Assembly: GCA_020891255.1 (NCBI GenBank)
Contig: BQFW01000001.1
Coordinates: 2,418,001-2,482,000 of the forward strand
Direction of reading: 5' to 3'
Length of the DNA stretch: 64,000 nt
Source: Entomortierella parvispora E1425
Lineage: Eukaryota; Fungi; Mortierellomycota
The notes under the pieces are model-generated. The model searched no databases. It saw nothing but the letters and a program-made list of their open reading frames with translations, and had not been told where the DNA came from. Each line of letters opens with the position of its first letter. Position 1 is the stretch's first letter. The position numbers and the translations under genes are program-made. Positions 1 through 64,000 of this stretch are shown in pieces.

Positions 1-137
1 CATCCAACCAAGTTTAATCCCTCTGCTCATCCTGAACATCCACCTATATCAAAAGCCTGTATTTATTTCCTAGCAGGAAAAAATGAGTCGTACATCGTTC
101 TCTTTTCTCCACTGCCTATTCATCTCCTTTTCCACCT

Positions 138-1091
138 CTATCCAAGAAGAGGGGCGGACTCTCCTGACTGGCGACCGACCAAACGGAACACAAAAGGCTT
201 GAGGGTATAAGCAGCAACAGCAATACCCAAGCCCAACGAGGTCCAGTGAATCGCTGCATCATCCTGCTGCGAGAAAACGCCAAAGAGGTACCAGGCCAAG
301 ACCAAGGCGCCAGCGACATCTCCTTGCTTGTACTCGATGTATCCAATCACGGTCGATGCAATGAACGCCAATCCTGCAATTGCTAACACGGTCTGGAAAG
401 TCGAGGGAATACCCTCCTCATTCGCAGGCGACAGGATCGCAAACACGTTGATGATCAACAAAACAAAGATCCAAGCGTGGTACAGGGAGAAGGGCAAATG
501 CAAAAAGATCATGTCCAGCAACGACTCTGAATCCTCATAGTTGGCCTTGAGTCGGTAGTAGATAAAAGAGACGGCTCCAGTGGCCAAGAACAAGGCAAAG
601 AGCGCCAAGATGGTATGTCCAGAGCTCTATTGTGTGAACGCGTATTCATGTGTGAATATAGGCGAAAGAGTGGGCATTTGTTATGAGTCAGTTGAAAAGA
701 GAGGGTCAGGGAAAGAGAGCCAAGTAACTCTCGTCAGAATGACGTTCCTGGTTTTTGACCAAAAAAAAGTAGAAGAAAACAGGGGAGTTACCCAGAGAGC
801 AAGCCAGATAGCGTTAAAGACCGTAGCCATGACAAAGTGCCAACCAGCAGCCTGGTGGACCTTGTCCGTGAACCACTGGTAGACGACCATGCCGCCAAGC
901 AAGAAGTGAATCAACGTCCAGATGTAGAAGGTGTAGGCGGCGGGGGTAATGAACGACTTGTGCTTGGAATCATAGGGCGAGTCCTGGTCCCGGTCGCCAC
1001 CAAAGGTGGAGTAGAGGTTGCCAGAGAGCAAAGTCAAGTAGACAATGATGTTGGCGATCTTGGAGATCGAATGCTCGAATTGGATAGCCAT
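138..1091 (-). CDS. TspO/MBR-like multi-pass membrane protein, 2 exons (792-1091, 138-626), about 262 aa
   Basis: ATG at 1091 (MAIQFEH). A GT-AG intron at 627-791 joins NAIWLALW to SSGHTILALF in frame. FITPAAYTFYIW resembles the ITPAGYAFSIW motif of TspO-related proteins. Multiple hydrophobic helices. Confidence 0.7.
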
Positions 1092-1949
1092 GGCGGAGAC
1101 GGAAGGGGATGAGGTGAATCCAAATTGAATGGAGAAGAAAGAAAGGAAAAAAACAGAGAGACAGACAGCCAAGGAAATAAAATGAGAGCCTTTTTCCCTG
1201 TCTGCCTGACTGGCTGACCATGCCTGCTTGGCACCCTTTCTCTCCCTATGTGGCCATCATTGGCATACTGTATTGGTCTAACGTGAACACAGTTTCACAA
1301 GGTCAATTCAATTGGTGGCTTAAAGTAAAAAAAAACTAAGAAAAGTCACTCTGTGCGTGAACACCGTGAAGGCGAAAATCGCATCGGGGCGAGGGACAGG
1401 GTAGTTAAGTCTTTTAAGGGGTTTTGGGCTGGGCTTTTTATGTTGGAGTTGGTGGCGCGACTGCATTGCACGCTGCATGCTTTCCGCGAACCATTCAACC
1501 ATTCTTAACACCCTTCCTTCTTACTCACTCTAATTCTCAAGATCTCAAGATCCAGAGCGCCTCGTTTCTTTCCTTTCTTCCCCCTCCTTCGCCAAACTAT
1601 CCCTACCGACTGCTCACTATTTTTTCCCACGCTGGACAACCATTAGCCAACGTTTCATCTCCAAACGAGGGAAGATTGCATGTTCAGTTCCCAGAGCCAT
1701 TGGGCGGCAAGGACAACCCAACCCAATGTAGACTTCAATGCGACAACAACTGCTCTTCATGCGCTGGGTATGTTTGCACATTGTCGCACTGTCTGCTTTA
1801 GCATGGAAAACATGGCTGCATAGCGAAAGAAGGATTGGATGTTCATTCGCTTTCTTTGGTGTCTAATGAAGTTCATGCGACTTCGGGATCTAGCTCCTCA
1901 GGGTCATCTTCATCAGCATATGCATTACCACTATCTGAACAGGGGTGAA

Positions 1950-4900
1950 ATGAACGAGAACCAAAACGAAAGAGCGCAAGCTGGTTCGAGTGCAAGCAAT
2001 GCTGTTCCTCAAAAGAGAAAATCCAGGAGCGACAAAGGCAAGAAACGTGGCCCCAGAAATCAGCAAAATAATGACAGAGACCTGTCATATAGCGCCTCCA
2101 AGGGGAAAGAGCGTGCTATCCCACAAGACTCTAGCGATCTGTCGGAAGGAGAAGCTAGCTCGCGGTTACCAAAAGCGCATATGACGCAGAGACCTCACCG
2201 AGACTGCATGGATGATATCTTTGGTGGAGCAGAGCTTGTGTATTCACAGGGGGAGTTGGATTTGAGGACATCCGAGGCCCATGGCAGTGACTACGAGAGC
2301 GATGGATCCTCTGACTCGGAATATGACGAGGAAGATGACCAGACTAGGGAATTGAGGAAGATGGAGACCAAAAAGCGTTTGGCTGTGGCCAAGCTGACTC
2401 AGTCCTCCCGAGAATCATTGCCAGAAGAAATCATGCGGTCCCAGCAAGAAATTGACCGTGAAAGAGCGGAGGACGAGGAGCGGGCCCAGTTGGAGGTTGA
2501 TGATGGACCTGTTCAGTTTATCGCCGATCAAGAGCTGGATGCTAGCGATGACCCACTCATGCAAGGAACAGAGGACGTTGCCGCTCGTCGAGATTATTTA
2601 GACGATCAAGACTTCGACCAACAACTCGCAGACATGGAGATCTCCGCACTGCAGCAAGCTGCTCGCCAAGGCAAACAACAACAGGCCAAGAGTACCCAGG
2701 CAACATATGGCCGCTATCAGAGGCACTGGGTGGTAATAGAATGCTGCTGCTGCAGTTGACTGGCTCATCATTTTCAAACGTTATTGACCATAACAGAGTA
2801 ATCCATTACCTCCCATGACAATAGGCCTGGTGCAAACGAATGGGCTATGTCAAACCCAATGTACTTCCCAGTCGCTTCCTCCTTTACATGACCCACAACG
2901 TCGCCAAACACCCTGTCGACCCTGAGCTGCCAAAAGGGATTCGCCCTCTACGAGTCAGCAAAACAAAGGATGGCTATGATCCTGACGGCCAACTGCCGGC
3001 TCCAGAAACAGTCATGCAATACGTCAAAGCCTGCTTCGATCTTTTTTAAGATGCAAAAGGCAGATCCGAGCAACAAGGTTATGTTTGGGCATCCTACGAT
3101 CAGTTTACGATCTCCAGAGCTGTCTTCACTCATGAAGGGATATGTTCTGGAGTATTCCGCCCAACTCACCTCAGAAGACACAGCGACTCTCAACTTTGAC
3201 AGTGGATATGATATACCAGAGTTGTCTGCCTTAATGTGGGATGGCTGGCAACACAGATACCACGGAAGAACAAAGAGAAAGAAGATCGTCGGATTTCGAA
3301 GTCGTCTTAGTGGATCCTGGCTGCACTTCATGATGTCTCGAGGCGAAAACTTGCGTATGGCCAGGTTGTCTGACATATTCTCTCATGCATATGAACATCC
3401 GAAGGATGGTCACCAGTTCACTTTGGGAGTTATCCTTCAAATGTTGCGAGGAAAGACGAATCGAGATGGAAAGGCGGCCTATGGAAGCGTTGTCAGGAAC
3501 AAGGATGTTCAGATATGTCCTGTTGGCAGCCTGGCGCTTCATCTTCTCGAACGTTTCTTGGTAATAGCCATTAAATATTGGTGCCATATGTTTTTGTTGA
3601 TATGTTGAAGGCCATACAATTAACTGAGTGACTTTATCCCATTTTTTTTTCCACTTCAGCTTAAAAAGTTTGACCCCGCAGATAACTCCTGGGTCGACAT
3701 TTTTCTGCTTGTTGGAAATGACGAAAGAAAAACAGATGCATGATTCCACCCACCGCGCGGCCGGCAAGTCAGGGCTGGATAGCATTGGAGTGAAAACTAG
3801 CAAACCACTGCACGGGCATCGTGGATCAGGAGCACGGCATGCACAGGAAGCAGGAGCTGATATCGAAGCAATTTCTCAGCATGGTCGTTGGCAGACAGGA
3901 AGGCGAGTCGTCACTCACTACCTCAGCAGTTTCCCTAAGGATGTTCCTATGAAACTGGCTGGTTGTACTTTGCCTGGAGAACGCCTTTGGTTAGCTCGGA
4001 ACACTCTTACTCCAGACGCCAACTTGCAGCGAAAAGTCTTTCCGTTCATAGAGACATGCTTCACGTACCCCGACTGGACAGTATGGGTCGAAAACGTCAT
4101 GATGGATCGAGATATGTATTTGAATCGACCAGTCGATCGTCGCATGCCTATAGAGAAGAGGGACATTAGGCTCATACGGTTTCTTCTTCTTCTCGCCCAC
4201 CTCCGCAAAGTTGTGCTGCAGGACGCAGTCGCCTTGATGTCTCTCTCAATCCCAGATCGCCCCTACCATCGACATGAGATCTTCGACATCGATCTTTTCA
4301 AATCAATCGAGTTCCTAGAATTTCAGAAAAACCTGATCGAATCCATGGAAACATCTGTCTCGCCTCTGTCAGATAGTATCAAGGCCAATTTACCGGGTCT
4401 TCATCATCACAATCAAGTTGTGGAGTCGAAATTGGACAAACTAAAGGCGATCACTGAAGGTCTCCCCAAGATTCTAAGGGACGAGGCAGCAACATCTCGC
4501 GAATTGAACGTGAACGTCATGGATTCACTTGCAAAGCAGCATCGAGAATTAAACCAACACGCCACAATGGGGATCTTCTCAATGCTCTCTGATATGTTAC
4601 GAGCGGCGGATCTTCAGATTCGAGCACAAATGAGGCAGATGACTGGCATATCCGCATCAAATGATATAAGCCTTGCAAGAACTGCTTCAGAGCTGGAGAA
4701 TTCGTTGCGCACTCAAGTCTTTGCGCCTATCGAATGCATTCAGCATGTCCAGCAAATACAACAGGCAGTCCGAAGGCCTGCATCTTTAACACCGCAAGAA
4801 CCTCAGATCCATCCCACCTCTACTCAACCTCGACAAACGCGAAAAAACATGGAGAGCATGGAGCTCGGCTTAGAAGTCTCGGGAATGGTCATGGCAGAGA

Positions 4901-5808
4901 ATTTAAGAAAACATCGGCGGGAGGAGGCCCGCGTAGCGCAGCGGAACCAGACAACTCATCAAAATGCACGTATTGCTCCAGACGTTGTGGATGTGCCATC
5001 GTCAACACCTCCTATCCGCTCACTACCCCCTTCCCCACATGCATTGTCCATCATGGATGAAGAGTACGAACAGGAACAAGTTGATGATGACGACGACGAG
5101 ACTTTGATAGATCGTCGTAGGGAACGAACAAAGCAACGGCGACTCGAGATCAGACTTGATGAAGATCTTGATCTAGAACAACAAAGTCAACACCTAGCAA
5201 CAACACCACCACCACCACCACCACCACCACCACCACCACCACCACCACCGCAACCGCAGCCGCAACCGCAACCGCAACCGCAACAGCAACAGCAACAGCA
5301 AACGCCACCTTTACAAGAGCACGATCAGCAGCAGCAGCAGCGTCAATTGGAGGGAAATCTCGAAGGTCACCTTGCGGCGCTTGCAGCAAGCTTTTCTGAG
5401 CGAATATGGACCCTACCTCAGATAACTCCAAATATTGATAATATTGTGCTGGCGCGAGATGGGAACAGAAAAGACGCCGTACCCGTCGATTTGGATGAGA
5501 TATGGCGACGGTGGTTCAGAGGTTCTGGAGCTACCCCTCCTATCTGGCAACTAGATGTGTCCTTTGGCAAAGATTGGCGATATCGCAGGGGCAATATTGG
5601 AGTTTCCAATAGGAAAAACTACCAGTACTTCAAGGATGTGATCTATCACGTTCTGGGTATGATTCATGAGATGCCTGCTGAGCGTGACTTGGATGTGCGA
5701 AAACAATTGGCGTTTGAAAGTCTTCGGGAACCAATTGAGCGTGCCGGGGGTATATGTTCTTACCACAGAAAAGTAATCAAAAAAAAACCTGCAGCTGCGA
5801 TTGAATAA
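1950..5808 (+). mobile_element. Crypton-type (CryptonF-like) DNA transposon gene: tyrosine recombinase (Ndc10 domain II-like) plus C-terminal GCR1_C-like domain, with two apparent +1 frameshifts
   Basis: Introns at 2733-2824 and 3561-3659. YR motifs SRGENLR, GKTNRDG, CPVGSLA, HGHRGSGAR (HxxR), HGRW and THYLS (catalytic Tyr). C-terminal WRRWFRG...IWQLDVSFGKDWR resembles GCR1_C. Frame breaks at T6 (3042-3047) and A5 (3728-3732). Element ends not determined. Confidence 0.8.
5206..5340 (+). repeat. Coding microsatellite (CCA)n/(CAACCG)n/(CAG)n encoding a poly-P/PQ/poly-Q linker
   Basis: Directly visible inside the Crypton ORF, between the YR and GCR1_C-like domains. Confidence 0.9.
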
Positions 5809-5951
5809 ACAACATTCTGGCTTTCTACTTGTTATCCCTTTAATTCTGTAATGACTACTTAACTACTGCAGTCTCTCAAGTTCATGCGCTAGTTTGAATA
5901 CACTCTTGGTCTGTTGTCTTATCAGAAAAGGGGGCTGGCAGGATGAACGGC

Positions 5952-5987
5952 CAGAATGGATTTGCATTTTTTTCAGAATGGATTTGC
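5952..5987. repeat. 14-bp direct repeat CAGAATGGATTTGC x2, 22-bp period
   Basis: Exact copies at 5952-5965 and 5974-5987, about 145 bp after the Crypton stop codon. Confidence 0.85.
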
Positions 5988-6499
5988 TGCATCGTACCTC
6001 GAAGTCCGCCCCCTGGACTTTATGGTACGCCCTTAATTACATACACGTGACCATAAATTTCTGTGAATATTGCTTGTTCCCAAAAAATGTGAATTCTGGA
6101 TACTGTAGATTTCGCCTGCTGCCGCCGCGCAATTCTCCCACGCCGTCCCTCGTCTCTTCTTCCCGCAGAAACGCGCGTGTCGCCCCCCATCACAAGTTCC
6201 CGCTCCAAGGGCACGACCGTTGAGGGCAGGACAAACAGACAAACAGAGGGGCTACGATGCCATAAGCACGGCCCTTCCTTCCCAAAGACCTAAGAAAAGA
6301 AACTTTCTTCCCTTTCACATCCATCGGGAGAGACACAAAGGTGCTCCTCATGAGCTAAACTCGCAAGATAACAACTGAGAAGGGCGAATCGAAACAACAA
6401 AGACTTTTACTTTCTGGGAGGGGTATAGGCGCAGTGCAGAGCAATGCAAGAGGGACGGTATGTCAACAGCAACAACAACAACAAAGAGTAGAGCAACCT

Positions 6500-9400
6500 T
6501 TAAATCAAATGAGGCGTCTCGTCCACAAATTGGCCTTGTTCTGCTGACTCTATCAAGAAGGATTTGTGCACAATCATGGCTCCGACCTCCTTTGCTGCCA
6601 CCAACTTGGCAGTCCTGGGAGGGTTCTTCCCGTTCGCCACCAGATGTGTCACCTTGGCCTTCCATTCTTCATGGTCCTCGTTCACATCCTCAAGCACCAC
6701 CCCTCCGAGATCATTGATCGTTCGTTTAAACCGAGGGCGATCTGCCTGAAGAATTCCTGTCAGCAAGAAAAAGTATTGTCGCGGTACCTGGGATGCCACA
6801 TCTAATGCCAAAAATAAAAAGTTATTACCACAGGATCTGGATTCTGGATCTGTACACACTCAAGGTGTTGCTCTATTCACAAAGGCACACATACCTCGAG
6901 GTAGAGAGTCTTGCCGCATTTCAGTTTCTTCGTTACCGGCCAAAGGATTCTCTGGGATGGTGTATCCAAGTGACTCATAGAGCGCCCGCTTCTTCTGACG
7001 ACCTTCGACATCGTCCCAGTAGATGGCATCAGGACCGTACCTGCTTGCCTTGGAAAAGTAGTCAATACGTTCACCCTCCATCTCTGATGCCGTCGAAGAG
7101 GTAGTGAGTGAAGACGATGAGCCCTCTTCCGGCGGCGTGACTCTTCTTCGCTTGCGTTGTTCCCGAATGACGGGAACCTTTGGTAGAGGTTGCCAAATAT
7201 CCGAATCCTCCATATATCGCGGTTCTTCCTGGACAGCTGGAAATGATTGCCCAGAGGGCATCGATCTCAGTGAAGGCTGATCCGTAGTCAACATGGGCAT
7301 CGACATGTCATAACTGCTTGGACTGGTAGATGGGCCCATATTCAAGGACGAAATTTCACGCTTAACAACCACTGAGGAAGTGACCGCCGCTGCAGTTCGG
7401 TGTAGGGACTGCGTCGAGCTACTCTCATTTCCACGATATTGAGAGGCGGACGTGGCGGTGGTAGAGCGTTTTATCCGCCCAGGAAGGGATGTAGAGGCTG
7501 GAGTCAACAGCGAAGGAGAAGACATTGGTTTTGAAAGTCCTCGATGTCCTGTCTTCGAAGCGCTAGATGGCTGAGACGCAGATATGACAAGTGTCTGCAA
7601 GTGGTTGCCATCATAAATCTCACGATATTCGCTCTCCTTGACGCGGGTCCCTGTTTCGTGGCACTTGTACAGCCACTGTGGTGACACTGTGAATATTTTG
7701 TGTTTTGTTGCCATCTTGATTTCTCTCCCGACTTCCGGAGTTCGTTTGCCTTGATGGATAAAGTGAGTCGCGGATGAATTGAACGAGGTCAGCAGGCGGG
7801 CCCCCATATGGGCGATGAGATCCTGCATCTCATTATGGTCTCCTTGAACACGTCCATGAAGATAGATCACCAATCCTTCCAGTGGTCGGTCCGATGGTGC
7901 AGCATGGTATACAGGCACAAGTTGATTTTCGAATGGACTGTTTGAGCGTGAATTCGTAACAGAAGATGGCCTCATTAAAAGAGAATCTGAGTCTGATCGT
8001 TTGATGAGAGATCCTGCTGTGGACGGGTTCTCCAAGATGTAGTCGTCGTATGGCAATCGTTTGCTCTAGTTTCAAAAAAGAACCCCCAGGTCATATCAGA
8101 AGCCGAACCAATACATCCAGTCTAGAAACTACGCAGTTGTGTAAACTTACTTGCTGAATACAGTCCTGCAGCCACCTCATCTTGACAATGGGCTTACCCT
8201 TTTTCGCCATGAATTCATACTTTGGACCCGTCGGCCTGTCGGCGATCAGCAGGTTTGTAGTAAGGTTGTTCAGTTTGTCGCAAAATGTGGCGCCCATATG
8301 TCCAATTGCCTTGCCGATTTGTTCGTATTCATACTCTTTCAGTAAAGTAGTTGCAACCGCGATGTACAATCCCTCGAATCCTAAAATGCGACTTTAGATC
8401 AGAATCAATGTATCTTCCAAAGCTGACTTCTGCTCTCTATCAAAACTGCGCCTACCTGGAACTGGTAACACTGGAATGGGGGTGTTTAGAAAGTGCTCAT
8501 TTCGTGAAACGACCCTGTCTGTTTCGAGAGATCGCTCAAACCAACAGCCAGTGAGTATCTCCGTTTTCAGGTGCTGAAGACTCTGACCAGACCTAGCGAG
8601 AACGATAAACATATGTTGCAGGCGGTAAGAGTTAGCTCAGACCAAGCAATCACCTGGGTAGCGTGTTCGTCATTGTTTACCTAGAGAGCGGTACAATGGT
8701 CCAGATTCGGTCTAGAGGAACAGGAGGGGTCTCGCCTTCCGCAACAAATACACCTCCACGCGCCACTGTCTCACTCTGAATGGCAGAGACAAGCTTCTGT
8801 GAGCTCCAACCATAGGCTGATATGTACAGACCCAGAAAGATATTCGATTTCCCAGACTCTTCTTCTTCCTCGTCCATGTCCTCCTCTAGCGCCAGTAATC
8901 CCGTCTTTGATACCAAAGAATTGTCTTGGGAAGGCATTTGCGTCGTAGAGATCACTGAAAGCTCCCCCAGCGCCTCCGTCAATATTCCCGACTGAGTCCG
9001 AGATCTCAGTCCACGACGCGACTCTGCAGGCGAGCTGTAGTCTGGTGTATCCGATGGTGTTGTTGCGCCGCTCGAGGTAGTGGCAGCATTTCTATCAGTG
9101 GCGCTCCTATAAGCCATTAATTTGGCGCCATCCGTGACAGCTTTGGACGAAACTGAGCTACCATTGCTGTCTGCTGCAAGTACGGCAGCGATCCTTGGTC
9201 GACCGCTGGTCCTGCTCGAGTTTAAATCTGATGACTTGAAGGCACTGTCTGTGGTCCAGGTGGTGGCGCCTTGGAATCGAACTGGTTTTAGCTGGCCATC
9301 TTCCGATCGAGTTGGAAACGGTACAATATACTCAGACTCCGGTAACAGCTTGCAAGCCCTGTTCGACTGTCGAAGCCATTGGTAGTTAACGATGTAGGGA

Positions 9401-10971
9401 AGGTCGGTGTCCTGATTAAAAAGCGCAAGAACTCTGCATGAAATCGGAAAGCAAAAGTACTTAGTATATGTAGGATGGTTGCATAGTGGAGGTGGAGTTT
9501 ATCATCCCCGAACTAACCTGGCACTCAGTGTGTCAGAAGGAACGACAACATGTGTCACTTCAGATGGCTGGTATTCCGTTACTTGAATTCCTCCGCCCAT
9601 TCGTATCATTTTCTTGAGGCGGGTGGTCATTTCGGCCGAAAATTCTGGACTCAGATAGATATAACACGCCTCTAGATACATTTGGTCCTGAACAGACTGT
9701 GGTCTCACAGGTTCTGTGTCCATGTCCACAGGATTTGGCGCCTTCACTTCCGTGTTCAATGCATGGGTAGCTATTGATCGTTCACGCACGCGTTAATTCG
9801 ATGTCAGGACGATCCATGGTTTAATTCGTAGAGGACCGGGTAGAAAAACTTACGAGCATTCGACGGAATCTGATATTTGGACTCATCCGCGCGTTCTATA
9901 GTAAAGCAACCATATCGATGAATATCCTCTCTCAAAGCAGGTAGGCCCTCTACTCTTCCCAAGATGCCTTCTTACCCAGTTTCTTGATCGAATCCTTTAG
10001 CCAGTCATACGGAACGCAATGTAGTCCCCACATCAAAGCTGATTTGTATTTCAGTCCTGTTGCGCGGTGGCAGAGTAGATGTGTCGTCTTGCCTCTATGA
10101 AGATCACTGGTATATCTGCCTCCATACTTCAGTGTGTTCCTCTCGATTTCCTCTCGAACATCTAACGTCAGAAATGCAAATGAACTCTCAGGCTAGGGCG
10201 GTCTCATAGACAAATCGCTGCCAACAAAAGGGAACATAATGTTTTCATACCTGCGGCGTATCCTGTCACACAGATACTACATCCCGTCAATGGTCCCAGG
10301 ATATGATCCTCAGTCAGCTATAAGAAAGAACCTATTGTTAGTTTGACATCAGCATCCAGCAGGAGAGGCACGAACGCGTCCGAACGAGACTCACAGTCTT
10401 TAAATCGAAAGTATCCCCTTTGCACCATTGGTCGTAAAGCTTGTTCAGCCAAGCCGGGTTTAATACAGCGATTCCCAACGTGTATGCAACCTATAAAAAA
10501 ACATGATGATCAGACACATGATTTCTATCGAAATTCGACGGGTGGCTCTACGCAATGCCCTGGCGTCAAGAAATCTTCCCTTACCTTGTATTTCTGAGAT
10601 CCGACCTTTGCCACGAGCAAGTGGGTCACGTCCTCTGTCAGGTCTACATTAATTTCGCCGCCCATCGCCCTGACCTTTGTGTTGACGACCTCCTGATAAA
10701 ACGTGGAGTTTTAAAAAAGGAAGGCGAGGTCCAGTGTTATTATCTCGAGTGGAGACAAAAAGTCACGCAGCTGCACAGGATTAGAACAATTTTCCGAGGT
10801 ATTTACCCTCTCCGCAACAGAAAATCCAGTGTAACTAATGATGCATCCTTGCAATGGTAAAAGAGGATTCAAAGGATCAACTCCCTGCGTCGCAGGTGGC
10901 GGTGCAGGTAATGAGGTCTTGGATGAGCGAAGAACACCTCTGGCAGTGGCTGTGCTGGATTGTCTGAACAT
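6500..10971 (-). CDS. TOPBP1: TopBP1/Rad4(Cut5)/Dpb11 multi-BRCT checkpoint and replication scaffold, multi-exon
   Basis: Start MFRQSS at 10971, stop at 6500. About seven BRCT-like units, e.g. LQGCIISYTGF...VTHLLVAKVGSQKYK, LTGCSICVTGY...TTHLLC...WLKDSI, PLEGLVIYL...VSPQWLYKC and YFFLLTG...RTAKLVAA. Canonical GT-AG introns link the first exons in frame. Confidence 0.8.
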
Positions 10972-12089
10972 TCTCTAGTAGTCTGTATTGATGTATTGAT
11001 GGTGGGCAGGATGGTCAAGTTGCAGCGACGCATGCATCCGCGAATGTTCGTGGCGGTGGCGTTCGAAAGTACAAGGCGACTGAATGTCGACAAAGGGTCG
11101 AGCGAGTGCAGGCAAAAAGGGTTAATTCTTTGAGCTCTGTCCTTTTGCAGGTATGTGTGGGTCGGGGAGCAGAGAGACAGACAGACAGACAGACAGACAA
11201 GCAGACAGACGGGCAAAGAAGAAGGAACGTGGGCACACCAAGGTGTCTGAGGGTGAATGAATGGGTGTGAATGTCAACAGTGGACAGATGCGCGGCACAC
11301 AACCGAAAGTCAAAAACGCGTGGTGACTGCCTTTCATTTATCTTCTGCCTGCTTGTTTGTTGTGGGTCTGTTGCAGCACGCGTTCGATCAACGTGCCTCC
11401 CGCACCGCCTGCTCTGTCCCACAGAGATCACTCCAACATGCACCCACGCCTGTCATCTTCACGATGTTAGAACCTTGAGATAAATCTTCAGAATCTTCAG
11501 TACTAAGTCATACTCATTGTCAGCTACCTTGATCAAGGCAGAGTCAGGAGGCAGGCAGGAAGACAGGCTCAAGAAAAGGTCAGACACAGTCCTGAAAACA
11601 GCATCAGGCACTTCGACCAACTGCAGAGAGTGAACTCTCTTGTGAGTATCTGCCCAGGTCTGGATGGATGAAGATGCACGTTTTTCTGCTTGATCGAATT
11701 GACATTGGCTTGTGGAGATGTCAACTATGATTTCGAGCGCTGGGTGAGGCAATTTTTATTCAGCGGCAAGATGTTCATGTCAATGACAGCACAGGAAGCC
11801 ATAGTAGGGAAGATGAAAGAGATGACAGACATCAAGAAGCAAGCAAGCAGGCAATGTATTGTAATGGATTAGGTTGAAGTATTGAAGTATTGAGTGTCTG
11901 AACTCGAGTGCGCGAATCTCTTCCCACATGTACATGAAAGACCAGAGTTGCTGCTAATGGATACCAGATATCGTATCCTCTTTACTTTTTTTTTTTGGCC
12001 CACGCCTTTCCGTGCAACAGCAGTGCAAGAGGCAGGTGGAGACAGACAAGTGTGAGCTGAAAAAAAAATGAAGTGAGACCAAGAAAAGG

Positions 12090-12157
12090 GATGAAATGGA
12101 TGAACTCAGAGCAAAACAGATGAAATGGATGAACACAGAGCAAAAAGGATGACATGG
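12090..12157. repeat. 29-bp tandem repeat (GATGAAATGGATGAAC[T/A]CAGAGCAAAA..) x2.3, with a degenerate echo near 12258-12297
   Basis: Directly visible in the intergenic region. Confidence 0.6.
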
Positions 12158-13526
12158 TCGCGCCTTGGACTGGGACTTTTGCTCTCTTTCCCGTATAGCG
12201 CCGTGCACGAGGGAGCAGGCAAGTGGGGATTGACAAGTTGTATCAAGGATGGAGACCAAGAAAAAGGATGAACACAGAGGGAAAAGGATGAAATGGAAGT
12301 GAATCCTGCCATCAGAGGTCGCTCTTCCTATTCTTGCCAGGCCTAATTCTGGCTCTCTTTCAAGGAAGAATGAAAAAGAAAGGCGGTATGTTTATTGACT
12401 TGTCCAGCGCTTGGAATCATGGTTGGTGCTGCATCTAAAGTTGGTCGAAAGTCCACTCAGGTGGCTGATATGTCCCAAAGTCATGCTCAATCTGCAGTTC
12501 TGCAGATCGTGTGGACACAATAACCGTGTGGCACGTTCTAGGTTTTTTTTTTTTTCACAGGAGCGCAATTGTATTTCTTTTTCTTTCATTGATTCCCTGA
12601 AGACTTTTCCATCAAATATTGCCTTAGTAGGGGTTCGTCCCCGCTGGAGAAAGTGTCTATAAGTAATGAAAAGGCAAGACAACAAGGACAAGCCAGGAAC
12701 TCTCAGATATCGGCCACGATTGTACTCTCGCGTTTTCCTCTTTGAATCTGTATTCTTTGTTCGCGTAACAACCCCTAGATCAGAAGGGTTGCCTTGTTGG
12801 GTCTAGCCTCCCTATGATGCGGTTCCTCCCTAACGTGGATCGACGCCCAACAATGTTATCAGCTGGTGCCCCGTGGGGTAAGAACATTTACAGTCTTCCC
12901 CGCAACATTGTCCGAGATCATTTTTCAATTGAAGTTGTAGACAGAGTTAGAAAGAGACAGCCAAAAATGGGGAATGCGGGGCAGTCAAAGCGGAAAAAAA
13001 CAACGTTTTGGGTTCCCCCTTGGACGCTGGATGCATTGTGGCCAGTCAAGCAAACTCTTTGATCCCGTAAACCCTTGCACAAACCTTGACCCCACTCTAC
13101 AAAAAGTGGAGATTTGGACTTTTTCGGTTCAGATTGGATGAGAAGCATAGAGTTGTGAGCAGAAACTCATTGAGTCGTCCTTTGGCCGACTAAAAGCTCA
13201 AGGTGGGGTAGAGTTGAAAGGCTGGCCTCATGAAGCTTAGTTTGCCTCCGATGCCCGATGCAAGACATACAGTAGAAAGAATGAAAGAGCAGGCGGATGA
13301 ACGCCGACAACGAGACCCAGTTTTTTTTCTTTTCTATCATTCCTCTCGTTTATTCCTCTTCCTCTTTTTTATTTTGAGCTCCTGTACGGTGTGCAATTAG
13401 AGAAGGGCCGTTGTGTCGGACCCGTGCAAGGCGGCAGCGCTAAAAATTGCGGAGAACAACAAAATGGCCAGCCCCAGGAAAGGAAGGAAGGGAGACGAGA
13501 GACAACGACGGGACGTCCGATCTCCT

Positions 13527-13558
13527 CTCGTTCGCTCGTTCGCTCGTTCGCTCGTTCG
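13527..13558. repeat. Microsatellite (CTCGTTCG)4 upstream of guanine deaminase
   Basis: Directly visible. Confidence 0.85.
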
Positions 13559-13872
13559 TTCGGTTGCGTCCGATCCACTCCCTTCTTCTCTCCTCTTTGT
13601 ATTCAATTGAAAACGAAGGTATTCAAACTATGACTCTCGGTCTGGTCTGCAGACCCTTCTTGATGCCAAGATGCATCTCTGGAATCTCTATAAAAGGGCC
13701 GCCATTCCCTCTCTCGAGATTCCCATTGCTCTTTTCCCCTACTCACTTGCGGCACCTCCACAGAACAACAGGTCCTCTCCTCTCCCTCTCCTCTCCCCAG
13801 CCCTTCCACTCCCCCCTCTCTCATTCCTCCCATTCACTCTCAGCAATCACCCCCAGTCCCAGTTTTCACACA

Positions 13873-15647
13873 ATGCACACATTTGCCGCCTCCATTTCCA
13901 AGGTCTTCTACGGAACCCTGATTCACTCTGTCTCCATCAATGAGATTGAATACATCAAGCAGGGTCTCCTCTTTATCAACAGTCAAGGAAAGATCGTCAA
14001 GGTCGTCAAGAACGTTGCCCAGGAGGATGTTGAGTCTGTCCTTGACGGCGTGGATTCTGGCAAGGTAAAGCAATTAAAAATAACCAGTTGACTAGGAAAG
14101 ACGCCTTGTTGATCTTGCTGAAGACGACAAAAGACAACAGCGCATCGTTCAACGCACTGTTCAGCTACTGCTGCAGCCAACTGCAAAGGAGTGTGGGGTC
14201 GCACCCATGATGATAATATGGATCCAGGAACAACACAACACCAGTGGGACAGGCCTTAACCCTATTTGCCCCGCTGCACTGCACAGATCACCATTGTGAC
14301 CTGTGCTTGTCCTATTGATTGCCCTATCTAACCACGCCCTTGCTCCCTTCCATGCTTGCCCTCCTTCTAGCTCGTCACCTTGAATGACGACCAGTTCATC
14401 ATCCCCGGTTTCGTTGACACTCATATTGTAAGTCCGTCGTCAACCTTCGTTCGTTAAAATGAATATCCTGGCGCTCCTATTTTCTAAACTGTGTCCGAAT
14501 CTATCTTTGACATACAAAACAATAGCATGCTCCTCAGTACACCTTCTGTGGAAACGGACACGACTTGCCTTTGCTCGAGTGGTTGGATACCTACACTTTC
14601 CCTCGTGAGAGCAAGTTTGCCGACCGTGACTATGCCCGCAAGCTCTACACCAAGGCCGTGGCGCGTTCTTTGAGAAACGGTACCACCTCGGCCTGTTGGT
14701 TCGCCACCATCCACCTCGAGGCCTGCAAGGAGCTCGTGGACATTATCCTCCAACAGGGTCAGCGTGCCTATGTTGGTAAGGTCAACATGAACCAGAACTC
14801 ACCCGATTTCTTGGTCGAGACCACCGAGTCCTCTGTTCGTGACACCCGTGCCTTCATCGAGTACGCCCAGGCTGCCAACCCTTCCTCTGAGGATGCCTCC
14901 TCTGCTTTGGTCACGCCCATCGTCACCCCTCGCTTTGCCATCTCTTGCACCTCTGACTTGTTGACTCAGTTGGGTCAGTTGGCGACCGAGTACGATCTCC
15001 CCATTCAATCGCACTTGTGCGAGAACATGAACGAGATTGGCTTCACCATGTCCCTCTTCCCTGACTCTGTCAACTATACCTCGGTCTATGCCGACCACGG
15101 TCTCTTGAACGAGAGAACCATCATGGCTCACTGTGTCCACATGAAGGAAGAGGAGCTGGACCTCATGAAGGAGAAGAACGCCGGTATCTCCCACTGCGCC
15201 AACTCCAACTTCAACCTCAAGTCTGGTATGGCCGATGTCCGCAAGATGTTGAACAAGGACATCAAGGTCGGTCTCGGTACCGACGTCGCCGGTGGTTATT
15301 CCCCCTCCATCTTGGAGGCTCTCCGCGCCTCCAGAACCTGCTCGGTGGCCCGTGACATGGAGTCGTCTTTGGTCGTGGCCGAGCTGTTCTACTTGGCCAC
15401 GGTTGGAGGTGCTCGTGTCATGGAATTGGAGAAGACCATTGGTAACTTTGAGGTTGGCAAGGAGTTTGATGCTATCTTGGTCAACACTGCCGTCGAGAAC
15501 TCACCCGTGGATGTCTTTGATCACGACAGTGTCGAGACAAAGTTCGAGAAGTACTTGTTTGTCGGTGATGACCGCAACAACGAGAAGATCTACGTCCAGG
15601 GTAAGGAGGTTCGCCTCCCTGGAGCCCAGGTCGCTTCTCACAAGTAA
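13873..15647 (+). CDS. GUD1: Guanine deaminase, 3 exons (13873-14064, 14371-14427, 14526-15647), 456 aa
   Basis: The exons join in frame to give IPGFVDTHIHAPQY (metal-binding HxH). Also TPRFAISC, QSHLCEN, MAHCVH, HCANSN and GLGTDVAGG motifs. Confidence 0.95.
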
Positions 15648-16235
15648 GGTACATCTCTTTTTTTTTTCTACCGGTGATTCAAGAAAAGACTGAAATCCCA
15701 CGTAAACGACCGAAACGCCGGCAAACAAAAAGAAGAGGATGAGGAGGAAGAGGAGAAGGAGGAGTAGAAGGAGGAGGAAGGAGAAGGATAGGAGGGTGGG
15801 AAACGCACAAAACACACCGCCCTCCAGGTCTCGTATATATATACTACCATGAAAATATGTGCTGCAGTTTAGATGTTCGATCTTTTCGTCCGAGGGAGGA
15901 AAACCAGCGAAAACCGAGCGGGACTTCTTTGCGAGTTCTCTTTTTCCGTCAGGACAAGGGGACTGGAGAGGGACTGACATATACCAAAGACGAGCGATAC
16001 TCTGAACCAAGAAGAAAGTGTTTTTCTTTGATAACCCAAATGTACCTATTTTGTAACAATAAACATTACGTCCATGCAGAAAAAAAACCCCCTCCATTCC
16101 TTTTGTGCCTCCCACAGCTGTTGAACATTTTGAAAAATGGCGTGTAAGAAGCAGGTCAACTGCAGTTCCCTTTCAATTGAACGTAGAATGCAAAACCGAA
16201 TGTGTTTTTTAATTGTGCTTAGAAAGATGTTGTCC

Positions 16236-17833
16236 TCACAGGATATCGTCGTAGTTCTCAATCATGACCTTGACCACAGTTCCAAGGGTCACGGCACCAA
16301 CTACTTCGGAATCCTTGCTCTTGTTACCTACGCCTCCAAGCGCAATCTCTTGCATCAAATCGCTATGGCGCAACATATTGGGTGTGATCACCACAGCAAG
16401 ATTATAGGGTGTCATCTTGTTGGATTCGTGTCTGTCCGCCACCATCTTCAAAAGCCTAAACACTTCCATCATCAGAACCAGGTTGTTGGGTGTAACCTGG
16501 CTCAAGACCTCGGAACGAATAAAGTCCAACAGATTCTTGGGTTCGCTCTCCTTCCTGTTGGTTTCTTGTAATACTTCGTAGACACTCGTGGGGAAGATGG
16601 GCTCTGGCAGTTCACGGAGAAACAGCTTCAACAGCACAGCAGAGATATGGATATCGTACTCTGCTAGATTAACAGGGTTGCCACGATCATAGGCAGCCCG
16701 CACTTGCTTCAACATGGCAGAACTAGGGCTGCGTCGGAAAAGCCCTTCGACATAGAGACCATTAGAGACGAGGTTGGAGATGCAATCCTGAACGAACTGT
16801 GGTAAACCCTTTTCGCCGTTGGGTCCCATGAGCCGATCCAGAGGAGCGCCAAAGACTCTGTGAGCGTGATCCTGTTGGTCGTCTGGTAAAGTAATGGTAT
16901 CCTCAAACTGAAGATTGTACCTATTTGAACACACCACAGAATGTTTCATGTTAGACTGGCTAATGAGCGATCTCCTTGCTCTCTGAAAGGGTCCTGAAAT
17001 GAAGCTGGATCGACGTACTGGTAGACGGCGCCTGGAATATTGATCTGGTTTAATGGGACGACCTTGGCCAACTGAGAAAGAGTGCTGATGTAATGGACCT
17101 TTTGTCCAAACTTGGGGCTAGAATAGGAATAGAAGGGTCGTAACAAAAGGTAAGAACCACGCCGGTCGTCTGTGAATATGCATCTCAAAAGCGTCACTGC
17201 CAAAGAGGCCACCTTACCTCACAACGGCGTTCATGGTACTAAGGAGGAGGCGAGGCCACGTCGAGGGATGAACAATGTAGAGGGCTTTCAGGTTCTTTTT
17301 GTATCTAACATGAAAACAGCAGCATGTATGATGAGTTTGATGTAGCAAGCTGTATCATGGACGAGAGACGGCGCGCATTTCGTCATCAATGTTGTAAAGC
17401 ACATACCTCCTGTTCAAACTACGGTATGCTTTGAAGAGCCATCCCCATCCTGGTCGATGCACGGCACCTCCTGAGAACATCACGATCGTGTAATCGTTCT
17501 CGACAAACTGCTCCAATTGGGCCAGGACGACTCTGTGAGTATGAAGAAATAGAAAAGGTGATTAATTTTTCCGCGCGACACATCCGCAGGGGAAATTGAT
17601 TTGCAGGTTGCTGTAGAGTGTGTCCTGACCTGAGAATGGTATCGTAGTCGACCAGCTTGGGATCTGGCAGGTTGCAGGCACAAAGCACGACCATCGGTCT
17701 GCTTTCATAGTCAACACCTAAAGAAGGATGAAGGCGGCAAGGGTCAGTTGGGACGCGTCCAGCGGGAAAGAAACAAGTCGGGATGGAGTTGAGACATGCC
17801 TGCTCTGTAGATGATGTTGTCGCTTGAGGCCAT
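16236..17833 (-). CDS. BCH/CRAL-TRIO plus RhoGAP protein (p50RhoGAP/ARHGAP1-like); 3' end uncertain
   Basis: N-terminal IIYRAGVDYESRPMVVLCACNLP (BCH-like). RhoGAP core VFGAPL, EGLFRRS (arginine finger), LLKLFLRELPEP and NKMTPYNLAVVITPN. The first intron has a GC donor. Confidence 0.85.
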
Positions 17834-18347
17834 GAAGAATGCGCGTTTAGGACAGGGTAATGAGTGAATGAAAAAGTGAGAGAGGGAGAGAGGAGGGAGA
17901 GTTGCTTGCAGAGATAAGAGAGGAAGAAGGGAAGAAGATAAAGACAAAAGACACACACACAGGGGCAGCAGAGACAAAACGACAGGTGCGCCCAACCGTC
18001 CGTCCGTCCGTCTGAGTCCTGTGGCTCAGCTGAGGGACAGCAGGAGCACATCTCTGCATGGGCGCGTGGTCTTTGCGTGTTCTCCCTTTCTCTGTCTACT
18101 CTCTTCTCCCTCAAGACCCACACAGGATCACCTCTGCTACTAGCACCGCCATCGTCGGACCACCTCAACCCAGGATTGACTCTCATCAGGACCCTGGATT
18201 CACGCGATATGGTACAGTTCAGTTGTCACTCAGCATGGCGTGGCACAAACAGCATTCAATTAATCAATGAGCGCCACTAACTTTGAATCTGCAATCGCAT
18301 AGGCCAAAGCAAAGAAATCAGGAACGGAGGGGCGTTGGAAAACACAG

Positions 18348-19854
18348 TTGCCGTTTAAAAGCAGCACAGACACATCATCCAAGACGGCACCTGGAGACGC
18401 TGTACCAGCAACCTCATCAAAACACCGGGTTGAAAAGACCTCCAAAGTCAAAAGCAAAAGCAAAGCACAGCCGAGACCAAGGTCCAAAAAACGTGCAGCA
18501 AAAGTGGCTTCAACCACAACGGCAGCAAAAACGCGGTCAGCAACATCAAAACCAGCGGCGGTAGCATCCAGTTCAGCAGCCTCATCATCAAACACAAAAG
18601 TAGCACGAGTTCTGTCGGACGAGGAGGAGATCAGCGACTCTGCTCAAGAAGATGAAGACGACGAGGAAGAGGAAGAAGAAGACCATGACCATCAGCTTGG
18701 ATTGCGACCTACACTTCGTGTGGTATCCAAAGCAACAGTAAGACGGACGTGGAAGCCCGTCAGTGTAAAGACTAGAACACATATCCAGACATTGATGTCC
18801 AGTTTATTTCCGTAAGTCAAGCTTTGTTTGATCATGAAATACCCGCAGAATGAAGGTGGGTGAGCATCCAATTGATATGATACCACTTTTCTTTTTTGAA
18901 CATAGAGCCGCGATTTCAAGAGCAAGAGGAGACCGGAGGAAGATTGCGGTTCAAATGAAGTTGAACCAACTAATGCAAAAGTATGGACTGCAGCTCCTTT
19001 GCTTCATCTTGGATATGACGATTTCACACTGACAACCCTCGCTTTATTGTAGGATGAACGACTGTTTAAGTGAACTTGACGTGCCGCCGCCAGGAAGGGA
19101 TCGAGGACTAAACTATGGACAGCTGACGGCTCGGAACGTGAGTACCAGCGTTATAGACTTTTATTTGTTTTCACAGAGACTCAACCATCTGACGCTTGAA
19201 GCTGACCATCTCATCTAGCGTGAGCTAGAGGCGACGCTCGTGCCAGACCTTGAACATATTCGAGATTTAGAACTTCGTCTGGAGCAGGAACAAAGACTGG
19301 CAGAACAAGATGAGGCTGAACTAACAGACTTTCAGGACAAGAAACGAGCATTGGATCAACGGACGACGCAGTTGCATCGTTCAAAGCTTCATCCTTTACT
19401 GCGAGATCGGAACTTGCAAGCAACTACATCAGCTCTGTGTCGGGAGGACAATGACTATAGTCATTTGTCAGTGGCTGACCAGCGTCTTCTGTCCTTGATG
19501 GACACCTCACAAGGTGGTGACTTTGGAAGTTCAGAGATGCGTGAACCCCTTTACAACGTAAGTCGGGTCCGGTCACCTATACCACAATTGCGCCATTATC
19601 TCCAGGGTACTAACACAGTAGCTTTCTACAATCAATATGCATAGCCCGATCAGGATTTGATGATCAACAAAGCATCCAAACGTCTAGGATCTCGACTTTC
19701 TGCTATTGAGCGCAATGGTGAAAAGCTGGACCCATTGATGAATCTGGTGGCAGCAACCAAGGATAAAGTTCAAGAGCTATCTGTTTCAACCTTTGGATCA
19801 AACCCACAAAACAATCCGTTTGGGACCAACATCATGTCTCCACTGCGTCGATAG
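18348..19854 (+). CDS. Probable inner-kinetochore CENP-Q/Okp1-family protein, multi-exon
   Basis: Basic/acidic disordered N-terminus, then TWKPVS...HIQTLM, LSELDVPP, a coiled coil RELEATL...LELRLEQEQRLAEQDEAEL and LHPLL. Pattern recognised from memory of the CENP-Q family. Confidence 0.55.
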
Positions 19855-20076
19855 TTCATGTGACAACAACTGTACCAATAAATCTTTATACCCTCGCCCT
19901 GCAGCCCAGACGACGTGTCCACGTCCCGAAAATTCGCCTTTTTGGTCCGCCGTATTCTTTTATCTTTGATCATTTCCACCCATTCAATCTCTTCCTGCAT
20001 CTCCCCCATTGAAGTACTCCATTCGTTGTATTCTTGCGTACAGGATTCAGCCTCGACATTCGCGTAGTCTACATCC

Positions 20077-21731
20077 ATGCTGCTGGGGCAACGATTCGTA
20101 ACGCCATTAGCAGTGCTCTGCATTACTTTTGGTGGCCTCTTCCTCACGTCAACTCGGCTATGGGCTCCGTCTCTGGCTGACGAGATCCCACTCCATATCC
20201 TGGATCAAGCAAACGGCGAAGATAACATATCCGATAAATACAACTACTGCCAGGCCAACAGACCCAACCTCAAATCATACCCTTCGCCCAAAGTACGCAA
20301 CCCTTTGCTATGAATATTCTTATACGCAGAGCTCAGTCTTAACAACTACCTTTTTGATTTTTCTCGGTAATCTAGGTCCATGGGTCTACTTTGGTGCACT
20401 CTCAGCTTTTCATCCGCCACGGCGATCGGTGAGTTTTGTTTTTGTCTAGATGGAATCCTCTCTTTTCCCTGTGGCATTCGCTGACCATCCCTGTTTCCCC
20501 TCCTCCCTTTTCTACCAGTACGCCGATCACCGTCCTGCCATTGGATATTGACCAAACGTGGGAGTGCTCTAATATGAGCGCCTACTTCTTTTCGGGTACA
20601 GGGACCCCGGATTCCGACAAGTCACCTTTTCAATATGCCAGAGCATTAGCACGACAAGAGATTTCAATCCCCCCAGGATCTCCATTTGCAGACAAGATGT
20701 GGAAGGGTAGCTGTATCCCTGGACAATTGACCCCTGCTGGAGCGCGTCAACATCGACTCTTGGGCGCGGCCTTGAGGAGGCTCTATGTAGAGGAATTGCG
20801 ACTTTTGCCGTTGATCTATATGCCAGAGCTGATTCATATCCGAAGCACAGGTACTTGCTTGACCAAGGAAAGGAAGACGAAAAAAGAAGAGTTTTTTTAC
20901 TAATAATTGTATTGATACTTTCCTCCTACTTTTATAGATGTTTGGAGGACGAAGCAAAGTGCAGAGAACTTTATGGCAGGACTCTATGGCATGGACACTC
21001 ATAAGGGGGATCCACCTCCCGTCTTGCGGATCAATACGCTGCCGGTCGATATCGACTATCTGACCATGAACGCCGGCGCCTGCCCTCGATTAGGCCAACT
21101 GCGATCGGCGCTGGAGAAGAATTCCGAGGTGTTAAAGAATCTGGAGAGGGACAATGTGGAGTTTAACAAGGAGTTGGTCGACATCTTGGGATTGCAGCGA
21201 CCTTGGTCTGGGTACATGGATACAATCATGCCCCGTGTCTGTCATGGTATGCCCTTACAGTGTTCAAGCGGCAAAGGATGCATCACCCAAGAGATTATTG
21301 ATCGAGTCCTGGAGAATGTGCAGACGTTGACCGCAGAGATGTACAGAGATGCGGAGGGGGTCCAGGAGGTCCTGAAATTGGGTATTGGTCCTCTGGTGAG
21401 TGACATCAAGGCGAATCTGTTGGCAGTCAAGGCAGGCGCGACCAAAGTGAGGTTCCATTTCTACTCGGGACATGATACCACCATCACGCCCTTGCTGGGT
21501 ATGCTGGACTCGGCAGACATGCGATGGCCGCCCTATGCTGCCAATCTGCTGATGGAGCTTTGGTCAAGTCCCAAAAAGGGCGAGTACTTTGTCCGTGTCC
21601 TCTATAACCATGCCGTTTTGGAGACACGGTCGAATTGGTGTGATTTGGCTTGGTGCCCCTTGGAGACCTTTGTTGCCTACCTGGATCGGTTCATTGTTGA
21701 GGACTTGACGGTGCAATGTCAAAGACAGTGA
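20077..21731 (+). CDS. Histidine acid phosphatase (branch 2; ACP6/prostatic-like) with N-terminal signal or anchor
   Basis: RHGDR motif assembled across the intron at about 20429. C-terminal FYSGHDTTI motif. Hydrophobic N-terminus. Confidence 0.9.
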
Positions 21732-21879
21732 AATACCCCCATATCCCGTTAAAATATCAAACAAAGGATAAAACTGGATTGTCTTTCTTTACATTTCCTA
21801 TCATTTTTATGGATGTTTGTACAGCGAGGAAGAGAGGAGAAGGAGCAGGGATGTTGATATATGTAACTATGTTGGTATT

Positions 21880-23812
21880 TTACAGAGCACCCTTGTAACC
21901 GCACTCGACCAAGGAGGCCTTGAGGGCGTTCAAGGTAGCATCCAAGTGGCCACGCTCGGGCTCGGTGACAGAGATACCCATGTGTCCAATACGGAAGTAC
22001 TTGGGGGCGATCTCGACGTGGAGACCACCAGCAGCAACGATACCGTGAGCAGCCAACTTGGGCAACAAGTCAGTGGCAGTAACACCCTCGGGGTAGTAGA
22101 CTGCGGACATGCCGTTAGCAGCATGGTCGAGAGAGGTGGGGACCAAGGTCAATCCAAGATCGTGGATGAACTTCTTGGCCTTGGCAGAGGCCTCCTTGTG
22201 AACAGCGAAACGCTTCTCAATACCCTGAGCAACAATCTGCTTGAGAGAGACATGGAGAGCAAAGATGTTCTGGACAGCGGGGGTGGCAAAGTAAGAGGGC
22301 TTGCGAGCCTCATAGGCGTTCATGATGGGCAACCAGCGGGTCCAGTTGGCGTAGTAGTTGGCAACGGGAGTCTTTCTGTTCTTGAAGACCTGGATGGCGC
22401 GCTCAGAGACACCCATGACGCAAAGACCAGGGGGAGCACCCAAAGCCTTCTGGGAAGCAGTGACGACAACATCAATGCCCCAAGCATCCATGCGGATCTC
22501 CTCGGAGCCGACCGAGCAGACACCATCGACAACAACAAGGGTCTCGGGGGACTCTCTGCGGACGACATCGGCGATTCCCTTGATGTCGGAAAGAACTCCG
22601 GTGGAGGTGTCGACGTGGGTGATAGTGATGGCCTTGAACTTCTTGGTCTTCAAGGCAGCAGAAACGGCGGCCAAGTCGGGGGACTCGCCGATGGGGACGC
22701 GAAGGTGAGTAGCCTTGGCACCGTAGGTCTCCAAGCTGTATTGGTAGAAGAGGAAGAAATAGGAGTGAGTAAGAGATTCGTCCGTGGGAGAGGGTACTGT
22801 GCGGGCAATTCTTTTGAGAAAAGGTAAAATCTTGGGTGCTGTGCTGTCCGATAGTCGCCTTCCGTGTCGTCTGCGATGCGGAGTTCGCCTGCCCCTGCCT
22901 TGGGCATTCTCTGCTATCTTTTAGCAGGGCTATGATGCCATTATCATGACCATCGTCATCGTGAATGATCCAGATCCCCGAACAGCTTTCTCCACAAATT
23001 GTAGCTTGGGATCCAGATTTTTTTCTTTTCGCTCCGCTCCGAAAACTACCCGCGTCGATCTGTCTGAGATTCGCATCTTTGTTCTCAGTTGGGCTTTTCT
23101 TGAACATCATTTGCTTCTCCATACGTCGCTTTTTTGCTCCTGTCGTCCTGTCTTCCTTGTTCTGATGAGGTGTACTGATATCCATCATAATGCTTACCAC
23201 TCGCCGAAGCGGTCACCAAAGTATCCAGAGTTGCAGACAAGGACATCCTCGCCAGCCTCAATCAAGTTGCAGGCAGTCATGTCCCAGCCGAGGGTACCAG
23301 ATCCAGCAATGATGAAGGGCTGGCCGGAGGTGAACAAGATCTGACGCAACAACTCGATGGACTCGCCGAGAACGGGAATGAAGGTGGGGCCAACGTGGGA
23401 AGTTCCGGGGGTGGCCATGGCCTGGAGAACATCCTCGTGGAACTCGATGGGACCTATATTTGTAAAGAAAATGGGGTGGGTGAGGTTAGCGTGGGATTCT
23501 TCAACGATATCAAGCTGATAGCAAAGAAAGCAGTTAGACGACATTCATGCAAGCATGCAAGGAGAGAATGAATGGATGGATGAATGCAGACTGACGAGAG
23601 AGAGAGAGAGAGAGAGAGGAAGCACAGGGGACAGCCATGACATTACCAGGGATCATGCAAAGCTTGTGGGAGGACATTGTGGAGTAAGAGGAGCGGATGA
23701 GGAAAGGGATAGAGCGAGAGGAGAAAGAAGTGAAAGAAAGGGCCGAGGACGCGGACAAAGAAATAGGGCGAGGAAGGACTCGGCGGGTGACGAGGGAGAG
23801 GGGGCGGATCAT
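21880..23812 (-). CDS. AGX1: Alanine-glyoxylate aminotransferase (class V PLP), 3 exons (23647-23812, 23198-23453, 21880-22735); alternative start at 23677
   Basis: LCMIPGP, AGSGTLGWD, HVDTSTGV, VVDGVCS, ASQKAL (PLP lysine) and FRIGHMG. The exons total 1278 nt and stay in frame. Confidence 0.93.
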
Positions 23813-24468
23813 GGTTCCTTGTCTTTCTTTCTTTCTTTCTTTCTTTCTTTGCGTTTTGTTCTTTCTTTCTGTCGTGTTCTTTTGTCTGTCGACTTGCGCG
23901 AAGGAAGGGGGAGAAGAGAGGATGGATCGACCTGCCTCTCTTCTTGATCTTGTTCTTCTTCTTCCCTTGCCCCTTCCTCCTGCTCCTGTCCTCCTCCATC
24001 AAAGACCGCGCTGTCCACCAGCCATCCTCGGTCGATCCACACCCGTTTCTTTCTCGTCATCTTTCAAAAAACTCTAAAAAAACCTAGAAATGAGTGACCA
24101 GGGGATGGGTCCCTGACTCGCTCCTTCCTAACTTGCCCGAACTTTTTTTTTTTTTTTTTCTTCTTCTCTTGCCTGCTTCCCTCCTTGCGAACCACAGCGG
24201 AAACACAGCCATCGTGCGTGGCCCTTCCTTTCTCTGTCCGTGCTTTCCCTTTGGGTCTGTCCACTGCTACCCTTTTTTCCCCCGACCTTTCTCCCCTTCC
24301 TCCACACAACTTTCCCGCCCAACTGGCGCAGTGCAAAGAAGATCCCGTTGCGCAGTGAAAGGGTGCGGGGGAACCACGTGGATCTGAAGATCCGGGACGC
24401 GTTTTTTTTTTTTTTTTATTTCTTTCTGTCATGCATGTTGGTCCTCCGAAAAAACATCCTTCAGCTGC

Positions 24469-24896
24469 TTAGCGAAGGCGTCTTCTGGATCTAAGACCAC
24501 GCAGCGCTGTCACTGGGAACGACAGTCCAAGGTCAAGTTTTGTCCGTACATGAATGCCTTCCTCGCCCCCCTCCACTTCGTCCTCGTTCTCGCCGTCTTC
24601 CTCCTTCTCTCCTGTCTGTGGGCCTTCCAAGGTGGTTTTCGTTTTCTTCGAGTCTACGCTCTCGAGTGTGCTCTTGTGGCAAGCGCTGGGAACCAAGTTG
24701 GCACATGCAATCCGAGTACCATTGCTGTGGACCACAACCGAACGTCCCACAATCGTCGTGTCCTCTCCTGAAAACTGCAACTGATGGTCCACGTATGTCA
24801 ACACGTCCACATATACCACCACATCCCCTTCAGGCAAGTCTTCGGGCATCAAGTTGCCATGTTTTCCTTTTTGATCCCATAGAAAAGCAACAATAG

Positions 24897-24927
<31 letters not shown>

Positions 24928-25459
24928 TCCACAAGGTCAGCCATACGAACTTTTTTCGCCAAAAAAAGAAGAGACTTCATGCCACTTTACCAGAGAGATC
25001 CCCTTCCTGGCACTTTTCTGGAGTGTCGGGATCACATGTGGTGGCCATGCCCACATTGGTTGGGTCCAAATGTCCTCCAGTGGCTCCACAGTCATTGTTG
25101 GGTCCCACGGGGTTGACATGGATATGGTATTCAAATCCGGCCTCGGGTGCAGGCGAAGGAAGCTTTCTGGTAACGACCGTGACTGTGGCGCCTACAGGAC
25201 TGTCGGCCAAGGGTGCAAACGTGAACGTCGCCTGGACACCACCTGTCAAAACAGCCGATATGGATGAGATCAATTGAATTAGTAAAGAAAATACATGCGA
25301 GAGAGAGAGAGAGAGAGAGAGAGAAGCTCTGTTCTTTGTACCCATATCAATGACAGCTTCCTGGACTGCTGCTGGGGGTGCTGTGTCCGCTTGAACAAAT
25401 GCAGCTGCCGCCAAGGCAACTACGCAGGAGACAACTGCAACACGGAAATTGAAGACCAT
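24469..25459 (-). CDS. Secreted Cu-only superoxide dismutase (SOD5-like); final exon uncertain
   Basis: Signal peptide MVFNFRVAVVSCVVALAAAAFVQA. Motifs EYHIH, GGHLDP, CQEGDLSGKHG (assembled across intron 24867-24990) and GRSVVVHSNGTRIACANL, which lacks the electrostatic loop. Confidence 0.85.
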
Positions 25460-26487
25460 TTCGTTGTCTTTGAAAAGAATAGTCGGGAAAAAGGCGAGAT
25501 GTAAAAAAGGGAAGGACGCTGACGCGTGTTGCTCCTCTTGCGCCGGCCTACAAGTGCAATGGTACAGCCTCGGAGTCTCGGAGTCTCGGAGTGTGATAAG
25601 CGGATGGATATCGATTGAAGCAAGGTACTGACTGACTGGAAAACAGGGATGTGGAAAGAGATGAGCGAACAAAAAGTGAAGGGTGGTGCCTTGAGTCAAA
25701 TAGATGGATGGGGTTTTTTTCGATCGGTGAATTCTTGTCCTTCCCATGCCATGATTTCCTGAAAGAGGAGGAATGATGGTCGAACGGTGATGTGGATTGT
25801 CGAACGAGTTCGATTGGCATTGGGCCCTGATATGCGCGTGGTCGGTGCGCGTGTGTGCGTGTTTGCGTTTCGCGCGCCTTTTTTTTTTTTTTTTTTTTTT
25901 GAGGCCAAAGGTCTAGAGTACCCCAAGAAGTTTAGTCCAGTCCCAGTCGATCATCTATTGTGCCCATTGCCACTGATAACCACAGAAATATGAGAGTCAT
26001 GAATCCGTCATGAGGGGGGCAATACAAGAGTGAAGCGAAGGAGGGGGAAGCGACCCAAGAGTATGCAAAAGATCCAGGGATAGAAATAGCTCGATGTAAC
26101 AAAAAAAAAGTTCACGGAGGTGTTCTGCCGTCACGACTGGACATGATATCCCCCCTTCCTCACATGCCTCCTTTGCGGCTGCTAGTTAAAAGCAAGCATC
26201 CACTCTATATTCATTTCCCCAAAGTTGTGTTAGCCTTCGACCAAACAACCGTATTAATGGCTCTCCTTGGGACGCCTCCATCCAAAACCAGGAAAGGTTT
26301 GGCAACCGTTAGTATGAATTTTTTCCCCTCGCCATCGAGCTCTATTTCGTCGGTACTCATCTCATTGGTCTCATCCCTTTCTTTCTCAACAAAAAAAAGT
26401 CTGCTCTTGACCAGCCCAGCATCCTTTCTTTCCTCCACTTGATCTTTCCCCACCACACACTTTGACCTCTTGCACAAAAAACGAACA

Positions 26488-26817
26488 ATGTCCTCTCACC
26501 CTCGGACCATCACTCTTTGGACAATCACGACTATGGCAGTGCTTCTATTGCTATCTCTCGCTCATGAGGGCACAATCACAGTCTCTGCAGCTCCAGCTGT
26601 GAACCATCCCGTTGTCCCAATGGCCAAGATGACCACAAACTCCCCTTCGCCTTCTGTCATGGGGCCAGCACTGATCAAAAAGCGCTCCGCCCCTGTCACC
26701 AGCTCGCCACCTCTCGCCATCGTCTACCACAGAAGGAAGAGGAGCACCGTTGGCAATGCGCCCAGAGGCAATGGCATCGCAAACCTGGGTCGAACGGATG
26801 GACCGCTCGGTCGTTAG
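26488..26817 (+). CDS. Small secreted preproprotein (109 aa) with Kex2-type KKR and RRKR sites
   Basis: ATG in a good context, hydrophobic signal-like segment, two dibasic sites and a Gly-rich C-terminal 24-mer. No family recognised. Confidence 0.55.
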   Translation: MSSHPRTITLWTITTMAVLLLLSLAHEGTITVSAAPAVNHPVVPMAKMTTNSPSPSVMGPALIKKRSAPVTSSPPLAIVYHRRKRSTVGNAPRGNGIANLGRTDGPLGR

Positions 26818-27049
26818 GGTTCCTTTTGTGCACCCTAAGTCGTTTCAAGGCGATGGTCTGTTCCTTAGGAAAAGACACGCTCTAGTTGCATTTATTTTGA
26901 CTGCATAGCTCACACATCCTCCTTTTCCTCCTCCTCCTTTCTTCCCTTTCCTCCCTTTCTTCTTTCCTCTCAAGAGTCACACAACGATAATAAAAGAGCA
27001 TAGCAGTCTTCATGGTATTAGTTTATTACAGCTGTAGTCTTTTTCAACT

Positions 27050-27745
27050 CTATTCTCTGGCGGTTTGGAAGAGGACTCTATCCATCATCTGAACAAAAGG
27101 GCCCCTGAGTGTGTCGACCACTGGAACCTTAGGCACCTTGACTCCCTCTTCACCTTCCTCAAACGCGTCTCGAGTGACATCATCATCCCAGTTGATCATT
27201 TCGAGTTCATCCACATCCTCCTGATGCATGCCCATGCCTCTAAGTTCTTTGGCAACCCGTTCTCGCTCCTCGAGGGAACTGGTGGCAGAGACGCCCGCGG
27301 CTGCATTCTGACTAGCGCGGTCCAATCCTGCCATCTGTCGGACCTCTTCTCGTTTCCGATCCTTGACCTCTGAAAAGTACACTCGCAGGGCTTCGGCTTC
27401 CTTTTGCAATTCCTCCCATTGAGTTGGGTCCACGTTTTCTTTGACGAACGCGTCCAGATCCACGGTGACTCGAAGTTCCTCTTCAGTCTTGTAATTGATT
27501 CGAGGACGACCAAAGCCAGTCCGCATGAAGGTGATGATACTTTCGATCCACTCCAAAAGGTCATGGAAGATGCCGTCATCCTGTTTGTGGACAGAGTGAA
27601 CAAACTTGTAGAAGCTAGGCAGATGTTTCTTAACCAAGTTCGAGTACAGGGTTGCAGTAGTCGGTCTTCCATCGCGATGGGTTTCTAAAATGGAGATAAA
27701 ATGAAATGGTAACTTGTTAAACCCCATTGCGATAATCCAAACACC

Positions 27746-27776
<31 letters not shown>

Positions 27777-30621
27777 TAGGAACACCCTCCTTACCATCGT
27801 TCTTATCGGCCTGCTCCACAATCGTAATGAGCTCATCCGCAAAGTACTTGACGTCCATCAAACTATCAGCCACATTGGCCGACTTGTACACCTTGACCAA
27901 GGGCTGGTAAAAGATGGCAATGACCTCCTTAAAGATCTCGCCCGTCACGCCCTGGAAGACCAAGCCCATCAAGCGTTCCTTTTCTCGGATTCGAAGATGC
28001 GCCACCAAAAGTTGCTGCAGTTGGCGGATCAAATTGGATTCGCTGGATTCGTTGGGTTGAGAATGCCCGTTAACAGCAGGATGAGCCCCAAATGGACGCT
28101 GCTCATCTCCTTGGACTGGTTGAGGTCCCTTGCTTCTGCTCTCTTCAGAACTGCTCCTGGAGGAGGTATCACTTTCACTGTAGTCGTCGCTTCTGTCACT
28201 AAGGTCGCCGCCTTCAGCTCCGTTTTGCTGGCGAAGCTTTCTTACTTGCTCTTGTTCCAATCGATCCTGTTCCAACTTTTGCTGAGCATCCCAGACACGT
28301 TTGATCTGATGTGGTTGCAAGACAGGGAGGATCTGGTCGGATCGAAGGACGTCCATGACGAGACTCAACTCTGTGATATCGTAGGGTTCTAATGAGCAAG
28401 CAAACACAATTAGTTATGAGTAATAAACCTTGAGAAGAAAAAAAGGCGCCTTCGACATCAGCAACGCTGGCCCTACCATCTTCGGGAAAGATCTGGCTGA
28501 TAACAGATCTGGGGGCATACACGTAGTTGCGGATCTTTTCACAAAGACCAGGGTCGCCAACTTCAGCCTCTGTCTCCAAGATATCCTTCTTGTACTCGCT
28601 CACTTCCTCCTGCATGTTGCCCGAGATGATACGCTGCATCAAACTCCGACTTCCAAAAGGCTGGGCCAAGAAAAGATCCATGATCCCTTTCATCATCGCC
28701 ATTGGATTTGATACCTTAAGGATACCCCACATGGTTCGGTATGGCAATAACATGTGCGTTCGCTTCAACTGCGTAAAGTTGAGTGTCGCATCGTCCGAGG
28801 AGGTAAAGACGTGGTAGAGAGTTGAGGCAAAGTTCATGCAGCCCCATTCGAAGACAGTCTGATACAACGGTGGTAGGTTGTAGACGTTATCGATGTGTTT
28901 GAATGCCGCAAAGAGCCGTGATACACCGCCGGGCTGAAGCAAATCCAATTTAACCTCCTTAAGTTGGGAATCCAGTTCGTCCACCTTCTTAGCCACCTCC
29001 AGATCAAATCGAGCCTGCTGAGCCATCCTATGTTCGTCCAGAGCGACCCTAGTCTGTACATCCTTGGCCTCTTCGGGCGTGAGATCGATCGCATCCATGG
29101 TGAGAAACGCCAAGAAAGTGGCTGAATCGACCACCTCCTGACTGACCTTGGCAATATTGTGGAGATATCCGCGGAGACTGATCCTGTCCTTTTCACGTGC
29201 AGTCTTTGTGGCAGAGGATCCAGAGCGCGCCACAAATTTCGAAGGCGGAACAGGAAGTTCAGCTTGAGGGAAATCTTGTCTCAACTACAAGAGTGGCGGA
29301 CATCAGTCATTTTGCTCACATACATTTCGCAATTGATCCAAGAAAGAGGCGAGGGCGAGGGAAACACACTTACAGCATGGTATAGTCTCCTGAACCGGCC
29401 GTGGCGTCTTGCGACCACATACTCCTGTCCGTTTGCAAATGTGCTTGAGACAATAAATTCCTATTTGGGGCATGGTTCTGTTAGATTAAAGATTTGCATA
29501 ACAGCGCCACAAACGGCGCCACAACTTGAGAGGCACAACAGCCCATTGTGGCGTGCCAAGAACCGCCGCAAGGAAAGGATCATGCAATGAGGGCAAAGCA
29601 GAGTGCTTTCGTTTTCATGCTCACTGCAGGTCCAATGCAGGTCCAGTGGCGAAACAAATTTTTGAGCACTGGCATCCCGCCAAAAAAAACCACATTGGGA
29701 GGTTTCCGAAAAAGAGCTCTGTGCACCCAGGCCATTTCTCGTTTTTTGAATTCAGTCCAACAACCAGAGGTAAAATTGACATATGCTTACGGCATGTTCA
29801 TGTTCTCGGACATGGCGCTTTTCTTTGACGATCCGCACACCCACAACGTTGATACGCACTCCATGGATTGAGGTCGAGGCTGCAGAGGGCGAGACGGACC
29901 GTGATCGAATGGGCGAAGGCTGTAATTGATCTGGCTGGACACGCAGGTGCTGATTGTCCCGTTCATCGCTCTCGACATTGAGCTTCCTCAAGCGGTCCAG
30001 ATCAAGCTCGTTGCGATTGTTGGAATCGACTGGGTGAGCGTGGCTGTAGGCGATGATGTTGAGTCTGGCAGCCAAGTCCTTCTTTTCCTGGGCTCGTTGC
30101 TCCACAGTCTTGATCGCCATACTGTACATGAGCACAAGCGTCCGTTCTCCCTTGTTCTTTAGACGCTTTCGACGAATCATCTCTTCGCGCTCCACGCCGT
30201 TACCGGCCTCGATCTTAGCCCATTCGTCCATGAAGGACTGGAGTTTGGACCACAGAGCTCCCCGACTGCTGGTCAAAAACGGGAACGGGACGACGATGGA
30301 CTCAAAAAGATAACGGAGAAAAGGTGTGGTCGAGTTTGCATGCTCATCTTTGAGGTCAAAGGGTCCTCCCAAGTTGGGCAGAGTTTCATAAGGATTCTTT
30401 TGTAGTCGGTCCAGCTCGTTATTGATCAGAACGCCGAGAAGATACTTTTTGAGATAGTGCTCTTGACTGGTGGTCAGGAGAGACAAAGTTGTTGAGGCGT
30501 CTAAGGCATAGGAAGCATAACAGTCAGATCATCTTTCATCCTTTTGCGCCGTTGGGTCTTTTCCAAGCTGCATGATGACAACGCAAAGGGGCTGGGCGAC
30601 GAGTAGGTCTGTACCAGGCAT
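27050..30621 (-). CDS. PX-domain protein with PX-associated N-terminus and DUF3818 (yeast YPR097W/Lec1-like), multi-exon
   Basis: QEHYLKKYLL...PFLRYLF...PFPFL N-terminal block. PX segment with REKDRISLRGYL. Further motifs LPYRTMWGILKVSNPMAMMKGIMDLFLAQPFGSRSLMQR and FYKFVHSVHKQDDGIF. Start assignment tentative. Confidence 0.85.
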
Positions 30622-31437
30622 TGTCTGTGCACGAAGGGGAAAGACAAGTAAAAAACAATTTTTTTTTGTCAGAGACGGGGGAGATGAGGAGAAGGCAAAA
30701 AGAATGAGGGAGGGGCAGAGAAGGGAGCGAATGAGAAAGTGACAGTGAAGAGGAGGAAGAGGAGAGAGGGATGCGAGGATGAGATGGAGTGAATGAAAGA
30801 GATGAAAAAGAGAATGTGAGCGAGAAAGAGAGTGAGATGCAGAAGGAGGAAAAAAAAATAGAGGGGAAAAAAAAGGAAAAAAAACGCGCGCACTCCGCGT
30901 TTTGCCTTTATTTCAATTTGGCAGACATGACCTCATTGTTGTGCCGCCTGGTAACCGGCCACTGGTGCGAGTCCAGGGATGTGGATGTGCTTTTGTTTGG
31001 GTGGGTGCCACAAATTACCAAAAATAAAAAATCATAACATGACATGACACCACTCCTCACTGCCCGGCTTGGCACAGCAAACAACACTCTCTGCAGACCT
31101 GCTACTCCAATCGAGGGGACGTGCTCCCTTGGGCCCTGCCTGCTGCAGCCCCTAATTGTGAGTTTGACTGAAGGGCTGGTGTGCTCACCCTGGAATGGAA
31201 AGTCCCAGAGTCTCGACCCTTAAACTCCCCTTGTCTCTGGGGACAGAGCCTGGGGATGAGGGTCGGTGGTGTGAAGAGGTACTCGCGTCCTTCTATCAAT
31301 TATAACGGATAGAGGCGTGATTCAATGCTCGCTGGGAGTACGAGTAACATCGCGTCCCTTCATGTCTCTCCCCACTTTTTTTTTGGTGGGGACTAATTAA
31401 TTTGCTGATGTGCTTTATTGCGGCAGTGCGGAGTCAC

Positions 31438-33609
31438 TCAACTTCTGTGATGCCTTGGGGAATGAATGATGGTGTCTCTGAACGTTTTCTGTTGCACAAA
31501 CGCCGCAGGCTTCCTGTGTTCGATCTGGAGCTCAAACCGTTCTTCATTTGCCAGAACCGATGCAGTCTCTTTGATGTCCAAGGCATTGGATCCGAGGACC
31601 TCCAGGTAATCCTATACACCAAAAGCCAGTGTTACCAAAATGTTGTTCACAGACGAGAGTTTTGTTGTAGGAGTGAGAGGTATGCACCTACCACAAAGTT
31701 CATAAGGACAGCAACAGCAGTACCATCCAGGAACCTTGACAACATTTTCCTGGAGGTAGGCAACGAGACAATGGTGTCGGTGACCTTGCCTGCCACATAA
31801 ATGTCCTCAAAGGTCCTGATCTTTGTGAAGCTTCCCATGAACCCTACGGGAAACGTGAAATGTCAGACCTATGCACGTCAAAGGAATCAATCTTCCTCCC
31901 TGAAGATGTTCATGTACCAGAAATGTCACCACAAATAACATGTCCATCTTCAACCCCCAACGCCGCGAGGCTTTGGTGGATATTCTTCCCCAAGCGTATC
32001 GACTTGCGAAACTGCTTCGCAACCATCCCTCTGGGCTGAGATGCACTCTTGAACTCGACCACGGCAACCTCAATCCCAGAGTATAGGAACTTGAGATCGA
32101 CCTTGCGGCCATTCATGTCTTCCTCTTCTTTGTCGTCTGGCCTGGTGCAAGTCAGCATACTTTCTCCGCTACAAAAGGATAGTGTGATCAGGCATGTATT
32201 CAAAAATGATAAAGCAGGAAACCAGGCATCATCTTACGTCTTCATTGTTAGACCTGTCCCGACCGGAAGGAGCTTTTCAAAGATCTTCAGCCACAAGTGC
32301 AACGTGTCGGCCTCTCCATGAGGTTCTTCAAACAGCTTTTCCGAAACAAGGTCGCATCTATGGTGAATGTTAAGATAAGTCAGCACTATGCCTTTATCAA
32401 GTTCCCCTCTTCTAAATTCTGCCCGATAATACTTACGCGATCGTGATGATATCCATGAGTTTTTCTTCCTGAGACCGTGTGCCAGTATGAAGGCCTTGGC
32501 GCTCCTTCATATATATAATTTTTTTCTCCTCCACTGCATCCCTCAGACCCAGGACCCCTTTCTCATTCAAGATTTCGACAAGTCCATCGAAACATGTTTC
32601 AACAAGTTCGTGGCGGTGGAAGCTTATCTCATAACATTGGTCCGTTGCACTCGCGACGAAGGCAGGCGGAAACACGTCAGATCTGGCGCTACGGAGGTTC
32701 AAGATACAGCTCATTGCGACCCTACCACAACGATGATACCAGGTTTAGTATAGACATCTCACCTGATTTCGTCAAGTAGCGCTGATACGATACAAATCAC
32801 TTACAGCGCGTCTTTTATATTGATGGCATCCCTGTCTGTTTTCAGAGGTCCGTTCGCGTCGTTAAGGCAGCGATGCGCAATGTTATAAAGCCTGCGGTGG
32901 TTGTCGGAGAGGTTTCCAGGCATCATAGGTATGCGTATTCCGCGTTGGCCACTTTGCTGTGCGCCGGTCAGATACAGTATGAAAAACCATCAAAAGGTCA
33001 GAATACTGAAATACAAAAAGTATGGATTAATTGGGTAACAAGAATGTCTAGTCAATCCAATGATTACCAGTTGGCGGGCGGCCTGTTGAAGGCCCAGCCA
33101 CGGGTCAACTGCTGGAGAAGACTCCTGTCTGTTCTTCTTGGGCGAAGCCGAGGACGGCTGTTGAAAGTCATCGTCGCTGTTCGGATCTGACTCGTGGCTT
33201 GCACCTGTGGGACGCTTCAATGAACCTAGGTTTGTTCAGCGGTGTTTGATTAGCTTTATGTCCATTTTTTTCTCGTTTCTGAATATTGCACGTTCACGTG
33301 GAGCTTACGAAGATGGGATTCAGCGATGGCCTTAACACTGCCGCTAACCATTGCCCCTGCGGCTTTGGTTGCATCAGCAGACGCAGATATCGCTGTCCTC
33401 TCCTCCAGTTCCCGCCTGTCTGCATCAATTAATTCAGCTCGCACACGCTCATATACAGGCAACAATGTGAGCATGGACAAATGAGGAGCGCGTTCTTTTC
33501 TCTCTCGGCTTTTGGTGCCAACGTAGTCCGCATATAAGCGATAGCAGCCAAAGAAGGCGCATTTTCTTGGGTCCTTTGACTGCCGAAGGAAATCCTCGAA
33601 GGACAGCAT
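31438..33609 (-). CDS. Intact 8-exon gene (530 aa) with a C-terminal PD-(D/E)xK restriction-endonuclease-like domain
   Basis: Exons 33309-33609, 33068-33225, 32805-32956, 32437-32721, 32238-32357, 31918-32168, 31692-31843 and 31438-31611. All have GT-AG boundaries and compatible phases, totalling 1593 nt. Motif GRKVDL...VVEFK...KQFRKSIRL. Confidence 0.8.
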
Positions 33610-33908
33610 GGTATGGTCATGAAGTGCAAATGGGCGAATTTAATGACACCATGGAGACTTTTTTTTTTCTTTTTTTCTGTGGTGTACATGCACATGTATA
33701 TGTACGTGAATTTTTTCGTGCCCCCGAAGCGCACATACGCAGCGCAATCAATCAATCAATCACCAACAATGCGCTCCTCTCTTCCGCCTCATCCAACAGT
33801 TCTTCGCTTCCATTGGCAACTCCAACCCCATTCGAATTTTTCTCCCAGAGGTAAGTGTGTTGAGCCGCCCTCATCTTCTCTGAACTTCAAAACCTCTCTT
33901 CATTCGTA

Positions 33909-34753
33909 CAAACTGGCTGCACTGTGAGATGAAGGTATGGTCACGTAGACCGTGTCCTTCTAAGAGTTGGGTGACCATTGCAGTATCTGTGTCGAGGAAG
34001 TCTACCGGCCGGATCAATGTTCGCTTTTTACTTTACGTCTCCTTTGTAGAAGTAGACTGCCATTATCCCTCTTTTCTATTTCAAACTGGCTGCACTGTGA
34101 GATGAATATATGGTCATGTAGACCGTGTCCTTCTAAGAGTTGGGTGACCATTGCAGTATCTGTGTCGAGGAAGTCTACCGGCCGGATCAATGCTCGCTTT
34201 TTACTTTACGTCTCCTTTGTAGAAGTAGACTGCCATTATCCCTCTTTTCTATTTCAAACTGGCTGCACTGTGAGATGAAGGTATGGTCATGTAGACCGTG
34301 TCCTTCTAAGAGTTGGGTGACCATTGCAGTATCTGTGTCGAGGAAGTCTACCGGCCGGATCAATGCTCGCTTTTTACTTTACGTCTCCTTTGTAGAAGTA
34401 GACTGCCATTATCCCTCTTTTCTATTTCAAACTGGCTGCACTGTGAGATGAAGGTATGGTCATGTAGACCGTGTCCTTCTAAGAGTTGGGTGACCATTGC
34501 AGTATCTGTGTCGAGGAAGTCTACCGGCCGGATCAATGTTCGCTTTTTACTTTACGTCTCCTTTGTAGAAGTAGACTGCCATTATCCCTCTTTTCTATTT
34601 CAAACTGGCTGCACTGTGAGATGAAGGTATGGTCATGTAGACCGTGTCCTTCTAAGAGTTGGGTGACCATTGCAGTATCTGTGTCGAGGAAGTCTACCGG
34701 CCGGATCAATGTTCGCTTTTTACTTTACGTCTCCTTTGTAGAAGTAGACTGCC
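33909..34753. repeat. Tandem array of a 173-bp unit, about 4.9 near-identical copies
   Basis: Units start at 33909, 34082, 34255, 34428 and 34601. They differ at only a few positions (cacgt/catgt, gaagg/gaata, atgtt/atgct). Confidence 0.97.
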
Positions 34754-34759
34754 TTTATC

Positions 34760-35620
34760 ATTCAATACTGCGAAAACACTTGTGCAGATCTTAAACCCAT
34801 TAACAAGATTTTCCGTCTTTTCTTCGACGGATTCCTGCTCTGCTTGATAAATGAGGCTCAACGCTTCTAGCAGGCTTTATTGATACTTTGATGGCGAGTT
34901 AGGGAACACGATTCAGATCCTTGAAAGGTAAGGACAACTTTTGCTTCTCCGTGTGTACATTCTTTCGTTTGTCATTCCACCTTTTATTCTACTGCCAGCT
35001 CAATTCAACAGTCAGAAACTTCGTCATCTACCACACACAAGTTTTGGCGGAAGACACATGTTGTTGCTCATTAGGCATTGCTGCATCATATCCTGACACA
35101 CTGAGGGACGGCAGGTTCGTTTCGCAGATCCAAAGGGTCTAACTGGCTCTGCGATCCCTCTCGGATATAGGGCTAACCAGACAATGAGAGAGGAAAGGGG
35201 ACGGTTGTGCATGAAAGCTCCCTTTAGTTCCTGTGAAGGTAGGTCTCCAAGATAACTGAAAAGCAGCCAGGCGTACTGTTGAATTGGGGATGAGCAGATC
35301 TATCTATCGCTGCAACCCTGATAATGAATGAGTTGGCTGTGAAGCAGAAGGGCGATTCATGGAGAATGTCCGCAGCAAGACAAACCTTGCAGAGATACCG
35401 GCATTGCTTCGCAATATTTTCACCCGGAGGCTGTGAGCCGAGGGTGCCGCGCTTGCCACACGTCTGCTGCGCAGCTTTGTTCCGGTTCTTGCTATCTTGT
35501 AAAGATGAAGAATCTCTTCAAGGTGCGGAAAGTTGATTGACTGCCCTCCGGCTTTGTGTAACTTGCTTTCTAAGAGATCAAAAAGAAGAGGGTAAACTGG
35601 ATCCACTTCGGACTGTGCAT
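34760..35620 (-). pseudogene. Possible decayed coding sequence (LRR-like fragments)
   Basis: Protein-like fragments in shifting frames (NFPHLEEILHL; ENIAKQCRYLCKVCL). No start codon or continuous frame. Confidence 0.25.
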
Positions 35621-35746
35621 GAAATCGACACAGGTCTTGTGTCTGGTATAAAAAGGTGCACGGTTTCTCCTTTTTTTATTTTCTTTCAGTATCTCTCATC
35701 GTCTCCTTTTCCCACACTCAGTCGTTTTCCCACACTCCTGCCCTTC

Positions 35747-37436
<1,690 letters not shown>

Positions 37437-38559
37437 ACGGAGACTGTGCTTTGGACGGCTAGCTCAATTGAACCAAGCAGAATAAAAACTCTTCGACCTC
37501 AACCGTCCTCTTCATCCTCACGTTTTGATCGACCAGGCAGAGGCTTTCTTTTCTTTCTGTCTGGACTTTCTCTACACAGTCTCATCAGTAGCGCTCTGTC
37601 TGTCTACCCGCCTGTCTACCCTCTAGCACGACCATGTATTTACCATTACCTCTGTCCTGTCTTGATCACAAAGAGAAACGATAAGGAGAGGAAGGTTGCG
37701 TCGAAAACGTGGGCGAAGTTGGAACCATTTCCTGTACATTTTCATAAGCAGAGCAACATTTGACAGTGTCATAAAGTCAATGACATGTCAACCTCATGCA
37801 TGCCATGCATTAGGCATAATGTCTTTCCATTCTTTCCTGTTCCCATTGACGCCACCAAACCACACGCCACCAATACACACTCTTCAATGCCTGCACTCCA
37901 CATTGATCCTAGTGGAGGATTCTGTTCCTTGGGACAATGGTTGGGCCGAGAAACAGAAATGACGGTGCTTTTGTTCTTGACATCCGGTAGCACAAAAGGG
38001 GCAATCGCAATATGGCCACCCGAAGGAGCATTTGTGAGCAAGGTGCGACACAGGGCCACCGCGACAACCTTAAACCACACAAGCATCGATAACATGGCGC
38101 AAGGGGGTGAGGGTGGAGAGAAAGAATTTGTTCCTGAAAGAAACATCTCGACTGTTTCCCCCGGCATTGTGTTTTCCCGGTAAACTGTTCTTGATATCCC
38201 ACAACCAAGAATCAAGAGACCATCTTCAGAAAAGAAATTCTCCGATAGGGTAGCGCAAAAAGAGGTGGAGACAGAAGAAGGGGACTCGGTTCGCTCTCAC
38301 ACAGGAAAACAGAAAAAAAAAATCAAAGAGCGCGCTTTGCTTCCGACCTTCTTTGAGACAAGACCGACATGCATCCGTTTCGCGGGCGTGAGAGTGGCGT
38401 GGGTGTAACCAAACATTGGTTTTCTTCATAAATACCCCCCTGGTTGTCTTTCTTTTTTGACCTCTTTGCTTCCTTCTCTCCATCGACTCCACCCGTTAGG
38501 CGACATCACCCCACCGTCGATTTCATTTTTCTCCCTATACCCTATCAAGTACTCCATTA

Positions 38560-40882
38560 ATGACAGCTGTCGACAGAGTCAACGCTCTGACATCTGAAGA
38601 GAGGGGCCAGGTCGATAGTCAGGAGGCCAGCCCCTCAACACCAGACTCCAAGAAGGAAGGAGCTGCGGCCATCCCTGGCTTTACAGATCAAAGCCGCGTA
38701 TTACCACGAAAAGAGCTGGCTGCAGTTTTTGCTGGGTGAGTGCATCTTCAGCAGCAGAGGAGGGCAGGAAGTCTTCTTCCAATGGTGCTTCTTCACATTC
38801 CTGGTAGTTGCTTGTGAAGCTAGCTGAGCGAAACCCCACTCAACTCAACACTCTTTTTTAGTCTTTGTATTGTTCTCTTCATGGCCAGTTTGGACCAGGT
38901 AACGCCATGTGGCGTTGTTTTTGTCTTCAACCGTCTTTGATCAAAGTCCGCTCATGATCCTTATTTTTTTTTTCTTTACCCGGAATTGCCCTTCTCTAGA
39001 CTATCGTTTCGGTGTTGACTCCAACCTTGGGCAAGACCTTCAATGCTCCACAGTACATTGCATGGGTTGGAACAAGTTACTTGCTCACATCAACATCCAT
39101 GCAGCCTTTATATGGAAAACTGAGTGATATCTTTGGAAGGTGCGTCGGGCACCTCGCTTTCTGTTTTGCACTGGAACACTGAAGATTGGGAAACTAATCA
39201 GCCGAGCGCGTGTCATTCTTGTGGATCTTTTAGGAAAAATATGATTCTTTTTGCCATATTTTTCTTCCTTGTTGGCTCTCTCGTGTGTGGCGCTGCCCCT
39301 TCCATCATCGTGTTGGCTATTGGTCGCGGAATTGCGGGTATTGGAGCCGGAGGCTTGATCGGATTGACCATGATTATCGTCTCGGATGTTGTGTCTCCAC
39401 GTGAGCGAGGGTACGAGTCCATTGCAGGCGAGAAAATGAGGCAATTGCTTGATAACATGATTTTTCCTTTGTGGCTCACCCAACTGTTTTTTTCTTCTCT
39501 TGGAATAGAAAATACCAGGGCATCATTGGCGCCATGTTTGGTCTGTCAGCAATCATTGGACCATTGTTGGGAGGTTTCCTTGCCGAGCACTCTACCTGGC
39601 GCTGGGCTTTTTACTTGAACTTGCCCTTGGGTGCTGTCAGTACCGTCGCCATGTTTTTCATTCTCAAGTTGCCTACGGTGAAGGGCAGCTATCGCCAGAA
39701 ACTCGGACGAGTGGATTTTCTGGGCTCGATTACGTTTGTGATTGGCATCATTTGCGTCCTGTTGTCGACCAACTGGGGTGGCAACGAGTACAGTTGGAGC
39801 AGCACTCAGATCATTGTGCCTTATTGTGTTGGAGCCGTGTTCATTGCCATTTTCTTGTTCATCGAGGCCAAAATCGCTGTCGAACCCATCTTGCCTTTCA
39901 GATTGTTCCGTAACCGATCTGTCTGCTCAACCTACGCCACTTCCTTTTTTATTGGAGGGTATGTTTACTCAGTGGTCTTTGCATTTCAAGAGCTGATGCA
40001 ACTGGAGTAACTCAAACATGGAAAACACGAACTTTTTTTTTTCTTTCTGTAGCGCCTTTCTCGGAGTCATTTTCTACTGTCCTCTCTACTTCCAGCTTGT
40101 CAAGCATTACTCGGCTACCCGATCTGGTCTTCAGCTCTTGCCTCTTGTCGGCGGTATGATGTTTGGAGGAATTGGCTCTGGCGTTCTTATCACCAAGACA
40201 GGACGCTATAGACCTTTCATTTGGACTGCCCTGGCCATCTACGTCGTCGGTGTGGCACTCTTGTCGCTCTGGGAACTGGATTCAAAGATGAATGTCCAGA
40301 TTGGATACCTGTTTGTTGTTGGCTTGGGTCTCGGAGGATGCATGCAGAGTGTGGTGTAAGTGCGCGAGATCCAGAGAAAGAAAAGTACATGTCGATCATT
40401 ACAAATGATGACTCGACCAACCCTACTAACAGCGGCTATTTCCTTGTCCTAACCATAGTCTTGCTGGGCAGAGTTCAGTTGGATTTGAGGATGTTGCTAC
40501 AGTGACGGCGACTCTTGCATTCTTCCGTTCGATGGGTGGAGTGGTTGGCGTTGCCATTGGCGGATCCTTGATCAACAACACGTTAACGAAACAAGGCGTG
40601 GACGCCAACAACTACAGGGATGTGTCTATGCATCCCGACAAGTACGCAATGGCTACTCAGGCAGTGTTCCGGATGTGTGTTGCCTGGCCTGCTCTCGCCC
40701 TGATTTCGTCCTTGTTCATTGAGCACTACGAGTTGCGCAAGAATGTCGGCGGCCGAGGTGCGGACACCAAAGTCAGTGAGAAGATCGAGGAGGTTTCTGG
40801 GATCCAGAGCGACGACGTGGGTCAGAAAATTGAAGTTCTGGTGGATGAAGAAAGGGAGAACCACGAAGAGCGCGAACAATAA
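38560..40882 (+). CDS. MFS drug:H+ antiporter, DHA2 (14-TMS) family, multi-exon
   Basis: FMASLDQTIVS, GKLSDIFGRK, RGIAGIGAGG, SPRERGKYQG, GPLLGG...WRWAFYLNLPLG and FFRSMGGVVG motifs. Confidence 0.93.
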
Positions 40883-41791
40883 TATCTTCGTGTCCAGAAG
40901 GACCTGTGGCTTGGATCCATGAATTTTTCCATCCTCATTGCCTTCTTTACATCAATGAACCTCAGCATGGCATCCCATTGCAAACCCATGCTCCCATGCC
41001 AACAAACAGGCGCGACCATCATTAGATTCTCTAAAGCAGCATTCTCTGAGGCTCTTGGTACGATGACTTGCATCGACATTTGCCATAGCAGCCAATCTCG
41101 TCTAGGGTGTTGTCATCTTCTGCCTGACCTACTCCTTTGACTGGATCTGATCCAGACCACACATCCATCCTTCAGAGCCTCTCCTTTGTATAGTCCGTCA
41201 TACCGCGGTCAGAAATATGAGGATGGCAACATTTCCTGGTGTTTCTTCTGCTCTCGTTTTCCAGCGCGACACTCAGGATGGTCACCGTTTCTGGGATCAC
41301 TTCGTCCCTATTGAAAGGAAAGCGGGGATCGTTATAACAGAGAGGGTTTTTTTAGCGCGATTGTAACGCGGCAAGGACGCCATACTTTACTGTACCCTTT
41401 GGGTCTCTTGATTTATCGGAGTTGCTGGTTGCATACCCTCAGGTGTACAACTGTGGTTGACCTGGAATTATTGTATAGCCAGTGGCGCTGCAGCTCCAAG
41501 GACGGCTCGAGACATCATCAGAAAGTTACATGAAGGTTTTGGACTTTGTAAACGAGTCATGAAAAGAGGTGGAGTAGAAGAGCTGGGGAAGGAACGTCCG
41601 GATCTAAAGGGACAGGACGACGGGCGGGGTCGGAAGAGTTGTGTGAAGCGACCATTGGGGTGCAGCTTGTTCCTCTGCTGACTCGAGTCAGGGTCCTCCA
41701 GTTTTGCAACAGAAACACCTAGCGCTTGAAGCAGGCACCATCAATGGGACGTGTGGCCAGAAGGCAAAGAGGGATAGTTTGTTGCTTTGGA

Positions 41792-42641
41792 TTATGAACA
41801 AGTCGACACGGCGGAAAGGTGGTCAGGAGATGGTGGCTGGGAGACATCTTGATTCAACCCACTGATCGCCGCTTCAATTCTTTCGCAGACCCTGCAAGAA
41901 GAGGCAAAAGCAATAAACACTGGCCAAATGAGGTTGCATGACTTCTGGTACTTGTGACCAAGGATTTGAACAGCGACATAACTGACCCCAGTGTTGTCCG
42001 GACGGGAGCGTGCCCAAACCAGGCTCAGAAGGGCCTCAGAGCTTGAGGTATCTTGAGTTCTGCGGTAAAACTTATTATAAAATTCAGTTTCGTTATTTGT
42101 TGCTAGATATTGTGTGGTTGTTGTTGTTATCACTGTTGAAGCTTTCGTTGTTGTTCCGGCTGCCTTGCCTATTCACCAGCTAGGAGGAGGGAACCCCCCC
42201 CCCCCAAGTGGGTCACATATGAGGGTGTGTGTGTGTGTATGTGCCAAACGGGTCAAAATATAACCAGATGGACCGTGACCGTGGTCAAGATTAGCAATGA
42301 CGAAGAGAAAGACTGATGGGTGCGCGCTGAGATGGCTCTGTCGACGGGTACTGTAGATGGTAAAGGAAGTCGGTATGGTGGGGATGCAGAGTTTCGTCAA
42401 TGGAGCATAGGTCGGAGGGTTAACAGAAGAGACGGCGATCGAAGCGGAGAAATCTTGGCCGAAGATTGGACGGGTAGATGGTGAAGGAAGACGGTATGGT
42501 GGGGATGCAGAGTTCCGTCAATGGAGCATAGGTCAGAGGTTTAACAGGAGAGACGGTGATCGAAGCGGAGAAATCTTGGCCGAAGATCGGACGGGTCCAG
42601 AGGGCGACTCCAGTCAGCAGGAGCGCGTGCAAAATTCGCAT
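41792..42641 (-). pseudogene. Putative secreted Ser/Thr/Pro-rich protein gene disrupted by an internal 121-bp tandem duplication
   Basis: Signal-like MRILHALLLTGVALWTRPIFG. The second copy shifts the frame to a stop at 42420. A possible phase-1 intron would join the single-copy frame to the Thr-rich ORF 41792-42133. Confidence 0.45.
42355..42596. repeat. 121-bp tandem duplication, 2 copies, 8 substitutions
   Basis: Copies at 42476-42596 and 42355-42475, aligned by eye. Confidence 0.95.
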
Positions 42642-42956
42642 TTTTGGATTCGTGACAGCCTCCTTGCCCAGACACCCTTTTGCTATCCCCTCTTCACCCT
42701 CTTCAGTCGAGTATGACCTCCTGCCTGAACGGCATTGAATCTATTATTTTCTTGTTTCCATCTGCAACGTCAGGGCCGGCGATATACAGTACACAGGCCA
42801 CAGGCTTCCAATTGAAGCGAGCATTTGGGATGGCTCACGCGTCACTGACGCCCTCCTTAGTTTGATGTCAGCCCTGCCAAACATCAAGTCATAGAGTCTC
42901 TACAGTTAATCCAACCACACTCTCTCTATGCTAGCATCGTCAAGTCCATCGCGCCA

Positions 42957-43151
42957 TCATACCCCCTTTACAGCCAGACATCTGGCGGAGGGTGAGTTGA
43001 TTCCTTCGGTTCGGCTATTTTCAACAACAGCGATAGAAAAATTGCCTAGTCCCATGGTGCTCATCGCAAAGTTCACGACCGCGTTCACCTTGCTCAATGA
43101 AAACAACAACAATAGAAGCAGAATGGATCCCCTTGAAAAAAATTGAGCCAT
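42957..43151 (-). CDS. Possible small secreted protein (64 aa as a single exon; may splice onward)
   Basis: MAQFFSRGSILLLLLLFSLSKVNA is signal-like. A GTATGA donor overlaps the stop codon. Confidence 0.3.
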   Translation of the reverse strand: MAQFFSRGSILLLLLLFSLSKVNAVVNFAMSTMGLGNFSIAVVENSRTEGINSPSARCLAVKGV

Positions 43152-44531
43152 TTTTCTTTTCTTTAAGTTCTGCGATGATCTGTATGGTCGATTGCCCGCA
43201 TCATTGTGCACTGAATGCATTTTCTTGCCATTTGCACATGACACTTTATCAGGCGGGCTTCATATTCCATTCGCTCATGAGAGGCTGCTTCTTTTGTTCC
43301 ACCATAGCATAGCACTGTTACCTAAACGACCGGAGGGGGCTTTTCGCTTGATCATTCAGCCCTCGAGAGTTCAGCTACGAGGGCCAAGGCTTCTATAGTA
43401 GGCGTGACGAATGAGGGAGGGGGGATCTTCGATCACAGTCCCTTTTTTTTTATACCTGACCAATGCCACCTGGCGCCCAACCAGAAATTGGCTTTTAGAA
43501 TGGCCAAATTGGCCTTGACGGGAGCCGGGTCATGGGAGGCACACTGCCTGCAGCGGGATGAGAACAAAGCGGTAGGATTGGCCGGAACGGCTGCGCCGGC
43601 TGTGGATATATCCGAGTTTTCACAGCATGCATGAAAGTTTGGTTGCTCCTTGTAGTCTATTTTGCCCTTTGACTGCGAGTGTTTTTGTGCTACCATGGGC
43701 GAAAAAAATCAATTCAATCCCTTTGGACCTTTACCGCAGGTGTGGCCTGTGGGTCTCATGAACCTTTTCGAGCGTTGGGATTGTGAGCCGGGGGGAGAAC
43801 AAACATCCGGCAACATAATCAGGGATCATCGCTTTAGATCATTGGTCTAGTGATTTTAGTCCTAATCCTCTTCAGGGTGTGGGAAAAAGGAGTCCAAGCA
43901 TGCATGCAGAGGGAAGGGAAGCGAAAAAAGGATCAGCCGAACGAAAAAAACAAAAAAAAGTACCTGCGTTTGGATTGAACGGACGACCATCGTCATGGAC
44001 ACCTCCCAAGTCCATTGTTGCCTTGGGTGCCCACGCTTTTACTACCCCACATCACCAGTCAACGTCGATAACCACAGGCCCACTCGAGGTCATTGGTTGC
44101 CTAATCCCTCTCCACTTCCCCACATCACTGCTGGCTGTTCTTTCTTCCCGTCGCAACCACACCTCAACTTTGTATATAAACCCTGCCCTCCTCCTCCTCT
44201 TGTGGATCTTCATCTCTCCAAATTCAACTCTTCAACACCTTCCCTACCACAACTCCTCCCCTTTGCGCCCTATCTCCCTCCCTCAGCGACTAGTCCGTCT
44301 CTGCTGTCTCTGCCCACCAAACTCTGTCCAACAAGTCTCTCAAGAACCGTTCACACCTCCCTCTATCCAAAGCCTTCTTCAGAACTCTTTGTAAGGACAA
44401 CTACATAGGAAGTGTAGGCATGTATTTCTATGGAACTTCGCCCTTACTAAATCGATTGACCTTGTTCATAGTAGTTCTATCCGATCTCATTACCCCAAAC
44501 CCAACAAGTCTTCAAGAAAACAAGAAAAAAA

Positions 44532-46397
44532 ATGTGCGGAATCACCGGTTGGTTGTCCTATGATCAAAACCTCGAGCATCAGCGTGAGGTTCTCCAGAAA
44601 ATGACTGAAACCATGGCGTTGCGTGGACCAGACGCTCATGGTCTTTGGATCGACGGACCCGCCGCTGTGGGTCATTGCCGTCTCTCAGTCATCGATCTGG
44701 AAGGTGGTCGTCAGCCCATGGTGGAAAAGCTCGATAGCCAGAAAGACGTGGCCGTCATCACCTACTCTGGCGAGGTCTACAACTTCAAGGAGTTGCGTGA
44801 AGAACTCAAGGCCGAGGGCTACCACTTCAACACCTCCAGTGATACCGAGGTTGTGTTGAAGGCCTATGTTGCATGGGGCGAAGACTTTGTCTACAAGCTC
44901 AACGGAATGTTCGCCTTTGCCATCTGGGATGTCCGTACTCAGGAGATGATTCTGATCCGCGACCGATTGGGCATCAAGCCTCTTTACTACTACCGAACCC
45001 ATGATGGCGTTATCTTTGGCTCCGAGCCCAAGGCGATCTTGGCCAACCCATTGGTTCCCCGCCGCGTCACAGCCCAGGGTCTGCGCGGCATCCTCCAAAT
45101 GGTTAGAGTGCCAGGCTACGCGGTCTTTGCCGGCATGCGCGAGGTGATGCCTGGTGAGATCGTGAGAATCAACCGCCAGGGTATTGTCAACCGCCACTAC
45201 TGGCGCTTGGAAGCACGCAAGCACGAGGACAACCTCGAGGATACTATCAAGAACACCCGCGCTCTCTTGGACGATATTTTGGCACGCCAGATCATTGCCG
45301 ATGTCCCTCTCTGCAGTTTGCTGTCGGGCGGTCTCGACTCTTCCATCATCACCTCGCTCGCCTCGAAGAAGCTCCTCGAAAGTGGCAAGGGCAACATCAA
45401 CTCGTTCTCGGTTGATTTCATCGACCACGGAGCCGAGTTCGTGAGCGATGACATCCGCGGCACCAGGGATGCACCATTTGTCAAGGATCTGGCTGAGCAC
45501 GTCCACACAAACCACAGAGATGTTGTGTTGGACAGCCGTGAATTGGCCGGTCCAGTTCTGCGCACCAAGGTCATCCACGCTATGGATATGGCTATTGTCA
45601 ATGGAGACATGTATCCTTCCTTGTACTGCCTGTTCGAGGAAGTGAAGCGTCACTCCACCGTGGCCCTCTCTGGAGAGGGCGCGGATGAGATCTTTGGTGG
45701 ATACAAATGGTTCCATGATGAAGATGCGGTGTCTGGAAAGGGTTACCCTTGGATGAACCTCTCCAGTCGCAAGTTTTTTGAAGGCAAGAGCCTGCTCAAG
45801 CGCGATTTGCTCGAAAAGCTGGACCTCGAGAACTTCATCAAGAAAGACTACGAGCGGGCTCTGTCAGAGGTGCCTATCCTTCCCGGCGAAAGTGTTGAGA
45901 ACCACCGCATGAGACAGATCGTCTATCTCCACGTCACCCGCTTCTTGTGCATCCTTCTGGACCGCAAGGACCGCATGAGTATGGCCGTGGGACTTGAGGT
46001 GCGTGTGCCTTTCCTTGATCATCGTCTGGTCGAGTACGTCTACAACATCCCCTGGGACATGAAGACTTTTGACGGCAGAGAGAAGAGTATCTTGCGCGCT
46101 GCTGGTCGTGATTTGCTGCCCAACTCCATCGTGGAGCGAGTCAAGTGCCCTTACCCATCAACACAAGATCCAGCTTACGAAATCGAGTTGCGCGCTGCCT
46201 TGGCCAAGATCATGGAGGATGAGAAGGCACCCGTCAGACCTCTCCTTGATGACAAGGCTGTCAAGGAGACTCTGGCGAGAGAGGTGGGTGTCTCTTCTCT
46301 CCCCTATGACCGTATTGCCATGGACTTGGTCGTTTACTTGAACTCTTGGTTGGTCGACTACAATGTCACTCTGGATCTCGATGAGAGAGAGAACTAA
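44532..46397 (+). CDS. asnB: Bacterial-type asparagine synthase (glutamine-hydrolysing) family amidotransferase, AsnO/PhzH/OxyD-like, intronless, 621 aa
   Basis: N-terminal Cys (MCGITGW), RGPD, GHCRLSVIDLEGGRQPM, RDRLGIKPLYY, SGGLDS, SGEGADEIFGGY and LDRKDRMSMAVGLEVRVPFLDHRLVE. Confidence 0.92.
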   Translation: MCGITGWLSYDQNLEHQREVLQKMTETMALRGPDAHGLWIDGPAAVGHCRLSVIDLEGGRQPMVEKLDSQKDVAVITYSGEVYNFKELREELKAEGYHFNTSSDTEVVLKAYVAWGEDFVYKLNGMFAFAIWDVRTQEMILIRDRLGIKPLYYYRTHDGVIFGSEPKAILANPLVPRRVTAQGLRGILQMVRVPGYAVFAGMREVMPGEIVRINRQGIVNRHYWRLEARKHEDNLEDTIKNTRALLDDILARQIIADVPLCSLLSGGLDSSIITSLASKKLLESGKGNINSFSVDFIDHGAEFVSDDIRGTRDAPFVKDLAEHVHTNHRDVVLDSRELAGPVLRTKVIHAMDMAIVNGDMYPSLYCLFEEVKRHSTVALSGEGADEIFGGYKWFHDEDAVSGKGYPWMNLSSRKFFEGKSLLKRDLLEKLDLENFIKKDYERALSEVPILPGESVENHRMRQIVYLHVTRFLCILLDRKDRMSMAVGLEVRVPFLDHRLVEYVYNIPWDMKTFDGREKSILRAAGRDLLPNSIVERVKCPYPSTQDPAYEIELRAALAKIMEDEKAPVRPLLDDKAVKETLAREVGVSSLPYDRIAMDLVVYLNSWLVDYNVTLDLDEREN

Positions 46398-47447
46398 GTC
46401 GGTTAGGGCATTCAATCAACTGCAGAAAAATATTAGAACGAATAAAGAGAACTTTTTTTTGTTGTGCTTCGTGTGGACCCGTGTCGAGCCGAAATCTTTT
46501 CCTGTTGAAATGACTTTTGCCTGGGCACAGTTTTTTTTATTGAGGTAGACTAGCATTCGAATGGGGATATTAGAGTTGACTCGTGCTTGTTCTTTCATCG
46601 CCACTAAGGTCGCTCGTGTATTTATTGACGGGTGATTCTTGTGCACCAACATGTCTGATTTCTCGAGACTGCCCCAACAGTTTCCAGCCATGTCCGCATC
46701 CGACTTTGTGCTGCGTTCGACAGTGTTCCTTTGCTTTCAAGAAGCTTGACAACATCTTATCGCGCCAACATCTTCTTGACGATTATAAGCAGCTGTTTGT
46801 GAACTCTGGCGCACAGACTCGACGCGCTCCGCAAAACTTTGTTCGAACCTTTCCCGCGTTTATTTTTTTTTTTTTTTTTTTTTTTTGATGAATCGCTTCT
46901 TCTTAGGTGGCAAGTGAACGAGTTAGATCGTGGGTGGAATTTGAACGCTACTGGTTGAGTGGAGGGAAGCGAAAGCAGTCAGAGGAGTTGGTGAGGATGG
47001 AGAACCGACACAGATATTTGACAAATAGAATAGAGCTAGCTGTGTGAATCAAGCACACTGTCGGCCAGAACAATTATTGCGAGTGGAAATAACGGATTGA
47101 GAAATATACATCACGTGCGCTAAACAGTACGGTGACGTAAACGATGCATGGATATAACGGCTTGATCTGTCTGTTGTGTGCCGTGCCCCCCAGTGGCGAG
47201 ACACACACACTGTGCGCCGCGCATACTCTGGAAGGGACGCCTCCATCGTCGACCTTCTTCTCTCTCTTTACGCACTGCATCCGAGGACACATCCCCATCC
47301 TCTTGCTCTTCATTCTCCCCCTCTCTCTTTCATTCATCAACCTCCCCTCACGCCCCACCTCCACCCCGTTCCCCTTCCCCTACATCTCATCTCTCAGGCA
47401 AATCACCAGTAAAAAGATCTCGATTGGATTCTCTTTTTGTAAGCAGA

Positions 47448-47492
47448 TCAGCAATCGGCAATCAGCAATCAGCAATCAGCAATCAGCAATCA
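47448..47492. repeat. Microsatellite (TCAGCAA)6 in the Brr2 5' region
   Basis: Directly visible; one unit is TCGGCAA. Confidence 0.9.
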
Positions 47493-47958
47493 CTCCTCTT
47501 TACCTTGACTCGCATCACTTTCTTCATCGACCAAGTATCTAACACAAACCTATCCTTGACCTTGCCCTCACATCCACTCCAGCCCTGTGATTGTCACGAC
47601 TGCAGCAACAAGACACCTGTGCCATTTGCTCTACCGGATCGCGTCGACAGCTGTCAATTACCAGTCTAGCGGTAAGCAGGAGAATGCAGACGAAACTGTA
47701 GTTGCTTCTCATGTCGTCACATTTCAAGTACCTCTGTCTAACGCTACCTCCTTAACCCTGCCCTTGTAGGTATCCCTAAATCGGATCAGTTCAGCGGCCG
47801 TTACTCTTCAAGTTCTTTTTTGGGTCCAACGTTCAACTGTTTCCCCTTGTAACAACAGTAAGACCCTCTACAGGAACAGACCCAAAGGGACCAGCGCTGG
47901 TGCTTCGCATATTCTAACATTTTTTTGTCCTTGCCTTCGTAGTCCATATATCATCACC

Positions 47959-50900
47959 ATGGCTGACAAAGTGGCAAAGGACCAGCAGTACCAATATGCT
48001 CTGAACTCCAACTTGGTTCTTCAGTCGAGCCGTTCTGATAATCCTCGCCGAGGAAATGAACCCACTGGAGAGGCCGAGTCTTTGTATGGTCGTATTGATC
48101 CCAAAGATTTCGGTAGCCGCGCTATGAGAGATACCTCAAAAGTGGATGAGGCGAAGAAGAAAAAGACCGAGACAAGCGAAAAGGATATTGAGAGGCGCAG
48201 GAAAAGAAACGAGGAAAAAACCTTGAGAAACGCCTACGGATTTTCGTCTGTTCTTGCCGCAACAGAGGATCTCGAAAGCGGTGGATACAGACCCAGGACA
48301 AAGGAAACCAGGCATACCTACGAGCTCATCTTGACCTTTGTCCAGCAGTACCTCGGAGATGTTTCACACGAGATTGTGCGCAGTGCTGGAGACACCGTTT
48401 TGCAAACCCTTCACAACCCCAATCTCAAGGACTTTGACAAAAAGAAGGAGATCGAGGATATCCTTGGACCCATCAAATCCGACAAGTTCTCAGATCTGGT
48501 GGCTCTTGGCAAGAAGATTACAGATTATGCTACCGGCACCGAGGAAATGAGTGTCGATCAGGATGGCGAGCTGAAGAATGTCGGAGACATTGACGAACAA
48601 TATGGTGTCGCAGTCGTTTTCGACGAGGAAGAGGAGGAAGAGGATATCTACTCACTTCACTCGGATTCCGAACACGAGGACGATGAGGGTGGACTGGAGA
48701 CAACTCAGGATGTCGTTGTTGGCGCCGGAAAGTCTGCTGAGGGTGAAGAAGAGTCAATGGAGGTTGATGAGGACGAGGCTGTCCGCGTTGGATCTACCAG
48801 CACCAAGGTTGACATGTCCAAGAAGTTGCAACCACATCAGGTCGATGCCTATTGGCTTCAGCGTTTCATTGCCACCTTCTACCAGGATGAGATTGTCGCA
48901 CAGGAAAAGTCGGATGCCGCCATGGCAATCATTTCATCAGAGGCAAACACTCGCGACTGCGAAAACGAGTTGGTGTCTCTTTTCGACTTTGACAAGTTTG
49001 ACTTGATCAGCATGTTGACCAAGAACAGAGAAGTCATTGTCTGGTGCACAAAGCTCGGAAAGGCCAATGATCAGGAGCGTACTGAGATTGAGAGCAGGAT
49101 GAAGGATCTCGGTTTAGACTGGATCATTAAGGGACTTGGCCATCAAACCGGTGCCAAGTCAGATCTTCGCCGTCGTGGTGCAGGTCAAGCGCCTATTGCT
49201 GCAGGACCCATGGCTGTCCTTCCAAAGGAAAAGGGACCAGCCCCAGCGACATCGGCTCCTCGTCAACTCGTCGACCTTGAAGCCATGTCTTTTGCCCAAG
49301 GATCTCACTTGATGTCCAACAAGCAAGTTCATATTCCTGGAGCCTTCCGTCGTCAAAAGAAGGGATACGAGGAAGTCCATGTCCCTCAGCCCAAGAAGCC
49401 CTCTGAGGACCGCAAGAGGATCCCACAGGCAGATCTTCCTCAGTGGATCCAGCAGGCTTTCCCTCACGGACTGAACCAAATTCAGAGTGTTGTCTACGAC
49501 GTTGCCTATGGATCGGACGAAAATATGCTCCTGTGTGCCCCCACTGGTGCTGGTAAAACCAACTGTGCCATGTTGACCGTCCTCCACGAGATTGAGAAGT
49601 ACCGTGACCCAAGAACCGGAGTGATCGACAAGGAATCGTTCAAGATCGTCTATATTGCGCCCATGAAGGCCTTGGTTCAGGAAATGGTTAAAAACTTTGG
49701 CGACAGGCTTGAGCCCTTTGGCCTCTCAGTTCAGGAATTGACAGGAGATCGACAGATGAACAAGCAGCAGATCGCCGAAACGAACATGATTGTCACAACT
49801 CCCGAAAAGTGGGATATTATCACTCGCAAGGCTACGGACAGGAGTTACACCAACCTTGTGCGTCTCATCATCATTGATGAAATTCACTTGCTGCACGATG
49901 ACCGTGGTCCCGTCTTGGAGTCGATTGTGGCGCGTACTCTTCGCGGCATGGAGCAAAGTCAGGAGTTGATCCGTCTTGTTGGACTTTCTGCCACCTTGCC
50001 AAATTACATCGACGTCGCCACCTTCTTGCGTGTAGATACCAACCGTGGTATGTTCCACTTTGATGGCTCTTGGAGACCTTGCCCCCTTAAGCAGGAGTTC
50101 ATCGGTATCACAGAGAAGAAGGCCATCAAGCGTTTCCAGGTCATGAATGAAGTCACATACGAGAAGGTGATGGAGCACGTCGTCCAACCTGAGGGCGACC
50201 AAGTTTTGATCTTTGTCCACTCGCGAAAGGAGACTGCCAAGACTGCCCAGGCTTTGCGTGATATGGCATTGGAGAAGGACACCATCACACATTTTGCTCG
50301 ACCTGATGGCGGCGCCCGTGAGATTTTGCTGGCTGAAGCCGAGCTTTCCAAGGATGCTGCCCTCAAGGATCTTCTGCCTTATGGTTTCGCTACCCATCAT
50401 GCTGGTATGACACGTGATGATCGTCAAGTTGTGGAGGAATTGTTTCTCGCAGGACATATCAAGGTCCTCTGCTCGACTGCTACCTTGGCCTGGGGTGTCA
50501 ATTTGCCTGCCCACACTGTCATTATCAAGGGAACCCAGGTTTACTCCCCTGAGAAGGGTCGATGGGCCGAGTTGTCTCCTCAAGACGTTCTCCAGATGTT
50601 GGGTCGTGCTGGTCGACCCCAGTTCGACGAATTCGGAGAAGGTATCATCATCACGACTCACTCCGAACTTCAGTACTATCTGTCGCTCCTCAACCAACAG
50701 CTTCCTATCGAGTCGCAATTTGTATCAAAACTTGCCGACAACCTCAATGCTGAAATTGTTCTCGGAACAATCAAGAACCGTGACGAGGCTGTTCAGTGGC
50801 TCGGATACACTTACCTCTATGTCCGTATGCTCCGCAATCCAATTCTTTACAGCATCTCGCACGACGACATGGAAGACGACCCATATTTGCAAAAGAAGCG

Positions 50901-53900
50901 TGTCGACATTGTTCACTCTGCAGCCACTATCTTGGACAAGTGCAACATGATCAAGTACGACAAGCGCACAGGAAAGTTCCAGGGAACTGAGCTTGGTCGA
51001 ATTGCCTCCCATTACTACATCTCGCACAACTCAATGTCGACCTACAACCAGCATTTGAAGCCGATGATGTCGCATATTGAGCTTTTCCGTGTGTTCTCTC
51101 TCAGTGACGAATTCAAATATATCCCTGTCCGTGAGGAGGAGAAGGCCGAACTTCAAAAGTGGCTCGAGCAAGTCCCCGTCCCTATCAAGGAGAGTATCGA
51201 GGAGCCAACTGCCAAGATTAATGTCCTTCTGCAATCGTATATTTCTCAACTCAAGCTGGAGGGCTTTGCACTAGTCAGCGATATGGTTTACGTGACCCAG
51301 AGCAGTGGACGTATTCTCCGAGCCATCTTTGAGATTTGTCTTCGTCGCGGATGGGCTCAGTTGACCCGCAAGGCCTTGGACCTCTGCAAGATGGTAGAAA
51401 AGAGACAATGGCTGTCCATGACCCCTCTTCGTCAATTCAAGGCCATCAACCCCGAGCTGATCAAGAAGATTGAGCGCAAGGAGTTTGACTGGGTTCGTTA
51501 CTTTGACTTGACTTCGCAAGAGATTGGAGAGTTGGTCGGTGTTCCTAAAGCCGGAAAGTTGCTCGAGAAATTTGTTCACGAGTTTCCCAAGCTGGATCTT
51601 CAGTCGCATGTCCAGCCCCTGACTCGCTCTATTCTCAAGGTTGAGCTCACCATTACCCCCGACTTCAAGTGGGACGAGAAGGTGCACGGAACAGCAGAGG
51701 CTTTCTGGATTTTGGTCGAGGATGTTGACGGCGAGATGATTTTGCATCAGGAATCTTTTATTTTGAAGCAGCAGTACGCCGAAGAAGAGCATTTGATGAC
51801 CTTCACTGTACCTCTTTTCGACCCTCTTCCACCAAACTACTTTGTCAGCATCGTATCGGATCGTTGGCTTCACTCAGAGACTCGCTTCCCTATCTCGTTC
51901 AAGCATCTCATCTTGCCCGAGAAGTACCCACCTCATACAGAACTCTTGGATCTCCAACCTCTCCCCGTCACTGCTCTCCGCAACCGCGAGTTTGAGGAGA
52001 TCTTCTCCAAGACTGTTGTAAAGTTCAACCCCATCCAGACTCAGGTTTTCAACTCTCTCTATGCTCAGGACGATAATGTGTTTGTTGGCGCACCTACCGG
52101 CTCCGGAAAGACTATCTGTGCCGAGTTTGCGATGATGCGTCAGTGGAACAAGAAGCCTGTAAAGGGAGCACCTAAGGGTCGCATCGTTTATATCGCCCCC
52201 CATCAGGAAGTCGTGGATGCCCGTCGTCAGGAGTGGCATGCCAAGTTTGGAGATATTCAAGGAGGCAAGACCATTGTTGCCCTGACAGGAGAGGCAACTG
52301 CTGATTTGAGGTTGCTCGAACGTGGAGATGTCATCTTGGCCACCCCTGGTCAGTGGGATGTCCTCTCTCGCAAATGGAAGCAGCGCAAGAATGTCCAGAC
52401 TGTTCAGCTCTTCATCGCCGATGAGCTTCACTTGATCGGAGGAGACATTGGTCCAACCTACGAAGTCATCGTTTCACGCATGCGTTACATTGCCTCGCAG
52501 GTCGAAAGCAAGATTCGCATCGTTGCTCTCAGCACATCGTTGGCGAACGCGCGTGATCTTGGAGAGTGGATCGGAGCCTCGTCGCACTCGGTATTCAACT
52601 TCCATCCCATGGTGCGCCCATTGCCCTTGGATGTTCATATTCAAAGCTACACGATCCCTCACTTTGCATCCTGGATGATTGCCATGGCCAAGCCTACGTA
52701 TGCTGCTATTACTACCCATTCTGCCGAAAAGCCCGTCATTGTCTTTGTGCCTTCCCGCAGGCAGTGCCGCCTCACTGTAAAGGATTTGGTGACATTCTGT
52801 GTTGCTGATGATACTCCTAACCGCTTCCTCCATTGCGACCAAGACGTTTTGAATCAGCATTTGGAGCACGTTCAGGACAAGTCTTTGGTTGCGTCTTTGG
52901 AGCACGGAATCGGATTCTATCACGAGGCTCTGAGCAAGGGTGACAAGCGTGTGGTCGAGAAGTTGTTCGAGAGCGGAGCTATCCAGGTGGTGGTCGCCTC
53001 CAGAGATACATGCTGGGGCATTCCTTTGAGCGCCTACATGGTCGTTGTGATGGGAACGCAGTACTACGATGGAAAGGACCATCGCTATGCCGACTACCCA
53101 ACCACGGATATTCTTCAGATGATGGGCCGTGCCTGTCGCCCCCAGGAGGACGAGTCAAGTCGCTGTGTGCTCATGTGCCAGTCTAACCGCAAGGAGTTTT
53201 ACAAGAAGTTCTTGTTTGAGGCGTTGCCCGTGGAATCGCATCTGGACCACTTTTTGCATGATCATTTCAATGCCGAGATCGTGACAAAGACGATTGAGAA
53301 CAAGCAGGATGCTGTTGACTATCTCACCTGGACATTCCTTTACCGTCGCATGGCTCAGAACCCCAACTACTACAACTTGCAAGGAGTGACGCATCGTCAC
53401 CTTTCGGATCACTTGTCAGAGTTGGTCGAGACGACTATCAACGACTTGGTGACGTCCAAGTGCATTGCTATCGAGGACGAGATGGACGTGTCACCACTGA
53501 ACCTGGGTATGATTGCAGCCTACTACAACATCAACTTCTCGACCGTGGAGTTGTTCAGTTCCAGTTTGACGCCCACGACCAAGCTGAAGGGACTTTTGGA
53601 GATTATCTCGACCGCAGCTGAGTTCGAGACAATCCCTATCCGTCACCACGAGGACCAGGTGTTGAAGCGAATCTATGACCGTTTGCCAGTCAAGCTGAAC
53701 CACGTCAAGTTTACGAGCCCCCATCACAAGGCCAACATCTTGTTGCAAGCACACTTCTCGCGCACTCAACTTCCCCCAGATCTCGCCTCTGACCAGGCTC
53801 TGGTGGTGGGTCAGGTGATTCCATTGTTGCAGGCCTGCGTGGATGTGATTTCGTCCAACGGATGGTTGCCACCAGCCTTGGCAGCCATGGAGTTGGCGCA

Positions 53901-54513
53901 GATGTGTGTCCAAGCCGTGTGGGACCGCGACTCTGAGTTGAAGCAGATCCCATACATGACCGAGGAGCGTATCAAGCGTTGCGAGGCCAAGGGTGTTGAG
54001 GGCGTATTTGATATTCTGGAGATGTCGGACAAGGACCGCGACTCTTGCTTGCAGGTGGATGAGCGCCAGATGCGTGCTATTGCAGGATTCGTCAACCGTT
54101 ACCCCAGTGTTGAGGTTGCCTACAATGTTGAGGACGAGGACGATATCAAGGCCGGTCAACCCACTGTGGTCCATGTGCAGTTGGAGCGTGAGGGCGATGA
54201 CGAGGAGCTGACGAGTGTCCCTGCACCATTCTTCCCCACCAAGAAGGATGAAGCCTGGTGGATTGTGGTGGGTGATCCTGCTACCAAGACCCTGTTGGCC
54301 ATCAAGAGGGTGACACTGCAGCGCAAGTTGAATGTCAAGTTGGAGTTTGTGTGCCCCCGTGTGGGCCAGCAGACGTTCAAGCTGTTCACGATGTGCGACA
54401 GTTTCCGAGGTGTCGATCAAGAAATTGACATGGAGTTGAATGTTGCCGAGGGCGAGGATGACAGTGAGGAGGAAGAAGAGGATGAGGATGGTGATGTTGA
54501 GATGGCAGAGTAG
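47959..54513 (+). CDS. BRR2: U5 snRNP 200-kDa helicase Brr2/SNRNP200, intronless CDS, 2184 aa
   Basis: Two Ski2-like cassettes (APTGAGKT/DEIH and APTGSGKT/DELH), each followed by a Sec63 unit. Conserved N-terminus YALNSNLVLQ. Confidence 0.99.
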   Translation: MADKVAKDQQYQYALNSNLVLQSSRSDNPRRGNEPTGEAESLYGRIDPKDFGSRAMRDTSKVDEAKKKKTETSEKDIERRRKRNEEKTLRNAYGFSSVLAATEDLESGGYRPRTKETRHTYELILTFVQQYLGDVSHEIVRSAGDTVLQTLHNPNLKDFDKKKEIEDILGPIKSDKFSDLVALGKKITDYATGTEEMSVDQDGELKNVGDIDEQYGVAVVFDEEEEEEDIYSLHSDSEHEDDEGGLETTQDVVVGAGKSAEGEEESMEVDEDEAVRVGSTSTKVDMSKKLQPHQVDAYWLQRFIATFYQDEIVAQEKSDAAMAIISSEANTRDCENELVSLFDFDKFDLISMLTKNREVIVWCTKLGKANDQERTEIESRMKDLGLDWIIKGLGHQTGAKSDLRRRGAGQAPIAAGPMAVLPKEKGPAPATSAPRQLVDLEAMSFAQGSHLMSNKQVHIPGAFRRQKKGYEEVHVPQPKKPSEDRKRIPQADLPQWIQQAFPHGLNQIQSVVYDVAYGSDENMLLCAPTGAGKTNCAMLTVLHEIEKYRDPRTGVIDKESFKIVYIAPMKALVQEMVKNFGDRLEPFGLSVQELTGDRQMNKQQIAETNMIVTTPEKWDIITRKATDRSYTNLVRLIIIDEIHLLHDDRGPVLESIVARTLRGMEQSQELIRLVGLSATLPNYIDVATFLRVDTNRGMFHFDGSWRPCPLKQEFIGITEKKAIKRFQVMNEVTYEKVMEHVVQPEGDQVLIFVHSRKETAKTAQALRDMALEKDTITHFARPDGGAREILLAEAELSKDAALKDLLPYGFATHHAGMTRDDRQVVEELFLAGHIKVLCSTATLAWGVNLPAHTVIIKGTQVYSPEKGRWAELSPQDVLQMLGRAGRPQFDEFGEGIIITTHSELQYYLSLLNQQLPIESQFVSKLADNLNAEIVLGTIKNRDEAVQWLGYTYLYVRMLRNPILYSISHDDMEDDPYLQKKRVDIVHSAATILDKCNMIKYDKRTGKFQGTELGRIASHYYISHNSMSTYNQHLKPMMSHIELFRVFSLSDEFKYIPVREEEKAELQKWLEQVPVPIKESIEEPTAKINVLLQSYISQLKLEGFALVSDMVYVTQSSGRILRAIFEICLRRGWAQLTRKALDLCKMVEKRQWLSMTPLRQFKAINPELIKKIERKEFDWVRYFDLTSQEIGELVGVPKAGKLLEKFVHEFPKLDLQSHVQPLTRSILKVELTITPDFKWDEKVHGTAEAFWILVEDVDGEMILHQESFILKQQYAEEEHLMTFTVPLFDPLPPNYFVSIVSDRWLHSETRFPISFKHLILPEKYPPHTELLDLQPLPVTALRNREFEEIFSKTVVKFNPIQTQVFNSLYAQDDNVFVGAPTGSGKTICAEFAMMRQWNKKPVKGAPKGRIVYIAPHQEVVDARRQEWHAKFGDIQGGKTIVALTGEATADLRLLERGDVILATPGQWDVLSRKWKQRKNVQTVQLFIADELHLIGGDIGPTYEVIVSRMRYIASQVESKIRIVALSTSLANARDLGEWIGASSHSVFNFHPMVRPLPLDVHIQSYTIPHFASWMIAMAKPTYAAITTHSAEKPVIVFVPSRRQCRLTVKDLVTFCVADDTPNRFLHCDQDVLNQHLEHVQDKSLVASLEHGIGFYHEALSKGDKRVVEKLFESGAIQVVVASRDTCWGIPLSAYMVVVMGTQYYDGKDHRYADYPTTDILQMMGRACRPQEDESSRCVLMCQSNRKEFYKKFLFEALPVESHLDHFLHDHFNAEIVTKTIENKQDAVDYLTWTFLYRRMAQNPNYYNLQGVTHRHLSDHLSELVETTINDLVTSKCIAIEDEMDVSPLNLGMIAAYYNINFSTVELFSSSLTPTTKLKGLLEIISTAAEFETIPIRHHEDQVLKRIYDRLPVKLNHVKFTSPHHKANILLQAHFSRTQLPPDLASDQALVVGQVIPLLQACVDVISSNGWLPPALAAMELAQMCVQAVWDRDSELKQIPYMTEERIKRCEAKGVEGVFDILEMSDKDRDSCLQVDERQMRAIAGFVNRYPSVEVAYNVEDEDDIKAGQPTVVHVQLEREGDDEELTSVPAPFFPTKKDEAWWIVVGDPATKTLLAIKRVTLQRKLNVKLEFVCPRVGQQTFKLFTMCDSFRGVDQEIDMELNVAEGEDDSEEEEEDEDGDVEMAE

Positions 54514-54798
54514 AAGAATGAACAGAGTAATGCCGTTCTCAATCGCCTTGTAGTTTGTTTTGCTATCATTATTATTATCATAAAAAAGCAGTTTTTCACA
54601 ATCGTCACTGGACTTGACTTCAGAAGTGTTGCAGAGCCACGATGGTGGTGGAGAGATGGACCAAGGCTGATCCAGAGGAGAAAAATTGGTGGCGAACCAT
54701 CTGGCGTGATCGCTGGGTCTGTGCACTCGTGGTCTCTTTTGTTTCCATCCTGCTTTGATACTCCTGTCGGTCCTTTCTTCTTCACTTCAACTCACCCA

Positions 54799-56691
54799 AT
54801 GAATAACAGATCTACTCCATCCTTGCTCGAACTGCCTCCAGAAATCCTGAGCATGATCGTTTCCCTTCTAAGCAGACATGATCTTGCCGTCTGCGTGCGG
54901 GTCTGTAGGTCTTTCTACGACGCTCTCATGGACAGTCTCTGGCACACGGTCGAGGTGAACAACATTTCTGGCTACAATGTCAAACAGCCAGCCTTTTATC
55001 GTGGTAACTCACTCAACAACCCTGAGCCCGCCATTCGCAGCCCTGAAACCATGTCAACATGGTCGCCCTCTCTCGGCAATCTATATCGGACTCGTATCTT
55101 AAAAGTCCAGAATCCTATCTTTCTTGACCTGTTCTGGGAACAGGGAGCATCGCCGCTCCATGCGATTCCGCTCCAGGAATTCAGTATTCACCTTAAAGGT
55201 GCTAGGCACTCACTCTCACCTTGTCTGGCTGAGGGTAGTTATCCTTATCTGCTATCCGCCGCCTTTGAGAACCCTGAACTTGTGACCATGGAGAACATCC
55301 ACTATTTCCGTCACTGGATATCCCAGTCAGCATTGCAACTCCCCAAATCTGTCAACATGGAGGCCATCCTTCAGAAGGTTCAACGATCTCTCATTCCTCC
55401 ACCCCAACTCCCCCCACCCTACATGCAGGCCATCCTTCAGATCCTTGGAAGATCAAACCAGCTTTCTACCTTTTCCATCACTACAGACTCCTTATCAAAC
55501 AAAATGAAGATCCACGATCAAGCACGGCTGCTGGCAAGTCTCCCGGCAACTTTACAAAAGCTCAATACGACATCGACAAGCGCACAACTTTGGCACGTGC
55601 ACCCAAGCGATGAACAGCGAGCCAAAGCTTGGGACCTCATAGGAATGAAAAAGGGTGGTTTTGAAAACCTGACGTCGCTGTCGATCGTGCGGGCGACTGT
55701 ACTGGTTGACCTCCTACCAGCTCTGCTAAAGTATTCTCCAAAACTCAAGGAGCTCATTGTGGATGGAAAGTGCGGGCTTACTAAAAAGGGCGCTTACAAC
55801 TATGCCAATGGGAACTTTGAAATGGATTGGTTTGAATCCAGGGGCTGGAAAACTCTAGGATTTGTAAGTCTCTATGAGCCGACAGTCAAGTCGCTCCGTG
55901 TGGCGGTCATCTTGCAGGACGGCGCGACTCTTGTAAACGTTCGAATCACGGCCTGCAGGGCATTTGACAGCAATTCGATCCAGAAACTGCTATGCTCCGC
56001 GCCAAACCTCAAGCGGTTCGATTGCATCATTGGACACTGCATCCCTGGCGAACTGGAGCCCTATTCGCTTATGGCTATGGATATTGCCGAATCCAAAGAG
56101 GAGTGGGTCTGCCTTGGATTAGAGACGTTCAAGTGTTATATCGGAGGAGTCCCAAGGCCAGATATCACCTCCATGAAGAACGGTCGGCCGCTCAACGGAA
56201 TCTATAATGACGGCACTAGATTCTCGGCGTTCAAAAGTCGTAAAATTCAACGTGTAGTCTTGGCTCAGCTGGGTCGACTTACCAGACTCCGAGAGATCAC
56301 ACTTGGAAAGGACGTTGTCGACATCTCGGGTGGCCGCTATCGTTCAATTGAACGGAACATGGAAGGCATATATTACTCTGAGGGCTCTACGTATGAGTAT
56401 GAGCTGGGGTCTCAGTACCAATGTCTGACCATGTCTCTTCAAGATGGATTGGACGAATTGAGAAATCTCAAGTGCTTGAGAAGGTTGACCCTTGAGAAGA
56501 TGAGTATCAGCATCGGCGAGGCGGAACAGAGGTGGATGAAGAACAACTGGCCAGAATTTGGAAAGAAGTCTAGGGATACCTTTTGGACATCCAGGGGGTT
56601 CTCTGTTGCCATTGGCACTACCCTGCTACATGAAAAGTACAGGGATTGCGACGAAGAGCAGAAGGCGCTTGAAGAGTACGACTGGTGGTAA
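54799..56691 (+). CDS. F-box/LRR-like protein, copy 1 (intact, 630 aa, intronless)
   Basis: F-box LLELPPEILSMIVSLLSRHDLAVCVRVCRSFY. C-terminal WVCLGLETFKCYIGG and QYQCLTMSLQDGLDELRNLKCLRRL. Confidence 0.88.
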   Translation: MNNRSTPSLLELPPEILSMIVSLLSRHDLAVCVRVCRSFYDALMDSLWHTVEVNNISGYNVKQPAFYRGNSLNNPEPAIRSPETMSTWSPSLGNLYRTRILKVQNPIFLDLFWEQGASPLHAIPLQEFSIHLKGARHSLSPCLAEGSYPYLLSAAFENPELVTMENIHYFRHWISQSALQLPKSVNMEAILQKVQRSLIPPPQLPPPYMQAILQILGRSNQLSTFSITTDSLSNKMKIHDQARLLASLPATLQKLNTTSTSAQLWHVHPSDEQRAKAWDLIGMKKGGFENLTSLSIVRATVLVDLLPALLKYSPKLKELIVDGKCGLTKKGAYNYANGNFEMDWFESRGWKTLGFVSLYEPTVKSLRVAVILQDGATLVNVRITACRAFDSNSIQKLLCSAPNLKRFDCIIGHCIPGELEPYSLMAMDIAESKEEWVCLGLETFKCYIGGVPRPDITSMKNGRPLNGIYNDGTRFSAFKSRKIQRVVLAQLGRLTRLREITLGKDVVDISGGRYRSIERNMEGIYYSEGSTYEYELGSQYQCLTMSLQDGLDELRNLKCLRRLTLEKMSISIGEAEQRWMKNNWPEFGKKSRDTFWTSRGFSVAIGTTLLHEKYRDCDEEQKALEEYDWW

Positions 56692-56746
56692 ATGCTCAAT
56701 AAATCGAGGCGCGTTTCCACTACGCTCCGTCGCATCAGTGACTGCT

Positions 56747-56781
<35 letters not shown>

Positions 56782-56921
56782 CTCCGTCTCCTTTCCTCAA
56801 CTCGATTTCTTCATCTCCATTCATCTTCACACATGTCCACACATTCGCATGCCCATACACCTGCACCTACACATACCCACTCACCACACAACTACACACA
56901 TCACAACAAAAAGTAGCAGCC

Positions 56922-58590
56922 ATGAAGAATGCAGACTCTCCCACTCTGGCCACACTCCCTCCTGAGATACAGGGTATGATTACCCCCCTTCTCTCCAGGC
57001 ACGATTTCTACAGCTGCGTGCGGGTCAACACAGCCTGGTACAGCGTTTTCATAGACAGTCTTTGGCACACGGTCGATTTGAGAGATGAATCCTTTGACGA
57101 AACGTGGCCGGTCTTTGACCGTATCAAGTCACTCTACGGCCCTTACCTTGTGCCCCAAGACAAACATGTCATGGTAACAAAGTCGCCCTTTCTCCGAAAT
57201 CTTCATCGAATCCGAGTCTTGAACGTGCAGTATGCAAGCTTTATGAACCTCTTCCTCGATCAGAGTTCATCGTCGCTCGAGGCAATTCAGCTTGAGGAAC
57301 TCAGTGTCGGTCTTGAAGTTGATCCGAGACCGCCTAGAAAGGTTTTGAACCCTTCTGGGCGTAGTTATACAATTGTTCAAACAACAATGGGGCCGTCCAG
57401 TCACACAGACATTGGGGTCACCCTTCAGATCATTGGCCGATCACCTCGTCTTTCTGCGTTTTCCTTTGCTGTGAAAGCTCTGTCTTGTCCAGGAGATCAG
57501 GCCCGTTTGCTCGCAAGTCTTCCCTCCAGCTTGGAAAAACTGAACACGATCCCTTATTCAGACTCCACTGTCCATCACAAGAACGCCGATCAAGACCCGA
57601 AAATCAAAAGCATGGACCTCTTCCTGGAACTGAGGAAGGGGGTTGGTTTTGAAAATTTAAAGTCGCTGTCGATATCAGCCAAACCTATCGAACTGACACT
57701 TTTGACGGCTCTAATGGATCGTTCGCCGAAGCTGGAAGAGCTTACTTTGTGCGAATTGCAACATGGCGCCTGGAACGACTCTGTAGTGGCGTATGTTTTG
57801 TCAAGAAGGCCACCCAATGGCTGGAAGACTTTGCGGTTCTTGACTGAAGTTGACAGAGTGGTCGGACCTCTCACCGTAGCAGCCACACTGCAGAACAGTT
57901 CGACTCTGGAAAACATTCAACTGTCAAACTGTGAGGAGTTTGACAGCAACGTCATCCAGAAGCTGCTGTGTTCCGCGCCAAACCTCAAGCGATTTGATGC
58001 TATTTCGAACTTTATCCCCGCAAGCTCTGAGGATTTTTCGATAATGGCTATGGATCTTGCTGAATCTAGACAAGAGTGGGTTTGCCTCGGATTGGAGACT
58101 TTCGTGTTATATCGGAGGAGTTCCAAGGCCGGATATTGTCAAGGCAAGAGTTGGTCGGCCTCTCTATTCAAGTTACAACAGCGACAGATATTCCATGCTC
58201 CAAAGTCATGAAGTCCAACGAAGAGTTCTATCGAAGATTGGTCGCCTCACCAAACTTCGGGAGATTGCTTTTGGGAGCGAACGACAAGCCGAGGAGAACT
58301 GGCACGATGAGACTGTTCTGGGGGAGGATGCGTGGTGGGAGGAAGAGGAGGAGAATGAATTAGATGAAGAGGAGCTACGGGGCTTTTGGGACGAATTTGG
58401 GAATCAGTACCAATCGCTCACCATGTCTCTGCAGGATGGACTGGACGAACTGAAGGATCTCAAGTGCCTGCGTAAGCTGACCCTTGGGGGCATGAGCCTC
58501 AATATAGGTGAAGCGGAGCGGGTGTGGATGAAGGAGAACTGGCCAGAGTATGATCCCAGTCGGCCAAAGCGCGATGACTGGACGGAGTAG
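56922..58590 (+). pseudogene. F-box/LRR-like protein, copy 2, frameshifted
   Basis: F-box LATLPPEIQ. Relative to copy 1 (TTC AAG TGT), 2 nt are missing at about 58103 (TTC GTG T). The homologous C-terminus continues in the 58057-58590 frame. Confidence 0.8.
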
Positions 58591-58906
58591 AGATGATGAA
58601 CAAAGTCCAATGCACCGTGCGTTTGTCACACACACAGTGGTTGAGAAGGAGCGGTTTTTTTTTTTTTTTTTTTTTTTTTTTCTTCAATAAATTGTGCTCC
58701 GCCATGACCATGCTCTCTTGCCACCAACTTTCTGCACTGATCCACTCTTTGAAAGGTTCCTGGAGGATGAACAAGCACTTCAATGATTGATATTCACGAC
58801 TGGTGGTGAAAATGTCCGTTCAAAATGGTGTCACTGGACGCTCTTTCTTTCAATACAAAAGAGCCATGGTCCAAAAAAAAAAAAAAAAAAAAAATGGTGG
58901 CAACCC

Positions 58907-60747
58907 ATGCGACTGATGGGCTGTGCTCTTTTTGTCCTTTGCCTGTCTCGCTTCGCCATTTCATCTCCCTCATCCATTCAGTCTCATTCACATGCTCGGC
59001 CCTTGCTCGACCTCCCTCCTGAGATTCTCTGTAAGATAGTCCCCATTCTATCCACACTCGACCTCTACAACTGCGTGCAGGTCAGCAAAGCCTGGCATGA
59101 CGCCTTCATCGACAGTCTCTGGCACACGGTCAAGTTGAAGAGCGTTAGTGATACTGGAAAACCATTATTCGATCATGTCAAGTTACATTATGGTCCCCAT
59201 CTCGTCCTTGGTGCTAGAGAGGCCATGGCGGCCAAATCGCCCTTTCTCCGACATCTTCATCGAATCCGAGTCTTGACAGTGGACGACACGAGCTTTTTGA
59301 ACCTCTTCTGGGAACAAGACCCGTCGCAACTCCAGCCAATTCCACTTCAGGAACTCAACATCGACTTTGAGGACGATCCAACACCACCTATGTCTCGTTC
59401 TTCTGAACGTGGCAGTTTATCAACCCCAAAACTCCCCGCACCAATAGACCTTAGAGCCACACTACAACTTCTTGGGCGATCAACTCGACTTTCCACATTT
59501 TCAATTGCTTTCGGGAGCTCAGCTCGTAATCTGTTGCTAAAAAATCAGACGCGTTTGTTGGCAAGCCTACCAGCCACTGTCAAGAAGCTGAGTATAAAGT
59601 CAGCCGTAACGTAACTTACTCCAACAATGCCAGGCTCCAAGAGATGAAAATGCGAGCTCTAAGCCAACTCTTGGAGCTGAAAAAAGAAGACAGCTTTGAA
59701 AGTTTGACAACATTATCGATAAAAGGAATGTCGTTCCACCCAGTCTTGCTGATGGCCCTATTGGAGAGTTCACCAAAGCTGGATGAGTTGAGTATGGATG
59801 GGTGTGGTCCGTTTTTTGACGACTCTAATCTGGCTATGGTTTTGTCCAAGGTGCCCTCACCAGGCTGGAAAACTCTTGGGTTCAAGAACCTGCCAAAGAT
59901 TGGACCACTTACTGTGTCTGTCATTCTGGGGAACAGTGCGACCCTGGAAAACCTTCGACTGACGAACTGCGAGGCATTCGACAGTAAATCGATCCAGAAA
60001 CTTCTCTGCTCAGCCCCAAATCTCAATAGATTGGATTGTATCAGTGCTTCCGCCCGCTACGATTTAGAGCTTTATTCGCTCATGAGCAAAGATATTGTCG
60101 AATCCGGAGAAGATTGGGTCTGCCTTGGACTTGAAGCCTTCAAATGCTCTATCGGTGGAGTCCCGAGGCCAGATATCACATACAGGGGAAATGGCAGCTT
60201 ACTTACAAGCATCTATAACGACAAGACCAGATTTTCAACGCCGGAAAGTCGTACGGTCCGGCGTCAGGTTCTGGCGCAGCTTGGTCGGCTCACCAAGCTT
60301 CAAGAGATTACCCTAGGAATGGATGTAACTGAATACTCGGCTAGTGATCGAGTGGTCCATGACGATGGCCAAGCTGCAGGAAACGAGTATGATTCACCCA
60401 CTGGTAATGAGCGAGGCTATCAATACCAATGTTTGACTATGTCTCTTCAAGATGGACTGGACGAGTTGAGGAATCTCAAGTGCCTCCGAAGGTTGACTCT
60501 AGAGAAGATGAGTCTCGGTATTGGTGCGGCAGAACGGACATGGATGGAGGAAAATTGGCCAGAATACGAGAAGATATCTGGGAACACCACTTCGACTCTG
60601 GGAGGTCGCCAGGTTGACGTTGGTTCTAATCGGCCCTTTGAACTATTCATGATGTCTACAAGGCAGTTCAAGAGTCCTATCTTTATGACTGGTGGTATAC
60701 ATGGCCTCTCTCGCAGGAGTCCCTTTCCAAGAAGTGTAAATCAATAA
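58907..60747 (+). pseudogene. F-box/LRR-like protein, copy 3, apparent 1-nt frameshift
   Basis: F-box LLDLPPEIL. The frame stops at 59614, and the homologous remainder lies in the 59644-60747 frame. One extra C at 59603-59605 would restore the frame. Start codon uncertain. Confidence 0.75.
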
Positions 60748-62032
60748 ATGAGAAGCAACATATTTTCTCGGCCTTTGCTGTTCCAATCCATATCCTCGTG
60801 GGTCTTCTAGCATGACAGAGGTCAACTTCAACACTCAAAGGTCACATCTCGAACAAATTCTACTTCTTTTCATCGCATCCACCCTTCGCAGTTGTGCTCG
60901 AGGCCTGACAACCCTGCCAGAGTTTTGCCTAATGTGATCAGATCCAAAAAAAAAAAAAAAAAAAAAAAAAAAGGACCGCCCAAATCCCACATGTAAAAGA
61001 GATATCTTCAGTGAAAAAAAAAGTTATCGTTGTCAGACGTTTATATGGATAATCGACTGTTTTATTTCTTCTGTTGGAAAAATGAGCGATCATGATCGGC
61101 GGCTAGTCAGCTGTCTTCTCTCTTGCCCAAGTTCGGTGTTGGTGGGATCTGCCTGAATTCTGCCTCATGCATTGTCTGCTTGGATGTGTGGACTGCTCTG
61201 ATTCTGTTTGTTGTGTCATTTGCCGGAGTGAGGCAGCCGATATGTATGTCCAACAGGGTTCTGCTTCCGTACATGGTTTTCTCGTTGCGATATTCCTGCT
61301 TGCGCCAAACGATCCTGCTGAGAGCGAAAGGAAGACCCACCCGCCATCCCTAACCTCCTCCGCCTCAGCCAACTGCGTGCATTGTCATGGCCACCAGATC
61401 AAGAAGACCCAGCAACCGCCCAGAGAGTCCCTGTCCAAAATGTGTTCAGAGGTGAGTAGTCCATAGTACAAAGTCAATCATCAGTCAAGAAGCAAGCATT
61501 CAGACAGTTGCTGCTCTTGCTCCACACTTTCCCAACTCAATCAAAGACAAAGACCACGTTGCACCTCCCGGCAACAGGATGGACGTAAAATCAATGCTAG
61601 AGGAATCTCACTACTTCACCACTTCTGGTCCCGGAAAAACAAAAGACAGATTCACATCTACAACTCAAAAGCCCGCATTTCGAAATCTGCAGAAAGCACC
61701 AAAAGGGATGACACGGAATTGCTGGGTTTCTAGATCACACACTTCCTATCCCAGGGGGAAGGCGCTTTCACGATCTGGGGTTAAAAAGACCACGTTTCAC
61801 TTCCCAAACTCCCAGCGGAAAGACGACGGTCCACCTGGACAGAACAAACCACCGATTTCTGTTGCCAGAGCTCAGCAGTCTGAACCACCCAGGATTTGAA
61901 AAAAGAACCCTGTTGAAGGGACTGGAGTGAACCAGCAGGAGTGTCAAGCCGCGAAAATCGCGAAACCATATCTGCGCAACGGTTCCCAGCACGGTAATCC
62001 AGCGCCAGAAAAGGGCTGACAGAATACGGAGG

Positions 62033-62072
62033 TTAGCCCACGTTCAGGTTTGAGAGTGCAAACGTGGGCTAA
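62033..62072. repeat. Perfect 12-bp inverted repeat (TTAGCCCACGTT / AACGTGGGCTAA), 16-nt spacer
   Basis: Arms at 62033-62044 and 62061-62072. Confidence 0.85.
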
Positions 62073-63374
62073 AATGGAATTGCCTAGCCTTGCGGCCTGG
62101 CTCGACCAAGGAGAGTCAAATGGAGCTGAGCTGGAAAATGATCATCAATGGTCCTTGTGCTGAAGCCGATCAACCATCAAGTAGCAAGCTAAATACGGGA
62201 CAGAGAGACAGCACGGGTCGAATACACTGAGGGTGGTTCCAAAGAAGTCGCCTCAGGCCTCCTCAACTCCTTGTTATTAACACCAAAACGGCAAGGCCCC
62301 CAAACGACATACCTATTCACATGACAGCCACAAGGAGGTGTTACCAAGAGCAACGCAAGCGATACTCAGGGCAGTGTGCTCGACACGGTGCCGTTTACCC
62401 AAAGGCAAAGGTGTTGACGAGCACACGGGGTCGATAGCCATTTGCATGACCATAATGGGATACAAAACCTTGTCCACCAGCTGGGTTCTGTATTCAGAAG
62501 GCGGCAGTTGGGTTTCAAGCCGTAAATCACGTTTCCTCTCTTGTTGCCAGGGCCAGAAATACGAAAAACCTCTTCAAGCTCCCACCAGACCTGCATCCGA
62601 TGGAGAGATGAAAGAAAGAATGGGATGGAAGAGCAAGAGAAAGACACATCCACACACACACTTAACTTGTACACTGGAAACGACGAGGAAGCGGCGCAGC
62701 CCAACAGAGGCAGGCGAGATGCGGGAGGGACTGCAGAGTACTCAAGAAGCAGAAGAAGAGAAGAGACTTGTGAGAACACACGAAAGAAGACCAGTCAACA
62801 TACTCACAAGGCAACGAACACGAAAGCAAGAACAGCTACAACTTACCATATAAACCCGCAGGCAATGTGCGCCATGCATGTCAAAGGCTGATGGACTGAG
62901 GCCAGGACCGAGGCAATCACTATTTTTGAGGAAAGGTACATACGATAAATGGGTCAATGTCAACATTGAGCTGGCAGGCGCAGTCGAAATGACGCGTGAG
63001 AGACAATGTTGAAATGAAAGGTGGTCATTGAAGCATGAGAGAGACAGGCTGAAAGGAATGGCGGCTGTGAAGCAAGGGCATACAAGAACGAAACGACAGA
63101 GAGGAGCAAAGGTGGGAGTGTATGTTGTTCAAGGAGAGGCACTTACCAGTCAGGTCTACCATGAAGGAGAGAAAAGGCGAAAGAGTGACGAAAAAAGCCA
63201 AGCCCGAGCGATGTATATAAATGAATCACATATGGACCCCTTAAGAATCGACGATCATACCCTCAGTCGAATCCGCCGCTCAACGAGTTTAGCTGGCTGG
63301 ATGCACTCCTCAACGGCGATCAAGGGAGTGCACGCACCCATTCAACAGCTATCAAAGAACAAGGGAATGACCAG

Positions 63375-63771
63375 ACGGAACCTGTTCAAGCGACTCAGCA
63401 CTCGCGTTTTTTTTCATTCTCTTGGAGATCCAGCCAAGTAAACCAAAGCTCCCCCGAGAACTAGAACCATGGAGCTCAGAAAGAGACTGTTGGAGTTGGA
63501 CATAAAAAGATTGAAGAACAAAAAAAAAGGTGTTGCTCATTTTTTTTGGCGGTTGTGCTGTCCAGGGGCAGAAACACAAGAACACTGTCTGACCATGTCT
63601 CTTCAGGACGGCTTGGATGAGCTGAAGAATCTCAAGTGTCTACGGAGGTTGACCCTCGAGAAGATGAGTCTCAGCATGGGTGAGGCAGAGCAGACATGCA
63701 TGAAAGAGAACTGGCCAGATTATGGAAAGAAATCCAGGGATACCTTTTGGACATCGAGGGACCACTCTTAA
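63375..63771 (+). pseudogene. F-box/LRR family relic (copy 4): well-preserved 3' block plus faint mid-gene remnants
   Basis: About 63580-63771 encodes CLTMSLQDGLDELKNLKCLRRLTLEKMSLSMGEAEQ...WPDYGKKSRDTFWTSR, closely matching copy 1. No F-box or start codon upstream. Confidence 0.85.
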
Positions 63772-64000
63772 CATTGGTTCTGACGTGCCCTTTGAAAGCT
63801 TCGAGGCTCGCCAGCGGGCAATCCAGGAATATTGCCATTATGATTGGTGGTAAAATCAGTTTTTTTTTTGCTTCTTCGAGCAGCGTCGATCAATAAATGA
63901 ATCCAAAGATCCATCAAATTTTTTGTTGGATCCAAAAAAAAAAGGCCAGATCTACAGCATTGTTCTTTCTGAAATGAAAAATGAGAGAAGACAGCTTTTG

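Follow-up and report, generated by a model that had tools for sequence, protein, structure and literature searches.

Asparagine synthetases of the AsnB/Asn1 type, among them E. coli AsnB (1ct9) and human ASNS (6gq3), have an Ntn glutaminase, adenylation by a PP-loop domain and a tunnel for ammonia. In human ASNS, a cluster of acidic residues contacts the alpha-amino group and the alpha-carboxylate of aspartyl-AMP (PMC6748925). A second group of related enzymes is represented by TsnB9/SaHAT (7ylz) from the Streptomyces trichostatin and benzohydroxamate pathways. TsnB9/SaHAT take a free carboxylic acid as substrate, together with ATP/Mg, and a homologue takes free benzoic acid (PMC13418202).

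We analyzed a stretch of 64,000 nt from the fungus Entomortierella parvispora E1425 (in the following called the window), which contains a bacterial-type glutamine amidotransferase gene. This gene is very likely a xenolog, derived from a single transfer from a Pseudomonas-like soil proteobacterium and subsequently domesticated in the fungus. Like other bacterium-to-fungus xenologs, it has an intronless coding region, specifies a metabolic enzyme, and shows later duplication, partial decay and the stepwise gain of fungal gene features; it differs from them in that the probable intron gain lies in the 5′ UTR and is common to all copies (Ciach et al. 2024, PMC11291939). The amidotransferase gene is not mentioned in the text or the accessible supplements of that study, and the transfer appears to be unreported so far. 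New here are the common putative promoter and leader, a relic on contig 9, the contexts of the bacterial genes, and the family-wide absence of the residue corresponding to Asn74 of AsnB.

The amidotransferase gene and its domains

The gene and its neighbors are arranged as follows.

39124..40882 (extent approximate), + strand: upstream context, a fungal MFS transporter gene of the TRI12/DHA type with several exons
44532..46397, + strand: coding sequence, with its stop codon, of the bacterial-type glutamine amidotransferase (621 aa), from ORF call, profiles and protein search
47959..54513, + strand: Brr2/SNRNP200 spliceosomal helicase gene, context, intron-free here, from a 2184-aa ORF and domain profiles

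The contig has a length of 2.94 Mb. An earlier note, made from the letters alone, had described an ORF of 621 aa with a YSGEVYN motif, and this was borne out: the frame is intact and open throughout, starts with MCGITGWLSYDQNLEHQREVLQKMTETMALRGPD and carries the C-terminal motif RVKCPYPSTQDPAY at aa 536-549. The same note called the gene intronless, which is correct for the coding part and not for the transcription unit, where we predict a conserved 5′-UTR intron (see below). The flanks are fungal-like, as it had also stated, with the multi-exon MFS gene upstream and the Brr2 gene downstream, the latter with BRR2_plug, PWI, two DEAD and two Sec63 domains in a profile search.

Within the coding sequence, the following features were assigned.

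44535..44537, + strand: Cys2 codon, N-terminal nucleophile of the glutaminase domain; Cys in 201/201 family members
44673..45044, + strand: core of the glutamine amidotransferase domain, Pfam GATase_7, aa 48-171; profile match
44763..44783, + strand: YSGEVYN motif, aa 78-84, with Ser79 at the place of AsnB Asn74; alignment
45255..46289, + strand: Asn_synthase (PP-loop ATP pyrophosphatase) domain, aa 242-586; profile match
45324..45341, + strand: PP-loop SGGLDS, aa 265-270; 201-member alignment
45669..45689, + strand: SGEGADE motif, aa 380-386; alignment and PMC6748925

Matches to the GATase_7 (PF13537; 157 bits, cut-off 25), Asn_synthase (PF00733; 297 bits, cut-off 21) and TIGR01536 profiles (502 bits, cut-off 267) identify the predicted product as a two-domain class II glutamine amidotransferase of the Asn-synthase family. 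More specific models were not reached, including the AsnB equivalog NF006949 (288 bits vs a cut-off of 499), TIGR03104 for N-acetylglutaminylglutamine amidotransferase (380 vs 570), TIGR03108 for PEP-CTERM amidotransferase (345 vs 817) and NF033535 for lasso-peptide cyclase (211 vs 525). The closest solved relative is PDB 7ylz, a "hydroxyamidotransferase" matching over the full length with ~50% identity (E = 3.9e-162), in agreement with the suggestion of the earlier note that the subfamily includes small-molecule amidotransferases. The predicted fold is fixed by this crystal structure. The protein also shares with TsnB9/SaHAT the two-domain build, the N-terminal MCG, the Ser at Asn74, the PP-loop, SGE(G/A)ADE and a C-terminal KSPYPSTQD block, although it belongs to a proteobacterial and not to the actinomycete clade. 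Superfamily and chemistry are common with AsnB, ASNS and the host ASN1 as well, and the fungal protein has their catalytic Cys, Arg and Asp along with SGGLDS and the Glu348-equivalent. Against the AsnB and ASNS structures, however, E-values reached only 4e-44 to 4e-33 with patchy matches, and the fungal protein is ~60 residues longer, differs in its C-terminal region and has Ser at Asn74.

In an alignment of 201 family members, C2, the glutamine-binding R50 and D104, and S380, G381, E382 and D385 are invariant, as are S, G, G, D and S of SGGLDS, whose L is present in 200/201 members and replaced once by I. The nucleophile role of Cys2 is the one established for class II (Ntn) amidotransferases. 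The column of AsnB Asn74 is occupied by S, T, V or C and in no member by N; the Asn74 of the AsnB NGEIYN motif serves in the oxyanion hole. Searching the same alignment for a fungal-specific functional shift yielded almost nothing, with only six fungal-specific replacements at highly conserved columns, all of them conservative. With the SGEGADE stretch, cross-matches to the ASN1 paralogue occurred in every read set.

This paralogue, the canonical ASN1 of the host, is a separate multi-exon gene elsewhere in the genome, on contig 2. It starts with MCGIFAIFN and contains SVNGEIYN in place of YSGEVYN, so that the contrast to fungal Asn1 proposed in the earlier note, in the N-terminus and in this motif, is real. 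A fragment of it scored 590 bits against the AsnB model, above the cut-off of 499.

Bacterial relatives within small-molecule cassettes

The bacterial relatives are accessory genes within small-molecule cassettes, with an efflux pump nearby. Three cassettes were distinguished: one with an ALAS homologue, GNAT, oxidoreductase, the amidotransferase and MFS; a second with HpaB, M24, SbnA-like and flavin reductase genes; and a third with KamA-like, MBL, GST and methyltransferase genes. The ALAS/GNAT/oxidoreductase/MFS arrangement resembles almA/B/C/E of alaremycin, but an amidotransferase that could be called "almD" does not exist in the published cluster (PMC12006855, PMC9356726). The amidotransferases of such alaremycin-like cassettes, found in Pseudomonas, Stutzerimonas, Xenorhabdus and some actinomycetes, share 62-66% identity with the fungal protein and belong to its proteobacterial clade. 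They lie in operons with the ALAS homologue, GNAT, oxidoreductase and MFS pump, whereas the fungal gene stands alone, and the group directly sister to the fungal copies has cassettes other than the alaremycin-like ones.

Neither the MFS protein of the P. chlororaphis cassette nor the Stutzerimonas oxidoreductase had a meaningful match in the fungal genome, and three bacterial MFS genes tested matched neither the window nor the other fungal loci. The TRI12-type MFS gene upstream of the ORF is dissimilar to these cassette MFS genes and was therefore rejected as a co-transferred partner.

Candidate reaction and acceptor

From the full conservation of the catalytic residues we infer a three-step mechanism. 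The N-terminal Cys would hydrolyze glutamine to release ammonia, the PP-loop domain would adenylate a carboxylate with ATP/Mg, and the ammonia would then attack the acyl-adenylate to yield a primary amide. We consider a metabolite or xenobiotic carboxylic acid a somewhat likelier acceptor than aspartate, because the bacterial members occur beside an efflux pump in small-molecule cassettes and because the fungus keeps its ASN1.

AsnO-type enzymes of Bacillus are able to sustain asparagine synthesis, and a gene of the same origin might have become a second, AsnO-like asparagine synthetase supplementing ASN1. This possibility deserves serious consideration but appears the less probable one. It would agree with the score above the cut-off for TIGR01536, "asparagine synthase (glutamine-hydrolyzing)", and with the solitary fungal gene, for which no cassette partner was found in the genome and no neighbor common between species, and thus no pathway context. 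It would also agree with the acidic cluster, as the fungal protein retains E382, D385 and E386, which correspond to the ASNS residues in contact with the aspartyl amino group and carboxylate. We tried this cluster as a discriminator between aspartate and other acceptors and rejected it, as it is kept in TsnB9-type enzymes alike. An asparagine synthetase is further opposed by the canonical ASN1 already in the genome, by the failed AsnB equivalog and the family-wide lack of Asn74, by the cassette-linked, accessory nature of the bacterial orthologues, and by the nearest characterized relative, which makes no asparagine.

A TsnB9-type hydroxyamidotransferase, using glutamyl hydroxamate to convert a carboxylic acid into a hydroxamate, would explain why 7ylz is the top solved match and shares the Ser-for-Asn74 signature, but is very unlikely given an identity of only ~50% and a fungal clade that is proteobacterial and lies apart from similarly distant actinomycete rows. 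Moreover, a TsnB6/7-like amide oxygenase was found neither beside the fungal copies nor in the proteobacterial cassettes examined, so the nitrogen donor of the fungal enzyme is probably plain glutamine.

Within the preferred reading of a small-molecule acceptor, a more specific and rather doubtful idea is that the fungus uses a kept antibiotic-pathway tailoring enzyme on small carboxylic acids, either neutralizing antimetabolites or making an amide or hydroxamate of its own. Targets might be acidic antimetabolites made by Pseudomonas or Streptomyces in the vicinity, such as alaremycin-like inhibitors of porphobilinogen synthase, with their carboxylate masked as an amide.

Phylogeny and donor

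Among the 120 best matches in the protein collection searched, the only eukaryotic relatives are from Mortierellaceae (70-81% identity in this list, 66-81% for the few Mortierellaceae relatives overall), followed directly by Gammaproteobacteria (62-66%) and then actinomycetes (58-59%). The nearest bacterial rows belong to Pseudomonas chlororaphis, fluorescens, piscis and nunensis, to Pantoea/Rosenbergiella and to Phyllobacterium. We calculated a maximum-likelihood tree from 77 rows by IQ-TREE (LG+C20 PMSF), with AsnO, PhzH and OxyD left out and the root set via midpoint and outgroup choice. The Mortierellaceae copies form one clade (support 99/99), joined with a sister group of soil Pseudomonas, Pantoea and Phyllobacterium (100/99). 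Fungi and Proteobacteria together are supported by 100/100 on a stem of 0.25 and are surrounded by actinomycete grades. A fungi-free proteobacterial clade was disfavored by an AU test at p = 0.012, for a group defined after tree inspection.

The fungal copies are hence nested within Proteobacteria, and the gain of a bacterial-type amidotransferase gene by horizontal transfer, as suspected in the earlier note, is well supported by this topology. The donor looks like a Pseudomonas-like soil proteobacterium and not like a Burkholderiaceae endobacterium, the source at which that note had hinted. Burkholderiaceae endobacteria live in Mortierellaceae, and a Mycoavidus-like donor was weighed as an alternative. 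Transfers from endosymbionts to Mortierellomycota have indeed been reported (Ciach et al. 2024, PMC11291939). Yet we regard such a donor as highly improbable here, with no Burkholderiaceae among the 80 named loci or among those of the 120 best matches that carry a name, Pseudomonas, Pantoea and Phyllobacterium as sister group, and Chromobacterium, the sole betaproteobacterium met, only in a distant clade.

A conserved putative promoter and leader with a predicted 5′-UTR intron

Upstream of the start codon, the following elements were delineated.

44173..44179, + strand: TATA-like box TATATAA in a promoter block conserved among the fungal copies, inferred from conservation
44180..44390, + strand: predicted 5′-UTR exon 1, with only an approximate 5′ end; alignable to sequence upstream of the Podila, Gryganskiella and Linnemannia copies
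44391..44471, + strand: predicted 5′-UTR spliceosomal intron of 81 nt, from conserved splice signals
44472..44531, + strand: predicted 5′-UTR exon 2, A-rich and ATG-free up to the start codon, from the sequence

All fungal copies have ~450-580 nt of common upstream sequence, consisting of the TATA-like box, an ATG-free leader and the signals GTAAGT...TACTAA...YAG. The window, Podila and Gryganskiella all have the conserved element TATATAAACCC, which lies 211-276 nt ahead of the predicted splice donor. Predicted exon 1 (211 nt) lacks ATG and contains the conserved leader ...AACAAGTCTCTCAAGAACCGTTCAC... In the window, the predicted intron has a GTAAGG donor, TACTAA at 44445-44450 and a CATAG acceptor, with an alternative AG at 44473-44474. 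It contains every upstream ATG; its splice signals are kept in all fungal copies and length differences are confined to its interior. By these signals, the leader very probably contains a spliceosomal intron.

None of the RNA runs searched for the locus contains the stretch. A transcript-sized Logan contig of 2.9 kb, the source of P0002, was considered as proof of splicing and discarded, as it retains the intron-like segment and is thus genomic. No credible structured RNA was found by searching the conserved leader against Rfam.

In no fewer than five genera, the promoter/leader unit is found together with the ORF although loci and neighbor genes differ. Comparing the window flanks with five other fungal loci by tblastx and blastn yielded no common neighbors besides the promoter and leader. 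A mobile carrier was considered and rejected, with no TE-like repeats bounding the unit and single-copy flanks; an 18-nt direct repeat (43909/46957) is attributable to chance (~0.4 expected by our own estimate).

Chromosomal integration, copies and selection

In an independent strain from another sample and study (run X3), ~5% diverged, a single contig of 22.5 kb at genome depth contains both the ORF and Brr2. This contig spans the join to Brr2, for which the earlier note had considered a chimera; the gene is truly chromosomal. A third strain under the same species label shows no match to the ORF at this locus, and the distribution within Mortierellaceae is patchy, implying losses or later movement. 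A decayed duplicate on contig 9 groups within the fungal clade and Linnemannia zychae has two copies, which makes a single origin followed by duplication the best explanation.

The host-like codon bias claimed earlier was confirmed, consistent with amelioration: GC3 is 0.68 in the ORF and 0.61 in Brr2, and relative synonymous codon usage (RSCU) correlates with that of host genes at r = 0.78, compared to 0.49-0.55 for the tested Pseudomonas and Stutzerimonas orthologues. Among the fungal copies, dN/dS is 0.14-0.26 at a dS of 0.3-1.4. Such purifying selection speaks indirectly for a retained function.

Against this background, an ancient eukaryotic gene lost nearly everywhere, contamination or a chimeric join is already contradicted: an unrooted tree formally allows a monophyletic fungal clade outside the rest and the coding part has no intron, but opposed to this are the 120 best matches without any other eukaryote, the nesting at 100/99 and 100/100, the megabase-sized contig, the independent strain, the fungal-type leader common to six or seven loci, the host-like codon usage and the fungal genes on both sides.

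Implications

We propose a single transfer of a TsnB9/AsnO-type gene, with a Pseudomonas-like soil proteobacterium as donor and an ancestor of several Mortierellaceae lineages as recipient. In the recipient, the gene would have acquired a fungal promoter and a leader very probably with a spliceosomal intron; its codon usage would have drifted toward that of the host, and the gene would have been duplicated and relocated, with the surviving copies under purifying selection. It thus offers a clean case of a bacterial gene turning fungal, with its promoter/leader unit and probable 5′-UTR intron at several loci. Five or more genera have such copies, and with the duplicate of one species and the relic of another these provide a dated domestication series. 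The gene points to soil Pseudomonas-like donors rather than to endosymbionts.

Alaremycin-type cassettes with an extra amidotransferase are common in Gammaproteobacteria and would amount, in Pseudomonas, Stutzerimonas, Xenorhabdus and enterobacteria, to a cluster family not yet described. As a candidate ATP-dependent carboxylate amidase-synthetase, the fungal protein is tractable, and it comes from a TsnB9-like subfamily of current interest for the production of amides and hydroxamates. If it does act as a kept tailoring enzyme, an ecological arms race would account for the strain differences in gene presence.

The amidotransferase gene and its neighbourhood

The window corresponds to positions 2,418,001-2,482,000 of contig 1 (2.94 Mb) of the host genome assembly (38.9 Mb, 20 contigs). 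The coordinates, length, single frame and both motifs of its bacterial-type amidotransferase ORF agree with an earlier note made from the sequence alone, and the downstream ORF of 2184 aa was identified as the spliceosomal helicase Brr2.

Principal features of the locus (window coordinates, or residues of the protein).
44532-46397, plus strand: amidotransferase ORF, 621 aa, one open frame, N-terminus MCGITGWLSYDQ
Residues 78-84: YSGEVYN
Residues 536-549: RVKCPYPSTQDPAY
47959-54513: Brr2, single 2184-codon ORF without intron
54706-56691 and 56922-58211: two F-box-like protein ORFs, 3′ of Brr2

Because Brr2 is itself intronless, missing introns are weak evidence for a foreign origin here. Upstream of the amidotransferase gene lie a multi-exon TRI12/DHA-type MFS transporter gene (39124-40882, plus strand) and an aldo-keto-reductase fragment (36894-37436, plus strand), both unrelated to the bacterial cassette genes described below and absent beside the other fungal copies. 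A 173-nt unit is tandemly repeated at 33909-34759 (4.9 copies, 98% matches), yielding overlapping 103-aa ORFs in a ladder-like arrangement, and a 121-nt unit occurs twice in tandem (93% identical) in the upstream intergenic region at 42353-42594. An 18-nt purine-rich direct repeat flanks the promoter-ORF unit (43909-43926 and 46957-46974; 16/18 identical, spacing 3048 nt); we rejected it as an insertion scar, as it is at chance level by estimate (~0.4 expected in 6.5 kb).

The join between the ORF and Brr2 is real, since in run X3, from an independent sample and study and about 5% diverged, window positions 43502-46851 and 47063-48500 lie on one 22.5-kb Logan contig at normal depth. The only break in the probable source run is a simple repeat at 46852-46895. 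In runs X4/X5, from a third strain labelled as the same species (Brr2 5′ end ~90% identical), the match begins only at 47172 going rightwards, and leftwards the contig continues into 4.3 kb of unrelated sequence. At a threshold of 85%, which would miss a copy of lower identity, the ORF had no match there apart from 44 nt around the SGEGADE motif, which come from ASN1, the canonical asparagine synthetase. This pattern suggests a presence/absence or location polymorphism of the amidotransferase gene.

A single fungal clade among proteobacterial sequences

We searched 5.8 billion proteins for homologs and considered the best 120 matches. The top matches were from Mortierellaceae, with Podila verticillata at 81% and Gryganskiella cystojenkinii at 80%, and two proteins of Linnemannia zychae at 71% and 70%; the cluster of match P0002 also includes Haplosporangium bisporale and more Podila strains. 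Match P0007 (68%) is a further Mortierellaceae copy, because its contig carries the common fungal leader. Next followed Gammaproteobacteria at 62-66% (Stutzerimonas, Pseudomonas, Xenorhabdus, Enterobacter, Salmonella); actinomycetes matched at 58-59%. No eukaryote other than Mortierellaceae was found among these 120 matches.

Three trees were calculated (FastTree with 200 rows, a quick IQ-TREE and a careful IQ-TREE under LG+C20+F+G4 (PMSF) with 77 rows and 617 columns), and their topologies agreed. In the careful tree, the eight fungal rows form a single clade (99/99, stem 0.068), joined at 100/99 by a 13-row group of Pseudomonas chlororaphis, fluorescens, piscis and nunensis, Pantoea/Rosenbergiella and Phyllobacterium. 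Together they belong to a clade of 48 rows whose non-fungal members are all proteobacterial (100/100, stem 0.25) and which branches from within actinomycete grades. A constraint grouping the 40 proteobacterial rows to the exclusion of the fungi, a group named post hoc with the tree already seen, was 34.9 log-likelihood units worse (AU p = 0.012). The root was set by outgroup and midpoint choice; rooting on the fungal stem is the sole rooting that separates fungi from bacteria, and would need loss in every other eukaryote. The earlier note had hinted at a Burkholderiaceae endobacterium as the source, which is not supported: those close relatives that carry a name include none from the Burkholderiaceae.

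Adaptation and copy history in the fungi

The neighbouring genes are different in every fungal species. Common to all fungal copies are ~450-580 nt upstream and merely ~50 nt downstream, and the upstream block has the expected look of a spliced 5′ UTR with a predicted intron.

Elements of the shared upstream block (window coordinates), in order.
44173-44179: TATA-like box
Conserved, ATG-free leader
44391: GTAAG(T/G) donor of the predicted 5′-UTR intron
44445-44450: TACTAA branch-like element of the predicted intron
44471: YAG acceptor of the predicted intron
Short A-rich exon, ending at the ATG

Between species, the block varies in length within the putative intron, which measures 81 nt here and ~150 nt in Podila and Gryganskiella and is longer in Linnemannia. 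The intron also contains every ATG of the ~350 nt that precede the start codon (three copies parsed automatically, three by reading). No RNA runs holding the locus were found, and a transcript-sized Logan contig was rejected as proof of splicing, being unspliced genomic DNA.

Codon usage is shifted toward the host, in line with the host-like bias described before: RSCU correlated at r = 0.78 with host ORFs (Brr2 and two others) versus 0.49-0.55 with the orthologues from Pseudomonas and Stutzerimonas (host versus Pseudomonas chlororaphis, 0.29). The fungal copies have a GC3 of 0.56-0.68, against 0.74-0.77 for these orthologues. Pairwise Nei-Gojobori comparisons of six fungal copies gave dN/dS of 0.14-0.26 at dS of 0.3-1.4, indicating long residence under purifying selection.

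The genome also holds a decayed partial paralogue, ~69% identical to the window gene at the nucleotide level:
G000:C9:377301-377960 (host contig 9; L103 4302-4961), minus strand: codons ~398-616 only, interrupted by two frameshifts and two in-frame stops

With X at the breaks, this relic falls within the fungal clade (97-99 SH-aLRT) and is therefore a decayed post-transfer duplicate, no second acquisition. L. zychae has two intact copies. Copy b (L016 5619-6908), and this copy only, has an O-methyltransferase (Methyltransf_2) gene 1.3 kb upstream on the opposite strand.

Bacterial cassettes

In bacteria, the amidotransferase gene occurs in cassettes for small molecules.

Cassettes containing the amidotransferase gene (coordinates within extracted loci).
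L009 4152-11111; L011 2201-9162; L019; L020-L024; L023; L099: alaremycin-like cassettes
L100 3565-11121: P. chlororaphis cassette with HpaB-type monooxygenase, M24 hydrolase, SbnA-like PLP enzyme, flavin reductase, amidotransferase, MFS
L101 6430-15674: P. nunensis cassette with MFS, amidotransferase, KamA-like radical SAM, MBL-fold, NAD-binding (NAD_binding_9), GST, methyltransferase

The alaremycin-like cassette consists of a divergent MmyB-like regulator followed by a 5-aminolevulinate-synthase homologue (TIGR01821, 536 bits), GNAT, Gfo/Idh/MocA oxidoreductase, amidotransferase and a Cmx-like MFS pump. It forms one operon in Stutzerimonas, Xenorhabdus, four Pseudomonas genomes and one metagenome contig, in two cases close to a ParA or IS110 transposase gene, and the same gene set is present in Marinactinospora and Streptomyces sp. 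SP18CS02. Here the enzyme would amidate an alaremycin-like acid, an extra amidation step; such a cassette with an amidotransferase is apparently undescribed in the literature searched. In the immediate sister group of the fungi, the partners differ from this set and the amidotransferase adjoins an MFS gene. Since partners vary among cassettes, the amidotransferase is an accessory tailoring module moving between them. No cassette partners were found in the fungus, searching the genome with the P. chlororaphis MFS and the Stutzerimonas oxidoreductase, and the window and fungal loci with three bacterial MFS genes.

Enzyme identity and possible acceptor

Profile searches assigned class II glutamine amidotransferase and Asn_synthase (PP-loop) domains, with a score above the TIGR01536 cut-off (502 versus 267 bits) and below that of the AsnB equivalog (288 versus 499). 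The nearest solved structure, the TsnB9-type ‘hydroxyamidotransferase’ 7ylz, matches over the full length (E = 3.9e-162, ~50% identity), whereas the matches to E. coli AsnB and human ASNS are patchy. The separate canonical ASN1 sought in the genome is a multi-exon gene on contig 2 (MCGIFAIFN..., SVNGEIYN; 590 bits to the AsnB model).

Invariant in 201 family members are Cys2, R50, G80, E81, D104, S380-G381-E382, D385, R478, R481, E489 and K538, as well as the PP-loop S265-S270, save L268, which is I in one. None of these members has Asn where AsnB has Asn74 (160 Ser, 31 Thr, 7 Val, 2 Cys), so the YSGE motif is a signature of the whole subfamily. The fungi differ at just six of the positions that are ≥90% conserved in proteobacteria, all by conservative substitutions; judged from these residues, the enzyme of the fungi most likely shares the function of its Pseudomonas relatives.

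The catalytic machinery is intact, and the gene is under purifying selection and redundant with ASN1. We infer ATP-dependent carboxylate amidation with ammonia from glutamine, and lean toward an acceptor other than aspartate. A second asparagine synthetase is the less probable reading. [quoted passage not shown] TsnB9-type enzymes keep these residues too, and SaHAT, a homologue of those enzymes, acts on benzoic acid (PMC13418202); the residues therefore do not decide between aspartate and other acceptors. Formation of a hydroxamate is very improbable.

Full-text literature searches turned up no account of this gene for Mortierella, and it is unmentioned in the text and the searched supplements of a 44-genome survey of horizontal transfer in early-diverging fungi (Ciach et al. 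2024, PMC11291939). Bacterial xenologs are common in this fungal lineage; this one gains added interest from the leader intron predicted in common among the fungal copies, and from the gammaproteobacterial alaremycin-like cassettes that include an amidotransferase.
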